In this document: positions 1-52,885 of the stretch, one piece after another
Numbering within the stretch: position 1 is the first letter of the stretch
How the letters are laid out: every line of letters starts with the position of its first letter
DNA from: a virus
Length of the DNA: 52,885 bases
IMG/VR virus record: IMGVR_UViG_3300016461_000001
Span: 1-52,885 of that record
Direction: 5' to 3' (one strand)
Translations under genes and position numbers: made by a program
The notes under the pieces: generated by a model
Databases searched by the model: none
Seen by the model: the letters and a program-made list of their open reading frames with translations, nothing else
What the model was told of the DNA's origin: nothing

Positions 1-123
1 CGTAAACGCCTTGGCCCGGCGCGGCTGGAAGGCGCAGAAGCTCGGCGGCATCGGCGACCTCGCACACGGACATCTCCTCGGTCCGTTGAAAGCCGGCGCC
101 GAGACCATCGAGACGGCCGAAGC
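1..123. repeat. Terminal overlap copy A, identical to 52763-52885 (contig closes into a circle)
   Basis: Read directly: cgtaaacgccttggcccggcgcggctgg...gagacggccgaagc is at both window ends, 123/123 identical. It lies inside a coding frame that continues across the junction. Confidence 0.95.
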
Positions 124-1822
124 CGGCACCCGGCTCTCGGTGATGAAGACCGTCTTCGAGCAGAAGAAGCGGCAGGGACTGTCGGACTACGACGCGATGA
201 TCGAGGCGGCGGCCCAGGCGACCGACGTGCTCGACTTCGGCCGGCACGGGTCCGGGACGCTCTACCTTCGCACGCTGGTCCCCTTCCTCAACGCGCACCT
301 GCAGGCGCTCGACCTCGCCCGCCGGACGCTGATCGATCCCCTCTGGCGCTCGGCCCGGGACGGCATCGTGACAGAGCAGGATGCCGCCGCGCTGAAGAAT
401 GCTGGCATCGGCTGGTTCAAGCTGGCCGGCGTCGGCGGCGCGCGCGGCACCATGTACGGCCTCTGGGCATCGCAGAGCGAGGCCTACCGGGACGCGAACG
501 AGGAGCTGCGCGCCACGCACCTGATCCTGCCCGGCGATGCGTTCGGCCGGCCGGGCAAGATCCTGGTCGTGCCGAAGCCGTTCGAACTGGCGATGGGCTT
601 CAATCTGGGCGAGGCGGTCGGCCTCAAGATCGCGACCGGCGACCCTCGCGCGGCCTCGTTCGCCATGGACGGCGTGCGCGAGGTGATCCAGCCGCCGAAC
701 CCGCTGACGGGCATCCCGCTCGTGAAGACGGCCGCGGAGCTGACGCTGAACCGATCCTTCTTCACCGGCCGCGACATCGTCCCGGAGAACCTCCAGAACA
801 AGGAGAATCCGCGCTTCGAGGTGAAACCCAACACCTCCTCGGCGGCGAAGGCGATCGGGAACGCCCTCAACATCTCGCCGATCAAGGTCGACTACGCCGT
901 CGGCTCCATGTTCGGGAACTGGGGCCGGGACCTGATGTCGGTCTCGAACCAGGCCGACCCGAACCAGCCCGCCGCGGCGAACGAGGACACCATGTTCCTC
1001 CGGCGCTTCATCAAGGGCGCGGACCGGTCGAGCGAGACCACGAAGCTGTTCTGGGAGCAGGCGGCCCAGCGCAACGGCGCCTTCGCCCAGGCCGCGGCGC
1101 ACTATGGCGACCTCCTCAAGAGCTACCAGGACCGCGACGCCTCGGACTACCTCGCGGCCCTGCCGGCGGCGCAGAAGGCCTACGTCATGCTCACGCAGGG
1201 CGGCGATGAGGACACCGGCAAGGCCTCGTTCAACGCGGACGACAAGCGCCTGCACCCGATCACTCGGGCCGCCAACGCCGTGCAGGTGGTCGGCGGCCTG
1301 ATCAAGGAGCTGACGAACAACAGCCAGAAGACCTTCGAGGACGGCGAGCGGATCGGGATGGACCCGCAGAAGCGCCGGGACGTGATCGACGCGCTGCGCG
1401 TCCTGCAGGCGATCGAGCAGCGCAACGCCCTCGTGCTCACGGAGCAGAAGGGCTACGAGGGCCGGCCCATGCTCTCGGCCGAGGATCAGTTCGCGGTCCT
1501 GAAGGCGCAGAGCCCCGTCGCGGCGGCGGAGCTCGCGACCCGCTACGCCACGAACAAGATCCTGCCGACCGACACCGTGGCGAAGCTCTGGCCCGAGGCG
1601 CAGCGCCGGCTCCTCGCCGACGGCACGCAGGCCGAGATCCGCGACCTCGCGCTCGACGCCAAGGTCGACGGCTGGGCCTTCGACGGCGACGCGGTCCGCA
1701 AGCCGCAGCGCCGCCGCGTCAGCATCGACCCGAGCGCCCCGCCGCCGCCGCGCGGGGAGCGCCGCGTTCCGCCCGCGCTGTCGGTCCCGAACACGACCCC
1801 GGTCCCGAACCCCTTCAACTGA
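1..1822 (+). CDS. C-terminal part of the giant (~2179 aa) virion-internal/ejection protein; continuation of the ORF open to 52885
   Basis: The frame is open from base 2. Track ORF 11..1822 starts ...ARRGWKAQKLGG, the same peptide encoded at 52770-52885. Stop TGA at 1820-1822. Confidence 0.8.
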   Translation, partial: VNALARRGWKAQKLGGIGDLAHGHLLGPLKAGAETIETAEAGTRLSVMKTVFEQKKRQGLSDYDAMIEAAAQATDVLDFGRHGSGTLYLRTLVPFLNAHLQALDLARRTLIDPLWRSARDGIVTEQDAAALKNAGIGWFKLAGVGGARGTMYGLWASQSEAYRDANEELRATHLILPGDAFGRPGKILVVPKPFELAMGFNLGEAVGLKIATGDPRAASFAMDGVREVIQPPNPLTGIPLVKTAAELTLNRSFFTGRDIVPENLQNKENPRFEVKPNTSSAAKAIGNALNISPIKVDYAVGSMFGNWGRDLMSVSNQADPNQPAAANEDTMFLRRFIKGADRSSETTKLFWEQAAQRNGAFAQAAAHYGDLLKSYQDRDASDYLAALPAAQKAYVMLTQGGDEDTGKASFNADDKRLHPITRAANAVQVVGGLIKELTNNSQKTFEDGERIGMDPQKRRDVIDALRVLQAIEQRNALVLTEQKGYEGRPMLSAEDQFAVLKAQSPVAAAELATRYATNKILPTDTVAKLWPEAQRRLLADGTQAEIRDLALDAKVDGWAFDGDAVRKPQRRRVSIDPSAPPPPRGERRVPPALSVPNTTPVPNPFN

Positions 1823-1830
1823 GGCTCCCC

Positions 1831-1998
1831 ATGATGCCCCTCGTCTACGCCGCGGCTCTGCTGGCGGCTCTCTCGACGTGCGCGCAGGCCGCCACCCGCC
1901 CGCGCCACCATCACCCCCGCGCCGTGTCCGTCCCCGTCTTCATCGAGGGCGTGGGCACGGTGTGGATCTCCGCCCGCCCGGCCCGCGCCCGGCGCTGA
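1831..1998 (+). CDS. Small (55 aa) signal-peptide/lipoprotein-like protein, first gene of the lysis cluster
   Basis: Hand-translated ORF below the track cutoff: MMPLVYAAALLAALSTCAQAATRPRHHHPR... It has a hydrophobic N-terminus with LSTC/AQA and its ATG lies 8 nt after the giant ORF stop. Confidence 0.4.
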   Translation: MMPLVYAAALLAALSTCAQAATRPRHHHPRAVSVPVFIEGVGTVWISARPARARR

Positions 1999-2026
1999 CG
2001 TTCCCCCTGACCATAGCGAGGACGAC

Positions 2027-2929
2027 ATGACCGCTGCCCTGGACCGGGCGACGTTCTACGCGGCTGTGCGCAAGGCCCCCTTCGGCGGGGGGCTCTCGCA
2101 GTCGCAGGTGGACGGCATGAACGCGATGTTCGACATGGCGCCGCCGATGATGGCGACCATGGATCTCGGCTACTGCTTCGCCACCGCCCACCATGAAACC
2201 GGCGGCGCGATGGTGCCGCGGGTCGAGAACCTGACGTACACGACCGCCTCGCGGATCAAGGCCGTCTGGCCGTCGCGCTTCCCGACCGAGGCCGCGGCGG
2301 TGCCCTACGTGCGCAACCCGCAGGCGCTCGCCAACAAGGTCTATGGTGGCCGGCTCGGTAACACGCAGCCGAACGACGGCTGGGACTTCCGCGGTATGGG
2401 CCTCGTCCAGGCCACCGGCCGCGACAACGCGCGCCGCGGGACCATCCGGCTCTGGGCGCTCGGCTACCTCACCGCCGATCAGGACCTCGAGGTGACCCCG
2501 ACGCTGATGCTCAACCCGGACATCGCGGCAGCCATGCTGTTCGTCGGCCTGTCCGAGGGCTGGTATACGGGCAAGAAGCTCGCGCAGTTCTTCGGCACCG
2601 GCTTGGAGAACCCCACCGGCGCCCGGGCGATCGTCAACCCGGACAGCAACGGCGCGTCGATCGCCGTCACCTACCGCGCCTTCGCGAACGCCCTGCGCGC
2701 CGCCGGCCACAAGCCGGGCGCCGTCGCGGCAACGATCCCGATTCCGCCGGTCGAGACCGCACCGCTGAAACCGCCCCCCGTCGCGGCACAGCCCATCGCA
2801 GCGCCGACCCAGCCCGCCCCCTCCGGCGGGCTTTCTTCTGCCCCCACCCCGGCGCCGCTCGGCCCGGTCGTGCAGACCGGCGGCTTCTGGTCCGCCCTGA
2901 AATCCCTCTTCACCGGAAAGGCAGCTTGA
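2027..2929 (+). CDS. Endolysin, glycoside hydrolase family 19-like, with Pro/Ala-rich linker and amphipathic C-terminal tail
   Basis: Motifs AHHETGG..VENL...KVYGGRLGNTQPNDGWDFRGMGLVQATGRDN are typical of phage GH19 lysozymes. The C-terminus is GGFWSALKSLFTGKAA. Confidence 0.85.
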   Translation: MTAALDRATFYAAVRKAPFGGGLSQSQVDGMNAMFDMAPPMMATMDLGYCFATAHHETGGAMVPRVENLTYTTASRIKAVWPSRFPTEAAAVPYVRNPQALANKVYGGRLGNTQPNDGWDFRGMGLVQATGRDNARRGTIRLWALGYLTADQDLEVTPTLMLNPDIAAAMLFVGLSEGWYTGKKLAQFFGTGLENPTGARAIVNPDSNGASIAVTYRAFANALRAAGHKPGAVAATIPIPPVETAPLKPPPVAAQPIAAPTQPAPSGGLSSAPTPAPLGPVVQTGGFWSALKSLFTGKAA

Positions 2930-2931
2930 TC

Positions 2932-3516
2932 ATGAACTGGCAGAGCATCGCGGGTCAGCTCGCGCAGATCGGGCTTCCGGCCCTCGGTACCCTGTTCGGC
3001 GGTCCGCTTGGCGGCACCATCGGCGGCCTGGTCGGCAAAGGCGTGGCCGCGGCGCTGGGCGTCGAGCCGCCCCCGCAGGCCGTGTCTACCGCCATCTCTG
3101 CCGACCCGAACGCGGCCGCCGTGAAGCTGGCGCAGATCGAGGCCGAGACCAAGGCGAACGAAGCGCAGCTCGCCGACATCGCCAACGCCCGCGGCACCAC
3201 CGTGCAGCTCGCGACCGTCGGCTCGAACATCGCCTGGGGCGCCCCGGTGGTGTCCTGCATCATCTGCGTGGGGTTCTTCGCCGTCCTGACGATGCTCTTC
3301 TTCGTGCGGGTCGAGATGCCGTCGAGCGTGTTCCAGCTCCTGAGCGTCATCCTCGGCGTCCTCGCCAGCCTCATGACCCAGGTCGGGAACTACTGGCTCG
3401 GCTCCTCCGAAGGTTCGCGCCGCAACGCCGACACGATCCGGGACGTGGCCCGCAGCGCCGTCTCGCCGCCGCCCGGCGTCGTGGCGGCCACCGTCGCTCA
3501 GGCCATCAAGCGCTAG
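2932..3516 (+). CDS. Holin, GTA-type 3-TM holin-like
   Basis: Gly-rich N-terminus MNWQSIAGQLAQIGLPALGTLFGGPLGGTIGGLVGKG plus C-terminal TM segments. It lies directly after the endolysin. A TTG at 2926 overlapping the endolysin stop is an alternative start. Confidence 0.65.
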   Translation: MNWQSIAGQLAQIGLPALGTLFGGPLGGTIGGLVGKGVAAALGVEPPPQAVSTAISADPNAAAVKLAQIEAETKANEAQLADIANARGTTVQLATVGSNIAWGAPVVSCIICVGFFAVLTMLFFVRVEMPSSVFQLLSVILGVLASLMTQVGNYWLGSSEGSRRNADTIRDVARSAVSPPPGVVAATVAQAIKR

Positions 3517-3557
3517 GGCGCGTCCGTGAGCACCATCTCGATATTGCGTGAGAAGCG

Positions 3558-4031
3558 ATGGCTCCCGATGAACGACGGTACACCGCCGAGGAATGGCGGG
3601 AGATCCAGAACGAGTATCGGGAGCAGCCCCGGCGCGCGATGCGGTCCATGTTCCCGGATCCCGTCGAGGAATGCGAGCTAGGTCCGTTCGTGCCGGAACC
3701 GGCCTATGCGCACGCCCGGGGCCGGGGAGAGCCGGCGCCCCGGCACCACGCGCACGTTGAATCGTGGTTCTCGACGCTCAGCGTCGAGGACATCGCCAAG
3801 CTTGAGGTCCTGATCGCCCTCCGGCCGGAGACCGTGAAGTGGGTCGCCGAGAAGAACAGCCGCGAGCTTGAGCGCCTCGACGGGGCGGTCGAGTTCATCT
3901 CGTCCTCGCGTACCGCGGCGAAGGTCCTGATGTGGGTCTGCGGCGTCGCCGTGACCTTCGTCACCGGCTCAATCGCGCTGGCGAAGGCGGGCTACGACGC
4001 TTTCGCGCTCTTCCGGGGGATCGGCAAATGA
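3558..4031 (+). CDS. Hypothetical protein with C-terminal transmembrane anchor (lysis-cluster accessory)
   Basis: 157-aa track ORF. Hydrophobic C-terminus VLMWVCGVAVTFVTGSIALA. Its stop overlaps the next start (aaATGAtg). Confidence 0.55.
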   Translation: MAPDERRYTAEEWREIQNEYREQPRRAMRSMFPDPVEECELGPFVPEPAYAHARGRGEPAPRHHAHVESWFSTLSVEDIAKLEVLIALRPETVKWVAEKNSRELERLDGAVEFISSSRTAAKVLMWVCGVAVTFVTGSIALAKAGYDAFALFRGIGK

Positions 4032-4498
4032 TGGTGCGCGTTCTCGGCCTCACGTGCTTGAGCTTGATCAGCGCCTCGATCCTGTCCGCCGCCGGCTGCA
4101 TGGCGTGGTTCGCGGCGGACAGGGCCGTCCCGGTCGAGGTGCTGTCCTCGGAGGTCCTGACGCCTCGGGTTCGCCCGGGCGATAAGCTCGTGATTCGACA
4201 GCGCCTGCGGTACATCCGGAACTGCTCCGCGCACATCGACCGGGTGCTCTACGACAGCCACACCCATCGCGAGTTCCTGCGCGACGTGGATTACGAGTAC
4301 CCGCCACTGGGTCTCGGCACGCGCACCATCACCTTCGAGGAGGAGGTGCCGGCCAATTTCGGCCCCGGGCCGGGGGAGTACCGCGCGCTCCCCGCCTACC
4401 ACTGTAACCCGCTGCAGAAGTACTACTGGCCGATCACGCGGCCGGAGACGGTGCTCCGCTTCGACATCGCCGACGACACCCGGCAGGCCTCGCCATGA
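4028..4498 (+). CDS. Membrane-anchored/lipoprotein-like protein (156 aa)
   Basis: Internal start of track ORF 3932..4498: MMVRVLGLTCLSLISASILSAAGC..., a signal-like segment ending in Cys. Coupled to the upstream stop. Confidence 0.5.
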   Translation: MMVRVLGLTCLSLISASILSAAGCMAWFAADRAVPVEVLSSEVLTPRVRPGDKLVIRQRLRYIRNCSAHIDRVLYDSHTHREFLRDVDYEYPPLGLGTRTITFEEEVPANFGPGPGEYRALPAYHCNPLQKYYWPITRPETVLRFDIADDTRQASP

Positions 4499-4605
4499 CC
4501 TGCGCGCCCGTCGAGCAGGATCTCGGCATCGTCTATGCCCTGATCGCCCTCATGGTCGGCCTGATCGTCGGGAACGCCACGAAGAGGTGCCCGCCGAGCG
4601 AATGA
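4495..4605 (+). CDS. 36-aa single-TM mini-protein
   Basis: Hand-translated: MTCAPVEQDLGIVYALIALMVGLIVGNATKRCPPSE. ATGA overlap with the upstream stop. Below the ORF-track cutoff. Confidence 0.4.
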   Translation: MTCAPVEQDLGIVYALIALMVGLIVGNATKRCPPSE

Positions 4606-4632
4606 CCGCCACTCCAGTGCCCGACCTATAGA

Positions 4633-4664
4633 GCCCCGCCGGCATCCGCCGCGCGGGGCTTTTT
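4633..4664 (+). terminator. Rho-independent terminator closing the lysis/late transcription unit
   Basis: GCCCCGC (4633-4639) pairs with GCGGGGC (4653-4659), followed by TTTTT (4660-4664). Confidence 0.7.
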
Positions 4665-4675
4665 CATTCCTGCGC

Positions 4676-4849
4676 TCAGACCGTCACGGCCTCGGCCGAC
4701 AGATCGGCGCGCGCCGCTTCGGGCAGTTCTTCGAAGCCGTGGTAGCCGGCCGCCTGGGCGGCGACTTCCAGCGCACGATCCGCGCTCTCGGCCTGTCCAA
4801 TCCAGAGCACCGCGCGGCTGCTGTTCTGCCTCACCTGAAAAATCGTCAT
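4676..4849 (-). CDS. Hypothetical small protein (57 aa)
   Basis: MTIFQVRQNSSRAVLWIGQAESADRALEVAAQAAGYHGFEELPEAARADLSAEAVTV. GGGAGGAACTG precedes the ATG at 4849. The track gives a longer 81-aa version. Confidence 0.5.
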   Translation of the reverse strand: MTIFQVRQNSSRAVLWIGQAESADRALEVAAQAAGYHGFEELPEAARADLSAEAVTV

Positions 4850-5066
4850 CAGTTCCTCCCGTGTCGCCGATCGTTCGCCGACTGACAAAGCCAAGATCGC
4901 CCGCGGCAGTTCCGCTTGCAATGGGGCGCTCGATCATCAAGCCGCATATTGGCCCTCACAGTGCGCCAGCAGGTCACATTTCCGTGCATTTTCAACCGCC
5001 GGTGCTATAGACGCCTCGCATGTTCGCGCGCTGGTCGATGCGGCGCGCTCGCGGAGGACCCTAGGC

Positions 5067-5822
5067 ATGGATCGTGCGGCGCAGTTGTTGGAAGGCATCG
5101 ACGTCGACGCCCTGGTCGGGCTCGAGGTCGGGCCGCTCGATAAGGCGCTGGTCAAGCGGACCGAGGGGCGACAGATCTTCTACGCGGACTACGCGGACAG
5201 GGCCGCGCTACGGGCGGCCTCGGAAACCGACCCGAACGTCAACATCGACGCGATCCCCGAGATCGATTACGTGATCGCGCCGCTGCCGGAGAGGCTGCCG
5301 CGGCAGTTCGATTACGTCATCGCGTCACACGTCGGCGAACACGTCCCGGATCTGCTGGGCTGGTTGAAGACCCTGTTCGGATGGCTCAAGCCCGGCGGCG
5401 TCGTGATCCTGGCGCTCCCGGACAAGCGCTACACCTTCGACTGCCTGCGCGAGCACAGCACCATAGGGGAGCTGCTCGAGGCGCACGTCGAGAAGCGGGA
5501 GCGGCCGTCCTTCGCCTCGATCTATGACGGGTTCAGCAAGGCGACGCGGAACGACGTGTGCGCCCTCTGGGAAGGCGCGGATCCCGCAAAGTTCGAATAC
5601 CAGTTCCCTCGCGACGTCTCGTTCAGGATGGCGCGCGACGCGCACATCAATGGGACATATCGGGACTGTCACTGCTGGGTGTTCACAGCTCACGGGTTCC
5701 GCGCGCTGCTGGATGAAGCCCGAGATCTCGGCGTGATCGATTTCGATTGGGTCCGAGCGACCGATCCAGAGACCTACACGGTCGAGTTCTATGTCACGAT
5801 AAGACCGCGCGCCGCTCACTGA
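5067..5822 (+). CDS. Class I SAM-dependent methyltransferase (moron)
   Basis: VIASHVGEHVPDLLGWLKTLFGWLKPGGVVILALPDKRYTFD resembles Methyltransf_11/23-type proteins. RBS GGAGGA lies 8 nt upstream. Confidence 0.7.
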   Translation: MDRAAQLLEGIDVDALVGLEVGPLDKALVKRTEGRQIFYADYADRAALRAASETDPNVNIDAIPEIDYVIAPLPERLPRQFDYVIASHVGEHVPDLLGWLKTLFGWLKPGGVVILALPDKRYTFDCLREHSTIGELLEAHVEKRERPSFASIYDGFSKATRNDVCALWEGADPAKFEYQFPRDVSFRMARDAHINGTYRDCHCWVFTAHGFRALLDEARDLGVIDFDWVRATDPETYTVEFYVTIRPRAAH

Positions 5823-6027
5823 TCAAGGCCGCGAGAGTTCTGAAGGCAACCTTGGTGCCAACTTCAACGGCGAGCACCTTTTCGGTCAGATACTTAGCGC
5901 GGGCTTGATCGCCTTCGGCAAGCGCCGTCCTGATGTCCCTCACGACGCCGGCGATGAAGTTGGTATCGGGCATCAAGGCGGCTCCGCTGTAGTCTATGCC
6001 AAGCGCCGCAGCGCTTGACCGAGCCAT
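5794..6027 (-). CDS. Hypothetical helical protein (77 aa); second gene of the wHTH module that the IS disrupted
   Basis: Track ORF. Its ATG at 6027 sits 3 nt after the reconstructed stop (6031-6033) of the IS-split upstream gene. It overlaps the methyltransferase 3' end convergently by 29 nt. Confidence 0.35.
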   Translation of the reverse strand: MARSSAAALGIDYSGAALMPDTNFIAGVVRDIRTALAEGDQARAKYLTEKVLAVEVGTKVAFRTLAALISERRAVLS

Positions 6028-6030
6028 AGC

Positions 6031-6123
6031 TCACCGGCAGGAGAGACGGCTAGTGGGCTTGCTCGCGTCGATCTCAGCGAGGTGCTGTCGCCCCGCAGCA
6101 GTGATGAACCACGCTGAAATTTT
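6031..6123 (-). pseudogene. Detached 3' fragment of a small winged-helix gene split by the IS insertion
   Basis: Removing 6124-8745 joins 8746-8910 in frame to 6123-6031, giving ...GRKISAWFITAAGRQHLAEIDASKPTSRLSCR*. Confidence 0.5.
6116..6123. repeat. Target-site duplication GAAATTTT (left copy)
   Basis: The 8-mer is identical to 8738-8745 and lies immediately outside both IS termini. Confidence 0.85.
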
Positions 6124-6134
6124 GGTTATCCGGA

Positions 6135-7517
6135 TTATCGCGTGGAGTCGGCGAAGCCATCAAGCCAGCCCTTGGTGTGGAATGTGTTGCACCGATTGCA
6201 GAGATCAATCTGCGCAATCGGTGTGTACTGGCGTCCCCCAGCAGGGCCGTAGAAGCCTCGCCCCCATCCGATAAGGTGCAACGGGTCCATCTCTGCGACG
6301 GGGAACTGCCCCAGGCATTCCTCGCATACTGCCAGTCGGAGCTTGCCGCGGGTCGGCAGCGTCAGCGCGCGAGCCCGGATCGCGTCGAAACGGTAGCCGC
6401 GCCCGGCTCGGTTGACGATCTTGATCAGCCCGTTGGCGGCCTCGGTGTAGGCGTTGGTGTAGGGGTGATCGAAGTACGCGAAGACCTGCTCCCGCCATGC
6501 GTCGATCGTCTTGGCGACGCCCTTGAACTCATCCACCTCGCTCGGGATGCTCGTCTTCCAGCGGTCAAACATGGTCTCGGCTTCGTGCCGAGACCGCCGC
6601 TGTTCACCGCCCCAGATGTCGTAGAACGCTTCCTTCGTGTGCCAAGCCGCCGACAGCAGATCGTTGTTCTTGAGCATGCCGTCGAGGACGAACGCGCGCT
6701 GCGGGCTGAGGGTCTTGCCATGCGCGTGCAGCAGGCGGCGAGCCCGCCACGGGTTGCGCCGATCCTTGCCTTTGGCGCCCCGCCGCTGCCGATTGCGGAT
6801 CACATCGAGTGCAGCGTTCGCTTTGCTCTGAACGTGCCATCGGTCGGAGATGATAACGGCATCCGGCAGAAGGGCTTGCACCGCCTCGCGGTACGGCCCC
6901 CACATGTCGATAGTGACGATCTTGATGCGACGGCGGTTCGTCAGGATGCTGAGCCAGCGGTCAACCGCTGGCCGGTTCATGCTGTCGATCAAGTCGAGGA
7001 TGCGCCGCTCGCCGACATCCGTGAAGATGGTTCGCTTGCGGCCGAGAAGGTGCAGTTCGTCGATGCCGAGCGCAACCGGTGCCGTAGGCTTGTGCCGGGC
7101 CAACAGGCTCTCAATCTCCTCGTTGCAGATGTCCCGGATGGTCTTCTCGTCCAGACCGATCTCACGGGCGAGGTGGGCGTAGGGCCGGATCAGACCCTGC
7201 TCGCGGATGTGATCGGCGCATCGCCGCGTCATCCGCCGCTGCGGGTCCATGTCGGGCAAGGGCTGCATGAACGTCGCGCTACAGTCTCGGCAGCGGTAGC
7301 GCTGGACATCGACCGCGACGATGGTCCGGAGTCCGTGTACAGGAGCATCCACGTAATCGATGGCCCGTGTCCCATGTCGATAGGGCTGCCGGGTGGAACC
7401 GCACTTCGGACAGTGGGTGGGCTCGACATCGTAGCGGGCCACCAGCCGGTAGCCCTCTTGCGACCGTTCCACCTTCTCCACGGTCCAGTCGTCCAGATAG
7501 AGTGCGTTGACGGCCAT
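6135..7517 (-). CDS. ISL3 family transposase
   Basis: N-terminal zinc finger CPKCGS..CRDC. DDE landmarks LGIDELHL, VTIDMWGPY, YTNAYTEAANGLIKIVNR. The stop codon lies inside the terminal repeat. Confidence 0.9.
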   Translation of the reverse strand: MAVNALYLDDWTVEKVERSQEGYRLVARYDVEPTHCPKCGSTRQPYRHGTRAIDYVDAPVHGLRTIVAVDVQRYRCRDCSATFMQPLPDMDPQRRMTRRCADHIREQGLIRPYAHLAREIGLDEKTIRDICNEEIESLLARHKPTAPVALGIDELHLLGRKRTIFTDVGERRILDLIDSMNRPAVDRWLSILTNRRRIKIVTIDMWGPYREAVQALLPDAVIISDRWHVQSKANAALDVIRNRQRRGAKGKDRRNPWRARRLLHAHGKTLSPQRAFVLDGMLKNNDLLSAAWHTKEAFYDIWGGEQRRSRHEAETMFDRWKTSIPSEVDEFKGVAKTIDAWREQVFAYFDHPYTNAYTEAANGLIKIVNRAGRGYRFDAIRARALTLPTRGKLRLAVCEECLGQFPVAEMDPLHLIGWGRGFYGPAGGRQYTPIAQIDLCNRCNTFHTKGWLDGFADSTR

Positions 7518-7546
7518 GCTTCCTCGCTGGCCGGGCTATGTCAGAA

Positions 7547-7566
7547 CCGGATTACGATGTGGAGTC
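7547..7566. repeat. Internal direct copy of the left-end motif (CCGGATTAcgatgTGGAGTC), upstream of the transposase start
   Basis: 16/20 identical to 6130-6149 in the same orientation, about 30 nt upstream of the tnp ATG. Confidence 0.5.
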
Positions 7567-7648
7567 CGGCCACCCCATCTGTTAGTGCCCCGCCGGATGT
7601 GGCGGTTCGTTGATCCAATGGGCCACCTTGTTCGCGCATGCTGGCCTG

Positions 7649-8068
7649 CTATATTAAAGCTGTCCCCGCCGAAGGATGCGTCCGAGGCACCCCATCGGCT
7701 TCGGCCGGTGGGACCTCGCTCCCTTCAGGTTTCTCCTCGGCACAAGCGAGCAACCTAATTGCATTCAGAGCTTCCGCATCTGTCATATCGCCACGATTGA
7801 CAATGTACTGGCTATGGATCTCGTGAAGCACGCCGCGCAGACGTTCGTTATCGTCTTCTGCGTCACGCCATAGAGCGTCTGTAATATTGCACAGACCTAT
7901 AGCATCAATTGCAATTCGGATCGCACAAACGCCGTCCGTTAGCCAGTTTGCTGCATCTGTATCGCCCTCTTCGATGCGGTTTGCGAGGGCGCCTTGAAGG
8001 TGAAGGCTAAGATTTCTCAGCTTTTGAATGATGGGATCGCCCGTCTTCTCGGTCGCATGAAAGCTCAT
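7649..8068 (-). CDS. IS passenger ORF P3, hypothetical helical protein (139 aa)
   Basis: Track ORF. Its ATG is 1 nt after the P2 stop (TGAgATG). Low-G+C codon usage unlike the phage backbone. Confidence 0.6.
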   Translation of the reverse strand: MSFHATEKTGDPIIQKLRNLSLHLQGALANRIEEGDTDAANWLTDGVCAIRIAIDAIGLCNITDALWRDAEDDNERLRGVLHEIHSQYIVNRGDMTDAEALNAIRLLACAEEKPEGSEVPPAEADGVPRTHPSAGTALI

Positions 8069-8069
8069 C

Positions 8070-8291
8070 TCAGTGCTCCATGTTCAGAGCACCTGAGGTG
8101 CTCAGGAGAGACAGAGGCGTCAGGATGCTGCCGCCCTCAGCATTGAACCACTCCTCGTAGCCGTCCGGCTCGCAGTCAGCGCACCGCTCCTCAACGAGGG
8201 CGACGGCCTTCGGCAGATCGGGGTTGTCCAGCTTGTCGATGGTTCGCTCCGACATGCAGGCCGGGCAGCGTTGGACGATGAACCGCATCAT
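8070..8291 (-). CDS. IS passenger ORF P2, small zinc-ribbon protein (73 aa)
   Basis: MMRFIVQRCPACMSERTI...EERCADCEPDGYEEW has two CxxC pairs. GGAGG lies 10 nt upstream of the ATG at 8291. Confidence 0.6.
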   Translation of the reverse strand: MMRFIVQRCPACMSERTIDKLDNPDLPKAVALVEERCADCEPDGYEEWFNAEGGSILTPLSLLSTSGALNMEH

Positions 8292-8316
8292 GGGCGTTTC
8301 GCCTCCGGTCAGGATC

Positions 8317-8382
8317 CACACCTAAATCCGGATTGACGATAGCACGCCCGGTGCTAGTTTCAACACTCAAATCCGGATAGCC
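8317..8382. repeat. 66-bp IS-end-like module R1 (two ATCCGGAT palindromes bracketing promoter-like hexamers)
   Basis: 58/66 identical to 8672-8737. On the minus strand it reads TTGAAA-N16-TATCGT. The central palindrome is TAGCAC-gcccg-GTGCTA. Confidence 0.8.
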
Positions 8383-8621
8383 TCATTGAGTTTCGGCCAT
8401 AGGCAGACAACAGCATGAGGCGGTTCTGCTGGGAGTTCATCTGCCGGGATCAGGTTGCTCAAAGCCGTCATACTGGTGGCGAGAGCATTCCAGTCATCCC
8501 GGTTGACGGCGAGAGGTAGCCACTCATGGTAGCCGGTATTATCAACAAGCGCCCACGCTGAACGCACGACCTCCAGAATTGCATCGTATGCGGCCGAGTT
8601 GGCATTGACGGAATTTTCCAT
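8367..8621 (-). CDS. IS passenger ORF P1, hypothetical protein (84 aa)
   Basis: MENSVNANSAAYDAILEVVRSAWALVDNTGYHEWLPLAV... GGAG lies 7 nt before the ATG at 8621. The track gives a 100-aa version. The stop lies inside R1. Confidence 0.5.
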   Translation of the reverse strand: MENSVNANSAAYDAILEVVRSAWALVDNTGYHEWLPLAVNRDDWNALATSMTALSNLIPADELPAEPPHAVVCLWPKLNEAIRI

Positions 8622-8671
8622 CCCACTGCTCCATCTTAAGAGCATCTCAGTGCTCTGGCGCTTCGGCAACC

Positions 8672-8737
8672 CACACCGAAATCCGGATTGATGATAGAAC
8701 GTCTGATGCTACTTTCAACACTCAAATCCGGAAAGCC
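8672..8737. repeat. 66-bp IS-end module R2; its outer edge is the functional right terminus of the element
   Basis: Copy of R1. On the minus strand it reads TTGAAA-N16-TATCAT. It abuts the target duplication. Confidence 0.8.
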
Positions 8738-8910
8738 GAAATTTTACGGCCCGGGCCCCGCGCCGGCCGCGACACCACCAGCCCCAGCTTCCGCAGCGTC
8801 GGCATCGCCGACGGGTAGGCTTCGTGCCGCAGCCCCTGCGGGTAGAGCAGGCAGGCGCGGAGCGCGGCGAGCTGTCGGCCGCGGACGGGTGCGATCGGTT
8901 CGGACGGCAA
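8722..8910 (-). pseudogene. 5' part of a small winged-helix-like gene truncated by the IS (now ends ...GRKISAFRI* inside the IS end)
   Basis: LAALRACLLYPQGL...MPTLRKLGLVVSRPARGPGRKIS. The only start is a TTG at 8910. The reading frame runs into 8722-8745 (IS end plus duplication). Confidence 0.4.
8738..8745. repeat. Target-site duplication GAAATTTT (right copy)
   Basis: Identical to 6116-6123. Confidence 0.85.
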
Positions 8911-8920
8911 TTCCTCGGCC

Positions 8921-8941
8921 TGCTTACTATGTGCTTACCGG
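8921..8941 (+). repeat. Putative integrase arm-type site (left of core): TGCTTACTATGTGCTTACCGG
   Basis: 19/21 identical to 9152-9172. Further TGCTTACCG copies are at 9056-9065 and, inverted, at 8952-8960. Confidence 0.6.
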
Positions 8942-8977
8942 TCGTCAGTTTCGGTAAGCAAGCAGAGGGGTAAGTGT

Positions 8978-9022
8978 TGGTGCCGCAAGAGGGATTCGAA
9001 CCCCCGACCCCCTCATTACGAA
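8978..9022 (-). tRNA. Partial tRNA-Thr(CGU) 3' fragment (anticodon loop to CCA); probable attP core
   Basis: The reverse complement reads TTCGTAA-TGAGG-GGGTC-GGGGG-TTCGAAT-CCCTC-TTGCGGC-A-CCA. No matching 5' half: the anticodon-stem partner is absent upstream. Confidence 0.75.
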
Positions 9023-9151
9023 ACATGGGTTACCCAGCAAATTAGTTGACAGGACTGCTTACCGGCCTGCAGAAGCGTCGATCTGCGAGGGGTTTGTGTG
9101 CGCGTACCCTCTCATTAAGCGGACGAGACCGACCGCTCGGTTCGTCACCGC

Positions 9152-9172
9152 CGCTTACCATGTGCTTACCGG
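9152..9172 (+). repeat. Putative integrase arm-type site (right of core): CGCTTACCATGTGCTTACCGG
   Basis: Direct repeat of 8921-8941, ending 6 nt before the int ATG. Confidence 0.6.
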
Positions 9173-9178
9173 ACAGCG

Positions 9179-10444
9179 ATGCGCCTCACGAACCAGTCTG
9201 CCCTTGCCGTGCGGCTCCCCGCCGGGCGCGATCGGATCGTGGTGTTCGACGACGACCTCCCGGGCTTCGGGCTGAGCCTGAGCAAGGGCGGGTCCCGCAT
9301 GTGGGTTGTCCAGTACCGGAACGCACTCGGGCAATCGAAACGGGAATCGCTGGGCAAGGTCGGGCTGCTGTCTGCGTCCGATGCGCGCCGCGCTGCCGGC
9401 GAGCGGCTCGCCCGGGCCAAACTCGGCGAGGATCCGCACGCCGAGAAGGTGAAGGCGAAAGCCCGGGCGGCGGTCACGTTCGGCGCGGTGGTCGAGCCGT
9501 ATCTGGAGGCTGTTGGGCCCGGCCTGCGGCCAGCCTACCTCGCCGAGGCCGGCCGCTACCTGCGCACGACCTGGAAGCCGCTGCACAAGCTCCCGCTGCA
9601 CACCGTCGGGCGCCCCGAGATTACCGAGCACCTGACCAAGATCCGGAACGAGACTGGGCCGCACGCGGCAAATCGGGCTCGCGCCGCGCTGTCGGCGCAC
9701 TTCGCCTGGCTGGTCGGAACGGGCAAGGCCGAGACGAATCCGGTCATGGGTGTGCCGAAGCCCGCGCCCGAGGTGCGCCGCGCCCGGGTGCTGGCCGAGG
9801 ACGAGATCGCCCGGGTGCTGAAGGCCTGTCGCAACGACGACTTCGGACGGATCGTGCGCCTGCTGCTCCTCACCGGGCAACGCCGCGACGAGGTGGCCGA
9901 CATGGCTTGGACCGAGGTGGATCTGGCCGCGGGCCTGTGGTCGCTACCGGGCGAGCGCGTGAAGAATGGGCAGGACCACGACGTGCCGTTGTCGGCCCCT
10001 GCCCTGCAGATCCTCGCCGGAACAGAGCGCATCGAGGGACGACCGCTGGTGTTCGGCCAGGGCGACGGGGGGTTTCAGGGCTTCTCCCGGGCGAAGGCGA
10101 CGCTCGACAAACGCTCTGGCGTCACCGGATGGCGGCTGCACGATCTGCGCCGCACGGCTGCCACCGTCATGGGCGACCGCCTGAAGGTGCTCCCGCACGT
10201 GATCGAGGCCGTGCTGAACCACATCTCCGGCCACAAGGCGGGCGTGGCCGGCATCTACAACCGGGCGCTCTACGCCACGGAGAAGCGCGAGGCCCTAGAC
10301 GCGCTCGGCGCCTATCTCGCAGGCCTTAAGCCAAGCATCGAGATCGCCTCGGCGGATGCCGAGCCGGCGCTCGCTAAGCCGAAGAAGCGTCGGGCCGCGG
10401 CCGTCCTTGCACATCCGGCGAAGCGTCGCGGCGCTGAGTCCTAG
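9179..10444 (+). CDS. int: Tyrosine integrase (P4-like, N-terminal Arm/DUF4102-type domain)
   Basis: LPGFGLSLSKGGSRMWVVQYR at the N-terminus. Catalytic landmarks LLLLTGQRRDEV, HDLRRTAAT, VLNHISG, GIYNRALY. Adjacent to the tRNA fragment. Confidence 0.9.
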   Translation: MRLTNQSALAVRLPAGRDRIVVFDDDLPGFGLSLSKGGSRMWVVQYRNALGQSKRESLGKVGLLSASDARRAAGERLARAKLGEDPHAEKVKAKARAAVTFGAVVEPYLEAVGPGLRPAYLAEAGRYLRTTWKPLHKLPLHTVGRPEITEHLTKIRNETGPHAANRARAALSAHFAWLVGTGKAETNPVMGVPKPAPEVRRARVLAEDEIARVLKACRNDDFGRIVRLLLLTGQRRDEVADMAWTEVDLAAGLWSLPGERVKNGQDHDVPLSAPALQILAGTERIEGRPLVFGQGDGGFQGFSRAKATLDKRSGVTGWRLHDLRRTAATVMGDRLKVLPHVIEAVLNHISGHKAGVAGIYNRALYATEKREALDALGAYLAGLKPSIEIASADAEPALAKPKKRRAAAVLAHPAKRRGAES

Positions 10445-10495
10445 CTCCCGGGCGGCGACCTGGAACGGCACGACGTGGCGCGATGCGTCAGACAT
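10295..10495 (-). CDS. xis: Excisionase/AlpA-like HTH protein (66 aa)
   Basis: MSDASRHVVPFQVAARELGLSAATLRRMCKDGRGPTLLRLSERRLGIRRGDLDAWL follows the AlpA/Xis pattern. It is the last gene of the leftward operon. Confidence 0.6.
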   Translation of the reverse strand: MSDASRHVVPFQVAARELGLSAATLRRMCKDGRGPTLLRLSERRLGIRRGDLDAWLKACEIGAERV

Positions 10496-11231
10496 TGGGC
10501 TGCCCCCACTCCTCCAGCATGATATTGAGCCGCCGGATTCCGGCCGCCAGTTCTTCCGCGCAGTGCTTGGCGGCCTGCCATCGCTCGGCAAACTCCGGGG
10601 CGCTCTCCTTCAGAGAGGCATCGGCGCCCTCCGCGACCACGTCGCAGACCATCGCCGCGGCCTCGCACATGTGGTCCCGGCCGGCGCGCCATCCGACCAT
10701 CTCCACCCGCGCCCAGATCGCCCGCACCTCGGGCGGCAGGCTGTCCCACGGCTCCACGTCACGTGGGCGGGCGTGGGCGAAGCGGGCCTCGTAGGCGGCC
10801 CGGCCGGGATCGCCCTGCATCGCCTCGGCTGCTCCCTCCGCACCCCTCACCCTATCCCGGAGGTTGGCGTTCTCGGCGCGGCGGTGGGCGGCTTCTGCTT
10901 CGGCGGCTTTGCAGGATCGCATCCAGACGTCGACGCCGCTGCGCAGATGCTCCACGAGGCTCTGCAACGCGGCCTCGCCATGCTGGCAGCGCCTGTGCAT
11001 CCTCTGGGCGGACGCCCGCGCCTCATCCCGCTCTTTCCGTGCGGTGGCGGCTTCTTGGAGGATCGGGGCAAGCGGGCCGGAGAGGAGGGCGTCGGCAGCC
11101 ATCTCAGCCCCGTAGCCGGTGCTCCAGCGTCCGCCGGGGAAAGAGAAGCCTCGGAAGGCGGCGTTCAGGGCTGCGATGATCTCGGATTTCAGCTCCTCGG
11201 CCGTCCGGCCGGTCTCGGGGGCGGGGCTCAT
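10488..11231 (-). CDS. Hypothetical protein (247 aa)
   Basis: Credible part of track ORF 10488..11732, starting MSPAPETGRTAEEL. ATGA overlap with the upstream gene. The N-terminal 167 codons of the track ORF are Arg/Pro/Ser junk. Confidence 0.6.
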   Translation of the reverse strand: MSPAPETGRTAEELKSEIIAALNAAFRGFSFPGGRWSTGYGAEMAADALLSGPLAPILQEAATARKERDEARASAQRMHRRCQHGEAALQSLVEHLRSGVDVWMRSCKAAEAEAAHRRAENANLRDRVRGAEGAAEAMQGDPGRAAYEARFAHARPRDVEPWDSLPPEVRAIWARVEMVGWRAGRDHMCEAAAMVCDVVAEGADASLKESAPEFAERWQAAKHCAEELAAGIRRLNIMLEEWGQPNV

Positions 11232-11374
11232 GGCTTGGCCCTCCCCCAATCTGTCATGAGCCAGGCTGCGCAGGCTTGAAGTGGCAAGCCGGCGAAGAAC
11301 TGCCCGTTGAGCATCAGAGCCATGCCGGACGCGAGCAGCGTCAGCGTGAGGACGAAGCGCTCGGCCTTCGTCAT
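11228..11374 (-). CDS. 48-aa single-TM mini-protein
   Basis: MTKAERFVLTLTLLASGMALMLNGQFFAGLPLQACAAWLMTDWGRAKP. GGAGG RBS. ATGA overlaps on both sides. Confidence 0.5.
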   Translation of the reverse strand: MTKAERFVLTLTLLASGMALMLNGQFFAGLPLQACAAWLMTDWGRAKP

Positions 11375-12141
11375 TCTCCCGCCTCCGGGGTGGACGGAGC
11401 GTCTGAGGGGGCGGCCCAAGCCATCTGTTCGGAGGCGCGCCGAGCGGCTTGCCGGCATGCGTCGGACGTCGGCGCCTCAGGCTCGCTTGTGCTTGGCGCC
11501 GAGAAGCCCGGGAGCGGGCCGCGGCCGTGACGGGTCGCGCGCTTGGCCCTGAGCTTGGCGAGGAACTCTGGCGTCGAGACGCGGTCCAGTTCTGCCTCGG
11601 CGGCGGCCTCCAGATCATGGCCCGCGAACTCGGCGAGGCAGGCGAGCGAGCCCGCCGCCTGGCCGAACTCGGTAGCGGGGGCGCCCGCCGGCCGGCTGTA
11701 GACGTAGTCCACGAGGGCGTGGGCATCCTCACGCGACTGGCCGAGCGCCTGCTGAAGCTCCAGCGCTTCCTCTCCGAACCGGGCGATCCGCTCCGGCAAA
11801 TCGGTCGGATCGTCCGCGAAGGCGATCCTCATCCAGGCAGCGTTGCGCGCCTGAAGCGTCTCGGCTTCTTTCCGCGACTGCTGCTTGATGTACGAGCAGA
11901 TTAGCAGGTCATCGTCGTAGTCCGGACGAGCCGGGATGCCGACGCGGGCCGTCTCGCAGTCGGTCCGCCGGAAGTGCGAGGCGATCAGCCGGCGAGCGAT
12001 TTCCCGAGCCTCATCGTGCGAGATCTCGCGCGAGGTCTCCCATTCGCTCCGGTAGTTCAGGTCGCCGGGCTGAGGCTGCCCGACATCTTCTCCGACACGC
12101 GCATTGGAAGCGGTGGTGATCGGGTTGGTTGCTTCGGCCAT
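11371..12141 (-). CDS. Hypothetical protein with possible MazG-like NTP-pyrophosphohydrolase domain
   Basis: RFGEEALELQQALG..REDAHALVDYVY...EFAGHDLEAAAEAELDRV resembles the MazG EExxE/ExxD helices (weak, by eye). Confidence 0.4.
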   Translation of the reverse strand: MAEATNPITTASNARVGEDVGQPQPGDLNYRSEWETSREISHDEAREIARRLIASHFRRTDCETARVGIPARPDYDDDLLICSYIKQQSRKEAETLQARNAAWMRIAFADDPTDLPERIARFGEEALELQQALGQSREDAHALVDYVYSRPAGAPATEFGQAAGSLACLAEFAGHDLEAAAEAELDRVSTPEFLAKLRAKRATRHGRGPLPGFSAPSTSEPEAPTSDACRQAARRASEQMAWAAPSDAPSTPEAGE

Positions 12142-12142
12142 G

Positions 12143-12337
12143 TCATGCCTCCGAGGGGGTGAGAGCGGCCTTCAACGCGACTTCGGCATCCTCCAGAACC
12201 TCATCCAGCAGCTTCTCCGGCAGGATCCTGAGGATGTTGCGGATCTGCGGGGCGCCCCGCCGACCACCGCGGGCGTTCGCAATCGCAGCGGCGGCCGCCT
12301 CAATCATCTCGCGTGTGATGGGTCTGGTCTCGGCCAT
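12143..12337 (-). CDS. Hypothetical protein (64 aa)
   Basis: MAETRPITREMIEAAAAAIANARGG... TAGGAGA RBS, in which the TAG is the stop of the upstream gene. Confidence 0.5.
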   Translation of the reverse strand: MAETRPITREMIEAAAAAIANARGGRRGAPQIRNILRILPEKLLDEVLEDAEVALKAALTPSEA

Positions 12338-12347
12338 GGTCAGTCTC

Positions 12348-12500
12348 CTATCGGTACGATCGAATGAGGCAGCGCAGCCAAGTCCGCCTCGCTCCTGCTG
12401 AGCGGACGAGAGGACGGAGGACGTAGCCAACGAAGGCAGAAGACGCGGCTGCGTAGGCCAGCACTCCGGCGGCCAGCGAGCAGGCTTCGGAGGAGGTCAT
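12348..12500 (-). CDS. 50-aa single-TM mini-protein
   Basis: MTSSEACSLAAGVLAYAAASSAFVGYVLRPL... ATGA overlap with the upstream stop. Confidence 0.45.
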   Translation of the reverse strand: MTSSEACSLAAGVLAYAAASSAFVGYVLRPLVRSAGARRTWLRCLIRSYR

Positions 12501-12733
12501 GCGGGCGACCTCGCTGCTCTCGCGTGACGCCGCTCGGTACGCTCCGTCCGCTGCGGCAGACCCGGCAGCATCGCCTCGATCTCGGCGGCGCGGCCGTCGA
12601 GAAGGGCGGCCCGCGCATCCTCGTTGACGGCCTCCTGCCGGCGAATGGCGGCCCACTTCCGGGCGCGCTCCGCCTCCTGCCGGTAGACCGCGATATTCCG
12701 CCGAAGGTCGGCTTCGGTGTGGGGCTGGGTCAT
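12497..12733 (-). CDS. Hypothetical coiled-coil protein (78 aa)
   Basis: MTQPHTEADLRRNIAVYRQEAERARKWAAIRRQEA... ATGA overlap with the upstream gene. Confidence 0.5.
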   Translation of the reverse strand: MTQPHTEADLRRNIAVYRQEAERARKWAAIRRQEAVNEDARAALLDGRAAEIEAMLPGLPQRTERTERRHARAARSPA

Positions 12734-13464
12734 GCGACAAGCTCCAATTGGGCAGGGATAGGGGTCCAGACTGCGCCGCACTGTTTCGCGTCCCAAGCGG
12801 CCGCCATCCGCTGGGCGTGTGTCTCAGGTGCGTGCTGCCCTTCAGCCTCGCCGATCAGGTCGCCGCCATTCCGGTGGCCGCGGTTGTGGTTCTGGGCCAC
12901 GTCGGTGCTGTCGAGGCTGGCGAACGGCCAGCGCTTGCCGGCGAGCTGCATGCCGCGGAGCATGTGAAGCCAGGGCAGTCGGCGATGACGCGCGGTCAGG
13001 GCCTCAAAGGCTTCATCAATCCGCCTGCACCATGGGTCCGAGAGGACGACGCGATATTCTGCCGTTGATCCTAGACACACTCGCGGGAAGCTGTCGCAGA
13101 GGTCCAAAAGCCGACTGACATCTTCATCAAGATGCCAAACTGGAGCACCACGATGACCAAAAGGCCATTCTTTGACCAAAGCTTCTTGAAGCTGGATGCC
13201 GGCGTCGATGACATCAGGGATCACAGCCCAGGTCGTGGGATAATCCAACCAACGATCGCACCAAGCGTAATATGCCGGCCAGTCGGTCTCTCTTCCTTTC
13301 TTCCAAAATGAATAGGCGCCGTTATCAAGCATTACGCTCTGGCCGATTTTGTGGGCGGCCTCGACCTGCTCTGGCCTCGCGTGCGAAACACAGAAGTGCT
13401 TACCAGCAAGGCTCATTAGTACGCGATTTGGCGTGATTGGGAGTCCGTGATGATGCACGGTCAT
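12730..13464 (-). CDS. TGT-fold DpdA-like protein (candidate 7-deazaguanine DNA transglycosylase), 244 aa
   Basis: MTVHHHGLPITPN..., VMLDNGAYSFWKKG, WLHMLRG, FASLDSTDVAQN resemble the DSGAF / HxxG / S.DS landmarks I recall for DpdA/TGT-like proteins. Start at 13464, not the track start. Confidence 0.45.
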   Translation of the reverse strand: MTVHHHGLPITPNRVLMSLAGKHFCVSHARPEQVEAAHKIGQSVMLDNGAYSFWKKGRETDWPAYYAWCDRWLDYPTTWAVIPDVIDAGIQLQEALVKEWPFGHRGAPVWHLDEDVSRLLDLCDSFPRVCLGSTAEYRVVLSDPWCRRIDEAFEALTARHRRLPWLHMLRGMQLAGKRWPFASLDSTDVAQNHNRGHRNGGDLIGEAEGQHAPETHAQRMAAAWDAKQCGAVWTPIPAQLELVA

Positions 13465-13574
13465 TGCACGTGCCCCCAGTTTTTGCCGCTCATGATGTCG
13501 TTGATGGCGTGGACCGAAACGCCGTGAGCCGCCGCGACTGCGGAGCGCTTCTCGCCGCCCTCCCATTCTCGTCC
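13461..13574 (-). pseudogene. Start-less alternate-frame segment encoding an HTH-like peptide (frameshifted gene end or endonuclease remnant)
   Basis: It encodes GREWEGGEKRSAVAAAHGVSVHAINDIMSGKNWGHVQ*. There is no start codon in frame. Its TGA overlaps the downstream ATG as ATGA. Confidence 0.35.
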
Positions 13575-13717
13575 TCACCCGCCTTCACGGCGGCCAGGGC
13601 ATCGGTGGCGGGGAGAGCGGGGACGCGCCGGCGGCGGTCGGACCAGACCGACACGCCGACGATCGCCACGAAGCCGACGAAGGCGGCGAGGATCCCGAGG
13701 GTGAGGGAGCCGGTCAT
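13490..13717 (-). CDS. 75-aa single-TM protein (the C-terminal half may really continue in another frame)
   Basis: MTGSLTLGILAAFVGFVAIVGVSVWSDRRRR... ATGA overlap upstream. Confidence 0.45.
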   Translation of the reverse strand: MTGSLTLGILAAFVGFVAIVGVSVWSDRRRRVPALPATDALAAVKAGEDENGRAARSAPQSRRLTAFRSTPSTTS

Positions 13718-14481
13718 GCCACGGCTCCGAGCCCGGCATCGATGTTCCGCTCCTCGACCGTGAAGGTGACGGCGACGACCCACGGGTTGCGGAGCCAAGC
13801 GCCCTCGCCGTTGATGCCATCCCAGAGCAGCCAGAAGGCCCGGACAGGATGCTGGGCGTTGATCAAGCCTGGGATGCCGAAGTCCGAGTGCTCCGGCGTG
13901 CGCAGATCCTGGATGCCCTCAGCGATCGCGTCGGCCGGGCTCATGTCGTTCAGCGGCTCGACGCAGATCGCCGTCACCAGGAGGGTGAGGCGACTCGCCC
14001 AGCGCGGCATAAACAGCGACGGCCGCCAGATGCCCTCGGCTCCGCTCAGCAGATCCGGCAGCCACGTATGCCACTTCGCGCCTGGGCAGCGCGCGTAGTT
14101 GTACGACGGGCCGGCCCCCTCGTCCTCACCGTCCCAGGCTTCGATGTCGTGGCAGTCGCCAGTTGCCCGGTAGGCGATCTGCGGACCGTTGCTGCTGCTA
14201 CCGGTCTGCCAGGTCTCCTTGACCCAGAGGCGATCGCCCACCTGCCACGACAGGCGCGGCTTCAGCTCGGCGTCGCGCAGGTCGTGCCAGCGCATGCCCT
14301 TGTCGCGGAAGTGCCAGTCGTAGCCGGCCGTATCGCTTCGGCCGAACTCGGCAACCGCGCCGACCTTCGACAGGCGGGTGAGCGGCCGCCGGGTCTGCGT
14401 CTTGCCGGTGCCGGGCTTGCGCGCCTCGCGGAGCAGAGCCTGGACCATCGGCGCGCTAAACAGGATGGGGCGATCCATCAC
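13714..14481 (-). CDS. Conserved prophage protein, ASCH/PUA-like
   Basis: ILFSAPMVQALL..GKTQTRRP...GDRLWVKETW...PSLFMPRWASRLTLLVTAICVEPLNDMSPADAIAEG matches a common ASCH-like phage family. Confidence 0.55.
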   Translation of the reverse strand: MMDRPILFSAPMVQALLREARKPGTGKTQTRRPLTRLSKVGAVAEFGRSDTAGYDWHFRDKGMRWHDLRDAELKPRLSWQVGDRLWVKETWQTGSSSNGPQIAYRATGDCHDIEAWDGEDEGAGPSYNYARCPGAKWHTWLPDLLSGAEGIWRPSLFMPRWASRLTLLVTAICVEPLNDMSPADAIAEGIQDLRTPEHSDFGIPGLINAQHPVRAFWLLWDGINGEGAWLRNPWVVAVTFTVEERNIDAGLGAVA

Positions 14482-14849
14482 GCGGCCTCCGCCATGGCAG
14501 CGGCCTCGCGGCGCACGGCTTCCTCAAGCGCCTCGGTGGCGGCACGCTGGGCGGCGCGGGCTTCGGCGACGGTCGGAGGCGGCGGCACCCGGACCGGGCC
14601 CGGCTCGTCGTAGAAGGACGCCACCGGGACGCCGAGGAAGATGGCGACCTCCTCAAGCCGGCCGGCGCCGATGCGGTTGGCCCCGGCTTCGTACTTCTGC
14701 AGTTGCTGGAAGCTCACACCGAGGGCGGTGCCGAGTTCCGTCTGGCTCACCTTGGCGGCCTCGCGAGCGGCGCGGATGCGGCTGCCGATCTGAGCGTCGC
14801 GGTCGGTGGGGCGCTTCGGCCCGGGCACGGGCAGGGATTCGACGGTCAT
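14478..14849 (-). CDS. XRE-family HTH transcriptional regulator
   Basis: IGSRIRAAREAAKVSQTELGTALGVSFQQLQKYEAGANRIGAGRLEEVAIFLGVP. Confidence 0.8.
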   Translation of the reverse strand: MTVESLPVPGPKRPTDRDAQIGSRIRAAREAAKVSQTELGTALGVSFQQLQKYEAGANRIGAGRLEEVAIFLGVPVASFYDEPGPVRVPPPPTVAEARAAQRAATEALEEAVRREAAAMAEAA

Positions 14850-15235
14850 CGGATGCGCTCCTGCTGATGGGGTCTGCGGGCGGCGCCCGGCGGCCGCGGC
14901 GGCTTCTCGCCCTCGGCGACGCGACGCTCGAAGAAGTGCGGCCACGCCGGGTTGTTCTCGATCCAGAGGCGGGCGTAGTAGGCGCTGAAGTGATCGGTGA
15001 TCTTGTAGTGGCGGCCCGTGTTCTCGACGGACGCCTCCCAGCGGATGCGGTGCAGGATCGCGTCGGCCGAGAACCGGCGGTGTCCGCGCGCGATGGTCTG
15101 CCGCGCGAACCTGTCAAACAGCGCGTAGATCTCGGGGTGCTCGCGATGGAACTTCGCGAACGCCTCGCGCAGCGGCGCTGCGTCCTCGACCTCGGCCGGC
15201 GCGTAGCCGAACAGATCTCGGGCGCCGGCGCTCAT
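14846..15235 (-). CDS. Hypothetical protein (129 aa)
   Basis: Track ORF with non-repetitive composition. Overlap-coupled on both sides. Confidence 0.6.
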   Translation of the reverse strand: MSAGARDLFGYAPAEVEDAAPLREAFAKFHREHPEIYALFDRFARQTIARGHRRFSADAILHRIRWEASVENTGRHYKITDHFSAYYARLWIENNPAWPHFFERRVAEGEKPPRPPGAARRPHQQERIR

Positions 15236-15384
15236 CGGCCGAACTCCGCGGCGTGCAGATCGAACAGGCGGCCGGCCTGCTCCTCCTCCTCTTCGTCCGA
15301 GGCGCAGGACATGACGGCCAGCACCAGGAGCGCGACGAGGCTTGCGGCACCGAGGCCGACGAAGACGTCCAGCCAGAACATCAT
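15232..15384 (-). CDS. 50-aa single-TM mini-protein with acidic tail
   Basis: MMFWLDVFVGLGAASLVALLVLAVMSCASDEEEEEQAGRLF... ATGA overlaps. Confidence 0.45.
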   Translation of the reverse strand: MMFWLDVFVGLGAASLVALLVLAVMSCASDEEEEEQAGRLFDLHAAEFGR

Positions 15385-15704
15385 CCCGACACCAGCGCGA
15401 GCGCGGGGCGCCCGTCCTCTCTGCGCCGCACGGGCGGGGCTTCCTCTACGGCGACGACGGAGCCTTCCTGGAGCGCCACCAGCACCGGCAACAGCGCCTC
15501 GTGGTGCTCGGCGATGAAGGCTAGGAACCGGGCGGCATCGGCCATGGCCTGGCCGTGCTCGATCGCGCGGACCGTCGCGCGGTGCGTCGGGCGCTCGGGG
15601 CATCCGCCGAGGATGCTGGCGGCGTTGAGGCTGGCCCGGGCCGCAGCCTCGGCGGCGAGCGCGAGGCGCAGTGGGTCGATGGTGGAAAGGTCGAGGGCGC
15701 TCAA
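15381..15704 (-). CDS. Hypothetical protein (107 aa)
   Basis: Track ORF, overlap-coupled. Confidence 0.55.
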   Translation of the reverse strand: MSALDLSTIDPLRLALAAEAAARASLNAASILGGCPERPTHRATVRAIEHGQAMADAARFLAFIAEHHEALLPVLVALQEGSVVAVEEAPPVRRREDGRPALALVSG

Positions 15705-16114
15705 AACGGAAGCTCCTCATCTTGCAGGCCGCGCGCGGCCAGAACGGCGGCGCGCAGCTCCTCGCGGACGATGCGGACGGCCTCGACGCCGTAGGGATGC
15801 CGGTCGGGCTCGTGGCTGATGGCGGCCGAGAAGCCGGCGCACCAGCACAGCAGATCGGACATGCCCTCCGAGAGGACGGCGGCCCGGTCGGTGGTGAAGC
15901 GCAGGGCCAGTCCGGGCGGACGGGGCTGGACGGTAGCGAGCCGAGCGGCCGCTGCCTTCATGATCTCCGCCGCCGCGGCGAAATCGAACTTGCCGTTGTA
16001 CGAGAGGCCGCCACGGAAAGCCTTTTCCGGGTCCATCTCGATCTCGATGAACTCGACGGCCTGCCGCAGCATCGAGCTAAGATCCGCGATCAGGACTTCA
16101 TCGGAGGCGCTCAT
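15701..16114 (-). CDS. Hypothetical protein (137 aa)
   Basis: MSASDEVLIADLSSMLRQAVEFIEIEMDPEKAF... ATGA overlap with the exonuclease gene. The track N-terminal extension was rejected. Confidence 0.55.
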   Translation of the reverse strand: MSASDEVLIADLSSMLRQAVEFIEIEMDPEKAFRGGLSYNGKFDFAAAAEIMKAAAARLATVQPRPPGLALRFTTDRAAVLSEGMSDLLCWCAGFSAAISHEPDRHPYGVEAVRIVREELRAAVLAARGLQDEELPF

Positions 16115-16749
16115 GCCGCGGCCTCCATCTCGCCGGTGCCGAGCAGCTTCGCCACCCGGGCATCGACCTCGGCCAGGAAGGCGACCACGGCCGCCTCGTC
16201 CTTCGCGATCTGCGCGTCGTCGCGGTGCAGGCGCTTCACCCACAGCCGCAGGTGCGCCGGGACGCCGGGGTGCCAGGAGGCGAAGTCGCACCAGCGCCGG
16301 CCCGTGCAGGCGAGCTGCCAGCGGATCTGCGGCAGGTACTGCTCCGGGATCTGGCCCGTCAGCAGGGTGTCGAGGTGCGTCCGGAGCGTCGGAGCCTTTA
16401 TCTCCAGCAGGCCGTCAGCGCCGACGAGCCGGTCCGGGCTGGCGCCCGACATCGGGATCCGCGGGTGCTCGACGAAGCCGACCTGATCCAGATCCACCCC
16501 GAACAGGAAGGCGTAGGCGTCCGCGGCCTGCGGCTCGCGCTCCTGCCCCTCCAGCATCGGCCCGGTCAGGTAATGCGACGTCGCGAGGCCCGTCAGCCGC
16601 TCGCCGACAAGCTCCATCAGGTACCGTTCGCGCTCCGCGGTCGGCTTGCCGTCCTTCTTGAGAGCCAGCACGTCGGCGATGCGCGAGGCGGTGACCTTGC
16701 CTGTTCTGGCCTCCAGCCAGGCTGAACTTCCTTGGACCATCTCAAGCAT
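16111..16749 (-). CDS. YqaJ-like viral recombinase exonuclease (PD-(D/E)XK)
   Basis: GSSAWLEARTGKVTASRIADVL..., GASPDRLVGADGLLEIKAP, QIRWQLACTG. Confidence 0.8.
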   Translation of the reverse strand: MLEMVQGSSAWLEARTGKVTASRIADVLALKKDGKPTAERERYLMELVGERLTGLATSHYLTGPMLEGQEREPQAADAYAFLFGVDLDQVGFVEHPRIPMSGASPDRLVGADGLLEIKAPTLRTHLDTLLTGQIPEQYLPQIRWQLACTGRRWCDFASWHPGVPAHLRLWVKRLHRDDAQIAKDEAAVVAFLAEVDARVAKLLGTGEMEAAA

Positions 16750-17320
16750 GGGTCGCGCCCTCCAGCTTTCCGCGGCGAAGGCGCATGTGCGCAGCGCCAA
16801 TCGTGATGCCGATCGACTTCGCGAAATCGCCGAGCGGCATCACGCCCGCCGGCGTGCGCACCATCGTTAGACCGGGGCGGTTGCGGGCCTGCACTTCAGC
16901 GGTGGCCCAGCGGACGTTCCCCGGCTCGTAGCCACGACGTCCGTCAATTCGGTCCAGGGTAGTTCCTGGCGGGCGAGGCCCGATATGGTCGAAGAAGGAC
17001 TGGAACGATTCGATCCACTCCGGATGAACCGTGATCCCTTTGGCTCCGTACTTGCGGAAATCTTTGGACGCCGAGTTCAAGCAACGCTGACGCATTGCTG
17101 TCCATGAACTGTACTCCCGGCTACCGCGCATCCCGTGCTTTACGGATCCTGGGGGCGCCACGTGACGAAGGCAGCCGCAGGACTTGGTGACGCCGGACTT
17201 GACCCGGCTGATCATCACCGTGGCCTCATTACCGCATGAGCACTGGTACAGCCCCATGCGGTGCCCATCGCCGGAGCGGCTATCGAGCGCGCGAACAAAG
17301 GTCAGGCGCATCTCCGCCAT
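16742..17320 (-). CDS. HNH/AP2-like homing-endonuclease-type protein inserted between erf and exo
   Basis: YQCSCGNEATV..SCGC, HGMRGSREYSSWTAMRQRC, YGAKGITVHPEW, LDRIDGRRGYEPGNVRWAT. Locally lower G+C. Confidence 0.6.
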   Translation of the reverse strand: MAEMRLTFVRALDSRSGDGHRMGLYQCSCGNEATVMISRVKSGVTKSCGCLRHVAPPGSVKHGMRGSREYSSWTAMRQRCLNSASKDFRKYGAKGITVHPEWIESFQSFFDHIGPRPPGTTLDRIDGRRGYEPGNVRWATAEVQARNRPGLTMVRTPAGVMPLGDFAKSIGITIGAAHMRLRRGKLEGATHA

Positions 17321-17322
17321 GA

Positions 17323-18078
17323 TCAGCGCCCCCTCTGGTTGCGGGCGTAGTCGTTGATCATGCTGACCGCCTCGGCGTGCCGGGTGGCGGGCAGATCCGG
17401 GATGCTCTCGACCTTGAAGAAGCGCAGGAACTGGTCGATGCGCACGCCGTGCTTCTTGATCAGATTGCGGATCTCGTCGGCTTGGTCGTCGCTGATCACC
17501 GGGGCGCCACCGCCGGCTCGGCCGTCGTCGTCCTCGCCGGTGCTGGTGATGTTGAGGATCGCCATCGCGACGTAGCGCTTGCCGTAGCTCGTCGAGGAGC
17601 CGACCGCCTGCACCGCGTTCTTCGAGCCGCTGTTGTCGAGAGGCAGCTCCATGGTGGTCTCTTCGGCGTGGCCGTCCCGGTGCATCAGGACGCCAGTCAC
17701 CGAGAGCTTGCCGCCCGCGTTGCTCCCCACGCGGAAGGTCAGCGAGAACCCGTGCCGCCCCATGGTGGGCCGGATCGCCTCGTTCAAATCCTCCCAGAGG
17801 GCGAACTTCGCCTGCTTATCGCCGCGGCCGCGCTCGCGGACGCCAGGGAGCTCCTGCTGCAGCTCGGCGAGGGCGGAAGCGAACGCGGCACGGGCGCGCT
17901 GCGCCAGGACGCGCTCCTGCATCTGGAGGAGGCGCTCCATCTTGTCGATGTCGACGTTCGGGTCGCACGCGGCCCGCTCGATCATGCTGATGATCGCCGT
18001 GGACTCGCTCTGCACGACCGCCGGCGGTGCGGCGCGCGGCTCCTCGACGGTGGCGATCTGCTGCTGGGGCTGGCTCAC
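17323..18078 (-). CDS. erf: ERF-family single-strand annealing protein
   Basis: NAVQAVGSSTSYGKRYVAMAILNI is the Erf signature. GTG start at 18078 with a GGAGA RBS and a GTGA overlap. Confidence 0.75.
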   Translation of the reverse strand: MSQPQQQIATVEEPRAAPPAVVQSESTAIISMIERAACDPNVDIDKMERLLQMQERVLAQRARAAFASALAELQQELPGVRERGRGDKQAKFALWEDLNEAIRPTMGRHGFSLTFRVGSNAGGKLSVTGVLMHRDGHAEETTMELPLDNSGSKNAVQAVGSSTSYGKRYVAMAILNITSTGEDDDGRAGGGAPVISDDQADEIRNLIKKHGVRIDQFLRFFKVESIPDLPATRHAEAVSMINDYARNQRGR

Positions 18079-18413
18079 TGCTGCGTCTCCGTGTTGGACG
18101 CGCGCCCGGCCTGCCGCGCGAACCGCGCGGTCTCGGCCTTCACGCCGTCGATGTGCTCGGGGTCGTAGGGGTCGGCGATCGCGGCGGCGCAGATGCGCTG
18201 CAGCTCGTAGCGGACCGCCGTGAAGGCCTCGCCGGAGGCCAGCGTGTCGCCGAGGCGGACGCTCGTGCCCTCGAAGGCGCGGACGATCTCGACGGCGAGC
18301 GCGCGATTGCCGAACGGCAGCGAGGCGAAGCGCCGGCCGGTGTCGTAGAGGCGCTGCGCGGCCTGCCGAGGCGTCACGCCCTCGACGTGCGCGGGGTGCG
18401 TGGCGGCCCTCAT
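18075..18413 (-). CDS. Hypothetical protein (112 aa)
   Basis: Track ORF, overlap-coupled. Confidence 0.55.
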   Translation of the reverse strand: MRAATHPAHVEGVTPRQAAQRLYDTGRRFASLPFGNRALAVEIVRAFEGTSVRLGDTLASGEAFTAVRYELQRICAAAIADPYDPEHIDGVKAETARFARQAGRASNTETQQ

Positions 18414-18811
18414 CGCGCACCGTCCCGGCGCTTACGCGCATGGTCGAGGACGGTCACGGACAGAGGCAGCTTGCCCGGCTGCATCTTGTGCGCGGCGACG
18501 GACAGGTCCGGCAGCATGGCCGCGATCAGGTGCGTCGCCTCGCTGGACCGGCCCTTCGCGATCAGCTCCTGGATGGCGAGCACGTCGTTCAAGGTGACGG
18601 CGAGGGCGACGCGCAGGCGTCGGTTCTCGGCGCTCGCCAGACCGATCGCCCGCTCGCGCACTGCGGCGCTGAAACCGACATGCGCCAGGGCGAGGTCGGC
18701 CTGCAGGACCGTGTAGGACGGGAGCCCGAACGAGGTCAGGGCTTCGTCCACGACCTCGACGAGGCGCTCGCGCTCGGTCGGCGTGAGAGGGGCAGCGACA
18801 GCGGGCGTCAT
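18410..18811 (-). CDS. Hypothetical protein (133 aa)
   Basis: MTPAVAAPLTPTERERLVEVVDEAL... ATGA overlap. Confidence 0.55.
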   Translation of the reverse strand: MTPAVAAPLTPTERERLVEVVDEALTSFGLPSYTVLQADLALAHVGFSAAVRERAIGLASAENRRLRVALAVTLNDVLAIQELIAKGRSSEATHLIAAMLPDLSVAAHKMQPGKLPLSVTVLDHARKRRDGAR

Positions 18812-19140
18812 GCGCGGTGCTCCCGGATCTGGCGGCGGAGGCGCCACAGCGTCGGGCCGACGCTCTTGGGGGCGAGGCGGAAGCGGTCGGCGATCTCTTC
18901 ATTCGAGAGACCGTCCTGCTTGGCGGCGAGGAGACGGGCGTTCTGCGCGGCGGTGCGCTTGCAGCCGCGACCGGCGCGGCCGGGGCGATCAACCTGCACG
19001 TCCATGTCGGCGGTGTAGGTCAGCACGCAGCGGCCGGAGACACCGAGCAGCGCACCAATGTCGTCCAGCGGCATCCGCTCTGCGCGCAGGCGGCGCATCT
19101 CCTCGCGCATCCGGTTGGTGACGGGCTTTCCCTTCGGCAC
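18808..19140 (-). CDS. DNA-binding protein with two HTH-like segments
   Basis: MPLDDIGALLGVSGRCVL and GLSNEEIADRFRLAPKSVGPTLWRLRRQI. GTG start. Confidence 0.55.
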   Translation of the reverse strand: MPKGKPVTNRMREEMRRLRAERMPLDDIGALLGVSGRCVLTYTADMDVQVDRPGRAGRGCKRTAAQNARLLAAKQDGLSNEEIADRFRLAPKSVGPTLWRLRRQIREHRA

Positions 19141-19146
19141 GGCGCG

Positions 19147-19518
19147 TCACTCCGGTTGGAGGTCGGCGACGATCCGGGCGCGCTCCGTGGCGCTCGGCTC
19201 GGTGCGGTGGAGGTGCAGCTCGGTCACCGCCTTCGGCAGGACAGCGAGGAAGGCGCGGGCGGTCACCACGTCCGGGCACAGCGTGACGCGCACGGGCTGG
19301 GCGAGGCCGTTCGAGTTGCCAGTGCCGTCGCGGCGGACCGCGATCACCACGGCGTCGATCAGGTCGGCCGGGTCGAGGTCCTTCGGCAGGTAGATGCCGG
19401 CGACGTAGATGCGGTTGGAGTGGCCGCGCCACTTCGTCAGAGCGAGCGGAGGGCAGCCGACAATCGCGCTGCCGGCGCGCAGCAGCTCCTCGCGGGGGAG
19501 AGTCTGAGCGGCGGACAT
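19147..19518 (-). CDS. Hypothetical protein (123 aa)
   Basis: Track ORF. Confidence 0.55.
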   Translation of the reverse strand: MSAAQTLPREELLRAGSAIVGCPPLALTKWRGHSNRIYVAGIYLPKDLDPADLIDAVVIAVRRDGTGNSNGLAQPVRVTLCPDVVTARAFLAVLPKAVTELHLHRTEPSATERARIVADLQPE

Positions 19519-19730
19519 CAGCGCCTCCGCTCGAAAGCGTCCGCGCCGAGCACGTCGCGCGGCGTCAGGCGGTCGTCGTCAGCCTCGGCCACGACGACGA
19601 AGGGGACGCTGGCCGCGTATCGGCGCGGGGCCGGACGCAGCCGCTGCGCGGGCTTGCCCTGCGCGGCGGCGAGAGCGCGGCGGGCCCGGAGGTCGAGCAG
19701 CGCGGCGTCCCAGTTGAAGGGGGCCGACAT
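19518..19730 (-). CDS. Hypothetical protein (70 aa)
   Basis: Track ORF. TGATG junction with the next gene. Confidence 0.5.
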   Translation of the reverse strand: MSAPFNWDAALLDLRARRALAAAQGKPAQRLRPAPRRYAASVPFVVVAEADDDRLTPRDVLGADAFERRR

Positions 19731-19898
19731 CTACTTGATGCCCTGCGAGGCGCGGCGGGCCGACAGGAGCTGGTCACCGACGTGACCGCATCCCCAGAAG
19801 AAACCGCCTAGCCCGACGATCCCGAGCGAGGCGTAAGTGACCATCTGCGTGGCAGATGCCGAGGCGGTGGCAAGGTAGAGATCGAGGGCGGCGAGCAT
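19731..19898 (-). CDS. 55-aa two-TM mini-protein, first gene of the leftward early operon
   Basis: Hand-translated: MLAALDLYLATASASATQMVTYASLGIVGLGGFFWGCGHVGDQLLSARRASQGIK. GGAG RBS. Confidence 0.45.
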   Translation of the reverse strand: MLAALDLYLATASASATQMVTYASLGIVGLGGFFWGCGHVGDQLLSARRASQGIK

Positions 19899-19927
19899 TG
19901 GGGCGCTCCATCGGGAACGCCCTGATA

Positions 19928-19954
19928 CTTTCTGTTTTTCAGAAGCGCGTCAAG
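19928..19954 (-). promoter_or_regulatory. OL/PL-like promoter-operator
   Basis: The minus strand reads GCTTGACG-N17-AAGTAT with CTTCTGAAAAACAGAAAG in the spacer. It shares GCTTGACG..CTTCTGAAAA with the OR region. Confidence 0.5.
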
Positions 19955-20615
19955 CGCGATTTTCGAAATTCAGAAATACGTGGTCGTCGTCGGCTTCCGA
20001 TCGGCGCGCGAGAGTGCCGGCCTGCGTAGCCGGAACGATGTTGGTAACGATCGCGGCCCACTCGACCGCCTGCGCCAGCATCGGCTCATCGTTCGAGCTG
20101 AGAAGGTCGAAGCGGTCGGGGTACTTGCTGGAGTGGAGGAATTTGACGACGCGCTGGCCGCCAGGCAGCCCGCAGACGCAAAGCTGGTCGACTTGGTCCG
20201 GCGTCGGAGGCGCGTGCTTCTCACCGATGAAGGCGATGAAGCCATGCCCCGCTATGCCGCGCATCGAGTCGCCTTCAACTTCCAGGGCGCCACGAGCTGG
20301 TGCGCTCCGAGCCGGCAGGGCGATCCAATCGACCGGCCCTCCGTTCTCGCCGAAGAGCACCGCCTCGTTCCGCCCTCCTGCCACCTTGCCTAGGAGTGGA
20401 ACAAACGCAGTCCGATGGAAAGGGGGCGGCTCAACTTCTAGGTATGAAGCAATTTTGGCGACGTCAGAGACTTTCAATTCCTGATCGCCGTCGAGGAGCC
20501 GATTCACTGCGCTTTGTGAACGACCTAGCACGCGAGCGAGGCCGGCGCGGTTGATCCCGCGAGCCTGCCCGTCCCCGCTATCCACAACGTCTCTGATCCA
20601 CTGCTTATGGTCCAT
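19950..20615 (-). CDS. CI/LexA-like repressor (HTH plus S24 peptidase domain)
   Basis: GINRAGLARVLGRSQSAVNRLLDG (HTH). VEGDSMRGI and RVVKFL (Ser/Lys dyad context). Start MDHKQWIRD at 20615. Confidence 0.8.
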   Translation of the reverse strand: MDHKQWIRDVVDSGDGQARGINRAGLARVLGRSQSAVNRLLDGDQELKVSDVAKIASYLEVEPPPFHRTAFVPLLGKVAGGRNEAVLFGENGGPVDWIALPARSAPARGALEVEGDSMRGIAGHGFIAFIGEKHAPPTPDQVDQLCVCGLPGGQRVVKFLHSSKYPDRFDLLSSNDEPMLAQAVEWAAIVTNIVPATQAGTLARRSEADDDHVFLNFENRA

Positions 20616-20652
20616 GAGATCGTTGTGCGCAGTCGCCAGAAGGGCGCAATCT

Positions 20653-20698
20653 CGTTTTTCAGAAACGCCGCTTGACGAGAGCTTCTGAAAATCAGAAG
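20653..20698 (+). promoter_or_regulatory. OR/PR-like region with a perfect 17-bp palindromic operator
   Basis: CTTGAC at 20671-20676. CTTCTGAAAATCAGAAG at 20682-20698. TTTTTCAGAAA half-site at 20656-20666. The cro-like ATG is only 9 nt downstream. Confidence 0.55.
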
Positions 20699-20706
20699 CT
20701 CCGCGG

Positions 20707-20952
20707 ATGGAGCCCGCGCGTACCATCATTGAGCTGCTCGGCGGAGAGGCCGAGGTTGCCCGCATCGCGGGGGTGGCAATCACTGCGCCCTACCGATGGC
20801 AGGCTGCAAAGGCCAAGGGCGGCACTGGCGGGATGGTGCCGCACTGGCACATCGGCAAGCTTCTTGAGCATGCCGCCGCCAATGGCATCGAGCTGACTGC
20901 TGCAAGCTTCGCTCCTGTCTTTCCAGTGGCGCAGCCGGAACAGGCCGCCTGA
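20707..20952 (+). CDS. Cro-like small DNA-binding regulator
   Basis: IIELLGGEAEVARIAGVAITAPYRWQ... Divergent from the repressor. Confidence 0.55.
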   Translation: MEPARTIIELLGGEAEVARIAGVAITAPYRWQAAKAKGGTGGMVPHWHIGKLLEHAAANGIELTAASFAPVFPVAQPEQAA

Positions 20953-21095
20953 TGCCGTCCGCGCTCACCACGCTCTTGCTGCTGCCCGCAGTCTGCTCCG
21001 TGCTGGTGCCGCTGGCCTGCCTGCTGTGGTGCCGCGGCCTCGTCCCGATCCTCGCGACGACCTTCGTCGTCGCCGCCTGCGTGGTGCTCACGTGA
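20952..21095 (+). CDS. 47-aa Cys-rich two-TM mini-protein
   Basis: Hand-translated: MPSALTTLLLLPAVCSVLVPLACLLWCRGLVPILATTFVVAACVVLT. TGATG junction. Confidence 0.4.
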   Translation: MPSALTTLLLLPAVCSVLVPLACLLWCRGLVPILATTFVVAACVVLT

Positions 21096-21166
21096 GCACC
21101 GTCGCCTCTTTCACCCTTCCGCGTCGGGCGTCCAACGCCACCACTTCCGGCCCGTCGCGGAGACTT

Positions 21167-21207
21167 GCTCGGCCCATAACGCCCACCGGGCCGAGCCTCT
21201 TTCTTTC
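21167..21207 (+). terminator. Rho-independent terminator after the cro operon (tR1-like)
   Basis: GCTCGGCCC / GGGCCGAGC 9-bp stem, 12-nt loop, then CTCTTTCTTTC. Confidence 0.6.
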
Positions 21208-21459
21208 AGCTCTCCGCGCGCTGGGCCTTCGGCGCGTGGATCGAGCGCCCCGCGGCGACATCGCCGTGACCCGCCGCGGGGTCGCCTATCGCTCGCACAC
21301 GTCGCTCTTCCGCCAAGTCGAAGACGTGCGCGCGCCTGTAAATCCGGATTGTTGTTCTGCGTACCGGATCCCCCTGCATCTGCTGCCCCTCTCTCGTGCG
21401 TCCGTAAGACAGCACGAGGGAATGCGCAGATGTGCGCAAATGGAAGAGGTCCGCGCAGG

Positions 21460-21885
21460 ATGATCACACCTGATGATGCGCGAGAGGCTGTCCGGCCTCC
21501 GCTGGTCCTACTGGTAGATCACCACGTCGAGCAGGGCGCAGACCGAATGCAGGCCTATGGTCGCGTCGCCGGTCTCGTCGGTCGCTCGTCTGCATGGGTG
21601 CGTCGAGTCCTCGGTCGCGATCCCCGCGCGACCGTCGGCTTGCACGACGCCCTCAACATCCGCGCCGCCTACGACCGCGTCTGTGCGCGCGTCGAGGCTA
21701 CCACCGCTCGCGTCGATGCGCTCGCCGACGCGCTGGAGGACTACGCCGATGAAGCTCCTGCGCGCACTTCGCGATCTGCTGCGCGCTCTGTCCCGGCTGC
21801 TGCACGTGCTCCCGCGCGTCGCCGCCAGGATCTGCGCTTCCGGCGCGCGCCGCTGATCCCCGTCTCGGCCCTCGCGGCCGCCTGA
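21460..21885 (+). CDS. Hypothetical protein (141 aa), possible regulator
   Basis: MITPDDAREAVRPPLVLLVDHHVEQGADRMQAYGRVAGLVGRSSAWVRRVLG... This is an internal start of the track ORF. Confidence 0.5.
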   Translation: MITPDDAREAVRPPLVLLVDHHVEQGADRMQAYGRVAGLVGRSSAWVRRVLGRDPRATVGLHDALNIRAAYDRVCARVEATTARVDALADALEDYADEAPARTSRSAARSVPAAARAPARRRQDLRFRRAPLIPVSALAAA

Positions 21886-21919
21886 GCTTCGGCCAACCCG
21901 GCCAGAAGGGAGAGAACCC

Positions 21920-22135
21920 ATGAACGACGCAAAGAAGAACTTCCTCGCCAACCTGTTCGGCGTCGCCGCGCACGAGGTCGAAAGCTTGGTCGGCAAGCTG
22001 AAGGACGCGCTCAGTCACGAGGCTGGCGACGAGACCGCGGCCGTGGAGCCGCGTGTCGCGGCGCTGGAGACCGAGGTCGCCGAGCTGCGGAAGACCCTCG
22101 AGGACCTGACCGCCCCCGAGCAGCAGGCCGCCTGA
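21920..22135 (+). CDS. Hypothetical coiled-coil protein (71 aa)
   Basis: Track ORF with a GGGAGAG RBS. Followed by the GC hairpin CCGCCGCCCG/CGGGCGGCGG at 22143-22169. Confidence 0.55.
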   Translation: MNDAKKNFLANLFGVAAHEVESLVGKLKDALSHEAGDETAAVEPRVAALETEVAELRKTLEDLTAPEQQAA

Positions 22136-22201
22136 ACGCGAACCGCCGCCCGGGTTCAGCGGGCGGCGGCGGTCGCATCGTCTTCGTAACTGGAGAGCAC
22201 C

Positions 22202-22909
22202 ATGGAAACCACAGACCAGCAGGACGTGCAAGCTGAGACGCTGTCGGGCGACATTCGCGACAGCTTCCTGACCATCTTCCGCGACGTGCGGGAGCCCTGG
22301 GCCAAGCTGCCGGAGCATCAGCAGCGCCAGATCAACGAGGAGGTCGACCGCCTCGCCCGCGTCCTCGTCACCCGCGCCGTGTTCATCGCGCTGGATCGCG
22401 GCTTCGTCCACATCCCGGTCGTCACCGGCAAGGCCGTGCTGGCCGACGGGATCAAGATCGAGGTCTCGGCCTCGCGCATCGCCAAGAACTGCACGATCCT
22501 CGGCGAGAACCCGCCCGGCCCGGCCGTGCTGGTGTTCGCCGACGTCGAGGACTTCATCGGCGAGCGCGCGCCGGCGCCAGTCGACCAGGACCAGCCTGGG
22601 CTCCCGATCCACGACGAGGACGGTGTGATCGAGGAGGCCTCGGACCTGACCATCGATCAGGCCGAGGAGCTCGTCGCGGGCGCCGAGACGTTCCAGGGCA
22701 TGACCGTGCGGACCGGCCACCTCCCCGAAGGCGAGCGCCGCGAGAAGCTGGAGGCGGCCGTGCTGGCGAAGGGCGGCAAGCTCTACGCCTATCCCGCGCC
22801 GAACGAGAGCATCCGCCGCGAGCGCGAGAAGACGGCGGGTCGCGGCCGCGGCAGGGCCACCGGCAACGGTCTGCCCAAGTCCGAGATGCCTGCCGCTCCG
22901 TCCGCCTGA
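22202..22909 (+). CDS. Hypothetical protein (235 aa)
   Basis: Track ORF with ordinary composition. Confidence 0.6.
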   Translation: METTDQQDVQAETLSGDIRDSFLTIFRDVREPWAKLPEHQQRQINEEVDRLARVLVTRAVFIALDRGFVHIPVVTGKAVLADGIKIEVSASRIAKNCTILGENPPGPAVLVFADVEDFIGERAPAPVDQDQPGLPIHDEDGVIEEASDLTIDQAEELVAGAETFQGMTVRTGHLPEGERREKLEAAVLAKGGKLYAYPAPNESIRREREKTAGRGRGRATGNGLPKSEMPAAPSA

Positions 22910-22923
22910 TCGGAGCCCGGGTT

Positions 22924-23373
22924 ATGCCCTCGTCCGTCACGATCCGCTTGCCCGGGCCGCCTCAGGGCAAGCAGCGCCACCGCTCCCGGGTCGTGGCGGG
23001 CAAGGGCGGCAAGTCGTTCGCCAGCCAGTACAGCGATCCGAAGACCGTCGCTTATGAGCGCCGGCTTCGGGCCGCCGCGACCGTCGAGATGGATGGAGCC
23101 GCCCTGCTCACGGGCATGCTCTCCGTCGCCGTGTTCGCCTTCATGCCGATTCCCGCATCGTGGCCCAAGCGCAAGCGGCAGCAGGCCCGCGACCGCGTCA
23201 TCCGCCCCGTCACGAAGCCGGACTGGGACAACGTCGCCAAGGTCACCGACGCGCTGAACGGCGTGGTCTGGGGCGACGACGCCTCCGTGGTCGATGGCTA
23301 CGTGCGGAAATACTACGCCGACGAGCCCGAGCTGGTCGTGCAGGTGTCCGTCGTCGTTCCGGAGGCCGCATGA
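22924..23373 (+). CDS. rusA: RusA-family Holliday junction resolvase
   Basis: LPGPPQGKQRHR...VTKPDWDNVAKVTDALNGVVWGDDASVV. Confidence 0.8.
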   Translation: MPSSVTIRLPGPPQGKQRHRSRVVAGKGGKSFASQYSDPKTVAYERRLRAAATVEMDGAALLTGMLSVAVFAFMPIPASWPKRKRQQARDRVIRPVTKPDWDNVAKVTDALNGVVWGDDASVVDGYVRKYYADEPELVVQVSVVVPEAA

Positions 23374-23594
23374 AAGTCCGCGGCGTTCATCTCCATGTCC
23401 CGTACCTGATCGGCAATGGCCGGTGGTGCTCGTGCTGCTTCCCCGACGGCCCACCGGACGCGGTGAGCTACGCGACTAGTCGCAGGAAGCGCCGCGGCTG
23501 CAACGAGTGTGCTGGGGCCGGGCGCATCGCTTTCACCGCTGAAGAAATCATCGCGGCATACCGGACGCGGTCTGCGCCTGAGAGGGCCGCATGA
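23370..23594 (+). CDS. Small Cys-rich (zinc-finger-like) protein (74 aa)
   Basis: GRWCSCC...GCNECAG. ATGA overlap with rusA. Confidence 0.5.
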   Translation: MKVRGVHLHVPYLIGNGRWCSCCFPDGPPDAVSYATSRRKRRGCNECAGAGRIAFTAEEIIAAYRTRSAPERAA

Positions 23595-23848
23595 CCTGGG
23601 TCATCGTCCAAGAAGGGCGCATCCTCTACCGCGGCTCCCGCGAGGAGTGCATGGCCGCCGCCGAGCGATTTGGCCTGCTGTTCCACGTCGGCAGCGAGCT
23701 CGATGACACCGGCGAGCCGCGCGGCGTGCTTGTCGATGGGCGCCACTGGCATCCCGATGGCACCGAGCTGCCCTGCCGGATCGCCCGCGGCACCGTGATG
23801 ATGCTGGAGCGGATGCTGCCGCGACGCCTGCGGAGGATCGCGGCGTGA
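23591..23848 (+). CDS. Hypothetical protein (85 aa)
   Basis: Track ORF with an ATGA overlap. Confidence 0.5.
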   Translation: MTWVIVQEGRILYRGSREECMAAAERFGLLFHVGSELDDTGEPRGVLVDGRHWHPDGTELPCRIARGTVMMLERMLPRRLRRIAA

Positions 23849-25809
23849 GCGACCGTGACGCCTTCTCGCCTCACATGGAGGCCGTCGCCCGGGCCATGCT
23901 CGGCGATCCGAATCCGCGCCTGACGACGCCGAACGAGCTGCGCTACGGCAGCAATGGCTCGCTGTCGATCGACCGCCACGCCGGCATCTGGTTCGACCAC
24001 GAGCGTCAGGTCGGCGGCGGTGTGCTGGATCTGCTGAAGGACAAGCAGGGCCTGCAGAACGGCTCTGCGCTGGAGTGGCTCCGCGAGCGCGGATTCCTGC
24101 CGGAGCGGGAGCAGCCGGTGCAGTCGGCCCAGACTGCCCGCGCCCGGGTCGACAAGGTCTATGACTACGTCGACGAGAACGGCGAAGTCGTCTTTCAGGT
24201 CGTACGGTTCGAGCCGAAGACCTTCCGTCAGCGTCGGCCGGCCGCTTTCGGCGAGGACACCCGCGACGGCTTCGTCTGGTCGGTAAAGGGCATCACGCTC
24301 GTTCCGTACCGCCTGATCGAGATCCAGGAAGCCATCGCGAACGGTCACGTCGTGATGATCGTCGAGGGCGAAAAGGACGCCGACGCGCTCTGGCTGCGCG
24401 GCATCCCGGCTACCTGCAACCCAATGGGTGCCGGGAAGTGGTCTCCGGACCTGGACCGGCACTTCGAGGGTGCCGACGTCGTGATCCTGCCGGACAACGA
24501 CGAGCCGGGCCGGAAGCACCGCGATCTCGTTACCGCCCGGCTGTCGTCGGTTGCCAAGCGCATCCGCAGCCTTGAACTGCCGGATCTGCCGGTGAAGGGC
24601 GACGTGTCCGACTGGTTGGATGCGGGCGGCTCGGCTGAGCAGCTCTACCACCTGATCGAGCGCGGCGCCCGGGCCCCGTGGGACGTGCCGCCGGCCTCGC
24701 GCTTTGGCGCGCTCTGGCTGGACGCTATCCCCGGCAAGGTGAGCAACACGCCTTGGATCGTGAAGGGCATCGTGCCCGGCCGTGGCTTCGGAGCCGTCAT
24801 CGGGCAGCCGGGGTGCGGGAAGTCGTTCCTGGCGCTGGACCTGGCTTTCACCGTGTCAGTGCTGGCCTTCACCGAGGGCGAGGACTCGCGCTGGTTCGGC
24901 CGCCGGGTCCGCCCGATCGGCGTCGTCTACATCGCGGCCGAGGGTCAGACGGGCTTCGTGAAGCGGGTCGAGGCGCTGCTCAAGCGCTACCGCGTCGACG
25001 ATCTCAGCCGCTTCCCCTTCGTCCTGTATCCGACGGCGCTCGACCTCCGGAACCCGGAAGGTGACACCGGACCGCTATGCGAGGAGCTGAAGGCCATCGG
25101 CGCCCGCATGCAGGAGCGCATGGGCGTCCCGCTCGGCCTGATCATCGTCGACACGCTGAACCGCGTGCTCGCCGGTGGCGACGAGAACGCGCCAGAGGAT
25201 ATGGGCGCACTGATCCGGAACTGCTCTCGGATCCAGGAGGCGACCAACGGCGCCACCGTCGTCCCGGTCCACCACATGAACGCCGCCGGCACCCGCGAGC
25301 GCGGGCACTCCTCGCTTCGTGGCGCCCTGGACTTCATGATCGAGGTCGAGCGCGGCGAGGCCGGCAATAGCTGGAAGGTCGCCAAGCAGAAGGACGAGGA
25401 GGACGGTCAGGTCTTCTCGTTCACGCTCGCGAGCCAGGTCGTCGGACTGGACGAGGACGGCGACGCGATCACCTCTTGCCTCGTCGAGGCCGTGGAGGCG
25501 CCCCGCCTCGGCCCGCAGCCCCGGCGCGCCAAGCTGCCGCCGCAGGCGCTGAACGCCTACAACATCCTGTTCCGGCACTGCGACGACAGCGGCCAGCGCC
25601 GCTACCTGCTCGGCCGGGACCGGGTCTGCATCACCCTGACTGCCTGGCAGGAGGAGTGCCGTCGACAGAACCTCGTAGCCCCGGGTGGCGGTGAAGACGC
25701 CTTCCGCAAGGCATTCGGGCGAGCCTTCGACGTGCTCCGAGCTGACCAGCGCGTCGGCGTCGAGGGGGATTACGTGTTCCCGATCCTGAAGAAGTTCGAC
25801 ACCTCCTGA
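23845..25809 (+). CDS. Bifunctional primase/helicase-like replication protein (Toprim plus RecA/AAA_25-like ATPase)
   Basis: Toprim: VMIVEGEKDADAL...ILPDNDEPGRKH. Walker A: GQPGCGKSFLALDLA. Then IIVDTLNR and VHHMNAAG. Confidence 0.8.
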   Translation: MSDRDAFSPHMEAVARAMLGDPNPRLTTPNELRYGSNGSLSIDRHAGIWFDHERQVGGGVLDLLKDKQGLQNGSALEWLRERGFLPEREQPVQSAQTARARVDKVYDYVDENGEVVFQVVRFEPKTFRQRRPAAFGEDTRDGFVWSVKGITLVPYRLIEIQEAIANGHVVMIVEGEKDADALWLRGIPATCNPMGAGKWSPDLDRHFEGADVVILPDNDEPGRKHRDLVTARLSSVAKRIRSLELPDLPVKGDVSDWLDAGGSAEQLYHLIERGARAPWDVPPASRFGALWLDAIPGKVSNTPWIVKGIVPGRGFGAVIGQPGCGKSFLALDLAFTVSVLAFTEGEDSRWFGRRVRPIGVVYIAAEGQTGFVKRVEALLKRYRVDDLSRFPFVLYPTALDLRNPEGDTGPLCEELKAIGARMQERMGVPLGLIIVDTLNRVLAGGDENAPEDMGALIRNCSRIQEATNGATVVPVHHMNAAGTRERGHSSLRGALDFMIEVERGEAGNSWKVAKQKDEEDGQVFSFTLASQVVGLDEDGDAITSCLVEAVEAPRLGPQPRRAKLPPQALNAYNILFRHCDDSGQRRYLLGRDRVCITLTAWQEECRRQNLVAPGGGEDAFRKAFGRAFDVLRADQRVGVEGDYVFPILKKFDTS

Positions 25810-25821
25810 CGGGCTCAGCCG

Positions 25822-26005
25822 CCGGACAAGATCCGGACAAACCGCGGACAAAACCCTGTCCGGGCAGGCTCAAGCCTCAACCCATAGACAGCACGTTTTG
25901 TCCAGCCTTTGTCCGAAACCTGTCCGGTCAGTCCGCCAACATCCTCAGAGGGTTAGCGATGACCGGAGCAGTCCGCATGTCCAGTCCTGTCCGAACTTTG
26001 TCCGG
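25822..26005. promoter_or_regulatory. Iteron cluster, putative origin of replication
   Basis: CCGGACAA at 25822 and 25833 and GCGGACAA at 25844 (11-bp phasing), followed by at least 10 inverted (T)GTCC(G) copies, several also 11 bp apart. Directly downstream of the primase/helicase. Confidence 0.55.
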
Positions 26006-26047
26006 CCTCGCGCGCGCTCGCGCACATACGCGGGGGTTATACTCCTC

Positions 26048-26092
26048 GGGTAGTTATAGGGATCTCTTTCAGAGATCCCGATATAACTACCC
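26048..26092. repeat. AT-rich imperfect palindrome (20/22-nt arms, 3-nt loop)
   Basis: GGGTAGTTATAGGGATCTCT-ttc-AGAGATCCCGATATAACTACCC. Stands out in a G+C-rich genome. Confidence 0.7.
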
Positions 26093-26194
26093 TCGTAACC
26101 GTAGAGGATCCGCGCGCGACCCTCGGACGTCGGGTGCTGGCGGGTCCGCGCTTGGGGCGCTCCCCCGCCTGTCGCGTCCGATTCGGGAGGCCGC

Positions 26195-26578
26195 ATGAGC
26201 CGCCCCGCTCCGAAATCCGCGATGGCGCGGCTGTGGGATCGTCAGCGGCAGCAGGCCCGCGCCGCGATGGCGGCCCGCCAGCCCGCCGCCGATCCTGCGC
26301 CGGCGGTGAAGCCGCCGCCCGCCAGCGTCCCGCCGCGCCCGGCACCCGGGACGTTTCGCATCGCCGAACTCGTCGAGGGGCAGTGCCGCTTCCCGGTCAC
26401 GCCGCACCGGGCCCGACCGCACGAGCACCGGTTCTGCGGCGAGCCCGTCGCCTGGAAGGCCGGCAAGCCGACGAGCTGGTGCGGCCATCACCTGATCGAG
26501 GTCTGCGGCCAGCCCGGCCGAGCCCCGGGCGGCGCCAGCCTGGCCGACATGGCCCGCGCGCCGAAGGTGACCGCATGA
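26195..26578 (+). CDS. GcrA C-terminal-domain-like protein
   Basis: LVEGQCRFPV...HRFCGEPV..GKPTSWCGHH matches the C.(W/F)P...F.FCG...YC..H pattern of GcrA-type regulators. GGAGG RBS. Confidence 0.45.
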   Translation: MSRPAPKSAMARLWDRQRQQARAAMAARQPAADPAPAVKPPPASVPPRPAPGTFRIAELVEGQCRFPVTPHRARPHEHRFCGEPVAWKAGKPTSWCGHHLIEVCGQPGRAPGGASLADMARAPKVTA

Positions 26579-27246
26579 CCGATGCCGCCACCCTCCCCGC
26601 AGATCCTAGCATCGGCGCCGGAGAACGCTGCCGGTGGCAGTCGCCCGTCGGCTACCCGCCGCGTCGCCGCCGCGCCGCCGCGCTGCTCCACGCCGCTGGC
26701 GAGGCCGGGCGGAGCAACCGCGACGTGGTGCTCGTCGACCGACCGGCACCCGGCGCGCCCGGCGTCACGCGCCAGGTCACCGTCAACCGCCGCGTCGACA
26801 CGCTGGCCCACGAGCGGGCCCAGAAGCGGATCAGCCACGAGGAGTTCCACACCGGCCGCGCCATGCAGGCGATCTGGGAGGGCCAGGACGGCAGCCGCGT
26901 CTCCGGCGCCGACTGGTCCGGCGGCACGCGCCGCAGCGGCATCACCGACGGGCTCAGCGCCGCCGAGGTGCTCGCCATCCGCCGCATCGTCGGCGCCCGC
27001 CGGGCTGAGGACCTGAACGCCGAGATCCGCGACACCGTCGGACGCGAGGGCCTCCGAGAGCTCCGCGCCGTCCTCTGCGGCCACGGCTACTTCGCCGACA
27101 TGGCCGCAGCCGAGGGCCGGACCGGCGAGCGCGCCGCGTCCGAGATCGCCAGCCGATTCCGCTGGCTGCTGCGGCAGGCCACCAGGGCGCTGAGCGGCGC
27201 AGACGACGAGCAAGCCGTCCCCATCCGATCATGGGCCGGACGTTGA
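26575..27246 (+). CDS. Hypothetical protein (223 aa), possible late regulator
   Basis: MTDAATLPADPSIGAGERCRWQSPVGY... ATGA overlap with the GcrA-like gene. The track N-terminal extension was rejected. Confidence 0.55.
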   Translation: MTDAATLPADPSIGAGERCRWQSPVGYPPRRRRAAALLHAAGEAGRSNRDVVLVDRPAPGAPGVTRQVTVNRRVDTLAHERAQKRISHEEFHTGRAMQAIWEGQDGSRVSGADWSGGTRRSGITDGLSAAEVLAIRRIVGARRAEDLNAEIRDTVGREGLRELRAVLCGHGYFADMAAAEGRTGERAASEIASRFRWLLRQATRALSGADDEQAVPIRSWAGR

Positions 27247-27289
27247 CACCCGACGGCGCTTCTGACAGCCATTTGTACGCCGCGCAGTG

Positions 27290-27330
27290 CGCCCGCGTCC
27301 CTCCAAGGGGCCGCGGGCGTTCGCATTTCT
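27290..27330 (+). terminator. Terminator-like GC hairpin with a weak T tract
   Basis: CGCCCGCG (27290-27297) pairs with CGCGGGCG (27312-27319), plus an inner CCCT/GGGG pairing, then TTCGCATTTCT. Confidence 0.4.
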
Positions 27331-27340
27331 GGAGCGCTCC

Positions 27341-27496
27341 ATGAGCCCCGTCGCGATCATCCTGCTGATCCTGATCATCCTCGCCTTCGGCGGTGGCGGG
27401 TTCGGCTGGGGTGGCGCCTACCGCGGGCCCGGCTTCGGCATCGGGGGCGTGCTGATCATCGTCCTGGTGATCCTGCTGCTCACGGGGCGGCTGTGA
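27341..27496 (+). CDS. Small Gly-rich membrane protein (DUF3309-like, 51 aa)
   Basis: MSPVAIILLILIILAFGGGGFGWGGAYRGPGFGIGGVLIIVLVILLLTGRL. GGAG RBS. Confidence 0.55.
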   Translation: MSPVAIILLILIILAFGGGGFGWGGAYRGPGFGIGGVLIIVLVILLLTGRL

Positions 27497-27630
27497 GCGA
27501 CGAGGCTGAAGCCGCTCTGATCATGGCCGGATCCTTCGGGGCGTTTACGTTCATGCTCGGCTACCTGCTCGGGAAGGCGCGGGCCACCGCCCGGCAGCCG
27601 CTCACCGACCGGATGAGCTTCGAGGACTGA
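27493..27630 (+). CDS. 45-aa single-TM mini-protein
   Basis: Hand-translated: (V)SDEAEAALIMAGSFGAFTFMLGYLLGKARATARQPLTDRMSFED. GTGA overlap. Confidence 0.4.
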   Translation: MSDEAEAALIMAGSFGAFTFMLGYLLGKARATARQPLTDRMSFED

Positions 27631-27640
27631 GGCGCCACCC

Positions 27641-28177
27641 GTGGCCCTGACCCCCAAGCAGCAGCGTTTCGTCGAGGAGTACCTCGTCGATCTGAACGCG
27701 ACCCAGGCCGCGATCCGTGCCGGGTACAGCGAGCGCAGCGCCTACAGCGTCGGACACGAGAACCTGAGCAAACCTGAGATCGCCGCCGCCATCTCGGAAG
27801 GCCAGGCGAACCTCTCCGAAGTGGCCGAGGTGACGGCCGAGCGGGTGATGCGCGAGGTGGCCCTGATCGCCCTCGCCGACCCGCGCTCCGTCATGACCTG
27901 GGGGCCGAAGGGCGTGACGCTGATCGACAGCAAGGCGCTGACCCGGGATCAGGCCGCCATCGTCGCCGAGGTCGCCCAGACGAAGGACGGGATCCGGCTC
28001 AAGACGCACAGCAAGCTCGACGCGCTCGAGAAGCTGATCCGGCGCATGGGGCTGAACGCGCCCGAGAAGGTCGACGTGAACGTGAAGGTCGACGGCCTCG
28101 AGGACGCGGACGTGGCCCGGCGCCTCGCCTTCATGCTCGCCAGCGGCGCGGCCGCGCAGGCACCGACCAAGGACTGA
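27641..28177 (+). CDS. terS: Terminase small subunit
   Basis: ALTPKQQRFVEEYLVDLNATQAAIRAGYSERSAYSVGHENLSKPEI is the P27/Terminase_2 signature. Confidence 0.8.
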   Translation: MALTPKQQRFVEEYLVDLNATQAAIRAGYSERSAYSVGHENLSKPEIAAAISEGQANLSEVAEVTAERVMREVALIALADPRSVMTWGPKGVTLIDSKALTRDQAAIVAEVAQTKDGIRLKTHSKLDALEKLIRRMGLNAPEKVDVNVKVDGLEDADVARRLAFMLASGAAAQAPTKD

Positions 28178-28182
28178 TCCCC

Positions 28183-28923
28183 ATGCGCACCCGCTTCCGC
28201 ACGCTGCTCCTCGCCGGGGCGGCGTCTCTCGCCGTGTCCGCGGCCGCGTTCGCCCAGGTCACGACCAACGGTGCCGTATCGACCATCTCGCAGATCGTGC
28301 AGGTGGTCTGGAACGGCCAGAACATCAGCAGCTCGAACCCGCTGCCGGTGGCTGTTGCGTCGGGGGGCGGCGGGTCGGCCACGGCAGCCGGCACGAACGG
28401 GACCACGGCGCAGGCCGTCCAGGGCATCAACGGCGGCGTACCTCTGCCGATCCAGGGCGGCAACGCCACGGCGGTCAAGACGGACGGCTCCGCGACCACG
28501 CAGCCGATCAGCGCCGCCGCCCTGCCGCTGCCGGCCGGCGCGGCAACGTCGGCGAACCAGACGAGCGAGATCGCTCAGCTTACGGCCGCGAACCAGCGGT
28601 CAGCCCTCTTCGCCGACTTCACGAACCAGGCTGTCGCTTCAAGCGGGACGATCACGGGGCCTTGGCGCGATGCTGGCGCGAGCCCGTCGCCATACACCAA
28701 GTTCAATTATGCGTTCGTGTCCTCGCAGTCGGGAACGGCGGTTGTACAAGTTTCGAACGACGGCACCAATTCGCTGACCAATATCATGACGACCACGGCG
28801 CTGAGCCCAACGAATAACATCGTCGGCACTCTACCGCTGACTTACAGATATTATCGCGTCGTTCTGATCAACGGCACGACGGCGGCTAACGCTTCCGTCA
28901 ACACGGCCTTTGCCACGAACTGA
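28183..28923 (+). CDS. Signal-peptide protein (246 aa), fibre/adhesin-like Gly/Ser/Thr/Ala-rich
   Basis: [24 protein letters not shown]|QV Sec-type signal. Starts 5 nt after terS. Confidence 0.6.
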
Positions 28924-28932
28924 GGCCGCATC

Positions 28933-29427
28933 ATGCGCCGCCTATTCGGGATCGCCGCAGCCCTCGCCCTGGCGTCCGCCGGGGCCTCGGCGCAACTGCT
29001 GGTCAACGGCCAGACCCAGACCGTTCCGGCCGCCGTCCCGAACGCGGACTACCTGTCCACGGCCGGCGCCCGCATGTCGCCGCAGATCCCGTTCTACCGG
29101 ATCGGCGAGCCGTACCAGATCGCCTTCACGCCCACGAGCGGCAGCGTCGAGGTGCCCGTCACCCCGCCGCCCGGCGCGACCTCGTTCCGGTACAGCGTGA
29201 ACGCCCCCTGCTCGGTGCGCTTCCGAGGCAGGGTCGCGGGCGCGCCCTTCGTGCCCCTGACGGCGACAACGGGCTGGCTGTGGTTCCCAGCCACCCAGGA
29301 CATCTTCACGTCCCTACAGCCCATCTCCGTCGTGGCGATGGGCGTCGATGGGCCGTTCGCGAGCGTCCAGGCGGCCCAGAAGGCCTGCTCGGGCGTCGTC
29401 GAGCTTCAGTTCGGAACGGGCCAGTGA
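28933..29427 (+). CDS. Signal-peptide protein (164 aa)
   Basis: [20 protein letters not shown]|QL Sec-type signal. Confidence 0.6.
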
Positions 29428-30077
29428 TGCGCGCGGCATGGGCTCTCGCGCTGCTGCTCGCCGCGACGCCGGCTCTCGGGCGAGGCACCGCTTCGCCGTG
29501 GCCGGCGCTGGATGGTGTTCCGGGACCACAGGGAGCGAAGGGCGATGCAGGACCGGCCGGAGCTGCGGGCGCGAAGGGAGACCAAGGGGCGCCGGGCGAC
29601 ACCGGCCCCCAGGGACCGGCAGGACCCAGCGGACAGGCAGGCCAGAAAGGCGATCAGGGCCCTGCAGGAAGCCCGGGAGCCCAAGGACTGACGGGCCCGG
29701 CCGGTTCGCCCGGCCTCGTCTCCGTCGCCCCATCTACCCCGACCCGCGCCCTCGGCGCCGCGTTCCAGCCTAGCGCGACGAAGGCGACGTTCGTCTCCTA
29801 CTCGGTCAAGACGTCCGTCACGAACCCGCTCCTTGTCGGCACGTCTACCGCGACCGTGACCCTGCTCAGCGATGCCGCAACTACGCCGACCACGGAGCGC
29901 GGCCGCGTCGAGGCAACGTCCGGCGTGGGGGTCTCCGTCACCCTCGCGCTCACCACCAGCAACACCGCACAGCTCTCCTACGTCGTGCCGGCCGGCCATT
30001 GGGTTCGGCTCGTCTCCACGGTGAGCGGCACCGGCTCGGCTGCGATCGTCTCGCAGGTCGAGGAAACCCTGAACTGA
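29427..30077 (+). CDS. Collagen-like repeat protein with signal peptide and a beta-rich C-terminal domain (216 aa)
   Basis: [18 protein letters not shown] signal, 22 uninterrupted G-X-Y triplets, and TGATG coupling. The track ORF starts further upstream. Confidence 0.7.
29514..29711 (+). repeat. Collagen G-X-Y tract (22 triplets)
   Basis: [66 protein letters not shown]. Confidence 0.9.
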
Positions 30078-30089
30078 GGAGACACCACC

Positions 30090-30323
30090 ATGCGCTACAA
30101 GCTCACCCCCCTGCAGGAGCTGCCGGCGGCTCACGCCGCGTCCTACGCCGAAGTCGTCCACGAGGGCGACGAGGCCTCGCGCGATCAGCGCCTGAACGAC
30201 CTCCACGCCCTCACCGGCGTGCCGTTCGAGGCCGCCGAGTACAGCGACGACGACGCCCGCAAGGACGACGAGCGCGAGAACAAGGCGCTGAAGCGGCAGA
30301 GCCGCAAGGCCAGCGAGGACTAA
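30090..30323 (+). CDS. Small acidic protein (77 aa)
   Basis: Track ORF with a GGAGA RBS. Confidence 0.55.
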   Translation: MRYKLTPLQELPAAHAASYAEVVHEGDEASRDQRLNDLHALTGVPFEAAEYSDDDARKDDERENKALKRQSRKASED

Positions 30324-30338
30324 GGCTCACCCGCGGCC

Positions 30339-31925
30339 ATGGCCCTCCTTGATGAACGGATCGGGCGCATCACCGGCATGGCGCCGGACGCGCGCGCGCA
30401 GCTCGAGAAAGAGGTCATGGCCGCGACCGCGGGCCAGAACTGGTTCCCGAACCCGGGCCCTCAGACCGACGCCTACTTCAGCAAGGCTGACGTGCTGCTC
30501 TATGGCGGCCAGGGCGGCGGCGGTAAGACCGACCTCGGCCTGGGACTCGCGTTCACGGCGCACCGCCGCTCGCTGATCCTGCGCCGGAAGTACGCCAACC
30601 TCGGCTCGCTGACCGAGCGAGCGATCGAGATCCACGGCTCGCGCGACGGCTTCAACGGCTCACCCCCGCCGTCCCTCCGCGCCGGTGACCGCCTGATTCA
30701 GTTCGGCGGCAACCAGCATCTGGGCGACGAGCAGGACTGGCAGGGCCATCCCTTCGACCTGAAGGTGTTCGACGAGGCTGTGCAGTTCCTCGAGTTGATG
30801 GTCCGCTTCCATCTCGGCTGGCTGCGCACGACGACGCCCGGCCAGCGCACCCGCGCCCTGCTCTGCACGAACCCGCCGCTCGACGCCGACGGCGATTGGA
30901 TCATCGGCATGTTCCGGCCGTGGCTAGACCTGACCCATCATCGGCCCGCGAAGCCCGGAGAACTGCGCTGGTACGTCACCGCGCCCGACGGCTCGGACAT
31001 GGAGGTCGACGGGCCCGAGCCGATCCTGATCCCCGGAGCGGAGCGCCCGTCGATCCCGACCTCGCGCACGTTCATCCCGGCCGCTCTGCGCGACAACCCG
31101 TATCTGATGGCGACGCCGGCCTATCAGGCCCGCCTCGACGCCCTGCCCGAGCCGCTGCGCTCCGCCGTCCGCGACGGCAACTTCATGGCCGCCCGTGCCG
31201 ACGCTGACCGCCAGGTGATCCCGACTGCGTGGGTTCTCGCCGCTCAGGCGCGGTGGCGAGCGGACGGCTGGCGGGCCGAGCCCATGTCGGCGCTGGCTCT
31301 TGACCCGGCTGGCGGCGGCAGGGACGCCCGCACGCTCGCGTATCGGCACGGCGGCTGGTACGGCCCGCTGCACAGCGACACCGGTCCCGAGACCGCGGAC
31401 GGCTCCGCCTCTGCTGCGCTCATCGTGAAGGTGCGGCGCGACGGCGCCGGGGTCGTGGTCGACGTCGGCGGCGGCTACGGCGGCTCCGTCACGCTGCGGC
31501 TCGACGACAACCAGATCGAAAACGTCGGCTTCAACGCCTCCGCCGCCTCCACCGCCAAGACGCAGGACGGTAAGCTCGGGTTCGTGAACAAGCGGGCCGA
31601 GGCGTGGTGGAAGTTCCGCGAGGAACTCGACCCAGACCAGGAGGGCGGCTCCGCCGTCGCGCTGCCGGACGATCCCGAGATGCGGGCCGACCTCTGCGCC
31701 CCGACCTTCACCATGCGAGCCAACGGCATCCAGATCGAGAGCAAGGACGATCTGCGGAAGCGTCTCGGCCGCTCGACCGGCAAGGGCGACGCGGTGGTGA
31801 TGTGCATGTCCGAGGGGGCACGGGCGCAGGTGCAGGCCGTGGCGAAGCGTTCGAGCACCGCCCGCCCGACGGTGGCGAACATGGGCGCGCGGCATGCCGC
31901 CGTGCATGCGCGGAGGAGAGCGTGA
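30339..31925 (+). CDS. terL: Terminase large subunit
   Basis: Walker A: LLYGGQGGGGKTD. Walker B: LKVFDEAVQF. Nuclease-half length fits. Confidence 0.85.
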   Translation: MALLDERIGRITGMAPDARAQLEKEVMAATAGQNWFPNPGPQTDAYFSKADVLLYGGQGGGGKTDLGLGLAFTAHRRSLILRRKYANLGSLTERAIEIHGSRDGFNGSPPPSLRAGDRLIQFGGNQHLGDEQDWQGHPFDLKVFDEAVQFLELMVRFHLGWLRTTTPGQRTRALLCTNPPLDADGDWIIGMFRPWLDLTHHRPAKPGELRWYVTAPDGSDMEVDGPEPILIPGAERPSIPTSRTFIPAALRDNPYLMATPAYQARLDALPEPLRSAVRDGNFMAARADADRQVIPTAWVLAAQARWRADGWRAEPMSALALDPAGGGRDARTLAYRHGGWYGPLHSDTGPETADGSASAALIVKVRRDGAGVVVDVGGGYGGSVTLRLDDNQIENVGFNASAASTAKTQDGKLGFVNKRAEAWWKFREELDPDQEGGSAVALPDDPEMRADLCAPTFTMRANGIQIESKDDLRKRLGRSTGKGDAVVMCMSEGARAQVQAVAKRSSTARPTVANMGARHAAVHARRRA

Positions 31926-32821
31926 TGTCTTTCAGGTGGCGTAACCGCAACCGCTGGGGCGACAACGATCGCAACTGGGGTCCCTTCACCTATGCGCGCG
32001 ATACCGCTGGCTACCGTCCTCTGGCGATCGTGATGCAGTCGCGCGGCGACGATGACGACGAGAGCGGCGACTGCACGCTGCGCATCAGCGGCTTCGGTCA
32101 CACGCTCATCGCCACCGTTCCGCCGATCATCCGGCCGTGGCGGCGCTGGGTCGACCTGTCGGACCGCCAGTATTATGGGCCGGACGGCGCTCCGCTGCCG
32201 AAGCGCCCCGATGCCGGCTATTGGGACGTGCACGCGCGCCAGTATGGCTTCACGCTGAGCGGCGCCGGTGACGTTGGCGGGAGCAGCTTCCTGCAGGTGT
32301 TTTTCGGCCCGCAGACGCACGACAGCTCCACGACCAAGCGTTGGTCGAAATTCCTGCCGTGGACTGAGTGGCGGCACGTCCGCCGGAGCTTATACGGCCT
32401 GGACGGCGAGCACATCTGGACCGAGCCGCCAGCCGCCCGGCGGCTCGGCGATGGGAGCTATGAGGCGCTGAAGGCAGCCGAGGATGCCTGCCCTTCCCGG
32501 ACCTTCCCATTCCGCGACTTCGACGGGGAGCCGCTGACTGTCCAGACCCGGATCGAGGAGCGCGAATGGCGCTTCGGCTCCGGATGGTTCAGGTGGCTGT
32601 CCCTGTTCCGCAGGCCGATGATTCATCGCTCGCTGGATCTCCGGTTCTCCGGCGAGACTGGCAAGCGCAAGGGCTCGTGGAAGGGCGGCACGCTCGGGCA
32701 CGCGATCGAGATGCTGCCCGGTGAGCTGCACGAGTCCGCGTTCCGCCGATACTGCGCCGAGCACGGCATGACCTTCGGGCACGGTGAGCAGCCCGCTATC
32801 GCTGAGACAGCCCGCGCGTGA
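31925..32821 (+). CDS. Hypothetical Trp/Arg-rich protein (298 aa) between terL and portal
   Basis: MSFRWRNRNRWGDNDRNWGPFTY... TGATG coupling to terL. Confidence 0.55.
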   Translation: MSFRWRNRNRWGDNDRNWGPFTYARDTAGYRPLAIVMQSRGDDDDESGDCTLRISGFGHTLIATVPPIIRPWRRWVDLSDRQYYGPDGAPLPKRPDAGYWDVHARQYGFTLSGAGDVGGSSFLQVFFGPQTHDSSTTKRWSKFLPWTEWRHVRRSLYGLDGEHIWTEPPAARRLGDGSYEALKAAEDACPSRTFPFRDFDGEPLTVQTRIEEREWRFGSGWFRWLSLFRRPMIHRSLDLRFSGETGKRKGSWKGGTLGHAIEMLPGELHESAFRRYCAEHGMTFGHGEQPAIAETARA

Positions 32822-33009
32822 CAGCCGAGTTCTGGTTCAACGAGTACCTGATGCCCGACGGCAGGCAGGTGCGGTGCTGGGCCGGCGAGACCCGCCGTGA
32901 AGCCGTGCGCATAGGCGGCCACGTGCAGGGGCTGATCGGCGCCCTGGTGGTGCTTCGGTGGCGCGTCGTGCCGCGGCTGCCGGCCGTGTTCGACCAAGGA
33001 GTAGCGTGA
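32818..33009 (+). CDS. Hypothetical protein (63 aa)
   Basis: GTGA overlap start. Track ORF. Confidence 0.4.
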   Translation: MTAEFWFNEYLMPDGRQVRCWAGETRREAVRIGGHVQGLIGALVVLRWRVVPRLPAVFDQGVA

Positions 33010-33188
33010 TGGACGGATCCGGATTTCAGCATCTCGGGAAGGGCCTCGGCGTCTATGCCGGCGCCTTCTTCGGTGTGCCGATGGTCGTCGCTCTATGGGC
33101 TGGCGGCTTCGGCTGGTGGTCGCTCGCTGGATGGCCTGCGAGCGTCGCGGCTGGCTTTGTAGCCGGCGCCTGCTTGGACGAGATGTAG
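33009..33188 (+). CDS. 59-aa membrane mini-protein
   Basis: MDGSGFQHLGKGLGVYAGAFFGVPMVVALWAGGFGWWSLAGWPASVAAGFVAGACLDEM. Confidence 0.45.
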   Translation: MDGSGFQHLGKGLGVYAGAFFGVPMVVALWAGGFGWWSLAGWPASVAAGFVAGACLDEM

Positions 33189-33190
33189 CC

Positions 33191-33460
33191 ATGTCCTCCC
33201 TGTTCTCCGCCCCCAAGATCAACATGCCGGCGCCGACGGTCGCGGCCCCCACGCCGATGCCCGACACGCAGGACCCGCAGGTGCTCGCCGCGCAGAAGAA
33301 GGCGCTCGCCGAAGCGTCAGTGCGCGGTGGCCGGGCCAGCACCATCATGGGCGGCGGCGTCGGGAACAGCGCGCTCGGATCGAGCTCGAACGGCAACGCG
33401 ATCGCCGGCGGCGGCATCGGTGACAGCTACGCTAGCCGCACGCTGGGAGGCGGCCAGTGA
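33191..33460 (+). CDS. Hypothetical Gly-rich protein (89 aa) preceding portal
   Basis: MSSLFSAPKINMPAPTVAAPTPMPDTQDPQVLAAQKKAL... Confidence 0.5.
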   Translation: MSSLFSAPKINMPAPTVAAPTPMPDTQDPQVLAAQKKALAEASVRGGRASTIMGGGVGNSALGSSSNGNAIAGGGIGDSYASRTLGGGQ

Positions 33461-35178
33461 GTATCAAAGCGCGCGTCCAGGATCTGCGCGCGCAGGGCGA
33501 CGTCCTGTTCAGCCGCCGGTCCGGCATCATGTCGCTCTGGCAGGAGACGGCGGAGAATTTCCACCCGACCCGGGCCGACTTCACCCGCCACGACCCCTAC
33601 GGCTACACCGAGGGCCGCGACTTCATGGACGGGCTGATGACCGGCTCGCCCGTGCTCGCGCACCGGGAGCTGACGGATCAGCTCGCCGCCATGCTGCGCC
33701 CCAAGGGCAAGCAGTGGTTCGGCATGACGGTCGGCATCGAGCGGATCGCGCAGGACTCCACCGTCAAGGCGTGGTTCGACGACAAGGCCGGCACGATGCG
33801 CCGCGTCATGGAGGACACGCACTCGAACTTCACCCGGGCGACCAAGGAGGCGGACGGCGACTTCGTCGGCTTCGGCAACGCGGTGATGTCGGTCGAGATG
33901 AATCAGACCCGCGACGGCATCCTGTACCGGACCTGGCACCTGCGCGACTGCGCCTGGGCCGAGAACGCGGCAGGTGCCGTCGACACCATGCACCGGAAGT
34001 GGAGGCTCCCCGCCCGCTCGGTGCTGAAGATGTGGCCCGACAAGGTGGACCCGAAGCTGCGCGAGCGCGCGCAGAAGGACCCGAACAGCCTCGTCCACCT
34101 CCGGCATATCATGCTTCCGTCGGACGAGTACGACTTCGAGAACCCGCGGCCGCGCGCGACGTCCAACCGCTTCCCGTTCATCTCGATCTTCATCGACTGC
34201 GACCACGACACGATCCTGGAGGAGACCCCGCGGCGGCGCCTCCAGTACATTGTGCCGCGCTGGGTGAAGGTGTCGGGTTCGCCGATCGCGCATAGCCCGG
34301 CGGCGGTGGTCGGCCTACCGGACGCGCGTCTGCTGCAGCGCATGACGCTCACGCTCCTGGAGGCGGCCGAGAAGGCGGTGAACCCGCCGATGGTCGCGGC
34401 CGGCGACAAGATCCAGGGCGGGCTCAACGTCTACCCGGGCGGCGTGACGTGGGTCGATGCGGATTACGACGAGCGGTCCGGCGAGGCCCTGCGCATCCTC
34501 GAGGCGGCCTCGTCGAAGACCGGGATCCAGTTCGGCGTGACGATGGCCCAAGCCGCCGAGATGATGATCAAGCGGGCGTTCTACCTCGACCAGATCCGGC
34601 TCCCGCCGGCGGGCGAGGCGATGACCGCCACCGAGATCCGCACCCGCGTCGAGGAGTACATCCGCGCCGCCCTGCCGCTCTTCGAGCCGATGGAGACCGA
34701 CTACAGCGGCGCCCTGTGCGAGGAGACGTTCAACCTGTGCTGGGAGAACGGGTTGTTCGGCAACCCGGAGGCGGACATGCCGCGGCTCCTCGCCGGCCAG
34801 GACCTGCGCTGGACCTTCGAGAGCCCGCTCCAGACCGCGCAGGGCCAGCAGAAGGCGGTGACCTTCCAGCAGGCCGGGCAGCTCCTCGCGGCGGCCGTAC
34901 AGATCGACCCGATGTCCGCGGTGGAGTTCGACACCCGCAAGGCCTTCCGCGGCGCCCTCGACGGCCTCGGCGAGCCGTCTTGGATCGTGTCGGACGAGGT
35001 CGCGCAGCGCGCACGCGAGGCCGCCGCGCAGCGGCAGAGGGAGCAGCAGGACGCGCAGCATGTGGCCGACATGGCGAACGCGGGCGGCGCGGTAGCGGGC
35101 GCCGTCGGGCAGGCCCAGGCCGCCGGGCTGCTGCCGGCCCCGGCCCAGGCGAACGCGGTTGAGGGCGCGCCAGTATGA
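33457..35178 (+). CDS. Portal (head-to-tail connector, podovirus T7 gp8-like)
   Basis: 573 aa. LWQETAENFHPTRADFT...GSPVLAHRELTDQLAAMLRPKGKQWF. Positioned after terL and before scaffold and capsid. Confidence 0.8.
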   Translation: MSIKARVQDLRAQGDVLFSRRSGIMSLWQETAENFHPTRADFTRHDPYGYTEGRDFMDGLMTGSPVLAHRELTDQLAAMLRPKGKQWFGMTVGIERIAQDSTVKAWFDDKAGTMRRVMEDTHSNFTRATKEADGDFVGFGNAVMSVEMNQTRDGILYRTWHLRDCAWAENAAGAVDTMHRKWRLPARSVLKMWPDKVDPKLRERAQKDPNSLVHLRHIMLPSDEYDFENPRPRATSNRFPFISIFIDCDHDTILEETPRRRLQYIVPRWVKVSGSPIAHSPAAVVGLPDARLLQRMTLTLLEAAEKAVNPPMVAAGDKIQGGLNVYPGGVTWVDADYDERSGEALRILEAASSKTGIQFGVTMAQAAEMMIKRAFYLDQIRLPPAGEAMTATEIRTRVEEYIRAALPLFEPMETDYSGALCEETFNLCWENGLFGNPEADMPRLLAGQDLRWTFESPLQTAQGQQKAVTFQQAGQLLAAAVQIDPMSAVEFDTRKAFRGALDGLGEPSWIVSDEVAQRAREAAAQRQREQQDAQHVADMANAGGAVAGAVGQAQAAGLLPAPAQANAVEGAPV

Positions 35179-35477
35179 CCCGCGCCGCCCCCGTCCCGCC
35201 GCGCGATCCCTGGACCCCGGCGCAGCCGAGCAAGGCCGTCCACTACGCGCTCACCAACCTGCAGAACGGCACCGCCAGCGACGTGCAGCAGAAGCTTGCC
35301 CTCGACTGGATCCTGAACGCCGCAGCGCGGACCTACGACCAGCCCTTCAGGCCCGGCGGCGCGGACGGCGCCCGGGCCACGGATTTCTCGGCGGGCATGA
35401 TGTTCGTCGGGCAGCAGATCGTCCGAGCCCTGAAGCTCGACCCGCAGCCCCTGGAAGGACCGGCCCATGGCGCTTGA
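35175..35477 (+). CDS. Hypothetical protein (100 aa)
   Basis: ATGA overlap with portal. Confidence 0.55.
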   Translation: MTRAAPVPPRDPWTPAQPSKAVHYALTNLQNGTASDVQQKLALDWILNAAARTYDQPFRPGGADGARATDFSAGMMFVGQQIVRALKLDPQPLEGPAHGA

Positions 35478-36483
35478 GGACAGCACCGCTCTCGGCAGCG
35501 GCACCGTGCAGACCGAGCAGACCAGCCAGGGGGCCCCAGCGGCCCCCGATGCTCGTCAGGGCCAGGGCGGCGCGCCGGCGGGCGGCGACCAGGGCCGGCA
35601 GGACGGCGGCGAGGGACAGGGCGACCAGGGCGGCCGCTCGCTCGGCCAGGGCGGCGGCGAGGAGCGCCAAGACCCGACCCCGACCGCGAAGTGGCCGGAC
35701 AACTGGCGGGAGGAGCTCGCCGGCGGGGACGAGGCGTTCCTGAAGCAGCTCCGGCGCTACTCCAGCCCGGCGAACTACGCCAAGGCTGGCTACGAGGCGC
35801 AGCAGCGCATCCGGGCCGGCGCCGCGAAGGAACCCCTCCCCGAGAACGCCACGCCCGAGCAACTCACGGCCTGGCGCAAGGACAACGGCATCCCGGAGAA
35901 GGCCGAGGACTACAAGATTGAGCCGGGCGACGGCTTGGTGTTCGGCGAGGCCGACAAGCCGATGCTGGACGCCTTCCGGGCGTTCGCGCACGAGCGCAAC
36001 TGGACGCCGAGCCAGGTGAACCAGGGCGCGCAGTTCGTGGCGCAACTCGGCGAGCAACAGCGCGCCGCCATGGACGAGCAGGACAAGAGCTTCCGCATGG
36101 AGGCGCAGGACGCTCTGCAGGAGGAGTGGGGCCGCGAGTTCCGGCCCAACCTGCAGAACCTCCGCAACATGGTCGACCGCTTCGGCGAGCCGGGCGTGGC
36201 GGACGCGCTGATGGGCGCGCGCGGCGCCGACGGGAAGCTGATCGGCGACAACCCCGCCTTCCTGCGCCTGATGAACGCTCTGGCCCGAGAGGTGAACCCG
36301 CTCGGCACCGTCGTACCGGCCGGCGTGCAGGACGGCGGCAAGGCCGTCGAGACCGAGATCGCCGAGCTGAAGCAGATGATGCGGAACGATCCGGACGCCT
36401 ACTACAAGGCCGACGGCGGCAAGAACGAGAAGCGCTACCGACAGCTGTTGGAAGTGCAGAACAAAATGCGTCAGCGCGGTTGA
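35467..36483 (+). CDS. Scaffolding protein (by position and composition)
   Basis: 338 aa with a Gly/Gln/Asp-rich N-terminus, a helical body, and a position between portal and capsid. Confidence 0.55.
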   Translation: MALEDSTALGSGTVQTEQTSQGAPAAPDARQGQGGAPAGGDQGRQDGGEGQGDQGGRSLGQGGGEERQDPTPTAKWPDNWREELAGGDEAFLKQLRRYSSPANYAKAGYEAQQRIRAGAAKEPLPENATPEQLTAWRKDNGIPEKAEDYKIEPGDGLVFGEADKPMLDAFRAFAHERNWTPSQVNQGAQFVAQLGEQQRAAMDEQDKSFRMEAQDALQEEWGREFRPNLQNLRNMVDRFGEPGVADALMGARGADGKLIGDNPAFLRLMNALAREVNPLGTVVPAGVQDGGKAVETEIAELKQMMRNDPDAYYKADGGKNEKRYRQLLEVQNKMRQRG

Positions 36484-36623
36484 CCTTTCCCCGTGACTGA
36501 GGCAGCAAATCAGCACGCGGAGCGACCAGTGTACGCACTGGCCCCCTCGCCAAAGCGAAGCCCCTTCGAGCGCTTCACCCGGCCCCGCCTCGGCGGCCAC
36601 CCCGGGCCCCCGCCGAAGGCCAC

Positions 36624-36664
36624 CCTGTCGCAGCGGCTCACCCGAGACCTCTGAGCACGACAGG
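36624..36664 (+). promoter_or_regulatory. Leader hairpin that pairs part of the capsid-gene Shine-Dalgarno
   Basis: CCTGTCG (36624-36630) pairs with CGACAGG (36658-36664), with inner GCTCA/TGAGC pairing. The SD AGGAG is at 36662-36666 and the ATG at 36676. Confidence 0.45.
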
Positions 36665-36675
36665 AGCGCGGCGCG

Positions 36676-37503
36676 ATGGCCGACTACGCTTTTCTCACCC
36701 AGTTCAAGGACGAGTACGAGGCCGCCTTCGAGCGTCGCACCTCGGACCTGTCCCTCGTCGTCAACACCGACGTGCAGACCAAGGGCAACCAAGCGGTGTG
36801 GGACATCGTCGGGTCGAGCGGCTCGGCCGTCACCCGCGGCCTGAACGGTTTCATCCCGGCCGCGACCCCGGACGAGAACCAGGTGACCATCTTCCTCAAG
36901 GAGTGGCACGCCCTCGACCGGAAGACCGGCTACAACATCTTCGCCTCGCAGGGCGACGGCCGGAAGAAGCTGTCCGACTCGGTCGCGGCCAAGATGGCGC
37001 GCCAGGTCGACGCCGACATCACCGGCGTGCTCGCCGGCGCGGCGAACACCGGCATCGGCGGCCCGATCACCCTCGCGATGATCGAGCAGAACCTCGCCAA
37101 GCTCGGCCGCCAGGACGTGCCGATCGAGAACCCGGACGACATCGTGGTCGTGGCCTCGATCGCCGCCCGCTCCGAGCTCTACCAGATCAACCAGTTCACC
37201 TCGCACGACTGGAACGAGATCAAGCCGCTCGCGGGCCCGGTCCGGAAGCTGGCGCGCTGGGCGGGCGTGACCTGGATCTTCACGAACTCGCTCCCGGGCG
37301 CCGGCACGGCGAACGAGACGATGTTCATGTTCCACAAGGACGCGGTCGGCCACGCCGCCAACGTCCGCGAGGCCGCCGTCGAGGCGGACCGGAACGCCGA
37401 GCAGGACTACTCGTGGGCCCGTGCGACCCAGTTCATGGGCTCCACGATCCTGCAGCAGAAGGGTGTCCTGAAGTTCTCGCACGATGGCTCGGCCATCGGC
37501 TGA
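36676..37503 (+). CDS. Major capsid protein
   Basis: 275 aa in the expected position, with a long structured leader and terminator-like structures after the operon. Family not resolved by eye. Confidence 0.7.
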   Translation: MADYAFLTQFKDEYEAAFERRTSDLSLVVNTDVQTKGNQAVWDIVGSSGSAVTRGLNGFIPAATPDENQVTIFLKEWHALDRKTGYNIFASQGDGRKKLSDSVAAKMARQVDADITGVLAGAANTGIGGPITLAMIEQNLAKLGRQDVPIENPDDIVVVASIAARSELYQINQFTSHDWNEIKPLAGPVRKLARWAGVTWIFTNSLPGAGTANETMFMFHKDAVGHAANVREAAVEADRNAEQDYSWARATQFMGSTILQQKGVLKFSHDGSAIG

Positions 37504-37565
37504 TCGCTGACGCAACCGGCCGGCCCTCCGGGGCCGCCCCTCGCAACTCCATAGAGGAGGCCGGC

Positions 37566-37853
37566 ATGGCCTACGACAGCATCCACGGTCCGAGCATCGT
37601 CCAGCAGGACGTGACCAATTCCGCCCCGGGCGAGTTCGAGTTCTCCGGTTCCGATGCCGCCGCGGTGGTGGCCGCGAACGGCTACATCACCGACGGCGTC
37701 GCCCGGAAGATGAAGGTTGGCAGCCGCGTCCGGTACACGCAGATCAGCGTGACCCCGCCGGTCGTCACCCTGCACGAGGTGCTCACGCTGAACGCGAACG
37801 GGTCCGTCGACCTGTCCGACGGCACGGCGCTCGCCACCACCAACGCCGGCTGA
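37566..37853 (+). CDS. Small capsid-associated protein (95 aa)
   Basis: MAYDSIHGPSIVQQDVTNSAPGEFEFSGSDAAAVVAANGYITDG... GAGGAGG RBS. Confidence 0.55.
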   Translation: MAYDSIHGPSIVQQDVTNSAPGEFEFSGSDAAAVVAANGYITDGVARKMKVGSRVRYTQISVTPPVVTLHEVLTLNANGSVDLSDGTALATTNAG

Positions 37854-37880
37854 TCGTCGGCGCCTCACAAAGCCTTCCGC

Positions 37881-37907
37881 GGGCGGTCCTCACGGGCCGC
37901 CCTTTTT
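37881..37907 (+). terminator. Strong rho-independent terminator after the capsid genes
   Basis: GGGCGGTCC / GGGCCGCCC 9-bp stem (one G-U pair), loop TCAC, then TTTTT. It abuts the next ORF start. Confidence 0.75.
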
Positions 37908-37908
37908 C

Positions 37909-38367
37909 ATGGAGAGAACGATGCCGGTGCAGCTGCGAGAGCGGGACTTCCAGGAGATCGGGTTCGGCCAGGAGCAGCGCTCCGTCGTGGCGCCGGTCGG
38001 CACGACCATGGACGATCTGGAGAAGCCCGAGTTCTGGGCGGCGGTCTCCCGCTACCTGAAGCCCTGGGCCCGCTACAACATCCGGGCCGCGGACGGCTCC
38101 TTCTACCTTGAGATGATCGTGGTCAGCGTCGAGGCCAACAGGCCCGTGCTGCGCAAGCTCTGCGGCTTCGTCGACGAGGAGATGGTCGAGCTGAAGGACG
38201 GCCGCGACGTGATCGACGGCGTCCGGGTCGAGTTCGTCGACGAGGCCACCGGCTGGCGCGTGATCCGCGAGTCCGATCAGTACGTGATCAAGGACAAGCT
38301 GCGCGAGCGCCGCGAGGCCCGCAGGCAGCGGACGATCTACCTCGACGGTATCCGCAAGGCCGCCTGA
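37909..38367 (+). CDS. Hypothetical virion-module protein (152 aa; alternative start at 37921)
   Basis: Track ORF. GGAGAG precedes the second ATG. Confidence 0.55.
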   Translation: MERTMPVQLRERDFQEIGFGQEQRSVVAPVGTTMDDLEKPEFWAAVSRYLKPWARYNIRAADGSFYLEMIVVSVEANRPVLRKLCGFVDEEMVELKDGRDVIDGVRVEFVDEATGWRVIRESDQYVIKDKLRERREARRQRTIYLDGIRKAA

Positions 38368-38387
38368 AGCCGCCGAGGATCTGACCC

Positions 38388-40880
38388 ATGGCCGATCAGC
38401 TCGCCATCTGGAACGTCGCCCTCTCACACGTCGGCGAGCGGCGGCTTGCCTCGCTCGCGGAGCCGCGCGAGCCCGCGCGCGTGCTGGCGGACGAGTGGGA
38501 TGCGGCGGTGCGCTCCTGCCTCCAGATGACGCCGTGGAGCTTCTCAGTCCGGCGTCAGACCCTCAGCCCGACTGCGGCTGGCGGCGCGGGCTTCACACGC
38601 GCCTTTCAGAAGCCGGCAGACTGGCTGCGCACGGCCGATATCGCGACCGACGTCGCGCTGACAGCTCCGCTGGACGCCTATCTTGAAGAGGGGGCCTTCT
38701 GGTTCGCCAGCGTCGACCAGATCACGGTCCGGTATGTCTCGACGGATCCGAATTACGGCTACAACATCGCGGCTTGGCCGCAGACATTCGCCGATCTCGT
38801 TGCGCTCGCGCTTGCTGCCCGCATCTGCCGGCGCCTGACCGGCTCAGATCAGATCCTCGGCGCGGTGGTGAAGCTGCGTGACGACGCGCAGAAGGACGCG
38901 CTCGCTCTCGAGGAAGCGACGGCCGCGTTCACCTATCCGTTCGCGTCGGTCGCCGGAGAAACCCGGCTCTCCATCTACAACGCGGCGCTTGCCCATCTCG
39001 GCCGTTCCCGCGTCTACAGCCTGACCCAGACCACCGATACGCTGCGCGAGCTGAACGACCAGTGGCGCTCGGCGGTGCGGTACTGCTTGCAGCGCGGTCC
39101 CTGGCACTTCGCTTGCCGGGTCTATACCCAGACGCCCGCCAACGGCGTGTTCCCGCTGATGGATCTTGCCTATGCCTTCGAGAAGCCAGCCGACTGGATC
39201 CTGACGACGCATCTTGCAGCCGACCCTAACCTGACGGTGCCGGTCGGCCCCTACGTCGAGGATGACCGATACTGGTTCGCGAACGTCGCGCAACTCTCGA
39301 TCCGCTACGTCTCGGGGGACGCCGCATGGGGCATGGACCCGTCGCGGTGGACGCCGCGGTTCTGTGATCTCGTCGCCTTGCGGTTGGCCGAGGTCAGCTG
39401 CGGGCGCCTCGCTGCCGATGCGAAGGATCTCTGGCCGAACCTGGTCAAGCTGCGCGAGGATACCGAAAGCGCGGCCCTCTCCGTCGAGGCGGAGACAGTT
39501 GGCCGCGTCCCGCCGCCGGCGAACGGCTCCGGGATCCTTCCCCAGCTTCAGGTCTACAACGACGCGCTCGCCTATTTGGGGCTTCCCCGGGTCGACGCGC
39601 TCACTGTCGTCTCGAGCACGCTGCGGGCACTCAACGATCAGTACGACTCGGCAATCCGCCGAGCGCTTCGGCACGCGCCCTGGTTCTTCGCGGTCAGCGT
39701 CGTGACCGTGAACCCGACGCCAGGGCTCGCCGGGGGGACTCCGTTCGCCAACGGCTTCCTGAAGCCGGACGACTGGATCGCAACGCTCGATCTCGCGCAG
39801 GACCCGCAGATCACGCAGCCGCTCGACGGATACGCGGAAGAGAGCGGCCGCTGGTATGCAGACGTCCCGGTCCTGTCCGCCCGGATCATCTCCTATGGCG
39901 CTGTCTATGGCTCCGCCACGAAGCTGTGGCCGCAGGAGTTTGTCACCCTCGTCGCCCTGACGCTCGCCGAACTGTGCGCGGGCCGTGTAGGGGCGGGCGC
40001 GATGCTCCAGTCGATCACGGAGAAGCGCGCGGAGGCCGAAGCCGCGGCCGGGGCGATGGAGCTCAACACGCAGGCCAGGATCGTGCCGGCGCCATCGCCG
40101 GAGGCGGCCGTGCGGCTGGAGGTCCTGAACGGCGCCCTCACCCATCTCGGTCGGCCGCGCCTCGCCGCACTGACCGAGGCCCGAATCGACCTCCGAGCGC
40201 TGAACGAGCGCTTCAACGACTGCGTGCTCTGGTCGCTGGAACAGGGGCCGTGGACATGGGCAACCCGCACGGCGGTCGCGCAGCCGGCCGGTTACCTGCC
40301 GTTCAACGGCTTCGACAACAGCTTCATGAAGCCGGACGACTGGGTGAAGACGGTCACATTGTCGGCCTCGGGCGACTTTCTGCGCAACCCGCTGATCCAC
40401 TACATCGACGCCGACGGCATCTGGTACACGCGCACCTGCGACCTCGCCGTTCGCTACGTTTCCCAGAGCACCGACTGGGGCTTCAACCCGCTGCGGTGGA
40501 CGCCCTCCTTCCGCGGCCTGCTCGCGTTGCGGCTGGCCTGGGCGGCGTGCAAGCGCCTCGGCGGCTCGGACGCGGATCTCGGCAACATCGTGAGCCAGCA
40601 GCAGCGGGCCATGAAGGAGGCCCGCGCGAATGATGCACTGAACACCGCGCCCGTCTTCGCGCAGCCTGGCTCCTGGGTGCGCTCGCGGTCCGGCTGGGGC
40701 GGCCGGAGGCTCGACGAGTACCCGGATGGCGGCTCGATCCCGCTGCTGCCGGATGGTCTCGGCGGCGCCTCAGGACGGCTGGGCGGCTCGGTGGCCGATC
40801 TCGGCGGCGCAGACCCCGGCGATCCGGACGTCGTCGATGACCAGGGCCGGCCCGTCCACACGCCCGGCGACGGCCGGTGA
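38388..40880 (+). CDS. Four tandem gp11-like (tail tubular protein A/adaptor) domains fused in one 830-aa protein, plus a Gly/Asp-rich tail
   Basis: Unit boundaries are at nt 38388, 38964, 39543 and 40113. Each ~190-aa unit repeats N.AL.H(V/L)G, PW.F, F.KP.DW, RY(V/I)S and W(P/T)..F..L(V/L)AL.LA. Confidence 0.7.
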   Translation: MADQLAIWNVALSHVGERRLASLAEPREPARVLADEWDAAVRSCLQMTPWSFSVRRQTLSPTAAGGAGFTRAFQKPADWLRTADIATDVALTAPLDAYLEEGAFWFASVDQITVRYVSTDPNYGYNIAAWPQTFADLVALALAARICRRLTGSDQILGAVVKLRDDAQKDALALEEATAAFTYPFASVAGETRLSIYNAALAHLGRSRVYSLTQTTDTLRELNDQWRSAVRYCLQRGPWHFACRVYTQTPANGVFPLMDLAYAFEKPADWILTTHLAADPNLTVPVGPYVEDDRYWFANVAQLSIRYVSGDAAWGMDPSRWTPRFCDLVALRLAEVSCGRLAADAKDLWPNLVKLREDTESAALSVEAETVGRVPPPANGSGILPQLQVYNDALAYLGLPRVDALTVVSSTLRALNDQYDSAIRRALRHAPWFFAVSVVTVNPTPGLAGGTPFANGFLKPDDWIATLDLAQDPQITQPLDGYAEESGRWYADVPVLSARIISYGAVYGSATKLWPQEFVTLVALTLAELCAGRVGAGAMLQSITEKRAEAEAAAGAMELNTQARIVPAPSPEAAVRLEVLNGALTHLGRPRLAALTEARIDLRALNERFNDCVLWSLEQGPWTWATRTAVAQPAGYLPFNGFDNSFMKPDDWVKTVTLSASGDFLRNPLIHYIDADGIWYTRTCDLAVRYVSQSTDWGFNPLRWTPSFRGLLALRLAWAACKRLGGSDADLGNIVSQQQRAMKEARANDALNTAPVFAQPGSWVRSRSGWGGRRLDEYPDGGSIPLLPDGLGGASGRLGGSVADLGGADPGDPDVVDDQGRPVHTPGDGR

Positions 40881-40909
40881 CTCGTCTCAATCTGCGGCTG
40901 GAGAAGGCC

Positions 40910-42067
40910 ATGAAGCGCGCTCTGATCATGAAACTCGCCGTGCTCGGGGCGATCTTGTTCGCCGGGCCTGCCGCCGCGCAGACCAGCGTGCGGTGCGCCG
41001 CGTTCAACACGTTCCCCTTGGCCTTGAACCTCGGGCAGCCGCCGCTCGGCGTCGGCGGAGAGACGAACCACTGCCTCTGGCAGAAGGTCTCGGACGCGGT
41101 GAACGCCTTGGAGTTGCGCACCCGGAATGGCGGTAGCCTGACCGGCATGTTCGGCCCCGGCACGATCACCCCGCAGGGCATCTACCAAGCCTCGTACCCG
41201 GGCGTGAATTTCCGCGACACCGTGCAGTCCATGCTCGACGTGGCACCCGGCTCCCCCCAGGAGAACCTCGGCGCGTTCGCCGCCTACATGCGCAATCGTA
41301 GCGGCGGCGCGGCCACGCCGGGCGCGGGCGGCAACGCGGTCGGCTTCTTCAGCACGGGCATCATCAGCGCGGATAATTCCGCGATGTGGGGCGTGAACAC
41401 GCTCATGACGGATAACGATCAGCGTGCCGTCGCTGCCGGCGGGGCCGGGCGCATCGCGGTTGGGGCGGAGCTCGACTTCAACGTCATGCGCCCCACGACG
41501 CAGCTTATCGGCGTCTCGATCGGCGGCAACAGCCTTGCGCAGCCGACGAACGCTAACGGCTTCTTGGTCAACACGCTCGGCAACGGCAACAAATGGGGGA
41601 CCGGCTTTTGGGTCCTCGATGGCGCCGCGAAGCAGGGCCTCGTGATCGGCGCGAGCGAGGTCGCCGGGTCGAGCAAGGTCGGCATTCCGATCTGGCTCCA
41701 AGCGTTCGACAGCACTGGCACGAAGCGCACCGCGCAGATCCGCCAGGAAGACAAATACATGGTCTTCAGCGACCTATCGCAGGGATCCTGGGGCGGCATC
41801 GTCGTGCGGCAGGGCGACCTCGCGCTCGACGCCGGGCATGGCGTCATCGTGAACGGGCAGTCCGTCCTCGGCGCTCGCGTGCCCGGCTGGACGGCCGGCA
41901 CCGGCACCCCGAACCTCGGGGCTTTCAACGCGGATTACACGCAGACGATCAGCGCGACCTACACGCAGTCGCAGGTGCAGGCGCTCCAGAACCAGTTGCA
42001 GCTCACGCAGCAGCGGGTTCTCGCACTCGAGACCGCGCTGCGCACCCACGGCCTCATTGGCCCCTGA
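40910..42067 (+). CDS. Signal-peptide-bearing fibre/spike-like protein (385 aa) with a C-terminal coiled coil
   Basis: MKRALIMKLAVLGAILFAGPAAA|QT. GGAGAAGG RBS. C-terminus QVQALQNQLQLTQQRVLALETALRTHGLIGP. Confidence 0.6.
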   Translation: MKRALIMKLAVLGAILFAGPAAAQTSVRCAAFNTFPLALNLGQPPLGVGGETNHCLWQKVSDAVNALELRTRNGGSLTGMFGPGTITPQGIYQASYPGVNFRDTVQSMLDVAPGSPQENLGAFAAYMRNRSGGAATPGAGGNAVGFFSTGIISADNSAMWGVNTLMTDNDQRAVAAGGAGRIAVGAELDFNVMRPTTQLIGVSIGGNSLAQPTNANGFLVNTLGNGNKWGTGFWVLDGAAKQGLVIGASEVAGSSKVGIPIWLQAFDSTGTKRTAQIRQEDKYMVFSDLSQGSWGGIVVRQGDLALDAGHGVIVNGQSVLGARVPGWTAGTGTPNLGAFNADYTQTISATYTQSQVQALQNQLQLTQQRVLALETALRTHGLIGP

Positions 42068-42076
42068 GATCGCCCG

Positions 42077-44848
42077 ATGCCCCCCCTGACGGCACCGCTC
42101 GCCAGTTTTAACCGCGGCGAGGTCTCGCGCCTCGCACTTGGGCGCGTCGACGTCGACAAGCTCCGGCTTGCTGCGGAGGAGTGCGTGAACTGGGTCCCGC
42201 ATACCCTGGGCCCGATGCAGGTGCGCCCCGGCATGCGCTACGTCGGCGGCACCTCGCAGAACGCGCGGGCCTACACGCTGCCCTTCGTCTACTCGACGCA
42301 GGACACGGCGCTGATCGAGCTCACGCCGGGACTCCTACGCATTCTGATTGGGGACGTGCCGCTGGCGCGCCCAGCCGTCGCATCGAGCTTTGCTGCCGGC
42401 TCCATGCTTGGGGGCGGCTGGACAACGCAGACGCAGGGCAACGGCAACGTGACGATCGCGGGCGGCCAGATGGCGCTCGACGTGCCGTCGATCGGCGGCT
42501 TCGCGATCGCGGACGGGCAGATCGCCGTCGGCTCGCCAAATGTCCTGCATGCACTGCGGATCACGGTCCTGCGCGGCCCGGTCCGGTGCCGCATCGGCTC
42601 GGCACAGGGTCTGGACGATCTGGTTGGCGAGTTGAGCCTGGACGTCGGCTTCCACTCCATCGCGTTCACGCCCGGAGCCACGGCGTGGGTCGAGTTCCAG
42701 AACCGGCAGTTCGCGACCGCCCTCCTGCAGGGCGCGACGCTGGAACCGGCCGGAGAACTGAACCTGCCGACGCCGTGGTTCGACGCCGATCTCGCGCGCG
42801 TGCGCTGGGATCAGTCCGCGGACGTCGTCTTCGTAGCCTGCGCGGGGAAGGCGCCGCAGCGCATCCAGCGGCCCGCACCGAACTCCTGGTCCGTAATCCC
42901 GTTCCACGCCGATGACGGGCCGTTCATGCCCGGGACACCGCCGGCCTGCACGCTCGCCGTCTCGAACGCCCAGGGCTACGTCACCGTCTCGGCATCGCGC
43001 CCGGTGTTCCGCTCGGGCCATGCGAACAGCCTACTGCAGGTATTCACTCCGAACGCGAACGCGACCTTCGCCCTGGGCGCGGTCGGCGCCGCCATGCCTT
43101 CGGTCCGCGTGTCCGGGGTCGGTTCGGCGCGATCGATCCACTGGGAGGTCTCGGGCACCTTTGGCGGGTCGTGGGAACTTCAGCGCTCGATCACGGGCGA
43201 GGACCAGGGGTTCGCGGCCGTCTCGGCCCCGACCACGACCGTTGTCGGGACCGGGTCTGACGCCACTACGAAGACCAGCGGCGGTATCGCGGATCCGAAT
43301 TCCGTCTTCTCAGGAAGCGGCGCTGGCTCCGGCACGCTCCAGGACGATCTCGACAACGTCATCGCGTGGTATCGGATCGCCTGCACGGGCTACGCTTCCG
43401 GCGCGATCAATGCCCAGATCATCCACGGGGGCACCGGCGGCCGCACGGCGGTCCTGCGCATCATCGCCGTGGATTCCCCTACCAGCGCGCGCGCTCAGGT
43501 GCTGCGTCCGCCGTCGAGCAACAACCCGTCCGACTCCTGGCAGTTCGGCGACTGGTCCGATGCCGCGGGTTGGCCGACGGCGGTTGCCCTGTTCGATGGC
43601 CGCCTGGGCTTCACCGGCCGCGACCGCCTCTGGATGTCGGTGTCGGATGCCTTCGACAGCTTCGCGGCCGAGATCGAGGACGGCACGGGCGGCACGACCG
43701 TCGGCGACTCCTCTGCCATCTCGCGTTCGATCGGCTACGGCCCGGTCGCGACGATCAACTGGATGCTGCCGCTGACCCGGCTTCTGCTCGGCACGGCCGG
43801 CAGCGAGGTCTCGGTGCGCGCCTCCGCGCTCGACGCGCCGCTGACGCCGACCGGCGGCATGGCGATGCGGGACTGCTCGACTTATGGCTCGGCGCTTGTC
43901 CCGGCGGCGAAGTGCGACACCCGCGGTCTGTTCGTGGACAGGTCGGGGCGCCGCCTGCTGCAACTCGCCTACGACGTGAATTCGCAGGACTACGGCGCGA
44001 CGGACCTGACGCGCCTCCACCCGGATCTGAATCTTGGCAACCCGATCATCCGTCTCGCCGTCCAGCGGCAGCCGAACACGCGCATCCACTGCGTGCGGGC
44101 AGACGGTACGGTGGCCGTGCTGGTGTTCGAGCCGAACGACGACGTCGCAGCTTGGTACCGGATTGAGACCGACGGCTTGGTCGAGGACGTCTACGTGCTG
44201 CCCGGGCTGATCGAGGATGCGGTCTATTACACCGTGAACCGGGGCGGCACGCGCTGCCGGGAGCGGACGGCCCGCCTTGACCAAGCCCGCGGCGGCAACC
44301 TCAACCTGATGGCTGACGCTTTCGTGAGCTACTCGGGCAACGTCCCGACGTCCGGCGTGTCCGGGCTCGACCATCTTGAGGGGAAGACGGTCACGGTCTG
44401 GGCGGACGGAATCGACCGCGGCGTGGCGACCGTCACGAACGGCGCGGTCGGCCTCGCGACGCCCGCCATGAGCGTGTGCGTAGGGTTGCCCTACGTGGCG
44501 CGATGGCGATCGGCAAAGCTGGCCTATGGCGCGCCACAGGGCGGCACGGCATTGAACCGGCGCAAGCGGCTCATCGGCCTGGGCCTGATCCTGGCCGACA
44601 CGCACGAGCAGGGGCTGTTCTTCGGGCAGAGCTACGGCGCGCTCGACCCGCTGCCGCTGGTTGAGGACGACGGCTTGATCGATCCTGCGGGCGGCCAGAC
44701 TGCCTTCGACGAGCAAGAGATCGAGCTGCCCGGGCAGTGGGACACCGATGCGCGCCTCTGCCTCTACGGGCAGGCGCCGCGGCCCTGCACGGTCATGGCG
44801 GCGAGCCTTACGATGGAGACGAGCGTCCTCGGGGGGCAGCAGCAGTGA
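42077..44848 (+). CDS. Tail tubular protein B/nozzle-like protein (923 aa)
   Basis: Size and position follow the gp11-like gene. The N-terminus FNRGEVSRLALGRVDVDKLRLAAEECVNWVPHTLGPMQVRPG parallels the gp12-type N-terminal pattern (by eye). Confidence 0.5.
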   Translation: MPPLTAPLASFNRGEVSRLALGRVDVDKLRLAAEECVNWVPHTLGPMQVRPGMRYVGGTSQNARAYTLPFVYSTQDTALIELTPGLLRILIGDVPLARPAVASSFAAGSMLGGGWTTQTQGNGNVTIAGGQMALDVPSIGGFAIADGQIAVGSPNVLHALRITVLRGPVRCRIGSAQGLDDLVGELSLDVGFHSIAFTPGATAWVEFQNRQFATALLQGATLEPAGELNLPTPWFDADLARVRWDQSADVVFVACAGKAPQRIQRPAPNSWSVIPFHADDGPFMPGTPPACTLAVSNAQGYVTVSASRPVFRSGHANSLLQVFTPNANATFALGAVGAAMPSVRVSGVGSARSIHWEVSGTFGGSWELQRSITGEDQGFAAVSAPTTTVVGTGSDATTKTSGGIADPNSVFSGSGAGSGTLQDDLDNVIAWYRIACTGYASGAINAQIIHGGTGGRTAVLRIIAVDSPTSARAQVLRPPSSNNPSDSWQFGDWSDAAGWPTAVALFDGRLGFTGRDRLWMSVSDAFDSFAAEIEDGTGGTTVGDSSAISRSIGYGPVATINWMLPLTRLLLGTAGSEVSVRASALDAPLTPTGGMAMRDCSTYGSALVPAAKCDTRGLFVDRSGRRLLQLAYDVNSQDYGATDLTRLHPDLNLGNPIIRLAVQRQPNTRIHCVRADGTVAVLVFEPNDDVAAWYRIETDGLVEDVYVLPGLIEDAVYYTVNRGGTRCRERTARLDQARGGNLNLMADAFVSYSGNVPTSGVSGLDHLEGKTVTVWADGIDRGVATVTNGAVGLATPAMSVCVGLPYVARWRSAKLAYGAPQGGTALNRRKRLIGLGLILADTHEQGLFFGQSYGALDPLPLVEDDGLIDPAGGQTAFDEQEIELPGQWDTDARLCLYGQAPRPCTVMAASLTMETSVLGGQQQ

Positions 44849-45201
44849 TCGCTCTGGCGCCCGCCACCGCCGCGGACTTCGAGGCCGTGTTTGGCGTCGC
44901 GCCGCCGTGGCGCATCCGCGGCGTGGCGGCGCGCGAGGATGGCCGGCCGGTGGCGCTGTGCGGCCTGGCCTACACGCCCGACGGGCAGGCGATGGCGTTC
45001 TACGCCGGCACCGAGGCGGTGCAGCGTTTCCCCGTGGCGATCACCCGGGCGGTGATCGCCGGCCTGGCCCAGGCCCGCGGCCGGGGCGTCCGGCGGATCG
45101 TGGCCGAATGCGACACCTCGATCGAGGCCGCCGCGCGCTGGCTCGCGCGGCTCGGCTTCCGCGAGACCGAAGTGCCGAACGTGTGGATCTGGGAGGCCTG
45201 A
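44845..45201 (+). CDS. Small GNAT-like acetyltransferase-fold protein (118 aa)
   Basis: GTGA overlap start. ...RGRGVRRIVAECDTSIEAAARWLARLGFRE resembles the GNAT motif A/B region. Confidence 0.45.
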   Translation: MIALAPATAADFEAVFGVAPPWRIRGVAAREDGRPVALCGLAYTPDGQAMAFYAGTEAVQRFPVAITRAVIAGLAQARGRGVRRIVAECDTSIEAAARWLARLGFRETEVPNVWIWEA

Positions 45202-45202
45202 C

Positions 45203-45706
45203 GTGGGGATGGCAGCGGCGCTGACCGGGGTCGGCGCGGGGATCAGTGCGCTCGGCACGCTCGGCTCGGCCTCGGCCGCCCGGCAGGCCGGACAGGCGCA
45301 GCAGGCGCAGTTCAACTTCAAGGCCGCGCAGGAGGAGCAGCAGGCGACGCAGGCGATCGCCGCGAGCCAGCGACAGATGTTTGACACGAACCGGAAGACG
45401 GCGCTCACGCAGTCGACCCTGCAGGCGCGCGCTGCGGCGGACGGCGGCTCGGCCACCGACGCGACGCCGCTCAACCTGTCGCAGGACATCGCAGGCCGCG
45501 GCGAGTACCTCGCGCTGGGCGATCTGTTCGCCGGGCAGGACCGGGCGGCCGGGCTTCGGCAGCAGGCCTATGCCGACCGCTACTCCGGCGCGGCGGCACG
45601 CGCCGGGGCGAACGCTCAGGCCAACGCGACCATCCTGGGCGGGGTCGGCTCGCTCGCATCGCGGTTCGCCACCCTCGGCGGTAGCTCCGGAGGCCTGTTC
45701 GGCTGA
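45203..45706 (+). CDS. Internal virion protein (gp14-like, Gly/Ala/Gln-rich)
   Basis: MGMAAALTGVGAGISALGTLGSASAARQAGQAQQAQFNFKAAQEEQQ... Confidence 0.5.
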   Translation: MGMAAALTGVGAGISALGTLGSASAARQAGQAQQAQFNFKAAQEEQQATQAIAASQRQMFDTNRKTALTQSTLQARAAADGGSATDATPLNLSQDIAGRGEYLALGDLFAGQDRAAGLRQQAYADRYSGAAARAGANAQANATILGGVGSLASRFATLGGSSGGLFG

Positions 45707-48030
45707 TGCCCAAGCTTCCCTCAGAGGCCGACCTCGGCCCGTCGCCTTCGTTCGAGAGCCGGCGCGGAATCGCGAGCTATGACGCGACGCCGCTTGCCAG
45801 GGGCGCCGCCGCGATCGGTCAGGCCGCGCAGCAGGCCGGCGGCGCGCTGCTGTCCGTCGGGATCCAGAAGCTGGAGCAGGAGCGCCGGCAGGAGGAGACC
45901 CTTCAGGACGCGCAGGCGCAGGCCGACCTCCTCACCGCATCGGCCAAGCGCCGCAGCGCGATCGGCGACGCGACCGACGCGACCGACCTGGAGAAGACGA
46001 ACCGCGAGGGCGCGCAGGCCGACCTCGAGGCGGCGGCCAACCGGATCACGGACCCGAACCGCCGCGCGCTGTTCCTCGAGCGGGCCCGGCCGACCATCGA
46101 GACGCTCGGTGTGGCTGCGAAGGACAAGGCCTTCAACATCACCTCGGACGCGACCCGGGCCGGCGTGCTCCAGCAGCTTGAGGACCTGAAGAAGACCGCG
46201 ATCAACGACCAGGATCCGGAGAAGAAGGCCGGCTACATCGACGCCGGCAACAAGCTGATCAGCGGCCTGGAGAAGGAGGGCTACATCACCTCCGTGCAGG
46301 CGCAGCAGCAGCGCGAGTCCTGGGGCCGGTCCTACGCGGTCGACGCGCTGAACGCGATGAACCCGCAGGCGCGGCTCGCGGCGGCCCGCGGCGGCTACGA
46401 GGGCGCGCTGATTCAGCGCGAGAGCTCGAACAACCCCCGCATCGTCAACTCGCTCGGCTACGCGGGCCTGTACCAGTTCGGCGCGCCGCTTCTCCAGACG
46501 CTGGGCCTCTACACGCCCGGCGCGAACGAGGATCTGCGGGGCTGGTCGACCTCGTCGAAGGACGCGCCCGGCAAATGGTCCGGCACCTTCAACATCCCGG
46601 GCTTCCCGGGTGTGCGCACGCTCTCGGACTTCCGCGAGAACCCGGAGGCGCAGCGAGCCGCGTTCCTCGCCTCGACCGCCTACTACGACAGGGAGATCGA
46701 GCGCCGCGGGCTCGGCCAGTTCATCGGCAAGACGGTCAACGGCGTGCCGATCACGCGCGAGGGCATCTACACGGCGGCGCACCTCGGCGGCATCCAGGGC
46801 ACGGATAGCTGGCTGCGCGGGGGGGCGGACGCGAACGACCGGAACGGCTCGAAGATCTCGAGCTACGCCCGCATGGCGGCGCAGGCTGGCCCCGGCGCCG
46901 GCGACCCGAACGAGCGGTCGCTGGCTCGCTACCTCGACCCGCAGCAGCGCCTCGCCCTGGCGAACGGCGCCACACGCGACCTCGTGAATCAGGATCGCGC
47001 CGCGCAGAACGCGCAGGCGAACGAGACCGCCACCGTCCGGTCGCTGATGAAGGACGACGAGGCGTCGATCATGGCGCAGGGCGCGCCGCTCGGGCAGATC
47101 ACTCCGGAGCGCGTGTCGGCGGCGCTTGGGCCGACGGCGGCCGAGGAGTTCGCCCGCGGACGCGCGCAGGCCGTGGCCTTCCACGATGCGACGAACGACT
47201 GGAGCCAGATCCCCATCGAGGAGATCCGAGCCCGGCTCGGCACGCTGAAGCCCGCGCCGGGCGTGCCAGGGTTCGAGAACGCCGACCGGCTGTTCTCCGT
47301 GGCCGAGAAGCAGGCTGCCGAGATCCAGAAGCAGCGGCAGACCGACCCGGCCGCGGCCGCGGACCGGACGCCGGAGGTGCGCGCCGCACTCCAGGGCGCC
47401 AGCCTCGACCGGCCGGAGAGCTACCAGGCCGTCGCGAAGGCCCGCGCCATCGCGCAAGAGCGGCTCCGGATCCCCGAGGATCTGCGCGTGCCGATGACCC
47501 GAGCGGAGGCGCAGCAGGTGGCGCGGCCGCTGGAACTGGCGCAGCAGGGCGGCGACCCGCGCGAGATCCGCGACGTCCTCACCGACACGGTGAAGCAGCT
47601 CCAGGCCGGCTTCGGCGACCAGAGCGACACCGCCCTCCAGCAGGTGATCAAGGAGGCGCACATCGGCCGGGCCGGCGCCGAGATGGCGGCGGTGGTGCTG
47701 CGGAAGCTCGCCAACCGCGAGATGCCGACGGCGCAGGATGCACGCGCCCTGGACCAGGCGCAGCAGACCAGCGCCGCGGACCGGGCCGTCGCGGGCGTCG
47801 CGCCGGCCGGCGGCGGCGCGCTGCCGCTCAACTTCGACCCGACCGCGGGCTCTACCGGCACGGACTATCTCAACCCGCAGCCCGCGCCCGCCGCGCGCCC
47901 GACGTTCCAGACCCCGGACGCCGGCGCCATCGACATGCTGCGGAAGAAGCCGTATCTCGCCCGGCAGTTCGACCGCACCTATGGCCCGGGCGCCTCCGAG
48001 CGCGTCCTGGCGATCACCGGCCGCCCCTGA
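45706..48030 (+). CDS. Internal virion protein with a lytic transglycosylase (SLT-like) domain
   Basis: ALIQRESSNNPRIVNSLGYAGLYQFG...YTAAHLGG. Confidence 0.7.
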   Translation: MPKLPSEADLGPSPSFESRRGIASYDATPLARGAAAIGQAAQQAGGALLSVGIQKLEQERRQEETLQDAQAQADLLTASAKRRSAIGDATDATDLEKTNREGAQADLEAAANRITDPNRRALFLERARPTIETLGVAAKDKAFNITSDATRAGVLQQLEDLKKTAINDQDPEKKAGYIDAGNKLISGLEKEGYITSVQAQQQRESWGRSYAVDALNAMNPQARLAAARGGYEGALIQRESSNNPRIVNSLGYAGLYQFGAPLLQTLGLYTPGANEDLRGWSTSSKDAPGKWSGTFNIPGFPGVRTLSDFRENPEAQRAAFLASTAYYDREIERRGLGQFIGKTVNGVPITREGIYTAAHLGGIQGTDSWLRGGADANDRNGSKISSYARMAAQAGPGAGDPNERSLARYLDPQQRLALANGATRDLVNQDRAAQNAQANETATVRSLMKDDEASIMAQGAPLGQITPERVSAALGPTAAEEFARGRAQAVAFHDATNDWSQIPIEEIRARLGTLKPAPGVPGFENADRLFSVAEKQAAEIQKQRQTDPAAAADRTPEVRAALQGASLDRPESYQAVAKARAIAQERLRIPEDLRVPMTRAEAQQVARPLELAQQGGDPREIRDVLTDTVKQLQAGFGDQSDTALQQVIKEAHIGRAGAEMAAVVLRKLANREMPTAQDARALDQAQQTSAADRAVAGVAPAGGGALPLNFDPTAGSTGTDYLNPQPAPAARPTFQTPDAGAIDMLRKKPYLARQFDRTYGPGASERVLAITGRP

Positions 48031-48044
48031 ACTGAGACCCCGAC

Positions 48045-51000
48045 ATGGCTGACAGCGCAGCGCCCGCGTCCCTCCAGGACGACGGGCCGAACCCCTTTGC
48101 GGACCGGCTCGCCGCGGATCCGTCGCTGGGCGAGGTCTCGCTGGCAGAGCGCGCCCGGCTGAATGCGGTCGAGGCGGCCTACCGCGGGACCATCGCCGGC
48201 TCAGCCGACCTCGCCGAGTTCAAGCGGGCGCTGCCGGACCAGTACGAGCGGATCACGAAGGACCTCGCGCGGTACGAGACCATGCGCGGCTTCGACGGGC
48301 CGCTGGAGGGCGCCGTCGCGCTCGCGGGGCAGCTCGGCGGCGGCATGACCTCGCCCGAAGCGCTGATCACCCGCGTGCCGGGCGTGAACAGCCTCGTCGA
48401 GCGGCGCGTCGGCGGCGTCGCGGGCCGCGTGCTCGGCGCGGCCGGCGCGCAGGCGGCGGTGCAGGGCGCGGCGAACCCGGCGATCCAGGCGAGCGAGATC
48501 CAGTCCGGGCTCCGGAAGAACTACAGCCTGGGCGAGAACCTCGCGGCGGCGGCCGGCGGCGCGGTGTTGGGCGGCGCGCTGCATGGTGCCGGCGAGGCGG
48601 TCGGCGCGCTGGCCCGGTCCGGCCGGGCGGCGAAGGTCGACACCGACGCGCTCGCCCGCGCGCGCATCGCCGAGCAGCAGGCGGCCGAGAGCCGGAACAT
48701 GGCGGCGCTGGCGGCCGAGGATCCGGCGCTGCGGCCGGGCGGCGAGCAGGGCGATATCGGCCAGCCGATATCGGAACCCGCAGCGCGACCGGATGCGGGC
48801 CGGACCGAAGCGGGGATCCCCGTAACGGAACAGGATCAGGCACTTAGCCCGCGGGCCGATTTACAAAAAGCGCCTTCGAATATGCAGGCGGATATGCAGG
48901 CCGCCCCCGAAGCCCCCGCGATGGACGCCCCGGCCGTGGCCGCGGACCCGGAGGCAGCGGCCGCGCGGGCGGCGGCGGACGTACCGCGCGAGGAGCCGGC
49001 GGCGCCCGCTATGGAGCAGCGCCCGGCTGTCATGGATGAGAGCGCCGTTCCGGCAGAGACGCCGGCCGCTCCAGAAGAAGGCTACCGCCTTCAGATCAGC
49101 CCCTTTGAGAAGTCCACCGAGACCCGGAAGAACTTCGACATCGTCAAAGACGGAGAGTCGATCGGCACGGCCGTCGTCGATGTGAAAGGTAAAGAGGCAT
49201 ATTTTGACAACATTTATCTGCACGGCCTGGACTTTGGCGTTGATCCTGTCGGCACGATCGGGCTGCGCGAAGTCCGCAAGATGGCGCGGCAGTTCCTCGC
49301 CGAGCACCCTGAGATTGAGAGCATTACCGGCAACCGCGTAAGCGGCGCGCGCAAGACGATCCGTGGCGGCGCAGAAACTCAGATCACGGTTCGCCGGCCG
49401 AAGCCGCAGGAGGCGCCGACCCCAGAGGCGGCAGGCGCGCAGCCAAACCCTGAAGCAACGACCCCAGCGACGCTAGCGGCAGCCGTCAACACCTCCTCCT
49501 CCGGCAAGCCCCTATCCCTGTCACAGTTCATCGCCCGCAACGGTGGCCTCGCGCTCGATGGTGAGGCCCGGGCCCGCGATCTGAACCGCGTCTTCGTGCC
49601 CGGCGGCGGGCCGCTCGCCCGCGCAAAGGGCCACAGCATCGACGGCTTCTGGCGCGAGGCCATGATCGAGCACGGGTACCTGCCGCCGGACGCCGACGGC
49701 ATGGCGGCGCGGAACATCGAGAAGGAACTGTTCGACGCGCTTGACCGCGAGCAGCGCGGCCAGCGCCAGTACAGCGCGCAGGACCGGGCGCCGGAGACGG
49801 GAGGGGCCGACAACCAAACGCGCGAGATTGAGGCGCAGGCCCGGAAGATCACCGCGGCGGCGAAGAAGGTCGGGATCCGCCCGGGCGACGTCGACCAGCG
49901 AACGATGATGGACGCGGCCGAGATGCTCTGGCGCGGCGACGCGGACGACCCGCTCGTGGCGCTGGAGCACGCCATGATGTCGGGCGAGGCACCGCGGGGG
50001 CGGCAGATGGAGCAGTCCGTTGACGGGCTGCAGTTCATGAAGCGCCCGCAGCCCTCCATGCTCGCGCGCCTGGCCGCGGCCCTCGACAAGGAGGCTGCAC
50101 TGCGGCCAGAGCGCGACCGGCTGGGCGGGTTGCTGCGCGACGCGCGGGCCGAGCGCGACCCGATCGCCGACCTCGAGGCGGCGCTGGCGCGGAACCTCGA
50201 CCGGCCTGCCACGGCGGAGCAGAGCCCCGAGGCACTCCTAGCGGACATCGAGGCACGCATCGCGGACGCGAAGGCCGAGGCCGTCACGCCCGCGCAGGAC
50301 GACGCGATCACGGCCCTGGAGCGTGCGCTGTCCGAGAACCTGAAGGCTGACGCACCGACCCGTGGCGACCCGGCGGCGGCTCTGGAGCGGGCGCTTGCAG
50401 AAGTGCCGGCGCCGAGCCGCGCCGTCGAGCGCCCGACCGCCCTGGAGGCGCGTGTGCTCCGCGCGATCGAGGCGACGCCCGACGGCAAGGGGCTCGGGAA
50501 GGACATCTGGGACGTGCGTGAGCGCCTGCCCGGCATGTCGGAACCGGACTTCGTGCGGGCCATGCACGGCCTGCAGGCGAAGCGCCTCACGAACCTGAGC
50601 CAGTACAGCGACCCGCGGAGCGTCCGCGGGCAGCAGGGGATCGATGTCGGCGCCGGCGACCGTCACATCGTAAGCGTGCAGCCCGAGGGGCGGGCCGCCC
50701 TGTCGGGGCGCGACGACCTCCGCTTTCGCAACCGCGAGCCCGCGGCTGCCGGTGGCGAGCCCGGCCGGCCCGCACCGCCCGACGCTGTTGCCGGCGCCGC
50801 TGCACCCGCCGACACCCCGGCGGCCGAGCCGCTGCGGTCCCTTCAGCAGCAGGCGCAGGACCTCGCCGACGCGCTCGACGTGCCGTTGCGCTCCGGCCGC
50901 GTGAAGGGCGGCAAGGACGCGCTCGGCCAGTTCCGCAACTCCGACGAGGTGATGCGGGTCCGGAACGTCGCCGACTTCGAGACGGTGGCGCACGCGGCCG

Positions 51001-52885
51001 GCCATGCCCTGGAGAAGCGGATCGGCGAGCCGCTGTCCGACCTGATCGACCGGCACGCCGCGGAGCTTGGCCCGCTGGACTATGACCCGCAGCGCGGCGA
51101 CGCGGGCGAGGGCTTCGCCGAGTGGGTGCGCACGGCCATGTTCAACCCGGCGGCCGGGCAGCGGCAGGCGCCCGGGTTTGCGCAGGCCTTCCGGGCGCTG
51201 ATGCAGCGGGAGGCGCCGGATCTGCTGGAGCGCCTCGACCAGGCCGTGGCCGCCCATCAGGCCTACCTCGCCGCGCCGACGGGCGAGAAGCTCGCGACCA
51301 TGGTGCGCAAGCCCGAGGACGAGGGTGTGATTCAGTCCATTCGCCGGGACGGCCTACCGGCGACGGTCGGCCTGTACCTGTCCCGGGCCTACGAGGCGGT
51401 GTTCGACGACAAGGCGCCCGTGGCCCGGGCCGTCCGATCCATGACGCGGGCGATCTACGCCGCGACTGGCGAGCGGGTCCGGCTGGAGGGTGGCGAGAAC
51501 CCCGAGAACCTCGTGCGCCTGTTCGCCCGGGCCAACCAGGCGGCGGTGCAGGACATGCGCGAGGGCGTGCGGCCCTACCATGGCATCGCGCCGGAGGGCC
51601 CGTCGATGTCCGACGCGCTGGCGACCGCCACCGGTCAGCCCGGGATCCTCGGCCGCTGGGACGCCGGCAAGGTCGAGGAGTTCGACCGCTACCTCGTCGC
51701 CCGGCGCGCGGAGGTGCTCTACCGCCGCGTCGCCGACGGCACGCTGGAGCGACGGCCGATCGCGCTGTCGCCGGAGGAGGTGCGGACCGCGGTCGCCGAG
51801 GCCGAGGCCGCGAACCCGACCTTCCGGGCTGGGGCCGACCAGATCCACCAGTTCACCCGGCAGCTCCTGCGCAAGCAGTACGAGGGCGGGCTGATCGACG
51901 CCGACCTGTACGCGCGCCTGATGGACGAGGAGTTCTATGTGCCCCTGTACCGGCACATGGATGAGCGCCCCGAAGGTCTCGGCGGCGGATCCGGTGGCTC
52001 GGACGGGCCGGGCACGGTCGACACCATCAAGCGCCTGCGCGGCTCGGACCGCGACGTGATCCCGCCGACGCAGAGCCTGATGACCCAGGCCTTCCTCGTG
52101 AACCGGACGCTCCAGCACAACGACATCATCAAGAGCTTCGTCGCCCTGGCACGGGCGGCGCGCGAGGCCGGCGCCGCCGGCGTGGGCCGGATCCTGGAGG
52201 AGATCCCGCCGACGCAGATGCTCGGCAAGCGCTTCGATCTCGCGGAGGCGGTGCAGAGCGCGGCGCGCGCGGCGGGCACGTCCGGCGACGATCTCGCGGT
52301 GCTGAACGGAGCGATCACCGACGTGTTCGGCGAGGACCCGATCATGGCGACGATCTTCCGGGCCGAGCCCACGGGCAAGCGCGGCGAGCCGATCGTCTTC
52401 TACAAGGACGGCGGGCAGCTCCGCGCGGTTCGCCTCCAGGCCCGAGACGAGGGGCTCGCCCTCTACGAGACCCTGTCCGCGCTGCCGCCGATGGCCCGGG
52501 ACTTCGCGCTGAAGTTCGGCGCCACGACGTCGAGCCTGCTGCGGACCGGCATCGTCACGAACCCCACCTTCGCGATCACGAACTTCTTCCGCGATCAGCT
52601 CGCGGTCGGCGTGCTCCGGTCCGACTATGTGCCCTTCGTTTCCGGCGCAAAGGGCATCCGGAGCGAATGGAATCAGGATCAGTGGGCGCAACGCTACGCC
52701 TACGGCGGCGGTGTCTCGCCCGGCGCTGGCTCGGCTGGTCTGTCGGAGTTGATCGACCGCGACGTAAACGCCTTGGCCCGGCGCGGCTGGAAGGCGCAGA
52801 AGCTCGGCGGCATCGGCGACCTCGCACACGGACATCTCCTCGGTCCGTTGAAAGCCGGCGCCGAGACCATCGAGACGGCCGAAGC
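48045..52885 (+). CDS. Giant virion-internal/ejection (polyvalent-like) protein, N-terminal part; no stop before the window end, continues at base 2 (2179 aa in total once the overlap is collapsed)
   Basis: ATG at 48045, 14 nt after the SLT gene. I translated the frame by hand to 52885 with no stop. The track lists no plus-strand ORF in this frame, as expected for an ORF that runs off the end. Confidence 0.8.
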   Translation, partial: MADSAAPASLQDDGPNPFADRLAADPSLGEVSLAERARLNAVEAAYRGTIAGSADLAEFKRALPDQYERITKDLARYETMRGFDGPLEGAVALAGQLGGGMTSPEALITRVPGVNSLVERRVGGVAGRVLGAAGAQAAVQGAANPAIQASEIQSGLRKNYSLGENLAAAAGGAVLGGALHGAGEAVGALARSGRAAKVDTDALARARIAEQQAAESRNMAALAAEDPALRPGGEQGDIGQPISEPAARPDAGRTEAGIPVTEQDQALSPRADLQKAPSNMQADMQAAPEAPAMDAPAVAADPEAAAARAAADVPREEPAAPAMEQRPAVMDESAVPAETPAAPEEGYRLQISPFEKSTETRKNFDIVKDGESIGTAVVDVKGKEAYFDNIYLHGLDFGVDPVGTIGLREVRKMARQFLAEHPEIESITGNRVSGARKTIRGGAETQITVRRPKPQEAPTPEAAGAQPNPEATTPATLAAAVNTSSSGKPLSLSQFIARNGGLALDGEARARDLNRVFVPGGGPLARAKGHSIDGFWREAMIEHGYLPPDADGMAARNIEKELFDALDREQRGQRQYSAQDRAPETGGADNQTREIEAQARKITAAAKKVGIRPGDVDQRTMMDAAEMLWRGDADDPLVALEHAMMSGEAPRGRQMEQSVDGLQFMKRPQPSMLARLAAALDKEAALRPERDRLGGLLRDARAERDPIADLEAALARNLDRPATAEQSPEALLADIEARIADAKAEAVTPAQDDAITALERALSENLKADAPTRGDPAAALERALAEVPAPSRAVERPTALEARVLRAIEATPDGKGLGKDIWDVRERLPGMSEPDFVRAMHGLQAKRLTNLSQYSDPRSVRGQQGIDVGAGDRHIVSVQPEGRAALSGRDDLRFRNREPAAAGGEPGRPAPPDAVAGAAAPADTPAAEPLRSLQQQAQDLADALDVPLRSGRVKGGKDALGQFRNSDEVMRVRNVADFETVAHAAGHALEKRIGEPLSDLIDRHAAELGPLDYDPQRGDAGEGFAEWVRTAMFNPAAGQRQAPGFAQAFRALMQREAPDLLERLDQAVAAHQAYLAAPTGEKLATMVRKPEDEGVIQSIRRDGLPATVGLYLSRAYEAVFDDKAPVARAVRSMTRAIYAATGERVRLEGGENPENLVRLFARANQAAVQDMREGVRPYHGIAPEGPSMSDALATATGQPGILGRWDAGKVEEFDRYLVARRAEVLYRRVADGTLERRPIALSPEEVRTAVAEAEAANPTFRAGADQIHQFTRQLLRKQYEGGLIDADLYARLMDEEFYVPLYRHMDERPEGLGGGSGGSDGPGTVDTIKRLRGSDRDVIPPTQSLMTQAFLVNRTLQHNDIIKSFVALARAAREAGAAGVGRILEEIPPTQMLGKRFDLAEAVQSAARAAGTSGDDLAVLNGAITDVFGEDPIMATIFRAEPTGKRGEPIVFYKDGGQLRAVRLQARDEGLALYETLSALPPMARDFALKFGATTSSLLRTGIVTNPTFAITNFFRDQLAVGVLRSDYVPFVSGAKGIRSEWNQDQWAQRYAYGGGVSPGAGSAGLSELIDRDVNALARRGWKAQKLGGIGDLAHGHLLGPLKAGAETIETAE
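52763..52885. repeat. Terminal overlap copy B, identical to 1-123
   Basis: Same as copy A. Confidence 0.95.

Follow-up and report, generated by a model that had tools for sequence, protein, structure and literature searches.

The window analyzed here (the whole 52,885-nt stretch of IMG/VR record IMGVR_UViG_3300016461_000001) raises the question of how a transposase gene and three small open reading frames (ORFs) came to lie within a single phage gene, and whether they form one insertion sequence (IS) that gained unrelated passengers, as a sequence-only reading had proposed, or the remains of more than one element.

The Insertion and Its Target Site

Positions 6124–8737 (2,614 bp) form an ISL3-family insertion bracketed by a perfect 8-bp duplication, GAAATTTT (table 1). 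This octamer occurs twice over both strands of the 52.9-kb window, against 0.15 expected, and both occurrences are the duplication copies, so that the repeat noted in the first reading (6116–6123 and 8738–8745) is a unique pair; at any one pair of positions, 8 bp would match by chance with a probability of ~4.6e-5. The element ends, GGTTATCCGGATT (6124–6136, + strand) and GGCTTTCCGGATT (8737–8725, − strand), are identical at 11 of 13 positions and constitute imperfect terminal inverted repeats starting with GG, as expected of ISL3 elements. The motif GGYTWTCCGGATT is present in three copies in the window versus 0.08 expected, the third of which (8382–8370, − strand) belongs to an internal second left end. 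Duplications of 8 bp, which ISL3 elements are known to make, are found not only here but also around two relatives (TGACGTTC in L004 and GATAAAAG in L001), with a 7/8 match in a third (L026).

The 460-aa ORF matches the Pfam profile DDE_Tnp_ISL3 (PF01610) at 8.2e-53 over profile positions 1–238 of 240, the NCBIfam ISL3 model (NF033550) with 280.8 bits (cutoff 180), and Zn_ribbon_ISL3 with 37.0 bits (cutoff 25.5), while HTH_Tnp_ISL3 scores slightly below its cutoff (23.9 vs. 27.4 bits). Residues D153, D204, D225, and E359 are invariant in six relatives, down to 28% identity. The proposed ISL3-type DDE transposase, whose stop codon (6135–6137) falls inside the right-end repeat, is thereby upheld and, judged on these sequence matches, the element belongs to the ISL3 family. 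A look-up for proteins identical to the 460-aa transposase gave no record, and a megablast search of 6000–8900 against deposited phages and plasmids returned no match. The G+C content amounts to 52–58% in the passenger region, versus 62–67% in the transposase gene and 65–70% in the flanking phage DNA; the lower G+C ascribed to the small ORFs accordingly holds for the passenger region, except in the orf73 stretch (8100–8299), which stands at 64%. Neither ARAGORN nor Rfam detected an RNA gene within the element or its surroundings, the sole Rfam hit (E = 0.57) being noise.

Removing the element along with one duplication copy restores an 85-codon ORF, as predicted, and this gene is uninterrupted in six related viral contigs of IMG/VR, which we located via protein homologs and which align gaplessly and colinearly across the insertion point. 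Related genomes were checked for the segment as ancestral sequence without duplication, which would have spoken against an insertion, and it is the empty site that they display. The exact empty site CACGCTGAAATTTTACGGCC had no occurrence in the viral contigs searched, and a search via the neighboring methyltransferase retrieved only IS-bearing copies of the phage and no isogenic IS-free genome. The host of the element is a temperate phage, in agreement with the first reading: its genome is complete, circularly assembled, and encodes integrase, terminase, portal, capsid, tail, and lysis genes. The element lies in the accessory-gene zone beside the attachment site and integrase, the usual place for host-affecting phage genes.

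Table 1. Features of the insertion and of the phage gene that it splits (window coordinates).
Feature	Position	Strand	Basis or remark
3′ part of split 85-codon phage gene	6031..6123	-	Restored-ORF and homolog comparison
Target-site duplication copy 1, GAAATTTT	6116..6123	+	Directly adjoins element tip
Right end, IS-A type, read inward GGTTATCCGGATTATCGCGTGGAGTC	6124..6150	-	Same as L004 right end
Outward promoter-like match TTGATG-18-GATAAT	6134..6163	-	Consensus match only
ISL3 transposase gene, 460 aa, chimeric	6135..7517	-	Pfam, NCBIfam, mosaic test
Crossover interval, IS-B-type/IS-A-type sequence	7461..7465	.	Informative-site test
Internal site resembling right end, GACTCCACATCGTAATCCGG	7541..7570	-	Tip bases unconserved
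orf139, all-helical, no known family	7649..8068	-	ORF and family searches
orf73, small CxxC...CxxC protein	8070..8291	-	ORF and homolog comparison
Inner 67-bp left end, IS-B, with terminal repeat	8316..8382	-	100% identical to L022
Truncated orfX, 84 aa	8367..8621	-	Remnant of 187-aa IS-A passenger
Outer 67-bp left end, IS-A; terminal repeat GGCTTTCCGGATTT	8671..8737	-	Repeat, motif, consensus scans
Target-site duplication copy 2, GAAATTTT	8738..8745	+	Directly adjoins element tip
5′ part of split 85-codon phage gene	8746..8910	-	Uninterrupted homologs known

Two Related Elements within One Segment

The comparison with relatives indicates that the 2,614-bp segment is a mosaic of two related ISL3 elements, hereafter IS-A and IS-B. 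IS-A alone (2,073 bp) is found in IMGVR_UViG_2888084233_000002 (L004), as well as in Logan contigs L026–L032; in L004 it occupies a different site of a related phage, flanked by its own duplication. In this copy, which has only one left end, orfX is full length (187 aa) and overlaps the transposase start; the copy is devoid of orf73 and orf139 and is 99.4–99.8% identical to the window element in the outer ends, the 5′ part of orfX, and the transposase gene. A copy of IS-B (2,223 bp) is found at 881–3103 of Logan contig DRR588487_13846 (L022); it matches window 8382–7461 at 100% identity, from its left end through orf73, orf139, and the internal site to nucleotide 55 of the transposase gene, and it has a different right-end variant (AAATCCGGATAGCC).

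The window element switches between these two types along its length. From 8737 to 8383, it consists of the IS-A left end and the 5′ part of orfX, with 1 mismatch in 355 nt to L004 (99.7%). From 8382 to ~7463, it is of the IS-B type, running from the complete left end through orf73 and orf139 to ~55 nt into the transposase gene: all 922 nucleotides of 8382–7461 are identical to the metagenomic L022 copy, past which divergence from L022 rises to 12–17 mismatches per 100 nt. The remainder (~7463–6124) is the IS-A transposase and right end, 7466–6124 showing 3 mismatches to L004. A three-way test of the transposase region yielded 326 informative sites and a single switch at 7461–7465, the 53 sites at or above 7466 being all B-type and the 273 sites at or below 7460 all A-type, so the gene is chimeric, IS-B-like over its first ~55 nt and IS-A-like thereafter. 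Moreover, the 67-bp left end occurs twice in the element, in copies 88% identical to each other, and orfX in L004, L017, and L026 extends 324 nt beyond the exact point where the inner tip begins in the window. The window orfX, which the inner end truncates at 8383, retains its conserved N-terminal domain. Three small nontransposase ORFs are genuinely present inside the ends, as first read, but the outermost (8367–8621) is only part of a 187-aa gene that has been truncated.

With regard to mobility, near-identical IS-A copies occupy at least three different sites, and the activity of the element appears to be recent, since its parts are 99.7–100% identical to copies at other sites. In all contigs that have the fused 2,614-bp unit, it was found at the same single site, so its own mobility is a property that we infer; of the earlier description of a recent, probably still mobile element, the recent activity is supported for the parts. 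L022 presents a similar stacking with a different upstream partner, the IS-B tip lying inside the internal site of that partner, and in L039 a left-end relic precedes a fourth passenger. L022 and L030 have no matching 8-bp flanks, which suggests that some copies are rearranged or that these short contigs are chimeric.

End Architecture and Predicted Regulatory Sites

Each left end carries a promoter-like sequence (TTGAAA-16-TATCAT in the outer one, TTGAAA-16-TATCGT in the inner one) along with a second CCGGATTT site, from which we infer that each bears a predicted inward promoter for the passengers and the transposase gene. Seven elements retain this left-end architecture, and three distant elements retain the internal site. 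The internal site lies 23 nt upstream of the transposase ATG, and the same site is found at the same distance in L039 and L005; it is most likely a predicted transposase-binding operator, not a cleavable end. The outward promoter-like match points out of the element at its right end, into the 3′ remainder of the interrupted phage gene, and outward promoters are on record for ISL3 elements (PMC9330008). As RNA, neither the left ends nor the leader preceding the transposase gene folded better than shuffled sequence.

Passenger Genes

In having nontransposase genes inside its ends (orf73, orf139, and the truncated orfX, 7649 to 8621), the element resembles a transporter IS. Searches of the passengers against Pfam, PHROGs, NCBIfam, and PADLOC gave no credible family match, and a match of LmuC to orf139 (E = 0.03) was dismissed. 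AlphaFold2 models of orfX (pLDDT 62) and orf139 (pLDDT 59) were too poor for a fold search, and larger proteins that include the orfX domain had no Pfam domain. Homologs of orf73 come first in the passenger region of L018 and L039. Passenger homologs also occur in phage accessory-gene clusters, including apart from any transposase gene, and their presence in such phage-like gene strings weakly suggests that the passengers are true cargo; they might instead serve transposition. One orfX-domain homolog adjoins a Tad2-like gene.

Proposed Origin of the Fused Element

On the whole, this ISL3 insertion was quite probably formed by a fusion of IS-A and IS-B and came to sit in the 85-codon gene of the temperate phage through DDE transposition. 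Both parents are laid out alike: a left end of 67 bp is followed by one or more small passenger genes, an internal site of the binding type, the transposase gene, and the right end. IS-A has a left end, orfX, transposase, and right end, and IS-B a left end, orf73, orf139, and transposase. In a first step, to which the precision of the joint points, IS-B would have transposed into the IS-A passenger gene orfX, joining its tip (8382) to orfX codon ~80. In a second step, one homologous crossover between the directly repeated transposase genes, ~55 nt into the ORF (7461–7465), would have deleted most of the IS-B transposase gene and the IS-B right end, together with the remaining part of orfX and the beginning of the transposase gene of IS-A; here, the breakpoint is observed and the event reconstructed from it. 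The element so formed would keep the outer ends of IS-A, which enclose a single intact transposase gene of chimeric sequence and, upstream of it, an additional left end and three small ORFs. Transposition into the 85-codon gene, using the IS-A ends, would have duplicated 8 bp of target (GAAATTTT), the fusion having formed either beforehand or in place after a plain IS-A insertion. Nested IS insertion and deletion by recombination between IS copies are textbook processes, and the proposed two-step origin uses exactly these; unlike dead nested IS pairs, the outcome is a still-intact element with gained genes. No intermediate with a complete IS-B inside a complete IS-A was found. Nor is the segment a composite (compound) transposon, with its one transposase gene and a left outer IS-A part that is a 355-bp fragment.

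Among the alternatives, the 842-bp block 8382–7541 (inner left end, orf73, orf139, and internal site) could be a nonautonomous cassette of the MIC/MITE type, lacking a transposase gene, that transposed by itself into IS-A at a point upstream of the transposase gene. Its boundaries are inverted end-like sequences, and L022 has another transposase-less block directly beside IS-B, but the sequences next to the block, TCATTGAG and GGGCTATG, do not form an 8-bp duplication, and the tip bases of the internal site differ from the conserved GGyTAT. Furthermore, B-type sequence 100% identical to L022 runs 75 nt past the internal site into the transposase ORF, the fixed distance of this site from the ATG in L039 and L005 marks it as a standing part of the layout, and the loss of 324 nt of orfX is left unexplained, which together make a self-mobile cassette improbable.

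The reading from which we started, a single ISL3 transporter IS that captured three unrelated passengers and inserted as a simple unit, accounts for the one intact transposase gene, the one outer pair of ends, and the one duplication, and published ISL3 elements carry two passengers, such as ISPst2 (PMC6305408). It is nonetheless very improbable given the complete second left end (8316–8382), the truncated copy of a 187-aa gene as outermost ORF, and the A–B–A switches in identity with one sharp breakpoint inside the transposase gene, and we replace it by a fusion of two elements, in which the left end is duplicated and the transposase gene is chimeric. We give just as little credence to the entry of the B segment into IS-A by recombination alone (a gene-conversion patch or double crossover), without IS-B transposition: the right-hand junction is indeed a homologous crossover, and the two left ends, being 88% identical, could in principle recombine, but a crossover within them would leave one left end, not two, and the left junction lacks homology and falls, to the nucleotide, at the terminal GG of an entire IS-B end, which is the signature of a transposase-made joint. 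Finally, an assembly chimera, or ancestral phage DNA instead of an insertion, is hardly credible, for although short-read assemblies are often broken or mis-joined at multi-copy IS elements and the flanks of L030 and L022 are unmatched, single contigs span both junctions, identically, in independent assemblies (the separate NCBI/ENA contig NODE_127, 52,839 nt long, and, in Logan, contigs of five or more further runs), the gene is uninterrupted in six relatives, and the duplication is perfect.

Relation to Known Elements and Significance

ISPst2 and ISPpu12 are Pseudomonas ISL3-family ISs with passenger genes, known as transporter ISs (PMC6305408, PMC3735179). The likeness of the ends to those of some proteobacterial ISL3 members, noted in the first reading, is borne out by the published terminal repeats of ISPst2 (GGGTATCCGGAATTT.../GGGTATACGGATTT...; PMC6305408, Table 3), which the window element ends resemble. 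What the window element shares with ISPst2 and ISPpu12 is a DDE transposase of the ISL3 family, GGGTATCCGGA(A/T)TT-type terminal repeats, target duplications that are 8 bp long and mostly AT-rich, and at least two nontransposase genes inside the ends. It differs from them in that its passengers are tiny orphan proteins and not regulator, permease, or metal-efflux genes, and in its duplicated left end and chimeric transposase gene.

From an evolutionary perspective, the interest of this element is that its gene-gaining steps can be read from the sequence, which shows a precise joint left by the transposase at one border and a single homologous crossover at the other, that both parent types still exist elsewhere, and that L022 and L039 show signs of the same stacking process. 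It illustrates one route by which ISL3 elements obtain extra genes; the kind of mobile element is ordinary, and what is known of ISL3 transposition is unchanged. The IS is also tolerated by its phage, which is complete and temperate and recurs in several independent samples, and the IS has a close relative at a different site in a related phage. A broader and rather doubtful extension would be that this ISL3 clade routinely grows its cargo by stacking and shuttles phage accessory (possibly counter-defense) genes between phages and chromosomes. One member would land in the passenger region of another, each added module would bring its own promoter-bearing left end, and a crossover in the transposase genes would trim the pair to a single working element; a possible counter-defense role of such modules is hinted at by the Tad2-like neighbor of the orfX-domain homolog.

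As for the distribution of the transposase, plasmid-borne ISL3 transposases are mostly <60% identical to that of the window (~36–40% among the listed top matches), with one further plasmid record, outside these top matches, in the 60–80% identity band. By tblastn, 61 of 50,697 deposited phage records match the window transposase, such as Burkholderia phage Bcep22. As in the window, an ISL3-family transposase gene there lies within a tailed-phage genome, and the best match among phage-borne ISL3 transposase genes, compared at the transposase gene only, is 38% identical.

The insertion and its empty site

The 8-mer GAAATTTT stands at 6116-6123 and again at 8738-8745, without any further occurrence on either strand of the window (0.15 expected by chance). 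Inside this duplication, the element tips GGTTATCCGGATT (6124, plus strand) and GGCTTTCCGGATT (8737, minus strand) are identical at 11 of 13 positions, and 3 copies of a degenerate end motif, GGYTWTCCGGATT, occur in the window where 0.08 would be expected. The transposase ORF, whose stop codon is included in the end repeat, matches Pfam DDE_Tnp_ISL3 end to end (8e-53), scores above the cutoff of Pfam Zn_ribbon_ISL3, and reaches 280.8 bits with the NCBIfam ISL3 equivalog (cutoff 180). G+C content is 62–67% in this gene, 65–70% in the flanks, and 52–58% upstream of the gene. Removing 6124-8745 restores an 85-codon ORF. The duplication, ends, ISL3 transposase, low-G+C upstream region, and restored ORF described in the sequence-only reading were thus all borne out. 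The restored 85-aa protein has uninterrupted homologues in six IMG/VR contigs (74–84% identity, residues 1–81), and their DNA can be aligned with the restored window sequence with no gap at the insertion point, as exemplified by the empty site CGTAGGATCTCAGCGTGG in the related sequence L007 versus CGTAAAATTTCAGCGTGG in the restored window. These comparisons show that the segment is an insertion. At its right end lies an outward-facing promoter-like match (6163-6134); outward promoters have been documented in ISL3 elements (PMC9330008).

Parts of the element and recognized phage genes in the window
Feature	Position	Strand	Remark
Part 1, IS-A type	8737-8383		One mismatch in 355 nt versus IS-A
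Part 2, IS-B type	from 8382		922/922 identical to metagenomic contig L022
Part 3, IS-A type	below 7461		Three mismatches in ~1,340 nt versus IS-A; 83–88% identity to L022
Transposase ORF, 460 aa	6135-7517	-	ISL3 model matches
Endolysin	2027-2929
Tyrosine integrase	9179-10444
Primase/helicase	23845-25809
Large terminase	30339-31925
Portal-type connector	33457-35178
Major head protein	36676-37503
Tail proteins	38388-48030

A fusion of two related elements

The 67-bp left end is present twice (8316-8382 and 8671-8737, 88% identical) and, in the orientation of the transposase gene, the element falls into three parts of two related ISL3 elements, IS-A and IS-B. The first part stops in the middle of orfX, the IS-A passenger gene, which at full length encodes 187 aa in the related phage L004 and in the related sequences L017 and L026, running on there for another 324 nt until it overlaps the transposase start. 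The first bases of the second part are precisely the terminal GG of a complete left end; in L022 (Logan contig DRR588487_13846), IS-B comprises this left end, orf73, orf139, an internal site, and the transposase gene. Aligning the three sequences gave 53 informative sites at or above 7466, every one of them B-type, and 273 at or below 7460, every one A-type. The earlier view of a single transporter element with three cargo genes held in outline (ISL3 family, cargo, temperate phage, recent activity) but not in anatomy, as two elements are fused and one "passenger" is truncated.

The left joint is exact at the IS-B tip and shows no homology, and hence bears the signature of transposition, while the right joint appears to be a single homologous crossover ~55 nt into the transposase ORF. 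In the simplest history, IS-B would have inserted into orfX of IS-A, and recombination between the directly repeated transposase genes would then have deleted the interval between them, leaving one intact chimeric transposase gene with IS-A outer ends on both sides. These outer ends were used in making the GAAATTTT duplication, and the fusion may be older than that insertion or may have formed in place; well-known textbook mechanisms account for the fused structure. An assembly artefact as the source of the junctions is ruled out by independent contigs, since the same phage with the same insertion recurs at 99.95% identity in a 52,839-nt ENA/NCBI contig that carries the label uncultured Variovorax, and in Logan contigs of no fewer than five other runs.

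Passenger genes

Searches of Pfam, PHROGs, NCBIfam, and PADLOC gave no credible match for orf139, orf73, or orfX; all three are real genes, since each has conserved homologues. Those of orf139 form 4 clusters (60–100% identity), those of orf73 form 3 clusters plus the related sequences L018 and L039, with conserved CxxC pairs, and those of orfX form 17 clusters that have in common an 80-aa N-terminal domain, strongly conserved and still present in the truncated window copy. Among 1.8 billion representatives, a profile search recovered only 28 proteins with this domain, and the larger ones contain no Pfam domain. The orfX and orf139 products are predicted, with low confidence (pLDDT 59–62), to be all-helical. 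Some homologues lie apart from any transposase gene, among strings of small co-oriented ORFs that are typical of phage accessory regions; one of them neighbours a Tad2-like gene and a phage small terminase. Tentatively, the passengers might be phage-derived accessory genes rather than transposition factors.

At 5717-6627 of L041, a 94-kb phage-like contig also encoding an Sf6-type small terminase, a Tad2-like gene (PF11195) is immediately followed downstream by the gene for the orfX-domain homologue P0021 (208 aa). The leaders of orf139 (8066-8097) and truncated orfX (8619-8650) share a 32-nt stretch, 81% identical, with a short hairpin and GGAG ahead of the ATG, so that their translation-start regions are related, though the proteins look unrelated.

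Shared layout and stacking

Seven elements have a common left-end design: TTGAAA within the terminal repeat, a TATCAT-like hexamer 16–17 nt on (together a sigma-70-type promoter match, 9–10 out of 12), followed by a further CCGGATTTnGGTGTGG site. In three distant members (window/L022, L039, and the related sequence L005), a right-end-like site, CCGGACTCCACAnnnTAATCCG, precedes the transposase ATG by 27–30 nt; this putative binding or operator site has unconserved tip bases. In L022, the IS-B tip is inserted within the right-end-like site of yet another element, the two being directly joined at 881, and in L039 a left-end relic precedes its fourth passenger, so that stacking seems to be a repeated event in this clade. 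The L022 arrangement (1-947), another instance of stacked left ends, runs from a left end (31-99) through orf122, orf132, and the right-end-like site to the IS-B tip; the orf132 C-terminus (CPSCDEAHLKSILAPQDSTS) resembles the C-terminal tail of ISL3 transposases. Another family member (L018, 1-1241) has a left end, an orf73 homologue, an orfX homologue (68% nucleotide identity), then a further ORF, an order showing that the same small genes are reshuffled among elements.

Relatives, mobility, and known elements

L004 (IMGVR_UViG_2888084233_000002), which shows 80–90% identity to window 21858-34036, has a 2,073-bp version elsewhere in its genome, with its own perfect 8-bp duplication, TGACGTTC. 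Comparing window 27210-27240 with L004 5230-7693, we observed an extra small L004 gene, hit by an IS-A copy and absent altogether from the window, which makes this a variable spot between the phages. The 2,073-bp IS-A adjoins a flagellar gene in several Logan contigs (flanks AAAAAATG and AAAAGATG) and occupies another site in the related sequence L030. An IS-A copy lies beside flgD in a Logan metagenome contig (L026, 680-3207), and in Methylobacterium sp. PvP062 (L033, 2383-4552) the neighbours of an orfX homologue are a different ISL3 transposase gene and flgB/flgC/fliE; the flagellar genes nearby in these two separate contexts may reflect target preference or a shared host. Microvirga arsenatis (L001) has a 1,866-bp element whose transposase is 66% identical; that element carries an upstream ORF of its own (138 aa) and shows the duplication GATAAAAG. 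A search via the neighbouring methyltransferase yielded no isogenic phage that lacks the element or carries plain IS-A. The recent activity proposed earlier is right in outline; the fused unit itself is a putative mobile unit.

Passenger genes are known from published ISL3 elements, as are AT-rich duplications of 8 bp and ends of the GGGTATCCGGA type (PMC6305408); ISPpu12 (PMC3735179) and the transporter-IS concept (PMC9330008) have been described. Like the window element, ISPst2 combines passenger genes (two) with 8-bp duplications, TTTTTAAA and CAAAAAAG (PMC6305408, Table 3). ISL3 transposase genes occur in 61 of 50,697 deposited phage genomes (e.g., Bcep22; best identity to the window 38%), the top listed plasmid-borne transposases are ~36–40% identical, with one unlisted record in the 60–80% band, and the nearest among 185,579 species genomes is 66% identical. 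On these identities, we place the element as an unnamed, divergent member of the known ISL3 family.

Phage context

The window is a phage genome, with the recognized genes tabulated above. Its first and last 123 bases (1-123 and 52763-52885) form an exact terminal direct repeat, so that circular closure gives a molecule of ~52,762 bp, and the contig represents either a complete phage genome or a terminally redundant one. The element lies in an accessory zone, with lysis genes on one side and the integrase on the other. By eye, GGGGGTTCGAATCCCTCTTGCGGCACCA (8977-9030, minus strand), ~240 bp from the element and ~150 bp from the integrase gene, resembles the 3' half of a tRNA (T-arm, acceptor 3' strand, CCA); neither ARAGORN nor Rfam called a tRNA there, and the sequence is likely an attachment-site core. 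Adjoining the insertion, an orphan SAM-dependent methyltransferase gene (Methyltransf_11/12/23; 5067-5822, plus strand), with a weak PADLOC mad2 match (E = 1e-4), is probably a phage accessory gene.

Follow-up and report, generated by a model that had tools for sequence, protein, structure and literature searches.

Orphan phage-type genes carried by a putatively chimeric ISL3-family insertion sequence in a temperate phage genome

Three small genes of a temperate phage, P1, P2 and P3, are passengers of an insertion sequence (IS) of the ISL3 family, and the whole of the evidence is probably best explained if they are phage accessory cassettes riding a chimeric ISL3 transporter IS. In the initial annotation of the window (the whole stretch of viral DNA analysed here, 52,885 nucleotides, IMG/VR record IMGVR_UViG_3300016461_000001), they had been described as a tightly coupled set and a candidate accessory system. 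This description did not hold, as the trio appears to result from the recent joining of two ISs and its genes assort independently of one another.

Results

Boundaries of the element

The ISL3-family element spans 2,614 bp (6124-8737; Table 1), carries inverted repeats (GGYTWTCCGGATT…) at both ends, and is bracketed by the 8-bp target-site duplication (TSD) GAAATTTT. The inverted-repeat arms (6117-6136 versus 8725-8744) are 85% complementary, and terminal inverted repeats in the range of the ISL3 family (15-39 bp) are present. The transposase matched PF01610 (DDE_Tnp_ISL3, 8.2e-53), PF14690 (Zn_ribbon_ISL3, 4.6e-9) and PF13542 (2.9e-5) in Pfam, as well as NF033550 (transpos_ISL3, 1.6e-83, above the cut-off) in NCBIfam. 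The insertion site is an AT-rich 8-mer in a complete temperate phage genome, with a methyltransferase gene of the phage on one side and the attP/integrase end on the other.

Table 1. Features of the ISL3-family element and its cargo (window coordinates).
Feature	Position	Strand	Remarks
Target-site duplication, left copy	6116..6123	none	GAAATTTT; read directly and in the flank print-out
Transposase-distal terminal inverted repeat	6124..6149	+	GGTTATCCGGATTATCGCGTGGAGTC; pairs with 8725-8744; same end in L031 and L026
ISL3-family DDE transposase, 460 aa	6135..7517	-	Pfam and NCBIfam profiles
IR-like site just 5' of the transposase	7545..7575	-	GGCCGGACTCCACATCGTAATCCGG; direct repeat of the distal end; kept in L011, L023 and L030
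Junction module 3' of the P3 core	7579..7719	-	Conserved hairpin region and relic 3' end of a cassette ORF; encodes the P3 tail
P3, 139 aa, acidic, helical	7649..8068	-	Conserved core, residues ~10-111, with two motif modules
Conserved ~50-nt leader/junction	8066..8117	-	…CCTGAGCACCTCAGGTGCTCTGAACATGGAGCACTGAgATG; P2 stop, P3 SD and start, alternative hairpins
P2, 73 aa, Zn-ribbon-like	8070..8291	-	CPAC at residues 9-12, CADC at 37-40
Inner left end (IRL of IS-B)	8316..8382	-	Two TCCGGATTT sites flanking TTGAAA-16-TATCGT
P1, 84 aa	8367..8621	-	ATG at 8621, stop at 8367-8369
Diverged leader copy before P1	8619..8665	-	AGAGCActgagaTGCTCTtaagatGGAGCAgtgggATG
Outer left end (IRL of IS-A)	8671..8737	-	Two TCCGGATTT sites flanking TTGAAA-16-TATCAT
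Target-site duplication, right copy	8738..8745	none	GAAATTTT

That the three ORFs are passengers of an IS on a temperate phage, as initially suggested, is confirmed by their position, since all of them lie inside the IR-bounded and TSD-flanked segment, and by independent insertions carrying cargo inside their own inverted repeats (loci L031, L004, L023 and L030). Sister insertions are flanked by TSDs of 8 bp (TGACGTTC in L031 and GATAAAAG in L026) or 7 bp (L030), and the ends GGTTATCCGGATT… and GGCTTTCCGGATTT… are kept in L004, L023, L026, L030 and L031. A minimal IS (6124-7578) lying beside native phage genes was also considered, and was rejected because the IR-like site 5' of the transposase is a direct, not an inverted, copy of the distal end; it is also ruled out by the TSD bracketing the longer element and by the confirmation of the outer end in sister elements.

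The reconstructed empty target, used as a query, found no match in viral contigs. Neither a near nor a distant DNA search of PLSDB returned a match, and the GTDB scan with the transposase returned only three relatives. The insertion site of L031 lies in a segment absent from the window phage. No complete tRNA was detected in a scan of the window, and the Rfam search over 5900-9200 gave a chance-level match only.

Chimeric organisation and its consequences

Sequence comparison with the sister loci indicates that two ISs, hereafter IS-A and IS-B, have recently combined into the chimeric element of the window. First, the segment 8740-8383 differs from L031 by one mismatch in 358 positions, the segment 8382-7446 differs from L004 by one mismatch in 937, and the switch from IS-A to IS-B identity falls at 8383/8382. 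Second, the window is identical to L031 from 7465 onward, with L004 diverging there; the transposase crossover lies between 7466 and 7460, codons ~1-18 coming from IS-B and the remainder from IS-A.

We propose that IS-A would have had the order IRL-P1long (187 aa, with a stop that overlaps the ATG of the transposase)-tnp-IRR and IS-B the order IRL-P2-leader-P3-junction-tnp-IRR. IS-B would have inserted into P1long after codon 80. The two transposase genes would then have undergone homologous recombination ~55 nt from the start of the ORF, deleting the duplicated part to leave IRL-P1(truncated)-IRL'-P2-P3-tnp-IRR. We infer this order of events (nesting, then recombination) from the identity blocks, and other recombination routes would yield the same product.

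Two features are accounted for by this history. One is P1, which is a truncated gene owing to the nested IS insertion and the transposase recombination: its 84-aa ORF was confirmed as initially reported, but it is not a whole native gene, as it comprises codons 1-80 of the 187-aa upstream ORF of IS-A followed by four codons and a stop provided by the inner IRL. The full 187-aa ORF is found in L031. The other is the 67-bp left end of the element, which is present twice (the copies are 88% identical) because the element is a chimera. This left end is the "promoter-like module" that had been attributed to P1 as its own copy; the module does occur twice, with a sigma-70-like match each time, but the second copy is an IS terminal repeat and not a dedicated P1 promoter. 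The scan for sigma-70-like consensus matches found three sites in the region versus 1.0 expected, and the -35 and -10 elements are kept in all nine aligned left ends, that of Microvirga included. Transcription would start at the conserved inward promoter within each IRL copy, and the cargo would therefore form part of the leader of the transcript that encodes the transposase; no terminator-like site was found in the scan between P3 and the transposase.

P1, P2 and P3 are selected orphan genes

Codon-level comparisons with homologues show P1, P2 and P3 to be genuine protein-coding genes under purifying selection, with dN/dS values (NG86) of 0.05-0.24, 0.08-0.21 and 0.05-0.15, respectively. SD motifs are found 7-10 nt 5' of the three starts, and the three proteins are acidic (pI 4.4-4.6). 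P2 has the 73 residues and the CPAC...CADC motifs noted at the outset, its last ~15 residues being encoded by the leader. For P3, the length, the acidity (pI 4.64; 24 D+E versus 12 K+R) and the helical character (four helices in a low-confidence AF2 model, pLDDT 59) are all as first described, but its last ~28 residues are not conserved and are read from the non-coding-type junction module. This module is 84.5% identical to positions 8693-8834 of L008, versus 70% for the P3 coding sequence; its hairpin consensus shows two compensated pairs, and its relic ORF is the 3' end of a 71-aa ORF found in L030/L033.

These observations bear on the possibility that P1-P3 are decaying and functionless hitch-hikers, i.e. 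junk captured by IS recombination, which we regard as very improbable. The truncation of P1, the relic or junction DNA that makes up the P3 tail and the surrounding module, and the tiny size of the families would all fit with it: of the 1.84 billion representatives covered by the exhaustive P3 profile search, only 12 reached E<=0.001, most of them matching only one of the two motifs. What speaks against decay is the strong purifying selection seen in each of the three families although their synonymous divergence is high or saturated, the intact starts and SDs, the fact that the truncated P1 retains its entire conserved ~76-aa domain, and the existence of stand-alone homologues of 79-86 aa. 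The motif modules of P3 recur in other phage-like mosaic proteins.

The initial annotation recognised no family for the three proteins, and our profile, PDB-sequence and Foldseek searches were likewise without a match. Pfam, NCBIfam, PADLOC and PHROGs gave no match with E below 0.03 to P1-P3; the PDB sequence profile searches with P1 and P3 returned nothing below E 0.5; and Foldseek comparisons of the P1 and P3 models with PDB and BFVD retrieved generic helical hairpins only (best E 0.27), a fold relationship being possibly missed because confidence in the AF2 models is only moderate (pLDDT 66 for P1 and 59 for P3). Ten further cargo ORFs of sister elements gave nothing useful in Pfam, NCBIfam, PADLOC and PHROGs, with two exceptions, namely a phage domain of unknown function and a weak Arc-like match of a 78-aa ORF.

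Composition links P1 and P3 to a phage gene pool

The three genes had been said to be low in G+C relative to both the phage and the transposase gene. All of them are indeed below the phage (69.6%), and P1 (54.5%; GC3 0.57) and P3 (53.6%; GC3 0.51) are also below the transposase gene (63.9%; GC3 0.81), whereas P2 (62.6%; GC3 0.82) matches it. As in morons, the G+C of the three genes differs from that of the surrounding phage. P1-like and P3-like genes, with GC3 of 0.58-0.62 in phages of GC3 ~0.7-0.9, occur in IS-free viral contigs. P1 and P3, with their low GC3, belong to a pool of ORFs for small acidic proteins that circulate among ISL3 elements and temperate phages of the Methylobacterium type and are often joined by the same ~50-nt leader.

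A portable leader joins unrelated ORFs

In the window, the leader occurs inside the IS only; in other loci it precedes P3-like and P1-like ORFs as well as ORFs of 85, 76 and 93 aa. The stop and start at the P2/P3 junction read TGAgATG exactly as first described, and this junction is part of the leader, a generic element by which many pairs of unrelated ORFs are coupled. Folding shows that one of the alternative leader hairpins buries the SD of P3, with weak z-scores (-0.8 to -2.6). P3 translation would be coupled to that of P2 through TGAgATG, helped by the hairpin that otherwise buries the SD.

The cargo genes assort independently

Using tblastn and module maps of about 20 related loci, plus L043, we observed P1 without P2 and P3 (L031), P2 without P3 (L023, L030 and L043) and P3-like genes without P2 (L008, L012 and L029), while in L011/L025 an unrelated 85-aa ORF separates P2 from P3. 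The cargo thus differs among near-identical copies of the element. From these patterns of co-occurrence, P1, P2 and P3 appear to be independent cassettes, not a three-gene system.

This finding weighs heavily on the proposal that the IS carries P2 and P3, alone or together with P1, as a module for defence, be it of the toxin-antitoxin, abortive-infection or another kind. The ORFs are small and lie next to one another, P2 and P3 are translationally coupled, they reside on mobile DNA, and P3 has a noise-level PADLOC match to LmuC (E 0.032, 11.9 bits, 39 residues). However, the P2-P3 pairing is not conserved across the homologues as expected of a type II toxin-antitoxin pair, and the coupling signal belongs to the generic leader. 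No known toxin or antitoxin family was found for P2-P3 in Pfam, NCBIfam, PADLOC and PHROGs (E below 0.03), and no PADLOC defence-protein model was matched beyond that LmuC hit. In addition, P2 and P3 are both acidic, and the contexts of the homologues, where they could be judged, are nearly all phage genomes or IS interiors, one sister IS (L026) being chromosomal. A link to defence islands was not found in these contexts, and we disfavour the toxin-antitoxin or defence suggestion as extremely improbable.

P2 as a possible servant of the IS

P2 differs from P1 and P3 in ways that raise another explanation, possible but unlikely in our view, namely that the cargo serves the IS. P2 would be a Zn-ribbon DNA-binding regulator resembling a truncated transposase, which would bind the repeated TCCGGATTT sites to tune the IRL promoter or transposition, and the upstream ORFs would gate the translation of the transposase. 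First, P2 directly follows the IS left end wherever the upstream DNA is readable (the window, L004, L023, L025, L030 and L043; L011 contains the P2 3' end only), in elements that span two transposase lineages 48-49% identical to each other, and the searches of homologous loci never placed it in phage DNA free of an IS. Second, its GC3 equals that of the transposase, unlike those of P1 and P3. Third, it shows a weak likeness to the N-terminal Zn ribbon of the transposase (pairwise BLASTP E 0.005; hhalign E 7.6e-4 over 38 columns). Fourth, the stop of the upstream ORF of L031 overlaps the transposase ATG, and another ISL3 lineage has an Arc/RHH-like ORF of 78-88 aa overlapping the transposase start. 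Yet the hhalign probability is just 25%, and the Pfam model Zn_ribbon_ISL3 (PF14690) does not match P2 at E<=1. Furthermore, L031 (transposase 99% identical) and L026 (67%) lack P2 and nevertheless show fresh TSDs, so that P2 is dispensable for transposition. The synonymous divergence of P2 between IS lineages (pS 0.19-0.28) is far below that of the transposase (0.57-0.60), which is the behaviour of an exchangeable block, and the acidity of P2 (pI 4.4) is unusual in a DNA binder.

IS1 InsA and IS911 OrfA, which are truncated-transposase regulators, are the natural comparison. Like them, P2 is a small protein (here with a Zn ribbon) encoded at the IS left end, 5' of the transposase, and it faintly resembles a part of this transposase. 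Unlike them, it is acidic, its likeness is not significant at the family level, and it is a separate gene that can be absent from active sister elements and has no frameshift relation to the transposase.

Discussion

In the explanation that we favour, i.e. phage accessory cassettes carried by a transporter IS, P1 and P3 would tentatively be moron-like phage accessory proteins that bind host or phage proteins, with anti-defence, superinfection exclusion or host takeover as example roles; P2, by contrast, may be a Zn-ribbon regulator tied to the IS.

The closest known relatives are passenger-carrying ISL3 elements such as ISPst2, which has two passenger genes and 8-bp AT-rich duplications (PMC6305408). 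The window element shares with ISPst2 and the ISPpu12/IS1411 group a DDE_Tnp_ISL3 transposase with an N-terminal Zn ribbon and HTH, inverted repeats of the GGGTATCCGGAATTT… type, 8-bp AT-rich TSDs and mobile ORFs inside the inverted repeats. It differs from them in that its cargo lies 5' of the transposase, in its leader, and consists of small orphan phage-type ORFs, not of regulators, permeases or metal-resistance genes; in that its left end has been duplicated by IS nesting and its cargo varies between near-identical copies; and in that most of the copies found here are in phage genomes.

Phage morons are small genes of foreign composition that lie between phage genes and classically form autonomous transcription units with their own promoter and terminator, and the mosaic junctions of temperate phages ("boundary" or "linker" sequences) are shared by unrelated neighbours. 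P1-P3 likewise have a foreign composition, a location near the prophage end and promoter-like sequences of their own, and their short conserved junction is common to unrelated genes, consistent with recombination-driven exchange. In contrast with morons and boundary sequences, a transposase delivers the unit, which has inverted repeats and a TSD; no terminator was detected after the cargo; and the junction additionally contains translation signals (SD, stop and start) and a hairpin that buries the SD. As in integrons, arrays of short promoter-less ORFs are exchanged among elements, with a short structured sequence recurring at their joints, but here this sequence stands 5' of the ORF with translation signals, and homologous recombination explains the exchange better. 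An integron cassette array was rejected, as no IntI, attI or attC was found and the recurrent element precedes the ORFs with an SD and a start; the only tyrosine recombinase nearby is the phage integrase, which has an Arm-DNA-bind_3 domain.

A more far-reaching reading, which we judge decidedly unlikely as a whole, would make related ISL3 elements, mainly in temperate phages of Methylobacterium-like hosts, a platform for cassette exchange. The leader (palindrome, SD-burying hairpin and stop/start overlap) and the IRL promoter would together permit recombination to replace one small ORF by another. A newly acquired ORF would be expressed at once, coupled to the upstream ORF, and genes for anti-defence or host takeover (P1-like, P3-like and others) would be shuttled between phages by the IS, P2 being the platform's own Zn-ribbon regulator.

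Conclusions

That genes of a mobile element are adjacent and translationally coupled is not in itself a sign that they make up a functional system. ISs in phage genomes are commonly regarded as rare and harmful, and the passengers known from ISL3 elements are mostly regulators, permeases and metal-resistance genes. In the related phages studied here, almost identical copies of an IS hold differing sets of small, selected, orphan phage-type ORFs, and the element of the window appears to be a nested-IS chimera caught soon after its formation. If the cargo modulates the conflict between phages and hosts, then ISs would constitute a route for accessory genes between phages that is independent of phage recombination. 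Even otherwise, P1, P2 and P3 provide three clean orphan families, together with a portable leader, that are directly testable.

Structure of the IS Element

P1, P2 and P3 lie with the transposase gene, all four co-oriented on the minus strand, in a unit bounded by the inverted repeats GGTTATCCGGATT… and …AATCCGGAAAGCC and flanked on both sides by a perfect 8-bp duplication, GAAATTTT, which confirms the initial annotation in regarding them as IS passengers. The transposase carries the Pfam domains DDE_Tnp_ISL3, Zn_ribbon_ISL3 and HTH_Tnp_ISL3, and matches the NCBIfam model transpos_ISL3 at 1.6e-83. Sister elements have ends of the same type, each with its own target duplication: TGACGTTC in L031 (a 57-kb viral contig from a relative of the window phage), GATAAAAG in L026 (Microvirga arsenatis) and CGTATAT (7 bp) in L030.

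Coordinates of the features discussed in the text
Feature	Locus	Position	Strand	Remarks
IS unit	window	6124-8737		2,614 bp
Transposase gene	window	6135-7517	-	460 aa
P3	window	7649-8068	-	139 aa
P2	window	8070-8291	-	73 aa, CPAC…CADC
P1	window	8367-8621	-	84 aa
IS left end, two copies	window	8316-8382, 8671-8737		67 bp, 88% identical
Match to L031 (IS-A)	window	8740-8383		1 mismatch/358
Match to L004 (IS-B)	window	8382-7446		1 mismatch/937
Match to L031 (IS-A), L004 divergent	window	7465 onward		1 mismatch (7370), positions checked to 7200
Leader copies	window	8066-8117, 8619-8665
Leader copies	L025	2202-2234, 3698-3742
Leader copy	L008	7963-8003
Leader copy	L012	488-528
Leader copy	L029/L033	5963-6003
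Leader copy	L040	4031-4062
Second junction module	window	7579-7719		3' of P3 core
Extra IR-like site	window	7545-7575
Extra IR-like site	L023	~2380-2402
Extra IR-like site	L030	~7250-7270
Further ISL3 lineage	L017	3862-6300		also L020, L021, L022
Further ISL3 lineage	L008	3097-5688
IS-end fragment + P1-like gene	L015	5090-5168 + 5986-6302
ORF with HH…E motif	L030	~6770-6990
IS110-like transposase	L029	4126-5253
Terminal repeat	window	1-123, 52763-52885		123 bp, identical
tRNA-like stretch	window	~8978-9038	-	~60 nt
Repeats GCTTACYATGTGCTTACCGG	window	8922-8941, 9153-9172
Integrase	window	9179-10444
Low-G+C island	window	12900-13550		minimum 0.52
ORF of the island	window	12730-13578	-	~240-280 aa, GC3 0.62
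Segment shared with L033	window	13567-13732		97% identical to L033 3940-4105

Comparison with the sister elements shows a chimera of two ISs. In L031, the insertion sequence IS-A occupies another site and reads IRL, P1long, transposase gene, IRR; P1long has 187 residues, of which the first 80 match P1 exactly, and ends in a stop that overlaps the ATG of the transposase gene (TGATG). In L004, the sister IS-B reads IRL', P2, P3, transposase gene, and is nested behind a second left end holding two unrelated ORFs. The window element matches IS-A, then IS-B, then IS-A again, the last switch falling between 7466 and 7460, within the transposase gene. Two steps make up the simplest history compatible with these sequences: IS-B would have inserted into P1long after codon 80, and homologous recombination between both transposase genes would then have deleted the interval between them. 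As a consequence of this chimerism, P1 is a truncated gene, whose last four codons (AIRI) and stop come from the inner inverted repeat, and the trio lacks a shared evolution. We find no support for the proposed novel three-gene accessory system; the trio is the product of a recent recombinational accident.

The promoter-like module ascribed to P1 is real, but it is the IS left end, duplicated by the chimerism. In this end, two TCCGGATTT sites flank an inward-reading sigma-70-like promoter (TTGAAA-16-TATCAT in the outer copy, TTGAAA-16-TATCGT in the inner one). Across nine aligned left ends representing four transposase lineages, no variation occurs in the tip, the -35 box, the first part of the -10 box or the second site. 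An extra IR-like site, oriented like the distal end, occurs just 5' of the transposase gene in the window, L023 and L030, so that the cargo segment from IRL to this site formally resembles a mini-element that lacks a transposase and borders on the transposase gene; the site is missing in L031 and L026, whose cargo is coupled directly to the transposase gene. Altogether, this structural account of the element is well supported.

Independent Assortment of P1, P2 and P3

Judging from their arrangements, P1, P2 and P3 assort independently.

Gene orders at the loci compared with the window
Order	Loci
IRL-P1long-tnp	L031
IRL-X-IRL'-P2-P3-tnp	L004
IRL-P2-85aa-P3like-84aa-tnp	L011; L025 starts alike, no transposase before its contig end
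IRL-P2-leader-P1like (161 aa)-…-tnp (50% identical)	L030, L043
IRL-P2like-54-64-100aa-tnp (48% identical)	L023
Separate ISL3 lineage (33% identical), divergent P1-like gene within its boundaries	L017, L020-L022
P3-like, no IS	L008, L012, L029
P1-like, no IS	L015, L033, L035, L037

Where P1-like and P3-like genes occur in phages outside any IS, their GC3 stays low (0.58-0.62) amid high-GC3 neighbours. The P1 domain is fused to C-terminal extensions that vary by locus, and P3 consists of two motif modules, each also found alone in other mosaic phage-like proteins. Unlike P1 and P3, P2 may be IS-linked: it stands directly 3' of the IS left end in the window, L004, L023, L025, L030 and L043, i.e., all loci with readable upstream DNA (this count leaves out L011, where the P2 3' end alone is present), and no IS-free P2 was found among the loci compared. 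Between IS lineages, pS is 0.19-0.28 for P2 versus 0.57-0.60 for the transposases (48-49% amino-acid identity); from this much lower value, the IRL-P2 block seems to have been swapped between lineages.

The further ISL3 lineage (transposase ~33% identical) occurs in several different prophages. There, an Arc/RHH-like ORF of 78-88 aa overlaps the transposase start, and the divergent cargo varies (P1-like in L017 and L020-L022, four other small ORFs in L008); in L021 the IS end is duplicated too. In L015, a Methylobacterium ajmalii contig, a P1-like gene accompanies 80 nt of an IS end, and no transposase is encoded within 6 kb; this could be a remnant lacking the transposase or a cargo-bearing miniature derivative. 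By eye, one cargo ORF of the L030 IS seems to contain an HH…E motif of DUF305 type, and in L029 an IS110-like transposase seems to sit immediately upstream of the P3-like gene.

A Portable Leader Joins the Cassettes

A conserved leader of ~50 nt (…GCCGCGGCAACACCTGAGCACCTCAGGTGCTCTGAACATGGAGCACTGAgATG) precedes P3 in the window, where it is confined to the IS and a diverged copy precedes P1; elsewhere, in phage as well as IS contexts, it precedes P3-like, P1-like, 85-aa, 76-aa and 93-aa ORFs. It encodes the C-terminal "…STSGAL(N/I)MEH" of any upstream ORF, and supplies the stop of that ORF together with the SD and start of the next one. The P2-P3 coupling noticed initially (TGAgATG, P2 stop/P3 start) thus exists in the sequence, but as the trait of a portable junction, which also precedes unrelated ORFs, it gives no evidence for joint P2-P3 action. 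The leader has a perfect 7-3-7 palindrome (GAGCACC TCA GGTGCTC). In the predicted fold, GGUGCUC pairs with GGAGCAC and buries the SD, the alternative being an upstream GAGCACC/GGUGCUC hairpin; we treat this fold as hypothetical because of its weak z-scores (-0.8 to -2.6). Candidate roles for the leader are those of an operator, a switch for translational coupling or a hotspot of recombination.

The second junction module encodes the unconserved P3 tail, and is 84.5% identical to L008 versus 70% for the coding sequence. It comprises a hairpin with two compensated pairs and a 3'-terminal relic of a cassette ORF, whose intact 71-aa form is present in L030 and L033.

Coding Status and Possible Functions

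The low G+C content attributed to all three genes holds for P1 (54.5%, GC3 0.57) and P3 (53.6%, GC3 0.51), which are far under all their surroundings (69.6% for the phage minus the IS element), and for P2 (62.6%, GC3 0.82) only in comparison with the phage, as P2 is on a par with the transposase gene (63.9%, GC3 0.81). We found a small protein family for each of the three. Nei-Gojobori dN/dS values against homologues from other loci, in which synonymous sites were often saturated, are 0.05-0.15 for P3, 0.08-0.21 for P2 and 0.05-0.24 for P1, and GGAG or GGAGG occurs 7-10 nt 5' of each start. Because of these low values and SD-type motifs, it is unlikely that the ORFs are untranslated; on this sequence evidence, we regard P1, P2 and P3 as real genes.

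As in the initial annotation, they belong to no recognised family: no match with an E-value <0.03 was found in Pfam, NCBIfam, PADLOC or PHROGs, and ten more cargo ORFs from sister elements are likewise unannotated. An exhaustive HMM search with P3 returned 12 matches at E<=0.001 in 1.84 billion representatives, with no functional lead. The AF2 models of P3 and P1 (pLDDT 59 and 66) had no Foldseek match under E 0.27 in PDB and BFVD, and PDB sequence searches gave none under E 0.5. The view that P2-P3 form a toxin-antitoxin or defence module is disfavoured, since their pairing is not conserved among the loci compared, neither has a family match, both proteins are acidic (pI 4.38 and 4.64; 4.37 for P1), and the contexts of their homologues are phage or IS, not defence islands. 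With low confidence, we assign P1 and P3 to a moron-like pool of small, acidic accessory proteins of phages; they are probably protein binders, the functional part of this proposal being tentative. On ISL3 elements, they would ride in the leader of the transposase gene, with transcription starting at the IRL promoter. P2 is possibly a Zn-ribbon regulator, but its resemblance to the transposase Zn ribbon is faint (BLASTP pair E 0.005; hhalign probability 25%, E 7.6e-4); active sister elements without P2 exist.

Phage Genome and Host

Given its identical 123-base ends, the window appears to be more than a prophage fragment: it has the look of a whole phage genome (~52.76 kb), either circular or with terminal redundancy. 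Adjoining the integrase, a stretch resembles a tRNA 3' portion, with an anticodon arm, a GGTTCGAATCC T-loop and a CCA-bearing acceptor end; ARAGORN found no complete tRNA there. Together with the flanking GCTTACYATGTGCTTACCGG repeats, it is probably an attP core with integrase arm sites. Another low-G+C island, adjoined by a segment shared with L033, an otherwise unrelated viral contig, looks like a further horizontally moving module. The source MAG (GCA_937864545.1, contig CALMJW010000063.1, L001) is labelled 'uncultured Variovorax sp.' at NCBI; among named sequences, the cargo homologues belong to Methylobacterium, and the nearest relative of the transposase belongs to Microvirga. Binning may have given this phage contig a false host label.

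Comparison with Known ISL3 Elements

The window element shows all tested defining features of an ISL3-family transporter IS. Its inverted repeats and AT-rich 8-bp duplications are like those of ISPst2, an ISL3 element with two passenger genes and the inverted repeats GGGTATCCGGAATTTCTGGTTGAT/GGGTATACGGATTTAATGGTTGAT (PMC6305408). Unlike the usual ISL3 transporter IS, its cargo lies upstream of the transposase gene, consists of small phage-type orphan ORFs joined as cassettes by a common leader junction, and differs among near-identical copies, which are found mostly in phage genomes. We found no evidence for a new mechanism in the window element. What the locus offers is a set of clean orphan families, and an architecture of cassettes and leader that lends itself to testing.

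Follow-up and report, generated by a model that had tools for sequence, protein, structure and literature searches.

The window analysed here is the complete stretch of 52,885 nucleotides (positions 1 to 52,885) of the viral record IMGVR_UViG_3300016461_000001 in IMG/VR. The GC content of the genome is 69%. The phage is temperate and has Methylobacterium-type bacteria as hosts, with an integrase-like gene at 9179-10444 and prophage copies present in Methylobacterium genomes. The genes for the two terminase subunits, terS and terL, are separated by four tightly packed open reading frames on the same strand, here designated A, B, C and D; the order and the coordinates, first read from the sequence, were confirmed. 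The following features were identified:

27641-28177, plus strand: terS, small terminase subunit, the upstream boundary of the cassette (PF03592, E 2.5e-37; phrog_51)
28183-28923, plus strand: A, 246 aa, with a predicted signal peptide (aa 1-24) and a C-terminal beta-sandwich (aa ~140-246)
28933-29427, plus strand: B, 164 aa, with a predicted signal peptide (aa 1-20) and a jelly-roll-like core (aa ~50-164)
29427-30077, plus strand: C, 216 aa, with a predicted signal peptide, a collagen stalk and a head domain of ~118 aa
30090-30323, plus strand: D, 77 aa, acidic, without a signal
30339-31925, plus strand: terL, large terminase subunit, the downstream boundary (phrog_979, E 1e-23; phrog_2; relatives found by tblastn)
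40910-42067, plus strand: a signal-bearing gene of fibre type, 385 aa, between two tail-protein genes

The gaps along terS-A-B-C-D-terL are 5, 9, -1, 12 and 15 nt, and this spacing points to co-translation of the cassette with the terminase genes. C starts with the ATG at 29427, overlapping the stop codon of B by 1 nt; the open reading frame as listed begins at an upstream GTG (29280), which was not used by an independent gene caller. No consensus promoter or terminator was found within 27600-30340, for which the E. coli sigma-70 consensus was used, although it suits an alphaproteobacterial host poorly. The third-position GC content is lower in A (0.83) and C (0.78) than in the neighbouring genes (0.90-0.95). 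Since B recurs as an identical protein in at least 7 samples, on 10 contigs in all, the locus is no assembly artefact.

Searches of Pfam, PHROGs, NCBIfam and PADLOC gave no match for A, B or D, and for C the collagen repeats alone were matched; none of A to D was recognised by the PADLOC models. Pairwise hhalign comparisons of A, B and C revealed no relation apart from the signal peptides, so that a triplicated gene was ruled out. D shares 84% identity with its counterpart in the related locus L008, and L017, although devoid of B and C, contains a D-like gene. Because it is conserved directly upstream of terL with or without B and C, D is probably part of the packaging genes and not of the cassette.

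Elsewhere in the window, a separate cassette of an endolysin and membrane proteins is located at 2027-4498, in which no textbook spanin pair was recognised, and two small membrane proteins are encoded directly upstream of terS (27341-27630). An 830-aa tail protein, consisting of a gp11-like N-terminus and a novel extension of 630 aa, is a signal-less candidate for the receptor-binding protein. The presence of these other candidates for lysis and receptor binding is in favour of the preferred explanation given below.

Signal Peptides and Predicted Export

A rule for signal peptides was applied to the 45 candidate genes of the window, consisting of a positive n-region, an uncharged hydrophobic core (about 8-15 residues) and, at positions -3 and -1, small residues. 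Four genes passed, namely A, B, C and the gene at 40910-42067, and with three of the four lying next to each other the result is far from chance. The original prediction of Sec-type signal peptides at the N-termini of A, B and C is thereby upheld. The signal of A (aa 1-24) consists of MRTRFR, a core of 15 residues and AFA in front of Q; the one of B (aa 1-20) of MRR, 14 residues and ASA, again followed by Q; and the one of C (aa 1-18, 29427-29480) of MR, 13 residues and ALG in front of R. In homologues from at least five phage contexts the sequences have diverged, while the n/h/c architecture has been kept. All homologues of A carry a signal peptide, with the A-type relative in L021 containing a lipobox (LAYGC) instead, by which it is a predicted lipoprotein. 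A Tat signal was considered for B and rejected: the twin arginine is not conserved across the B family, where MRWL, MRAL, MRII, MLRT and others are found at this site, which argues for Sec and not Tat, and A and C contain no twin arginine.

Judged from these sequence features, A, B and C are very probably exported, and their signal peptides are predicted to be cleaved.

The product of the gene at 40910-42067 is assigned to the tail needle family phrog_1219 (E 6e-26), and over the C-terminal ~80-100 aa it shares 50-59% identity with the gp26 needle tip of P22 and HK620. The mature N-terminus contains two cysteines. No relative of this protein was found when viral contigs were scanned. The gene may be a further case of what is seen in A, B and C.

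Domain Composition of A, B and C

In A, the signal is followed by a low-complexity, fibre-like region with two motifs, one of 24 residues and the other LPLPxGAATxANQ. Mature A consists to 65% of Gly, Ser, Thr, Asn, Ala and Gln, in agreement with its first description as a fibre-like protein rich in Gly, Ser, Thr and Asn. The repeats also occur in P0064, a signal-less 317-aa fibre gene adjoining a holin gene. In the AF2 model, a single folded domain is present at the C-terminus (pLDDT ~90), the N-terminal part being below 50. The best match of this model in the PDB by Foldseek was XepA (6i56; E 2e-5, rmsd 3.2-3.5 over ~110 columns, 14% identity), and a profile search of the PDB gave a marginal match to the same protein (E 0.003, A 148-242 to XepA 44-128). 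No match to A was obtained by tblastn against 50,697 cultured phages.

A is hypervariable, being only 38% identical in phages that have a capsid identity of 98%. On the terS side, DNA homology to L008 extends over 27638-28271 at 88% and breaks off just past the codons for the signal peptide of A. The 3' end of terS and these codons form a conserved recombination flank.

B contains two conserved cysteines, Cys93 (29209-29211) and Cys152 (29386-29388). A profile search of the PDB was empty for B, and a Foldseek search of its AF2 model (pLDDT 77) against the PDB returned only weak cupin and Ena-pilin matches (E >= 0.03). In BFVD, the fold matches many uncharacterised tailed-phage proteins of ~100-115 aa at E ~1e-4. 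The B core is also found as the N-terminal domain of fibre proteins in which it is fused to A-type repeats or shafts (P0254, P0262, P0269). Tblastn against the 50,697 cultured phages gave no match to B, and scans for the B family identified five loci in IMG/VR and three in JGI metagenomes; the signal-bearing B family is rare and centred on Methylobacterium.

The family set of B comprised 50 matches, of which 49 clusters were used after one multi-domain protein had been dropped. By motif count and manual reading, a cysteine pair at the sites of C93 and C152 is present in 10 of the 12 signal-bearing clusters and in one of the 37 signal-less ones, in which mostly Phe is found at the first site. 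A count by regular expression alone gave 9/12 versus 1/37 (Fisher p 1e-6). The cysteine pair thus covaries with the signal. The cysteine counts of the other signal-bearing cassette proteins are even as well.

C contains an uninterrupted run of collagen GXY triplets (aa 30-98, 29514-29720), which matches PF01391 with 59.1 bits at a cutoff of 27.2. The run had been noted before as uninterrupted, as it is, and as 22 triplets long; 23 are counted. It is followed by the conserved head domain of ~118 aa (29721-30074), to which no PDB entry could be matched by profile search (best E 0.52). A homologue of the head is encoded by the last gene of the tail module of Xanthomonas phage XAJ2, and the same domain caps signal-less collagen fibres in the tail gene clusters of P22-like phages. 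PHROG tail-fibre families also match C. Among the relatives of C the collagen length varies from 0 to ~65 triplets, and 85 of 100 relatives with the head domain lack a signal.

The modular descent of the three proteins is evident from these matches, and by homology all of them derive from parts of virion fibres.

Genomic Contexts

The original prediction called for a comparison of synteny in related phages, and the cassette was indeed identified in several phage types, each time among packaging or head genes. In phages with a T7-like head (the window, L008 and L017), it is located between terS and terL. In L009, a prophage with an SU10-type portal, it lies between the portal and scaffold genes, and in L021, a phage with a P22-type portal, and L024, another phage type, between terL and the portal gene. 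In the Mu_F-type prophage L019, B and C follow the capsid gene. The cassette thus moves among at least four phage architectures, always within packaging or head genes. Its composition varies: L017 contains A and an unrelated signal-bearing protein, with B and C absent, and in L019 and L021 a signal-less B is adjacent to a signal-bearing C. The B-then-C pair is also kept without signals inside head or tail modules. In L003, terS lies ~250 nt from terL.

The position between the terminase genes had been regarded as unusual, and this holds in part. In the terL relatives L001 (69% identity) and L002 (65%), fibre-like or tail-like cargo is likewise present upstream of terL, with terS upstream of that cargo seen in L001 only and not in L002. 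This cargo carries no signals.

A Model for the Cassette and Its Alternatives

The explanation preferred here, to which we give an even chance, is that the three genes make up a mobile accessory cassette, whose fibre-derived products are exported by Sec and act as binding proteins outside the cytoplasm. With the cassette inside the late packaging operon, and presumably coupled in translation to terS, D and terL, the three proteins would be made when the virions are made. Each product would pass through SecYEG, the signal being cut at the AxA or AxG site. B would fold in the periplasm with one disulfide, C would trimerise via its collagen stalk and show three tail-fibre-tip domains, and A would present its XepA-like beta-sandwich on the flexible fibre-repeat region. 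None of them would be assembled onto the virion in the cytoplasm. The least certain step is the last one, in which the products would bind a ligand of the envelope or of the surface outside the cytoplasm. Since Sec reaches only the periplasm of a diderm host and no means of crossing the outer membrane is apparent, a role with a surface ligand would have to await lysis. The likeliest function would be in egress, either by masking receptors or glycans against the loss of progeny on debris or as a XepA-like aid to release, both the ligand and the gain for the phage being speculative. The original proposal of a secreted or periplasmic module expressed with the late genes fits best among the readings considered, given the retained signal properties, the lipobox, the cysteine pair, the close gene spacing and the lack of an internal promoter or terminator consensus. 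The signal-less B next to a signal-bearing C in L019 and L021 is awkward for it, should the two proteins have to encounter each other in the periplasm.

These mixed cases would be sensible if the partners met at lysis only. This is assumed in a second explanation, possible but doubtful, by which the three proteins are virion fibres that mature in the periplasm: they would be exported, cleaved and oxidised, and would dock on finished particles at lysis, when holin lesions mix the compartments, with B as the virion-binding adaptor and C or A as the fibre. The fibre origin of all three proteins is consistent with such a role, and the B core is found at the N-terminal place that usually anchors a fibre to the virion. 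The signal-less B-then-C pairs in head or tail modules, the constant location of the cassette among packaging or head genes and the fourth signal-bearing protein, with its gp26 needle tip between tail genes, point in the same direction. As signal-less relatives of B and C sit in structural modules, for which a role in the virion is most naturally assumed, the signal-bearing forms may also be virion-associated. However, literature searches gave no tailed phage that sends virion parts through Sec, and we know of no precedent for such a route. At lysis, both the time available and the dilution would be unfavourable, and among close relatives the cassette varies and can be dispensed with. In addition, mature C has no obvious docking domain, as its collagen stalk is preceded by only ~10 residues. 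The version of this two-compartment assembly that includes the protein encoded at 40910-42067, with all four products routed through Sec, cleaved and disulfide-bonded in the periplasm and becoming virion appendages only at lysis, is rather unlikely.

A function of the cassette in lysogenic conversion or superinfection exclusion is improbable. Here, periplasmic virion-binding domains expressed from the prophage would trap the tails of superinfecting phages, or adhesive fibres would help the host. The phage is temperate with prophage copies in Methylobacterium, the hypervariability of A is like that of arms-race genes, and the lipoprotein variant in L021 recalls Llp, Cor and Ltp. However, expression in the lysogen is unsupported by a promoter of the cassette's own, the gaps of 5-12 nt being too small for one and the sigma-70 scan, a weak test in an alphaproteobacterium, having found none. 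PADLOC gave no match, and the cassette lies amid late genes in every context seen.

The original prediction had also offered a reading in which the hydrophobic N-termini are not signals, and this is disfavoured. It is very unlikely that A, B and C stay in the cytoplasm with these segments as uncleaved assembly or trimerisation elements of fibres built there. Fibre homology and the location among structural genes agree with it, and N-termini rich in Ala and Leu could easily arise at this GC content; however, such N-termini are present in only 4 of the 45 genes, and the n/h/c pattern and the small residues at -3 and -1 stay while the sequences drift. Moreover, a lipobox variant exists, the cysteine pair of the B family goes along with the signal, and the signal-less relatives simply lack the segment instead of conserving it.

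Least probable of all is a strict lysis or egress machinery. In this case, a spanin-like or XepA-like envelope disruptor would occupy the slot of T7 Rz/Rz1, and the collagen stalk (~20 nm) would bridge the periplasm. The location between the terminase genes together with the two membrane proteins at 27341-27630 echoes the T7 order, the A domain is XepA-like and the lysis region lacks a textbook spanin pair, but A, B and C of the window contain no lipobox and no membrane anchor after cleavage, the beta-rich or low-confidence models of A and B show no coiled coil, a stalk of variable length is incompatible with a fixed periplasmic span, the cassette is missing from close relatives and signal-less versions exist. 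A spanin role for the three proteins was rejected on the grounds of the missing lipobox or anchor and the variable stalk.

Implications

The fibres of tailed phages are taken to be folded and assembled inside the cytoplasm. In the families described here, fibre modules such as an anchor domain, shaft repeats, a collagen stalk and a tip have repeatedly gained export signals along with a stabilising pair of cysteines, and they move as a cassette between unrelated phage architectures. If the products are exported and remain free, they would represent an uncharacterised class of late, phage-encoded binders of envelopes or glycans in abundant plant-associated bacteria, and would be possible receptor maskers or egress aids. 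If they are instead carried on particles, a periplasmic branch of virion assembly would exist, a two-compartment pathway undescribed for Caudoviricetes. In both cases, the B family, with its covarying signal and cysteines, provides a clean natural experiment for studying the adaptation of a cytoplasmic fold to the periplasm. The three families are currently without annotation in Pfam, PHROGs and NCBIfam, the collagen repeats of C aside.

Comparison to Known Systems

No precedent was found in the literature for exported phage fibres or for collagen proteins of Methylobacterium phages. The nearest likeness to A is XepA (XkdY/P31), a member of the XepA/YomS family from the Bacillus subtilis element PBSX, a late, exported protein that is absent from particles and whose function is unclear (PMC6834076). 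Both are encoded in late operons, and the beta-sandwich of A resembles the N-terminal domain of XepA, a similarity of one domain at ~14% identity. In contrast to A, for which a single folded domain is modelled, XepA has two domains, forms a pentameric dumbbell and lacks fibre repeats; it is of monoderm origin and located in the lysis cassette. XepA has reportedly been placed among the non-classically secreted proteins.

C shares with Bacillus BclA, Legionella Lcl and streptococcal Scl1/Scl2 the order of a signal or targeting sequence, a variable GXY stalk and a C-terminal globular head, Lcl being the Gram-negative example of a collagen-stalk surface protein. The earlier comparison to BclA holds for the architecture only. 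The head of C is homologous to phage fibre tips. The NCBIfam models for Lcl, SclA and SclB scored 40-55 bits on C against cutoffs of 325-500, with the GXY repeats alone aligned. Further, C contains no LPXTG or known anchoring motif and is phage-encoded amid late genes. The collagen-like tail fibres of XAJ2 and P22-like phages have the GXY stalk and the same head domain as C. However, these fibres are signal-less, start with an N-terminal attachment domain or peptide and are encoded in tail modules, whereas C has a signal peptide, lacks the attachment domain and is located between the terminase genes.

Envelope-targeted proteins are also known among phage morons, like lambda Bor and Lom, T5 Llp, phi80 and HK022 Cor and TP-J34 Ltp, which are not virion parts and several of which block receptors or DNA entry. 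They are single small genes, usually with a promoter of their own and with expression in the lysogen. A, B and C are likewise phage-encoded and predicted to be envelope-targeted, with the A-type protein in L021 being a predicted lipoprotein, but they form a three-gene, fibre-derived cassette coupled into the packaging operon and have no detectable sequence relation to the morons. In T7, the spanins Rz/Rz1 (18.5, 18.7) are encoded between genes 18 and 19, in the order 17.5-18-18.5-19. The window shares with this podovirus a related head module and, by prediction, envelope-targeted proteins between the terminase genes; A, B and C differ from the T7 spanins in having neither a lipobox nor a retained membrane anchor, in their variable length and, for the models of A and B, in the lack of a coiled coil.

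The gene cassette between terS and terL

In the phage genome, terS and terL are separated by four same-strand genes, designated A to D, with gaps of 5, 9, -1, 12 and 15 nt:

27641-28177, terS (PF03592)
28183-28923, +, A
28933-29427, +, B
29427-30077, +, C, with its ATG overlapping the B stop codon; an independent gene call concurs
30090-30323, +, D
30339-31925, +, terL (phrog_979)

The original observation that tightly packed ORFs split the terminase genes, the first three with Sec signals and the third collagen-like, was confirmed. C contains 23 uninterrupted GXY triplets and passes the Pfam Collagen threshold. A rule-based screen for signal peptides across 45 candidate genes was positive only for A, B and C (the cassette) and one tail-module gene. 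The gene spacing suggests translational coupling with the terminase genes, which would imply late expression; no promoter or terminator consensus was found within the cassette, a weak test for this host. A protein identical to B is present on 10 contigs from at least seven samples.

Directly upstream of terS, two small membrane proteins of 51 aa (27341-27496, +; weakly DUF3309-like) and 45 aa (27493-27630, +) are encoded, a placement that recalls T7, in which the holin gene 17.5 precedes gene 18. Directly 3' of terL, the product of 31925-32821 (+) matches PF25187, 'CBASS inhibitor Acb3' (E 3e-78, 263 bits; cutoff 27), and also phrog_7203, and by these matches looks like an anti-defence gene within the packaging operon.

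The phage genome and its host

The window represents a complete, circularly permuted phage genome. An exact 123-bp terminal direct repeat (1-123 and 52763-52885) identifies the contig as a closed circle of 52,762 bp; a large ORF running from 48045 off the 3' end probably continues in ORF 11-1822. The GC content is ~69%, and the head genes, portal (PF12236) and capsid (PF19821), are of the T7 type. Homologues of the genes studied are carried by Methylobacterium and Methylorubrum genomes, so the host probably belongs to that group. Two further genes are:

9179-10444, integrase-like gene
2027-2929, endolysin (phrog_181), in a separate lysis region, where membrane proteins come after it

The last lysis-region gene product (4028-4498, +) starts with MMVRVLGLTCLSLISASILSAAGC, which may act as a lipoprotein signal or as an anchor at the N-terminus; no pair recognisable as i-spanin and o-spanin was seen in the lysis region.

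Evidence for signal peptides

The reality of the signal peptides was judged by comparison of homologues, including those in related loci (designated L001 to L033). A signal-like N-terminus was identified in all A homologues, in the C-type proteins of all five loci compared (L008, L009, L019, L021 and L024), and in 19 of 21 close relatives of B, with divergent sequences and a constant n/h/c layout. A Tat signal was rejected for B, since its twin arginine is not conserved among relatives, which favours Sec. In L021, the A-type protein (6489-7256) has a lipoprotein box LAYGC (LALAYGC) replacing the signal peptidase I site, B is without a signal and C has one.

The strongest evidence for real signals is a covariation in the sequences of the B family. 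When 1.84 billion representative proteins were scanned in full with HMMER, 50 hits were obtained; a 1,865-aa multi-domain protein was dropped, leaving 49 for use. Signals are present in 12 of the 49; the other 37 consist of the core only, mostly ~110-125 aa, some extended by C-terminal fibre repeats. Counterparts of C93 and C152 of B occur at homologous sites in 10 of the 12 signal-bearing clusters, and both cysteines in only one of the 37 signal-less clusters, most of which carry Phe at site 1. Counted by regex, the pair occurred in 9/12 versus 1/37 (Fisher p 1e-6) of clusters that are not phylogenetically independent, the signal-bearing ones forming at least three sequence groups by inspection. 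Export to the oxidising periplasm predicts just such a disulfide, one that appears only where a signal peptide does.

The mature N-termini of three unrelated, predicted exported proteins share QxxxNG, namely QVTTNG in A (from 28255), QLLVNG in B (from 28993) and QLFLNG in a 162-aa protein, 'B2', of L017 (8804-9292). The shared residues may serve as a motif for sorting or as a donor-strand motif, or may mark a pyroglutamate site.

Composition of A, B and C

A, B and C have mutually unrelated folds. The AF2 model of A contains a confident C-terminal beta-sandwich (aa ~140-246), preceded by a low-confidence fibre-like region. Among PDB structures, the sandwich best matches XepA, the 'PBSX exported protein' (E 2e-5 with Foldseek, E 0.003 by profile). 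Repeat motifs of A recur in a signal-less 317-aa gene product encoded just upstream of a holin in another phage, and A-type repeats form the shafts of three fusion proteins (P0254, P0262, P0269) whose N-terminal domain is the B core. The B model (pLDDT 77) gave no significant match in the PDB and in BFVD matches many small, uncharacterised proteins of tailed phages. The C-terminal domain following the collagen stalk of C, the C head, is 60-90% conserved among relatives. It caps a signal-less 207-aa protein encoded by the last tail-module gene of Xanthomonas phage XAJ2, and signal-less collagen fibres in tail gene clusters of P22-like phages also end in it; only ~15 of 100 head-domain relatives carry a signal. 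In L029 and L033, a signal-less B-like gene lies directly upstream of a signal-less C-like gene. By these component matches, all three proteins descend from parts of virion fibres, namely an anchor domain, a shaft, and a stalk with its tip.

Mobility of the cassette

In phages with T7-like heads (the window, L008 and L017), the cassette is located between terS and terL. An SU10-portal prophage (L009) has it between portal and scaffold, together with a fourth signal-bearing gene, while a P22-portal phage (L021) and another phage type (L024, with an A-B-C2 cassette) carry it between terL and portal. A Mu_F-type prophage (L019) contains B plus C after the capsid gene.

Identity between the window and L008
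capsid, 98%
portal, 92%
C head, 92%
terS, 87%
B, 74%
terL, 52%
A, 38%

DNA homology to L008 ends at 28271, just past the signal-peptide codons of A. The low value for terL (30339-31925 versus 9364-10923 in L008), though portal and capsid are 92% and 98% identical, indicates that terL itself was exchanged along with the cassette region.

L017 encodes A and the unrelated signal-bearing 162-aa protein, with neither B nor C. An ISL3-family transposase (5463-6845) is found upstream of its cassette, and a 93-aa ORF (7714-7995), the last 22 residues of which match the terS C-terminus, alone precedes A; the terS of this prophage has apparently been truncated or replaced. The cargo differs among terL relatives: upstream of their terL, L001 and L002 carry other fibre- or tail-like genes, which lack signals, and in L001 terS precedes this cargo. 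In L003, terS and terL are separated by almost nothing. The GC3 of A and C is below that of their neighbours. The varied contexts, the divergence from L008, the gene content of relatives and the GC3 values together indicate an accessory, modular and recombinogenic cassette, and a terS-terL slot serving as a cargo site in this clade.

Other signal-bearing and fibre-type genes

The signal-bearing tail-module gene lies between two tail-protein genes:

40910-42067, +, 385-aa protein with signal peptide MKRALIMKLAVLGAILFAGPAAA followed by Q

It has two Cys near the mature N-terminus, and its C-terminal ~80-100 aa share 50-59% identity with the P22/HK620 gp26 tail needle tip; IMG/VR yielded no close relatives. 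An 830-aa tail protein is a signal-less candidate for the RBP, and no relatives of its 630-aa extension occur in cultured phages. In L024, a 454-aa signal-peptide protein with five Cys is encoded between terS and terL (3142-4506); by eye, its sequence resembles a right-handed beta-helix of the kind known from pectate lyases or tailspikes, and it may be an exported depolymerase.

Proposed role of the cassette

In the best-supported mechanism, A, B and C would be synthesized late, exported by Sec with cleavage of their signals, folded in the periplasm with formation of the disulfide in B and the collagen trimer in C, and would act outside the cytoplasm as binding fibres. The main alternative is that they nonetheless end up as appendages of the virion, maturing in the periplasm and attaching once lysis mixes the compartments. 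This would explain the constant placement of the cassette among head and packaging genes, the B-C pairing kept despite mixed signal status (L019, L021), and the fourth signal-bearing protein, with its gp26-like needle tip, between tail genes. Such a periplasmic branch of virion assembly is considered rather unlikely. For fibres acting outside the cytoplasm, a role at egress is tentatively favoured, either in masking receptors or glycans on debris or in an XepA-like aid to release, as was proposed for XepA (PMC6834076). The phage's own lysis genes and the signal-less RBP candidate leave room for this reading.

Comparison to known systems

Pfam, PHROGs, NCBIfam and PADLOC gave no annotation for any of the three families, and no paper on exported fibre cassettes in phage packaging operons was found in the literature. 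Collagen-like tail fibres show true homology to the cassette, but are devoid of signals. For the collagen-stalk surface proteins BclA, Lcl and Scl, the likeness to C is only architectural, with NCBIfam scores far below the cutoffs. Also among the closest known systems are XepA, a late, exported, non-virion protein, and the signal-bearing morons Bor, Llp and Cor. The cassette is rated as belonging to a known kind, the phage-encoded exported accessory proteins.

Follow-up and report, generated by a model that had tools for sequence, protein, structure and literature searches.

A four-unit tandem adaptor in a T7-like phage and relatives with 1 to 16 units: possible stacking of adaptor domains in a short tail

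Introduction

Outside the crassviruses, podovirus adaptors have been observed only as a single ring of one small protein (PMC10172136). One-domain adaptors are about 180-230 aa long, and T7 gp11, the Carin-1 connector (8CK1 chain E) and LME-1 orf17 (9EFK) each combine a four-helix bundle with a beta-sandwich. In T7 the loop between helices alpha1 and alpha2 touches the nozzle, the end of alpha4 and a C-terminal helix touch the portal, and the C-terminal embracing helix of the adaptor encircles the portal stem (PMC6702177). The adaptor C-terminal tail enters between portal subunits in the T7-like podoviruses A4 and PhiXacm4-11 (PMC12002296; bioRxiv 10.64898/2026.02.16.706137).

The tail barrel of crAss001 consists of five stacked dodecameric rings (R1-R5: gp43, gp40, gp35, gp34) of paralogous adaptor-like proteins with three helices and a beta-sandwich, and measures 23 nm (PMC10172136). 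The number of ring genes differs among crassviruses, and the crAss001 ring next to the 6-fold muzzle adapts symmetry through its N-terminal residues 15-26 (PMC10172136). In the T5 tail tube protein pb6, a duplicated tube domain gives rise to trimeric rings (PMC8718954).

Here we describe a phage in which four diverged adaptor domains are fused in one protein of 830 aa. The domains share the four-helix bundle and beta-sandwich of the T7, Carin-1 and LME-1 proteins, and, as for Carin-1-type adaptors, a PF12236 portal and a Carin-1-type nozzle are encoded in the gene neighbourhood. Unlike one-domain adaptors, the protein carries the alpha1-alpha2 loop on its first domain only and a C-terminal hook on its last only, with a predicted disordered Gly/Asp extension after the hook. 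It resembles the crAss001 barrel in having several diverged adaptor-like paralogues whose number varies between related viruses. However, the crAss001 rings are encoded by separate genes, share 15-31% identity and are seen by cryo-EM to stack, whereas the units here are 34-45% identical and lie in one uninterrupted ORF, and we infer their stacking from the polarity of the chain and from copy-number variation; the virion module is T7/Carin-1-like and not crass-like. The likeness to T5 pb6 is that a ring-forming tail domain has been duplicated in tandem and fused, but pb6 has another fold and a fixed two-domain form, whereas the adaptors described here have 2-16 units in a polar chain that fits poorly to equivalent positions within a ring. 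No description of a tandem or fused adaptor architecture was found in the literature searched, in agreement with an earlier note on this DNA, made from the sequence alone, which knew of no described example.

The tandem adaptor gene

The window, by which we mean the whole 52,885-nucleotide stretch of DNA analysed, is the complete, circular genome (~52.8 kb) of a temperate, T7-like phage. The sequence of the 830-aa product (Table 1) is identical to that of a protein annotated as 'hypothetical protein, uncultured Variovorax sp.', and the TGA stop of the ORF and the GTG start of the following one overlap in a shared GTGA.

Table 1. Coordinates of the tandem adaptor gene, its parts and neighbouring virion genes in the window.
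Feature	Position	Strand	Remarks
Portal, T7/Carin-1 type	33457..35178	+	PF12236 E 2.4e-66; 8ck0_A E 2.3e-26
Major capsid protein	36676..37503	+	PF19821, phrog_3437
Shine-Dalgarno GAGGA	38375..38379	+	8 nt before the ATG; read from the sequence
Tandem adaptor ORF, 830 aa	38388..40880	+	ATG start; database protein P0001
Unit 1, aa 1-192	38388..38963	+	with canonical alpha1 helix and alpha1-alpha2 loop GERRLASLAEPREPAR
Unit 2, aa 193-385, internal	38964..39542	+	degenerate loop, without hook
Unit 3, aa 386-575, internal	39543..40112	+	farthest of the four from single-unit adaptors
Unit 4, aa 576-760, last	40113..40667	+	clusters with last units of relatives
C-terminal hook motif ...NDALNTAPVFAQPGSWVRSRSG	40620..40697	+	once per chain; scored against the tail region of the single-unit profile
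Gly/Asp-rich extension after the hook (50-60 aa)	40698..40877	+	predicted disordered (AlphaFold2, composition)
396-aa ORF, position of fibre-like cassette	40877..42067	+	phrog_1219, phrog_32740
Tail nozzle, 923 aa	42077..44848	+	phrog_376 E 2e-133; Carin-1 Tail Nozzle 8ck1_A E 9e-33

The ORF comprises four consecutive units of ~190 aa, as the earlier note had claimed: the unit boundaries are all in frame, and a search with a unit HMM recovers four complete copies (aa 4-191, 193-382, 386-574 and 576-760). Pairwise blastp identities between the four units are 35-45% (E 1e-23 to 2e-45), far beyond chance. In codon alignments the units are 34-42% identical in amino-acid sequence and 50-56% identical in nucleotide sequence (38-50% at third positions). 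An alignment of all four units has 37 invariant columns. Because nucleotide identity between the units is only 50-56%, the duplication is old, which had likewise been claimed, and an assembly artefact is ruled out by this divergence together with the presence of the same architecture on many independent contigs. Two details of the earlier description need correction. The Gly/Asp-rich tail after unit 4, given as 75 aa, measures 70 aa (18 Gly and 10 Asp), and the motif AL.H, listed as recurring, does recur except in unit 3, where it reads AL.Y. AlphaFold2 pLDDT is below 50 at residues 750-830, and close relatives end in another extension, which differs in sequence and is likewise Gly-rich.

A six-frame HMM scan of the whole window found no second adaptor homologue, and there is none in related loci either; being the sole adaptor homologue, the 830-aa protein must connect portal and nozzle. 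The gene had been placed exactly between the capsid genes and the nozzle gene. The region is correct but the adjacency is not, since ORFs of 95 aa and 152 aa separate the capsid gene from the adaptor ORF and the 396-aa ORF separates the adaptor ORF from the nozzle gene.

Fold and homology of the units

AlphaFold2 predicts the same order of elements (H-H-6xE-H-H) in each of the four units, with a pLDDT of about 85-93 (about 90 for unit 1). In the predicted fold, helices alpha1-alpha4 form an up-down bundle and a beta-sandwich dock is inserted between alpha2 and alpha3. There is no Pfam family match to the 830-aa protein at E <= 1. PHROG 394 ('tail protein', a 190-position profile) matches it four times (E 7e-95), and phmmer matches it to the Carin-1 'Connector Protein' 8ck1_E (E 2.6e-7). 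A family profile, composed of 64 single-unit relatives and unit 4 of the window, aligns over the full length with both 8ck1_E (E 7e-18) and the LME-1 adaptor 9efk_T (E 5e-9).

These matches, together with the Carin-1-type portal and nozzle encoded nearby, confirm that the four units are gp11-type adaptor domains, as first read from the sequence, and that the 830-aa protein is the head-to-tail adaptor of this phage. Comparison with T7 gp11-type structures, which the earlier note had named as a check, points the same way: Foldseek searches with the AlphaFold2 model give TM values of 0.75 to Carin-1 8ck1_E, 0.71 to LME-1 9efk and 0.61 to T7 gp11 7box_M (E 2.8e-5), with further matches to the PhiM1 adaptor and the KP32 tail tubular protein A. 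T7 gp11 is reached by fold comparison only and not by sequence. Foldseek matches to the crAss001 chains 7qog_B (E 2e-3) and 7qoj_D (E 4e-2) are weak.

Relatives and variation in unit number

A search with the family profile yielded 5205 proteins, and units were counted in the 163 that score best. A single unit is present in 68 of these, and the multi-unit proteins (95/163) have 2 (16 proteins), 3 (27), 4 (28), 5 (10), 6 (5), 7 (1), 8 (6), 11 (1) or 16 units (1), so that the survey for other copy numbers proposed in the earlier note spans 1-16 units among the best 163 of 5205 relatives. In almost all of the 163 the first unit starts at residue ~4-5, and most of the proteins stop within about 15-70 aa of the last unit. 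The family emerged from an exhaustive representative search; a word-indexed homologue search with the unit profile returned three proteins only.

Versions with 1, 3, 4, 5, 6 and 16 units occupy the same syntenic position, 3' of the capsid gene and 5' of the nozzle gene, and the close group includes a syntenic locus with a complete 5-unit gene. The window shares 92% identity in the portal and 98% in the capsid protein with a 3-unit phage, and 81% and 94%, respectively, with a 6-unit phage; its nozzle shares about 69-78% identity with those that accompany adaptors of 3 and 6 units. At the equivalent gene position, Burkholderia phage vB_E332 encodes a one-unit homologue of 207 aa. Four-unit versions also occur in prophages of cultured Methylobacterium strains, and the same tandem adaptor architecture is found in the prophage proteins P0005 of Methylobacterium fujisawaense and P0011 of Methylobacterium sp. 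XJLW and in the UniProt/BFVD viral entries A0A516M5L4 (1139 aa), A0A516L4P3 (583 aa) and A0A6J5LSM0 (512 aa), all of which are unannotated and unstudied. No multi-unit homologue was found among 50,697 deposited phage genomes by tblastn with the window protein and two multi-unit relatives; the matches there are single-unit only, at ~23-30% identity, namely Burkholderia vB_E332 and the Vibrio VP2/VP5 group, the latter reached from a single-unit query. The 741-aa 'tail tubular protein' of phrog_9239, from Vibrio phage VP2, was considered as a known 4-unit protein and is really one adaptor unit with Ig-like domains. The tandem adaptor class is widespread yet undescribed, and the annotation of its multi-unit proteins, now all 'hypothetical', can be corrected.

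The gain and loss of units follows a pattern. The first units of 12 relatives cluster, with 48-64% identity to unit 1 of the window (56-64% without P0005), and the last units of relatives cluster together. The counterpart of unit 2 is missing in the 3-unit P0003 and doubled in the 6-unit P0002, and unit 3 shares 62% identity with the middle unit of P0003. By these identities, the first and last units are positionally orthologous, and the middle units have been gained and lost.

Unit numbers bear directly on the arrangement favoured in the earlier note, in which three four-unit chains lie side by side and close one pseudo-12-fold ring, with the symmetry stepped to 3- or 6-fold within one protein. 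The window's own number agrees (4 x 3 = 12), and 2-, 3-, 4- and 6-unit chains were counted among the commonest multi-unit classes, but 5-unit proteins are not rarer than 6-unit ones in the count distribution, and complete proteins with 5, about 7-9, 11 and 16 units, non-divisors of 12, depart from the rule that units times chains equal 12. T5 pb6, from which this rule is taken, is a precedent for fused ring neighbours (PMC8718954), and the 8-12-residue linkers, with the joined ends on the same side in the T7 topology (PMC6702177), favour lateral contacts; however, the same portal and nozzle are paired with 3, 4 and 6 units, and with one hook and one canonical nozzle loop per chain (see below) a three-chain ring would present 3 hooks to 12 portal clefts. 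The one canonical loop of a 3-unit chain would also fall at non-equivalent sites on the 6-fold nozzle, and the internal units of a short-unit subtype are without alpha1. A ring of three chains thus appears quite improbable, and the 1-16 copies in the relatives suggest a longer tail neck of stacked units in place of one shared ring.

Polarity of the chain

The units differ in their similarity to single-unit adaptors. Total scores against the single-unit profile are 241 bits for unit 1, 232 for unit 4 and 97 for unit 3, and the region of alpha1 and the alpha1-alpha2 loop scores 44 bits in unit 1 and 8, -2 and 18 bits in units 2-4. At the other end, the hook motif PVFAQPGSWVRSRSG occurs once only, after unit 4, where this region scores 54 bits against the tail of the single-unit profile, as compared with -18, -11 and -17 bits after units 1-3. 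The hook aligns with the C-terminus of the Carin-1 connector, LPYASWTRANIG, with GSW..R.G in common, and the same motif closes the 1-unit and multi-unit relatives listed. This pattern extends to the 95 multi-unit proteins. There the canonical loop reaches +22 bits in the first unit, as compared with -3 in middle units and -2 in the last, and the canonical C-terminal tail reaches +33 bits behind the last unit, as compared with -18 and -20 behind first and middle units, respectively. Members of the short-unit subtype have alpha1 on the first unit only, and both their internal and last units are without it.

As judged from these scores, the chain is polar, with the canonical nozzle-side loop and the portal hook at opposite ends and one of each per chain. 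By analogy with the known adaptors, we propose that unit 1 is nozzle-proximal, the role of the loop being taken from T7 and not from a Carin-1-type structure, and that unit 4 with its hook is portal-proximal. By the net charge of alpha4, the helix that lines the channel, neither first nor middle nor last units can be told from single-unit adaptors.

In the AlphaFold2 model, linkers of 8-12 residues join alpha4 of one unit to alpha1 of the next, and an (A/S)R.(Y/F)P-like motif recurs among them. In the window protein and its 11 closest relatives, unit 1 is followed by a short, conserved linker that contains Pro. The recurring motif, and a unit size about that of a normal adaptor, could indicate a polyprotein that is cut at the linkers into four ~190-aa monomers, which then form an ordinary dodecamer. 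Such products would be non-equivalent, however, as units 1-3 would miss the portal hook and units 2-4 the canonical nozzle loop; moreover, no protease family matches were found among the head-module ORFs scanned, and unit number varies freely in relatives. We know of no use of a maturation protease by T7-like phages, and cleavage into monomers seems barely credible here.

A proposed stacked-ring arrangement

The scenario that we favour, at about even odds (probability roughly 0.5), is that twelve chains contribute their units to stacked dodecameric rings, with the last unit on the portal, the first on the nozzle, and the repeat number setting the length of the neck. The twelve chains would assemble onto the portal, whose clip and stem would be gripped by the last unit and the single C-terminal hook in the manner of one-domain adaptors. 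The first unit, as sole keeper of the canonical alpha1-alpha2 loop, would bind the hexameric nozzle, and units 2 and 3 would sit between the portal-side and nozzle-side units. Twelve chains of four units would then give four stacked dodecameric rings, in effect a fused-gene form of the crAss001 multi-ring tail barrel. The neck would grow by one ring height for each unit added, and unit number, which is 3-6 in close relatives and reaches 16 in distant ones, would be an evolvable, built-in tail-length ruler. We put just short of an even chance on the fuller version of this reading, an extended tail tube made from a single polypeptide, with N rings, a length set by 2-16 repeats and no tape-measure protein; equally tentative is its further part, that the ruler is retuned quickly through unit gain and loss between phages with nearly identical heads.

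The linkers constrain how stacked rings could be built. Because they are short and both ends lie on the portal side in the T7 topology, stacking needs nested rings or frayed helix ends. Linkers of 8-12 residues would reach lateral neighbours more easily, and their length is compatible with lateral and nested-stack arrangements alike. In the short-unit subtype, a direct run of alpha4 into alpha2 of the following unit would have forced stacking, but the AlphaFold2 model of P0015 has a low-confidence linker of ~11 residues at this junction.

If the stacked arrangement is correct, tandem-array adaptors of 2-16 units are a widespread and new way of building and sizing a short tail. Repeat number would set neck length, and the gain or loss of units would be tied to a dimension of the virion that is probably important for passage through capsules or thick envelopes. 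Stacking is directly testable, as there are close relatives with 3, 4, 5 and 6 units and nearly the same head, portal and nozzle.

The gene following the adaptor

A different use of the extra units is suggested by the gene that follows. In this scenario twelve chains again assemble, which agrees with the single hook per chain, but just one terminal unit of each enters the canonical ring and the others project as twelve ordered arms or a collar that docks fibres, contacts the capsid or decorates the surface. In the absence of the portal T7 gp11 is a monomer, and its contacts within the ring are weak (PMC6702177), so that extra units need not form rings, and the adaptor beta-sandwich is a dock for fibres or the capsid (PMC6702177, PMC12002296). 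A hypervariable fibre-like cassette lies directly after the adaptor gene, although the 16-unit locus is without a fibre gene beside its adaptor. The polarity of the chain is more difficult to accommodate: with the loop on the first unit and the hook after the last, one unit cannot form both canonical contacts, and the last unit of the short-unit subtype is without alpha1 and the loop. The short, conserved, Pro-containing linker and a pTM of 0.53-0.60 also suggest a defined geometry between units and not flexible tethers. We consider projecting arms or a collar rather unlikely.

Sequence comparison shows how variable this fibre-like cassette is. The position of the 396-aa ORF is occupied in relatives by proteins of 515 and 610 aa without detectable similarity to the 396-aa protein, and these two share with each other only one weak match of 34 aa. 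ORFs of 357 and 635 aa fill the same position in two further loci.

The adaptor gene and the family of its units

The adaptor ORF is real: it encodes 830 aa, has a ribosome-binding site (GAGGA) 8 nt upstream of its start, and its stop codon and the next gene's start overlap (GTGA). Cut at nucleotides 38388, 38964, 39543 and 40113, the product yields four consecutive in-frame units of 192, 193, 190 and ~185 aa, the unit plan proposed in an earlier note on this DNA, followed by a Gly/Asp-rich tail (18 Gly, 10 Asp) that is 70 aa long and not 75 aa as that note had it. The units are 35-45% identical to one another (blastp, E values 1e-23 to 2e-45) and have 37 invariant columns in common. Codon-aligned nucleotide identity between them is only 50-56%, and 38-50% at third positions, so that on sequence grounds the duplication is old and an assembly artefact is impossible, as the earlier note had stated.

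A Pfam search of the ORF gave zero matches, and PHROG 394 ('tail protein', 190 positions) matches it four times (E 7e-95). Searching PDB sequences with phmmer matched the 'Connector Protein' of Cobetia phage Carin-1 (8ck1_E, 222 aa; E 2.6e-7). A one-unit adaptor profile, constructed from the window's last unit and 64 one-unit relatives, gives an end-to-end alignment with 8ck1_E (E 7e-18) and also picks up orf17, the dodecameric adaptor of Legionella phage LME-1 (9efk_T; E 5e-9). An AlphaFold2 model based on an alignment of eight four-unit proteins (mean pLDDT 80.9, pTM 0.53) predicts the order helix-helix-six strands-helix-helix in each unit and a disordered C-terminal tail. Its top PDB matches in Foldseek are podovirus adaptors only: Carin-1 (TM 0.75), LME-1 (TM 0.71), PhiM1, E1004, HRP29, T7 gp11 (7box_M; TM 0.61, E 2.8e-5), Kp9, P-SCSP1u and KP32 tail tubular protein A. 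Because of these matches, which include the T7 gp11-type structures singled out for comparison, the assignment of the units as gp11-like adaptor domains is correct, and they are members of a known family. A six-frame scan of the genome with the unit HMM found no second adaptor homologue, and by this measure the 830-aa protein must be the phage's adaptor. In the VP2/VP5/phiVC8 group, an adaptor unit is fused to Ig-like domains and not to more adaptor units (BFVD Q6RCF4 of Vibrio phage VP2, 741 aa; phrog_9239), which is a second, different route to a larger adaptor.

Unit number varies among relatives

A word-indexed search recovered relatives with three, four, five and six units at 46-63% identity, two of them in Methylobacterium chromosomes, and an exhaustive profile search raised the family to 5205 members. 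The survey for one-, two- and four-unit versions that the earlier note had called for gives 68, 16 and 28 proteins, respectively, among the best 163 of the 5205; the same 163 include proteins with three (27), five (10), six (5), seven (1), eight (6), 11 (1) and 16 (1) units, and three have 7-9 units in the profile search's own count. The first unit begins at residue 4-5 in almost all of the 163, and in most about 15-70 aa follow the last unit. A long-unit subtype, which includes the window, has 2-6 units of ~195 aa with helix alpha1 kept in each; a short-unit subtype has 3-16 units of ~150-165 aa with alpha1 in the first unit only.

Versions with 1, 3, 4, 5, 6 and 16 units share one syntenic slot. 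The window's portal is 92% identical to that of a three-unit phage (L003) and 81% to that of a six-unit phage (L001), with corresponding values of 98% and 94% for the capsid protein and 69-78% and 72% for the nozzle. Since these proteins stay close between three-, four- and six-unit phages, sequence comparison indicates that unit number changes fast against a near-constant virion background. No multi-unit adaptor was found in the deposited phage genomes searched, and UniProt/BFVD hold a few, all uncharacterised and from uncultured viruses.

Polarity and arrangement of the units

Each unit was scored in bits against the one-unit profile. In the loop region (profile positions 11-30, the end of alpha1 and the alpha1-alpha2 loop) window units 1 to 4 score 44, 8, -2 and 18, and in the C-terminal tail region (DAMN.PP.F.P.GSW..R.G) they score -18, -11, -17 and 54. 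For 57 long-unit multi-unit proteins, the values for first, middle and last units are +22, -3 and -2 (alpha1-alpha2 loop) and -18, -20 and +33 (tail), and 38 short-unit proteins have the same pattern. The tail motif, which aligns with the C-terminus of Carin-1, closes one-unit and multi-unit proteins alike among the family members listed. In T7 gp11 the alpha1-alpha2 loop touches the gp12 nozzle, and the portal clip and stem are held by the alpha4 end together with the C-terminal helix (PMC6702177); the adaptors of A4 and PhiXacm4-11 insert their C-terminal tail between the portal subunits (PMC12002296; bioRxiv 10.64898/2026.02.16.706137). The scores and these published roles together indicate that the N-terminal end of each chain is of nozzle type and the C-terminal end of portal type. 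Among 12 close relatives the first units group together, as do the last, and middle units are gained and lost: unit 2 of the window is missing from a three-unit relative (P0003) and present twice in a six-unit relative (P0002).

The favoured scenario, to which we give a probability of about 0.5, is that twelve chains would assemble with the last unit and its C-terminal hook on the portal and the first unit on the nozzle, the units forming stacked dodecameric rings. The analogy is the 23 nm tail barrel of crAss001, in which four paralogous adaptor-like proteins (three helices and a beta-sandwich) build five stacked dodecameric rings, and the ring beside the 6-fold muzzle adapts via its N-terminal residues 15-26; ring gene number varies among crassviruses (PMC10172136). 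Those paralogues are separate genes, whereas in the window they would be fused in one chain. If the analogy is true, a neck made with four units would exceed a one-ring adaptor in length by about 14 nm, and with 16 units the tube would reach about 70 nm.

One weak point of stacking is the linkers of 8-12 residues between units, which in the T7 topology join two helix ends on the same side of a unit and so favour lateral neighbours. This suits the earlier proposal that three four-unit chains close a single pseudo-12-fold ring, and T5 pb6 illustrates that fusion of ring neighbours is possible (PMC8718954). However, complete proteins with 5, about 7-9, 11 or 16 units exist, one portal/nozzle type accepts 3, 4 and 6 units, and three chains would supply just three hooks for the portal and as many canonical nozzle loops. 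The trimer is thus improbable, and it does not stand as the observation of the units and their family assignment do. A doubtful but possible arrangement is that twelve chains each contribute a single unit to the ring, the rest projecting as arms; cleavage into monomers is very improbable. A further weak point of stacking lies in the short-unit subtype, where alpha4 was expected to continue into the next alpha2 but AlphaFold2 of P0015 has a ~11-residue low-confidence linker.

In crassviruses multi-ring barrels are known, encoded by separate genes. We found no description of a fused, polar, copy-number-variable adaptor array in the papers searchable, in keeping with the earlier note, which knew of no example, and such an array appears to be undescribed.

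Genome context

Bases 1-123 and 52763-52885 are identical, and the contig is therefore a closed circle of ~52.76 kb, a complete genome. The virus is a temperate T7-like podovirus, the lifestyle being assigned from its integrase, ERF recombinase and AAA_25 protein.

Features of the window, with the structural module numbered in gene order
Feature	Coordinates	Strand	Match
ISL3-family transposase, inside phage genome	6135-7514	-	DDE_Tnp_ISL3, E 8e-53
Tyrosine integrase	9179-10441	+	
ERF-family recombinase	17323-18438	-	
AAA_25 protein	23845-25806	+	
1. Large terminase			
2. Portal			PF12236; Carin-1 portal 8ck0_A, E 2e-26
3. 338-aa ORF at scaffold position			phrog_3742
4. Capsid protein			
5. 95-aa ORF	37566-37853	+	
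6. 152-aa ORF	37909-38367	+	phrog_26742
7. Adaptor ORF	38388..40880	+	PHROG 394
8. 396-aa fibre- or needle-like protein	40877-42067	+	
9. 923-aa nozzle			Carin-1 nozzle 8ck1_A, E 9e-33
10. GNAT-like protein	44737-45201	+	
11. Internal virion proteins			
~2200-aa ORF across circle junction	about 48033 to window end, on through 1..1822		LPD38 domain

The adaptor gene lies between the capsid and nozzle genes, as had been noted, but not exactly so: two small ORFs precede it, and between it and the nozzle gene stands the 396-aa ORF. Similar-sized ORFs fill both small positions in all related loci, and the 152-aa product and its counterpart in L001 are 80% identical; the two proteins may serve in decoration, head closure or the neck and interact with the enlarged adaptor. 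ORFs occupy the position of the 396-aa ORF in four related loci (L001 13569-15401, L003 11854-13401, L006 4802-6709 and L007 12586-13659), and the 16-unit locus (L004) lacks this cassette. The three products compared (396, 610 and 515 aa) have almost zero detectable mutual similarity, and the C-terminus of the window's copy matches a 'tail needle' PHROG. The window and L001 copies begin with a hydrophobic, signal-peptide-like stretch, unusual in a tail fibre.

We note that the junction-spanning LPD38 ORF, missed in ORF lists of the linear window, corresponds in position to a gp16-like internal virion protein. An ISL3 transposase gene is also present in L001 (1-159). The NCBI label of the contig is 'uncultured Variovorax sp.', a host assignment that may be wrong because the only named adaptor relatives are in Methylobacterium chromosomes. 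An Acb3 (PF25187) family gene (3454-4344) adjoins the terminase of L007, a related phage contig of Methylobacterium type; the window has no called equivalent there. The GNAT-acetyltransferase-like ORF also matches an 'internal virion protein' PHROG; its position is occupied by an ORF annotated as an acetyltransferase in Burkholderia phage vB_E332 (L005 8920-9345) and by 118-130-aa ORFs in related contigs.
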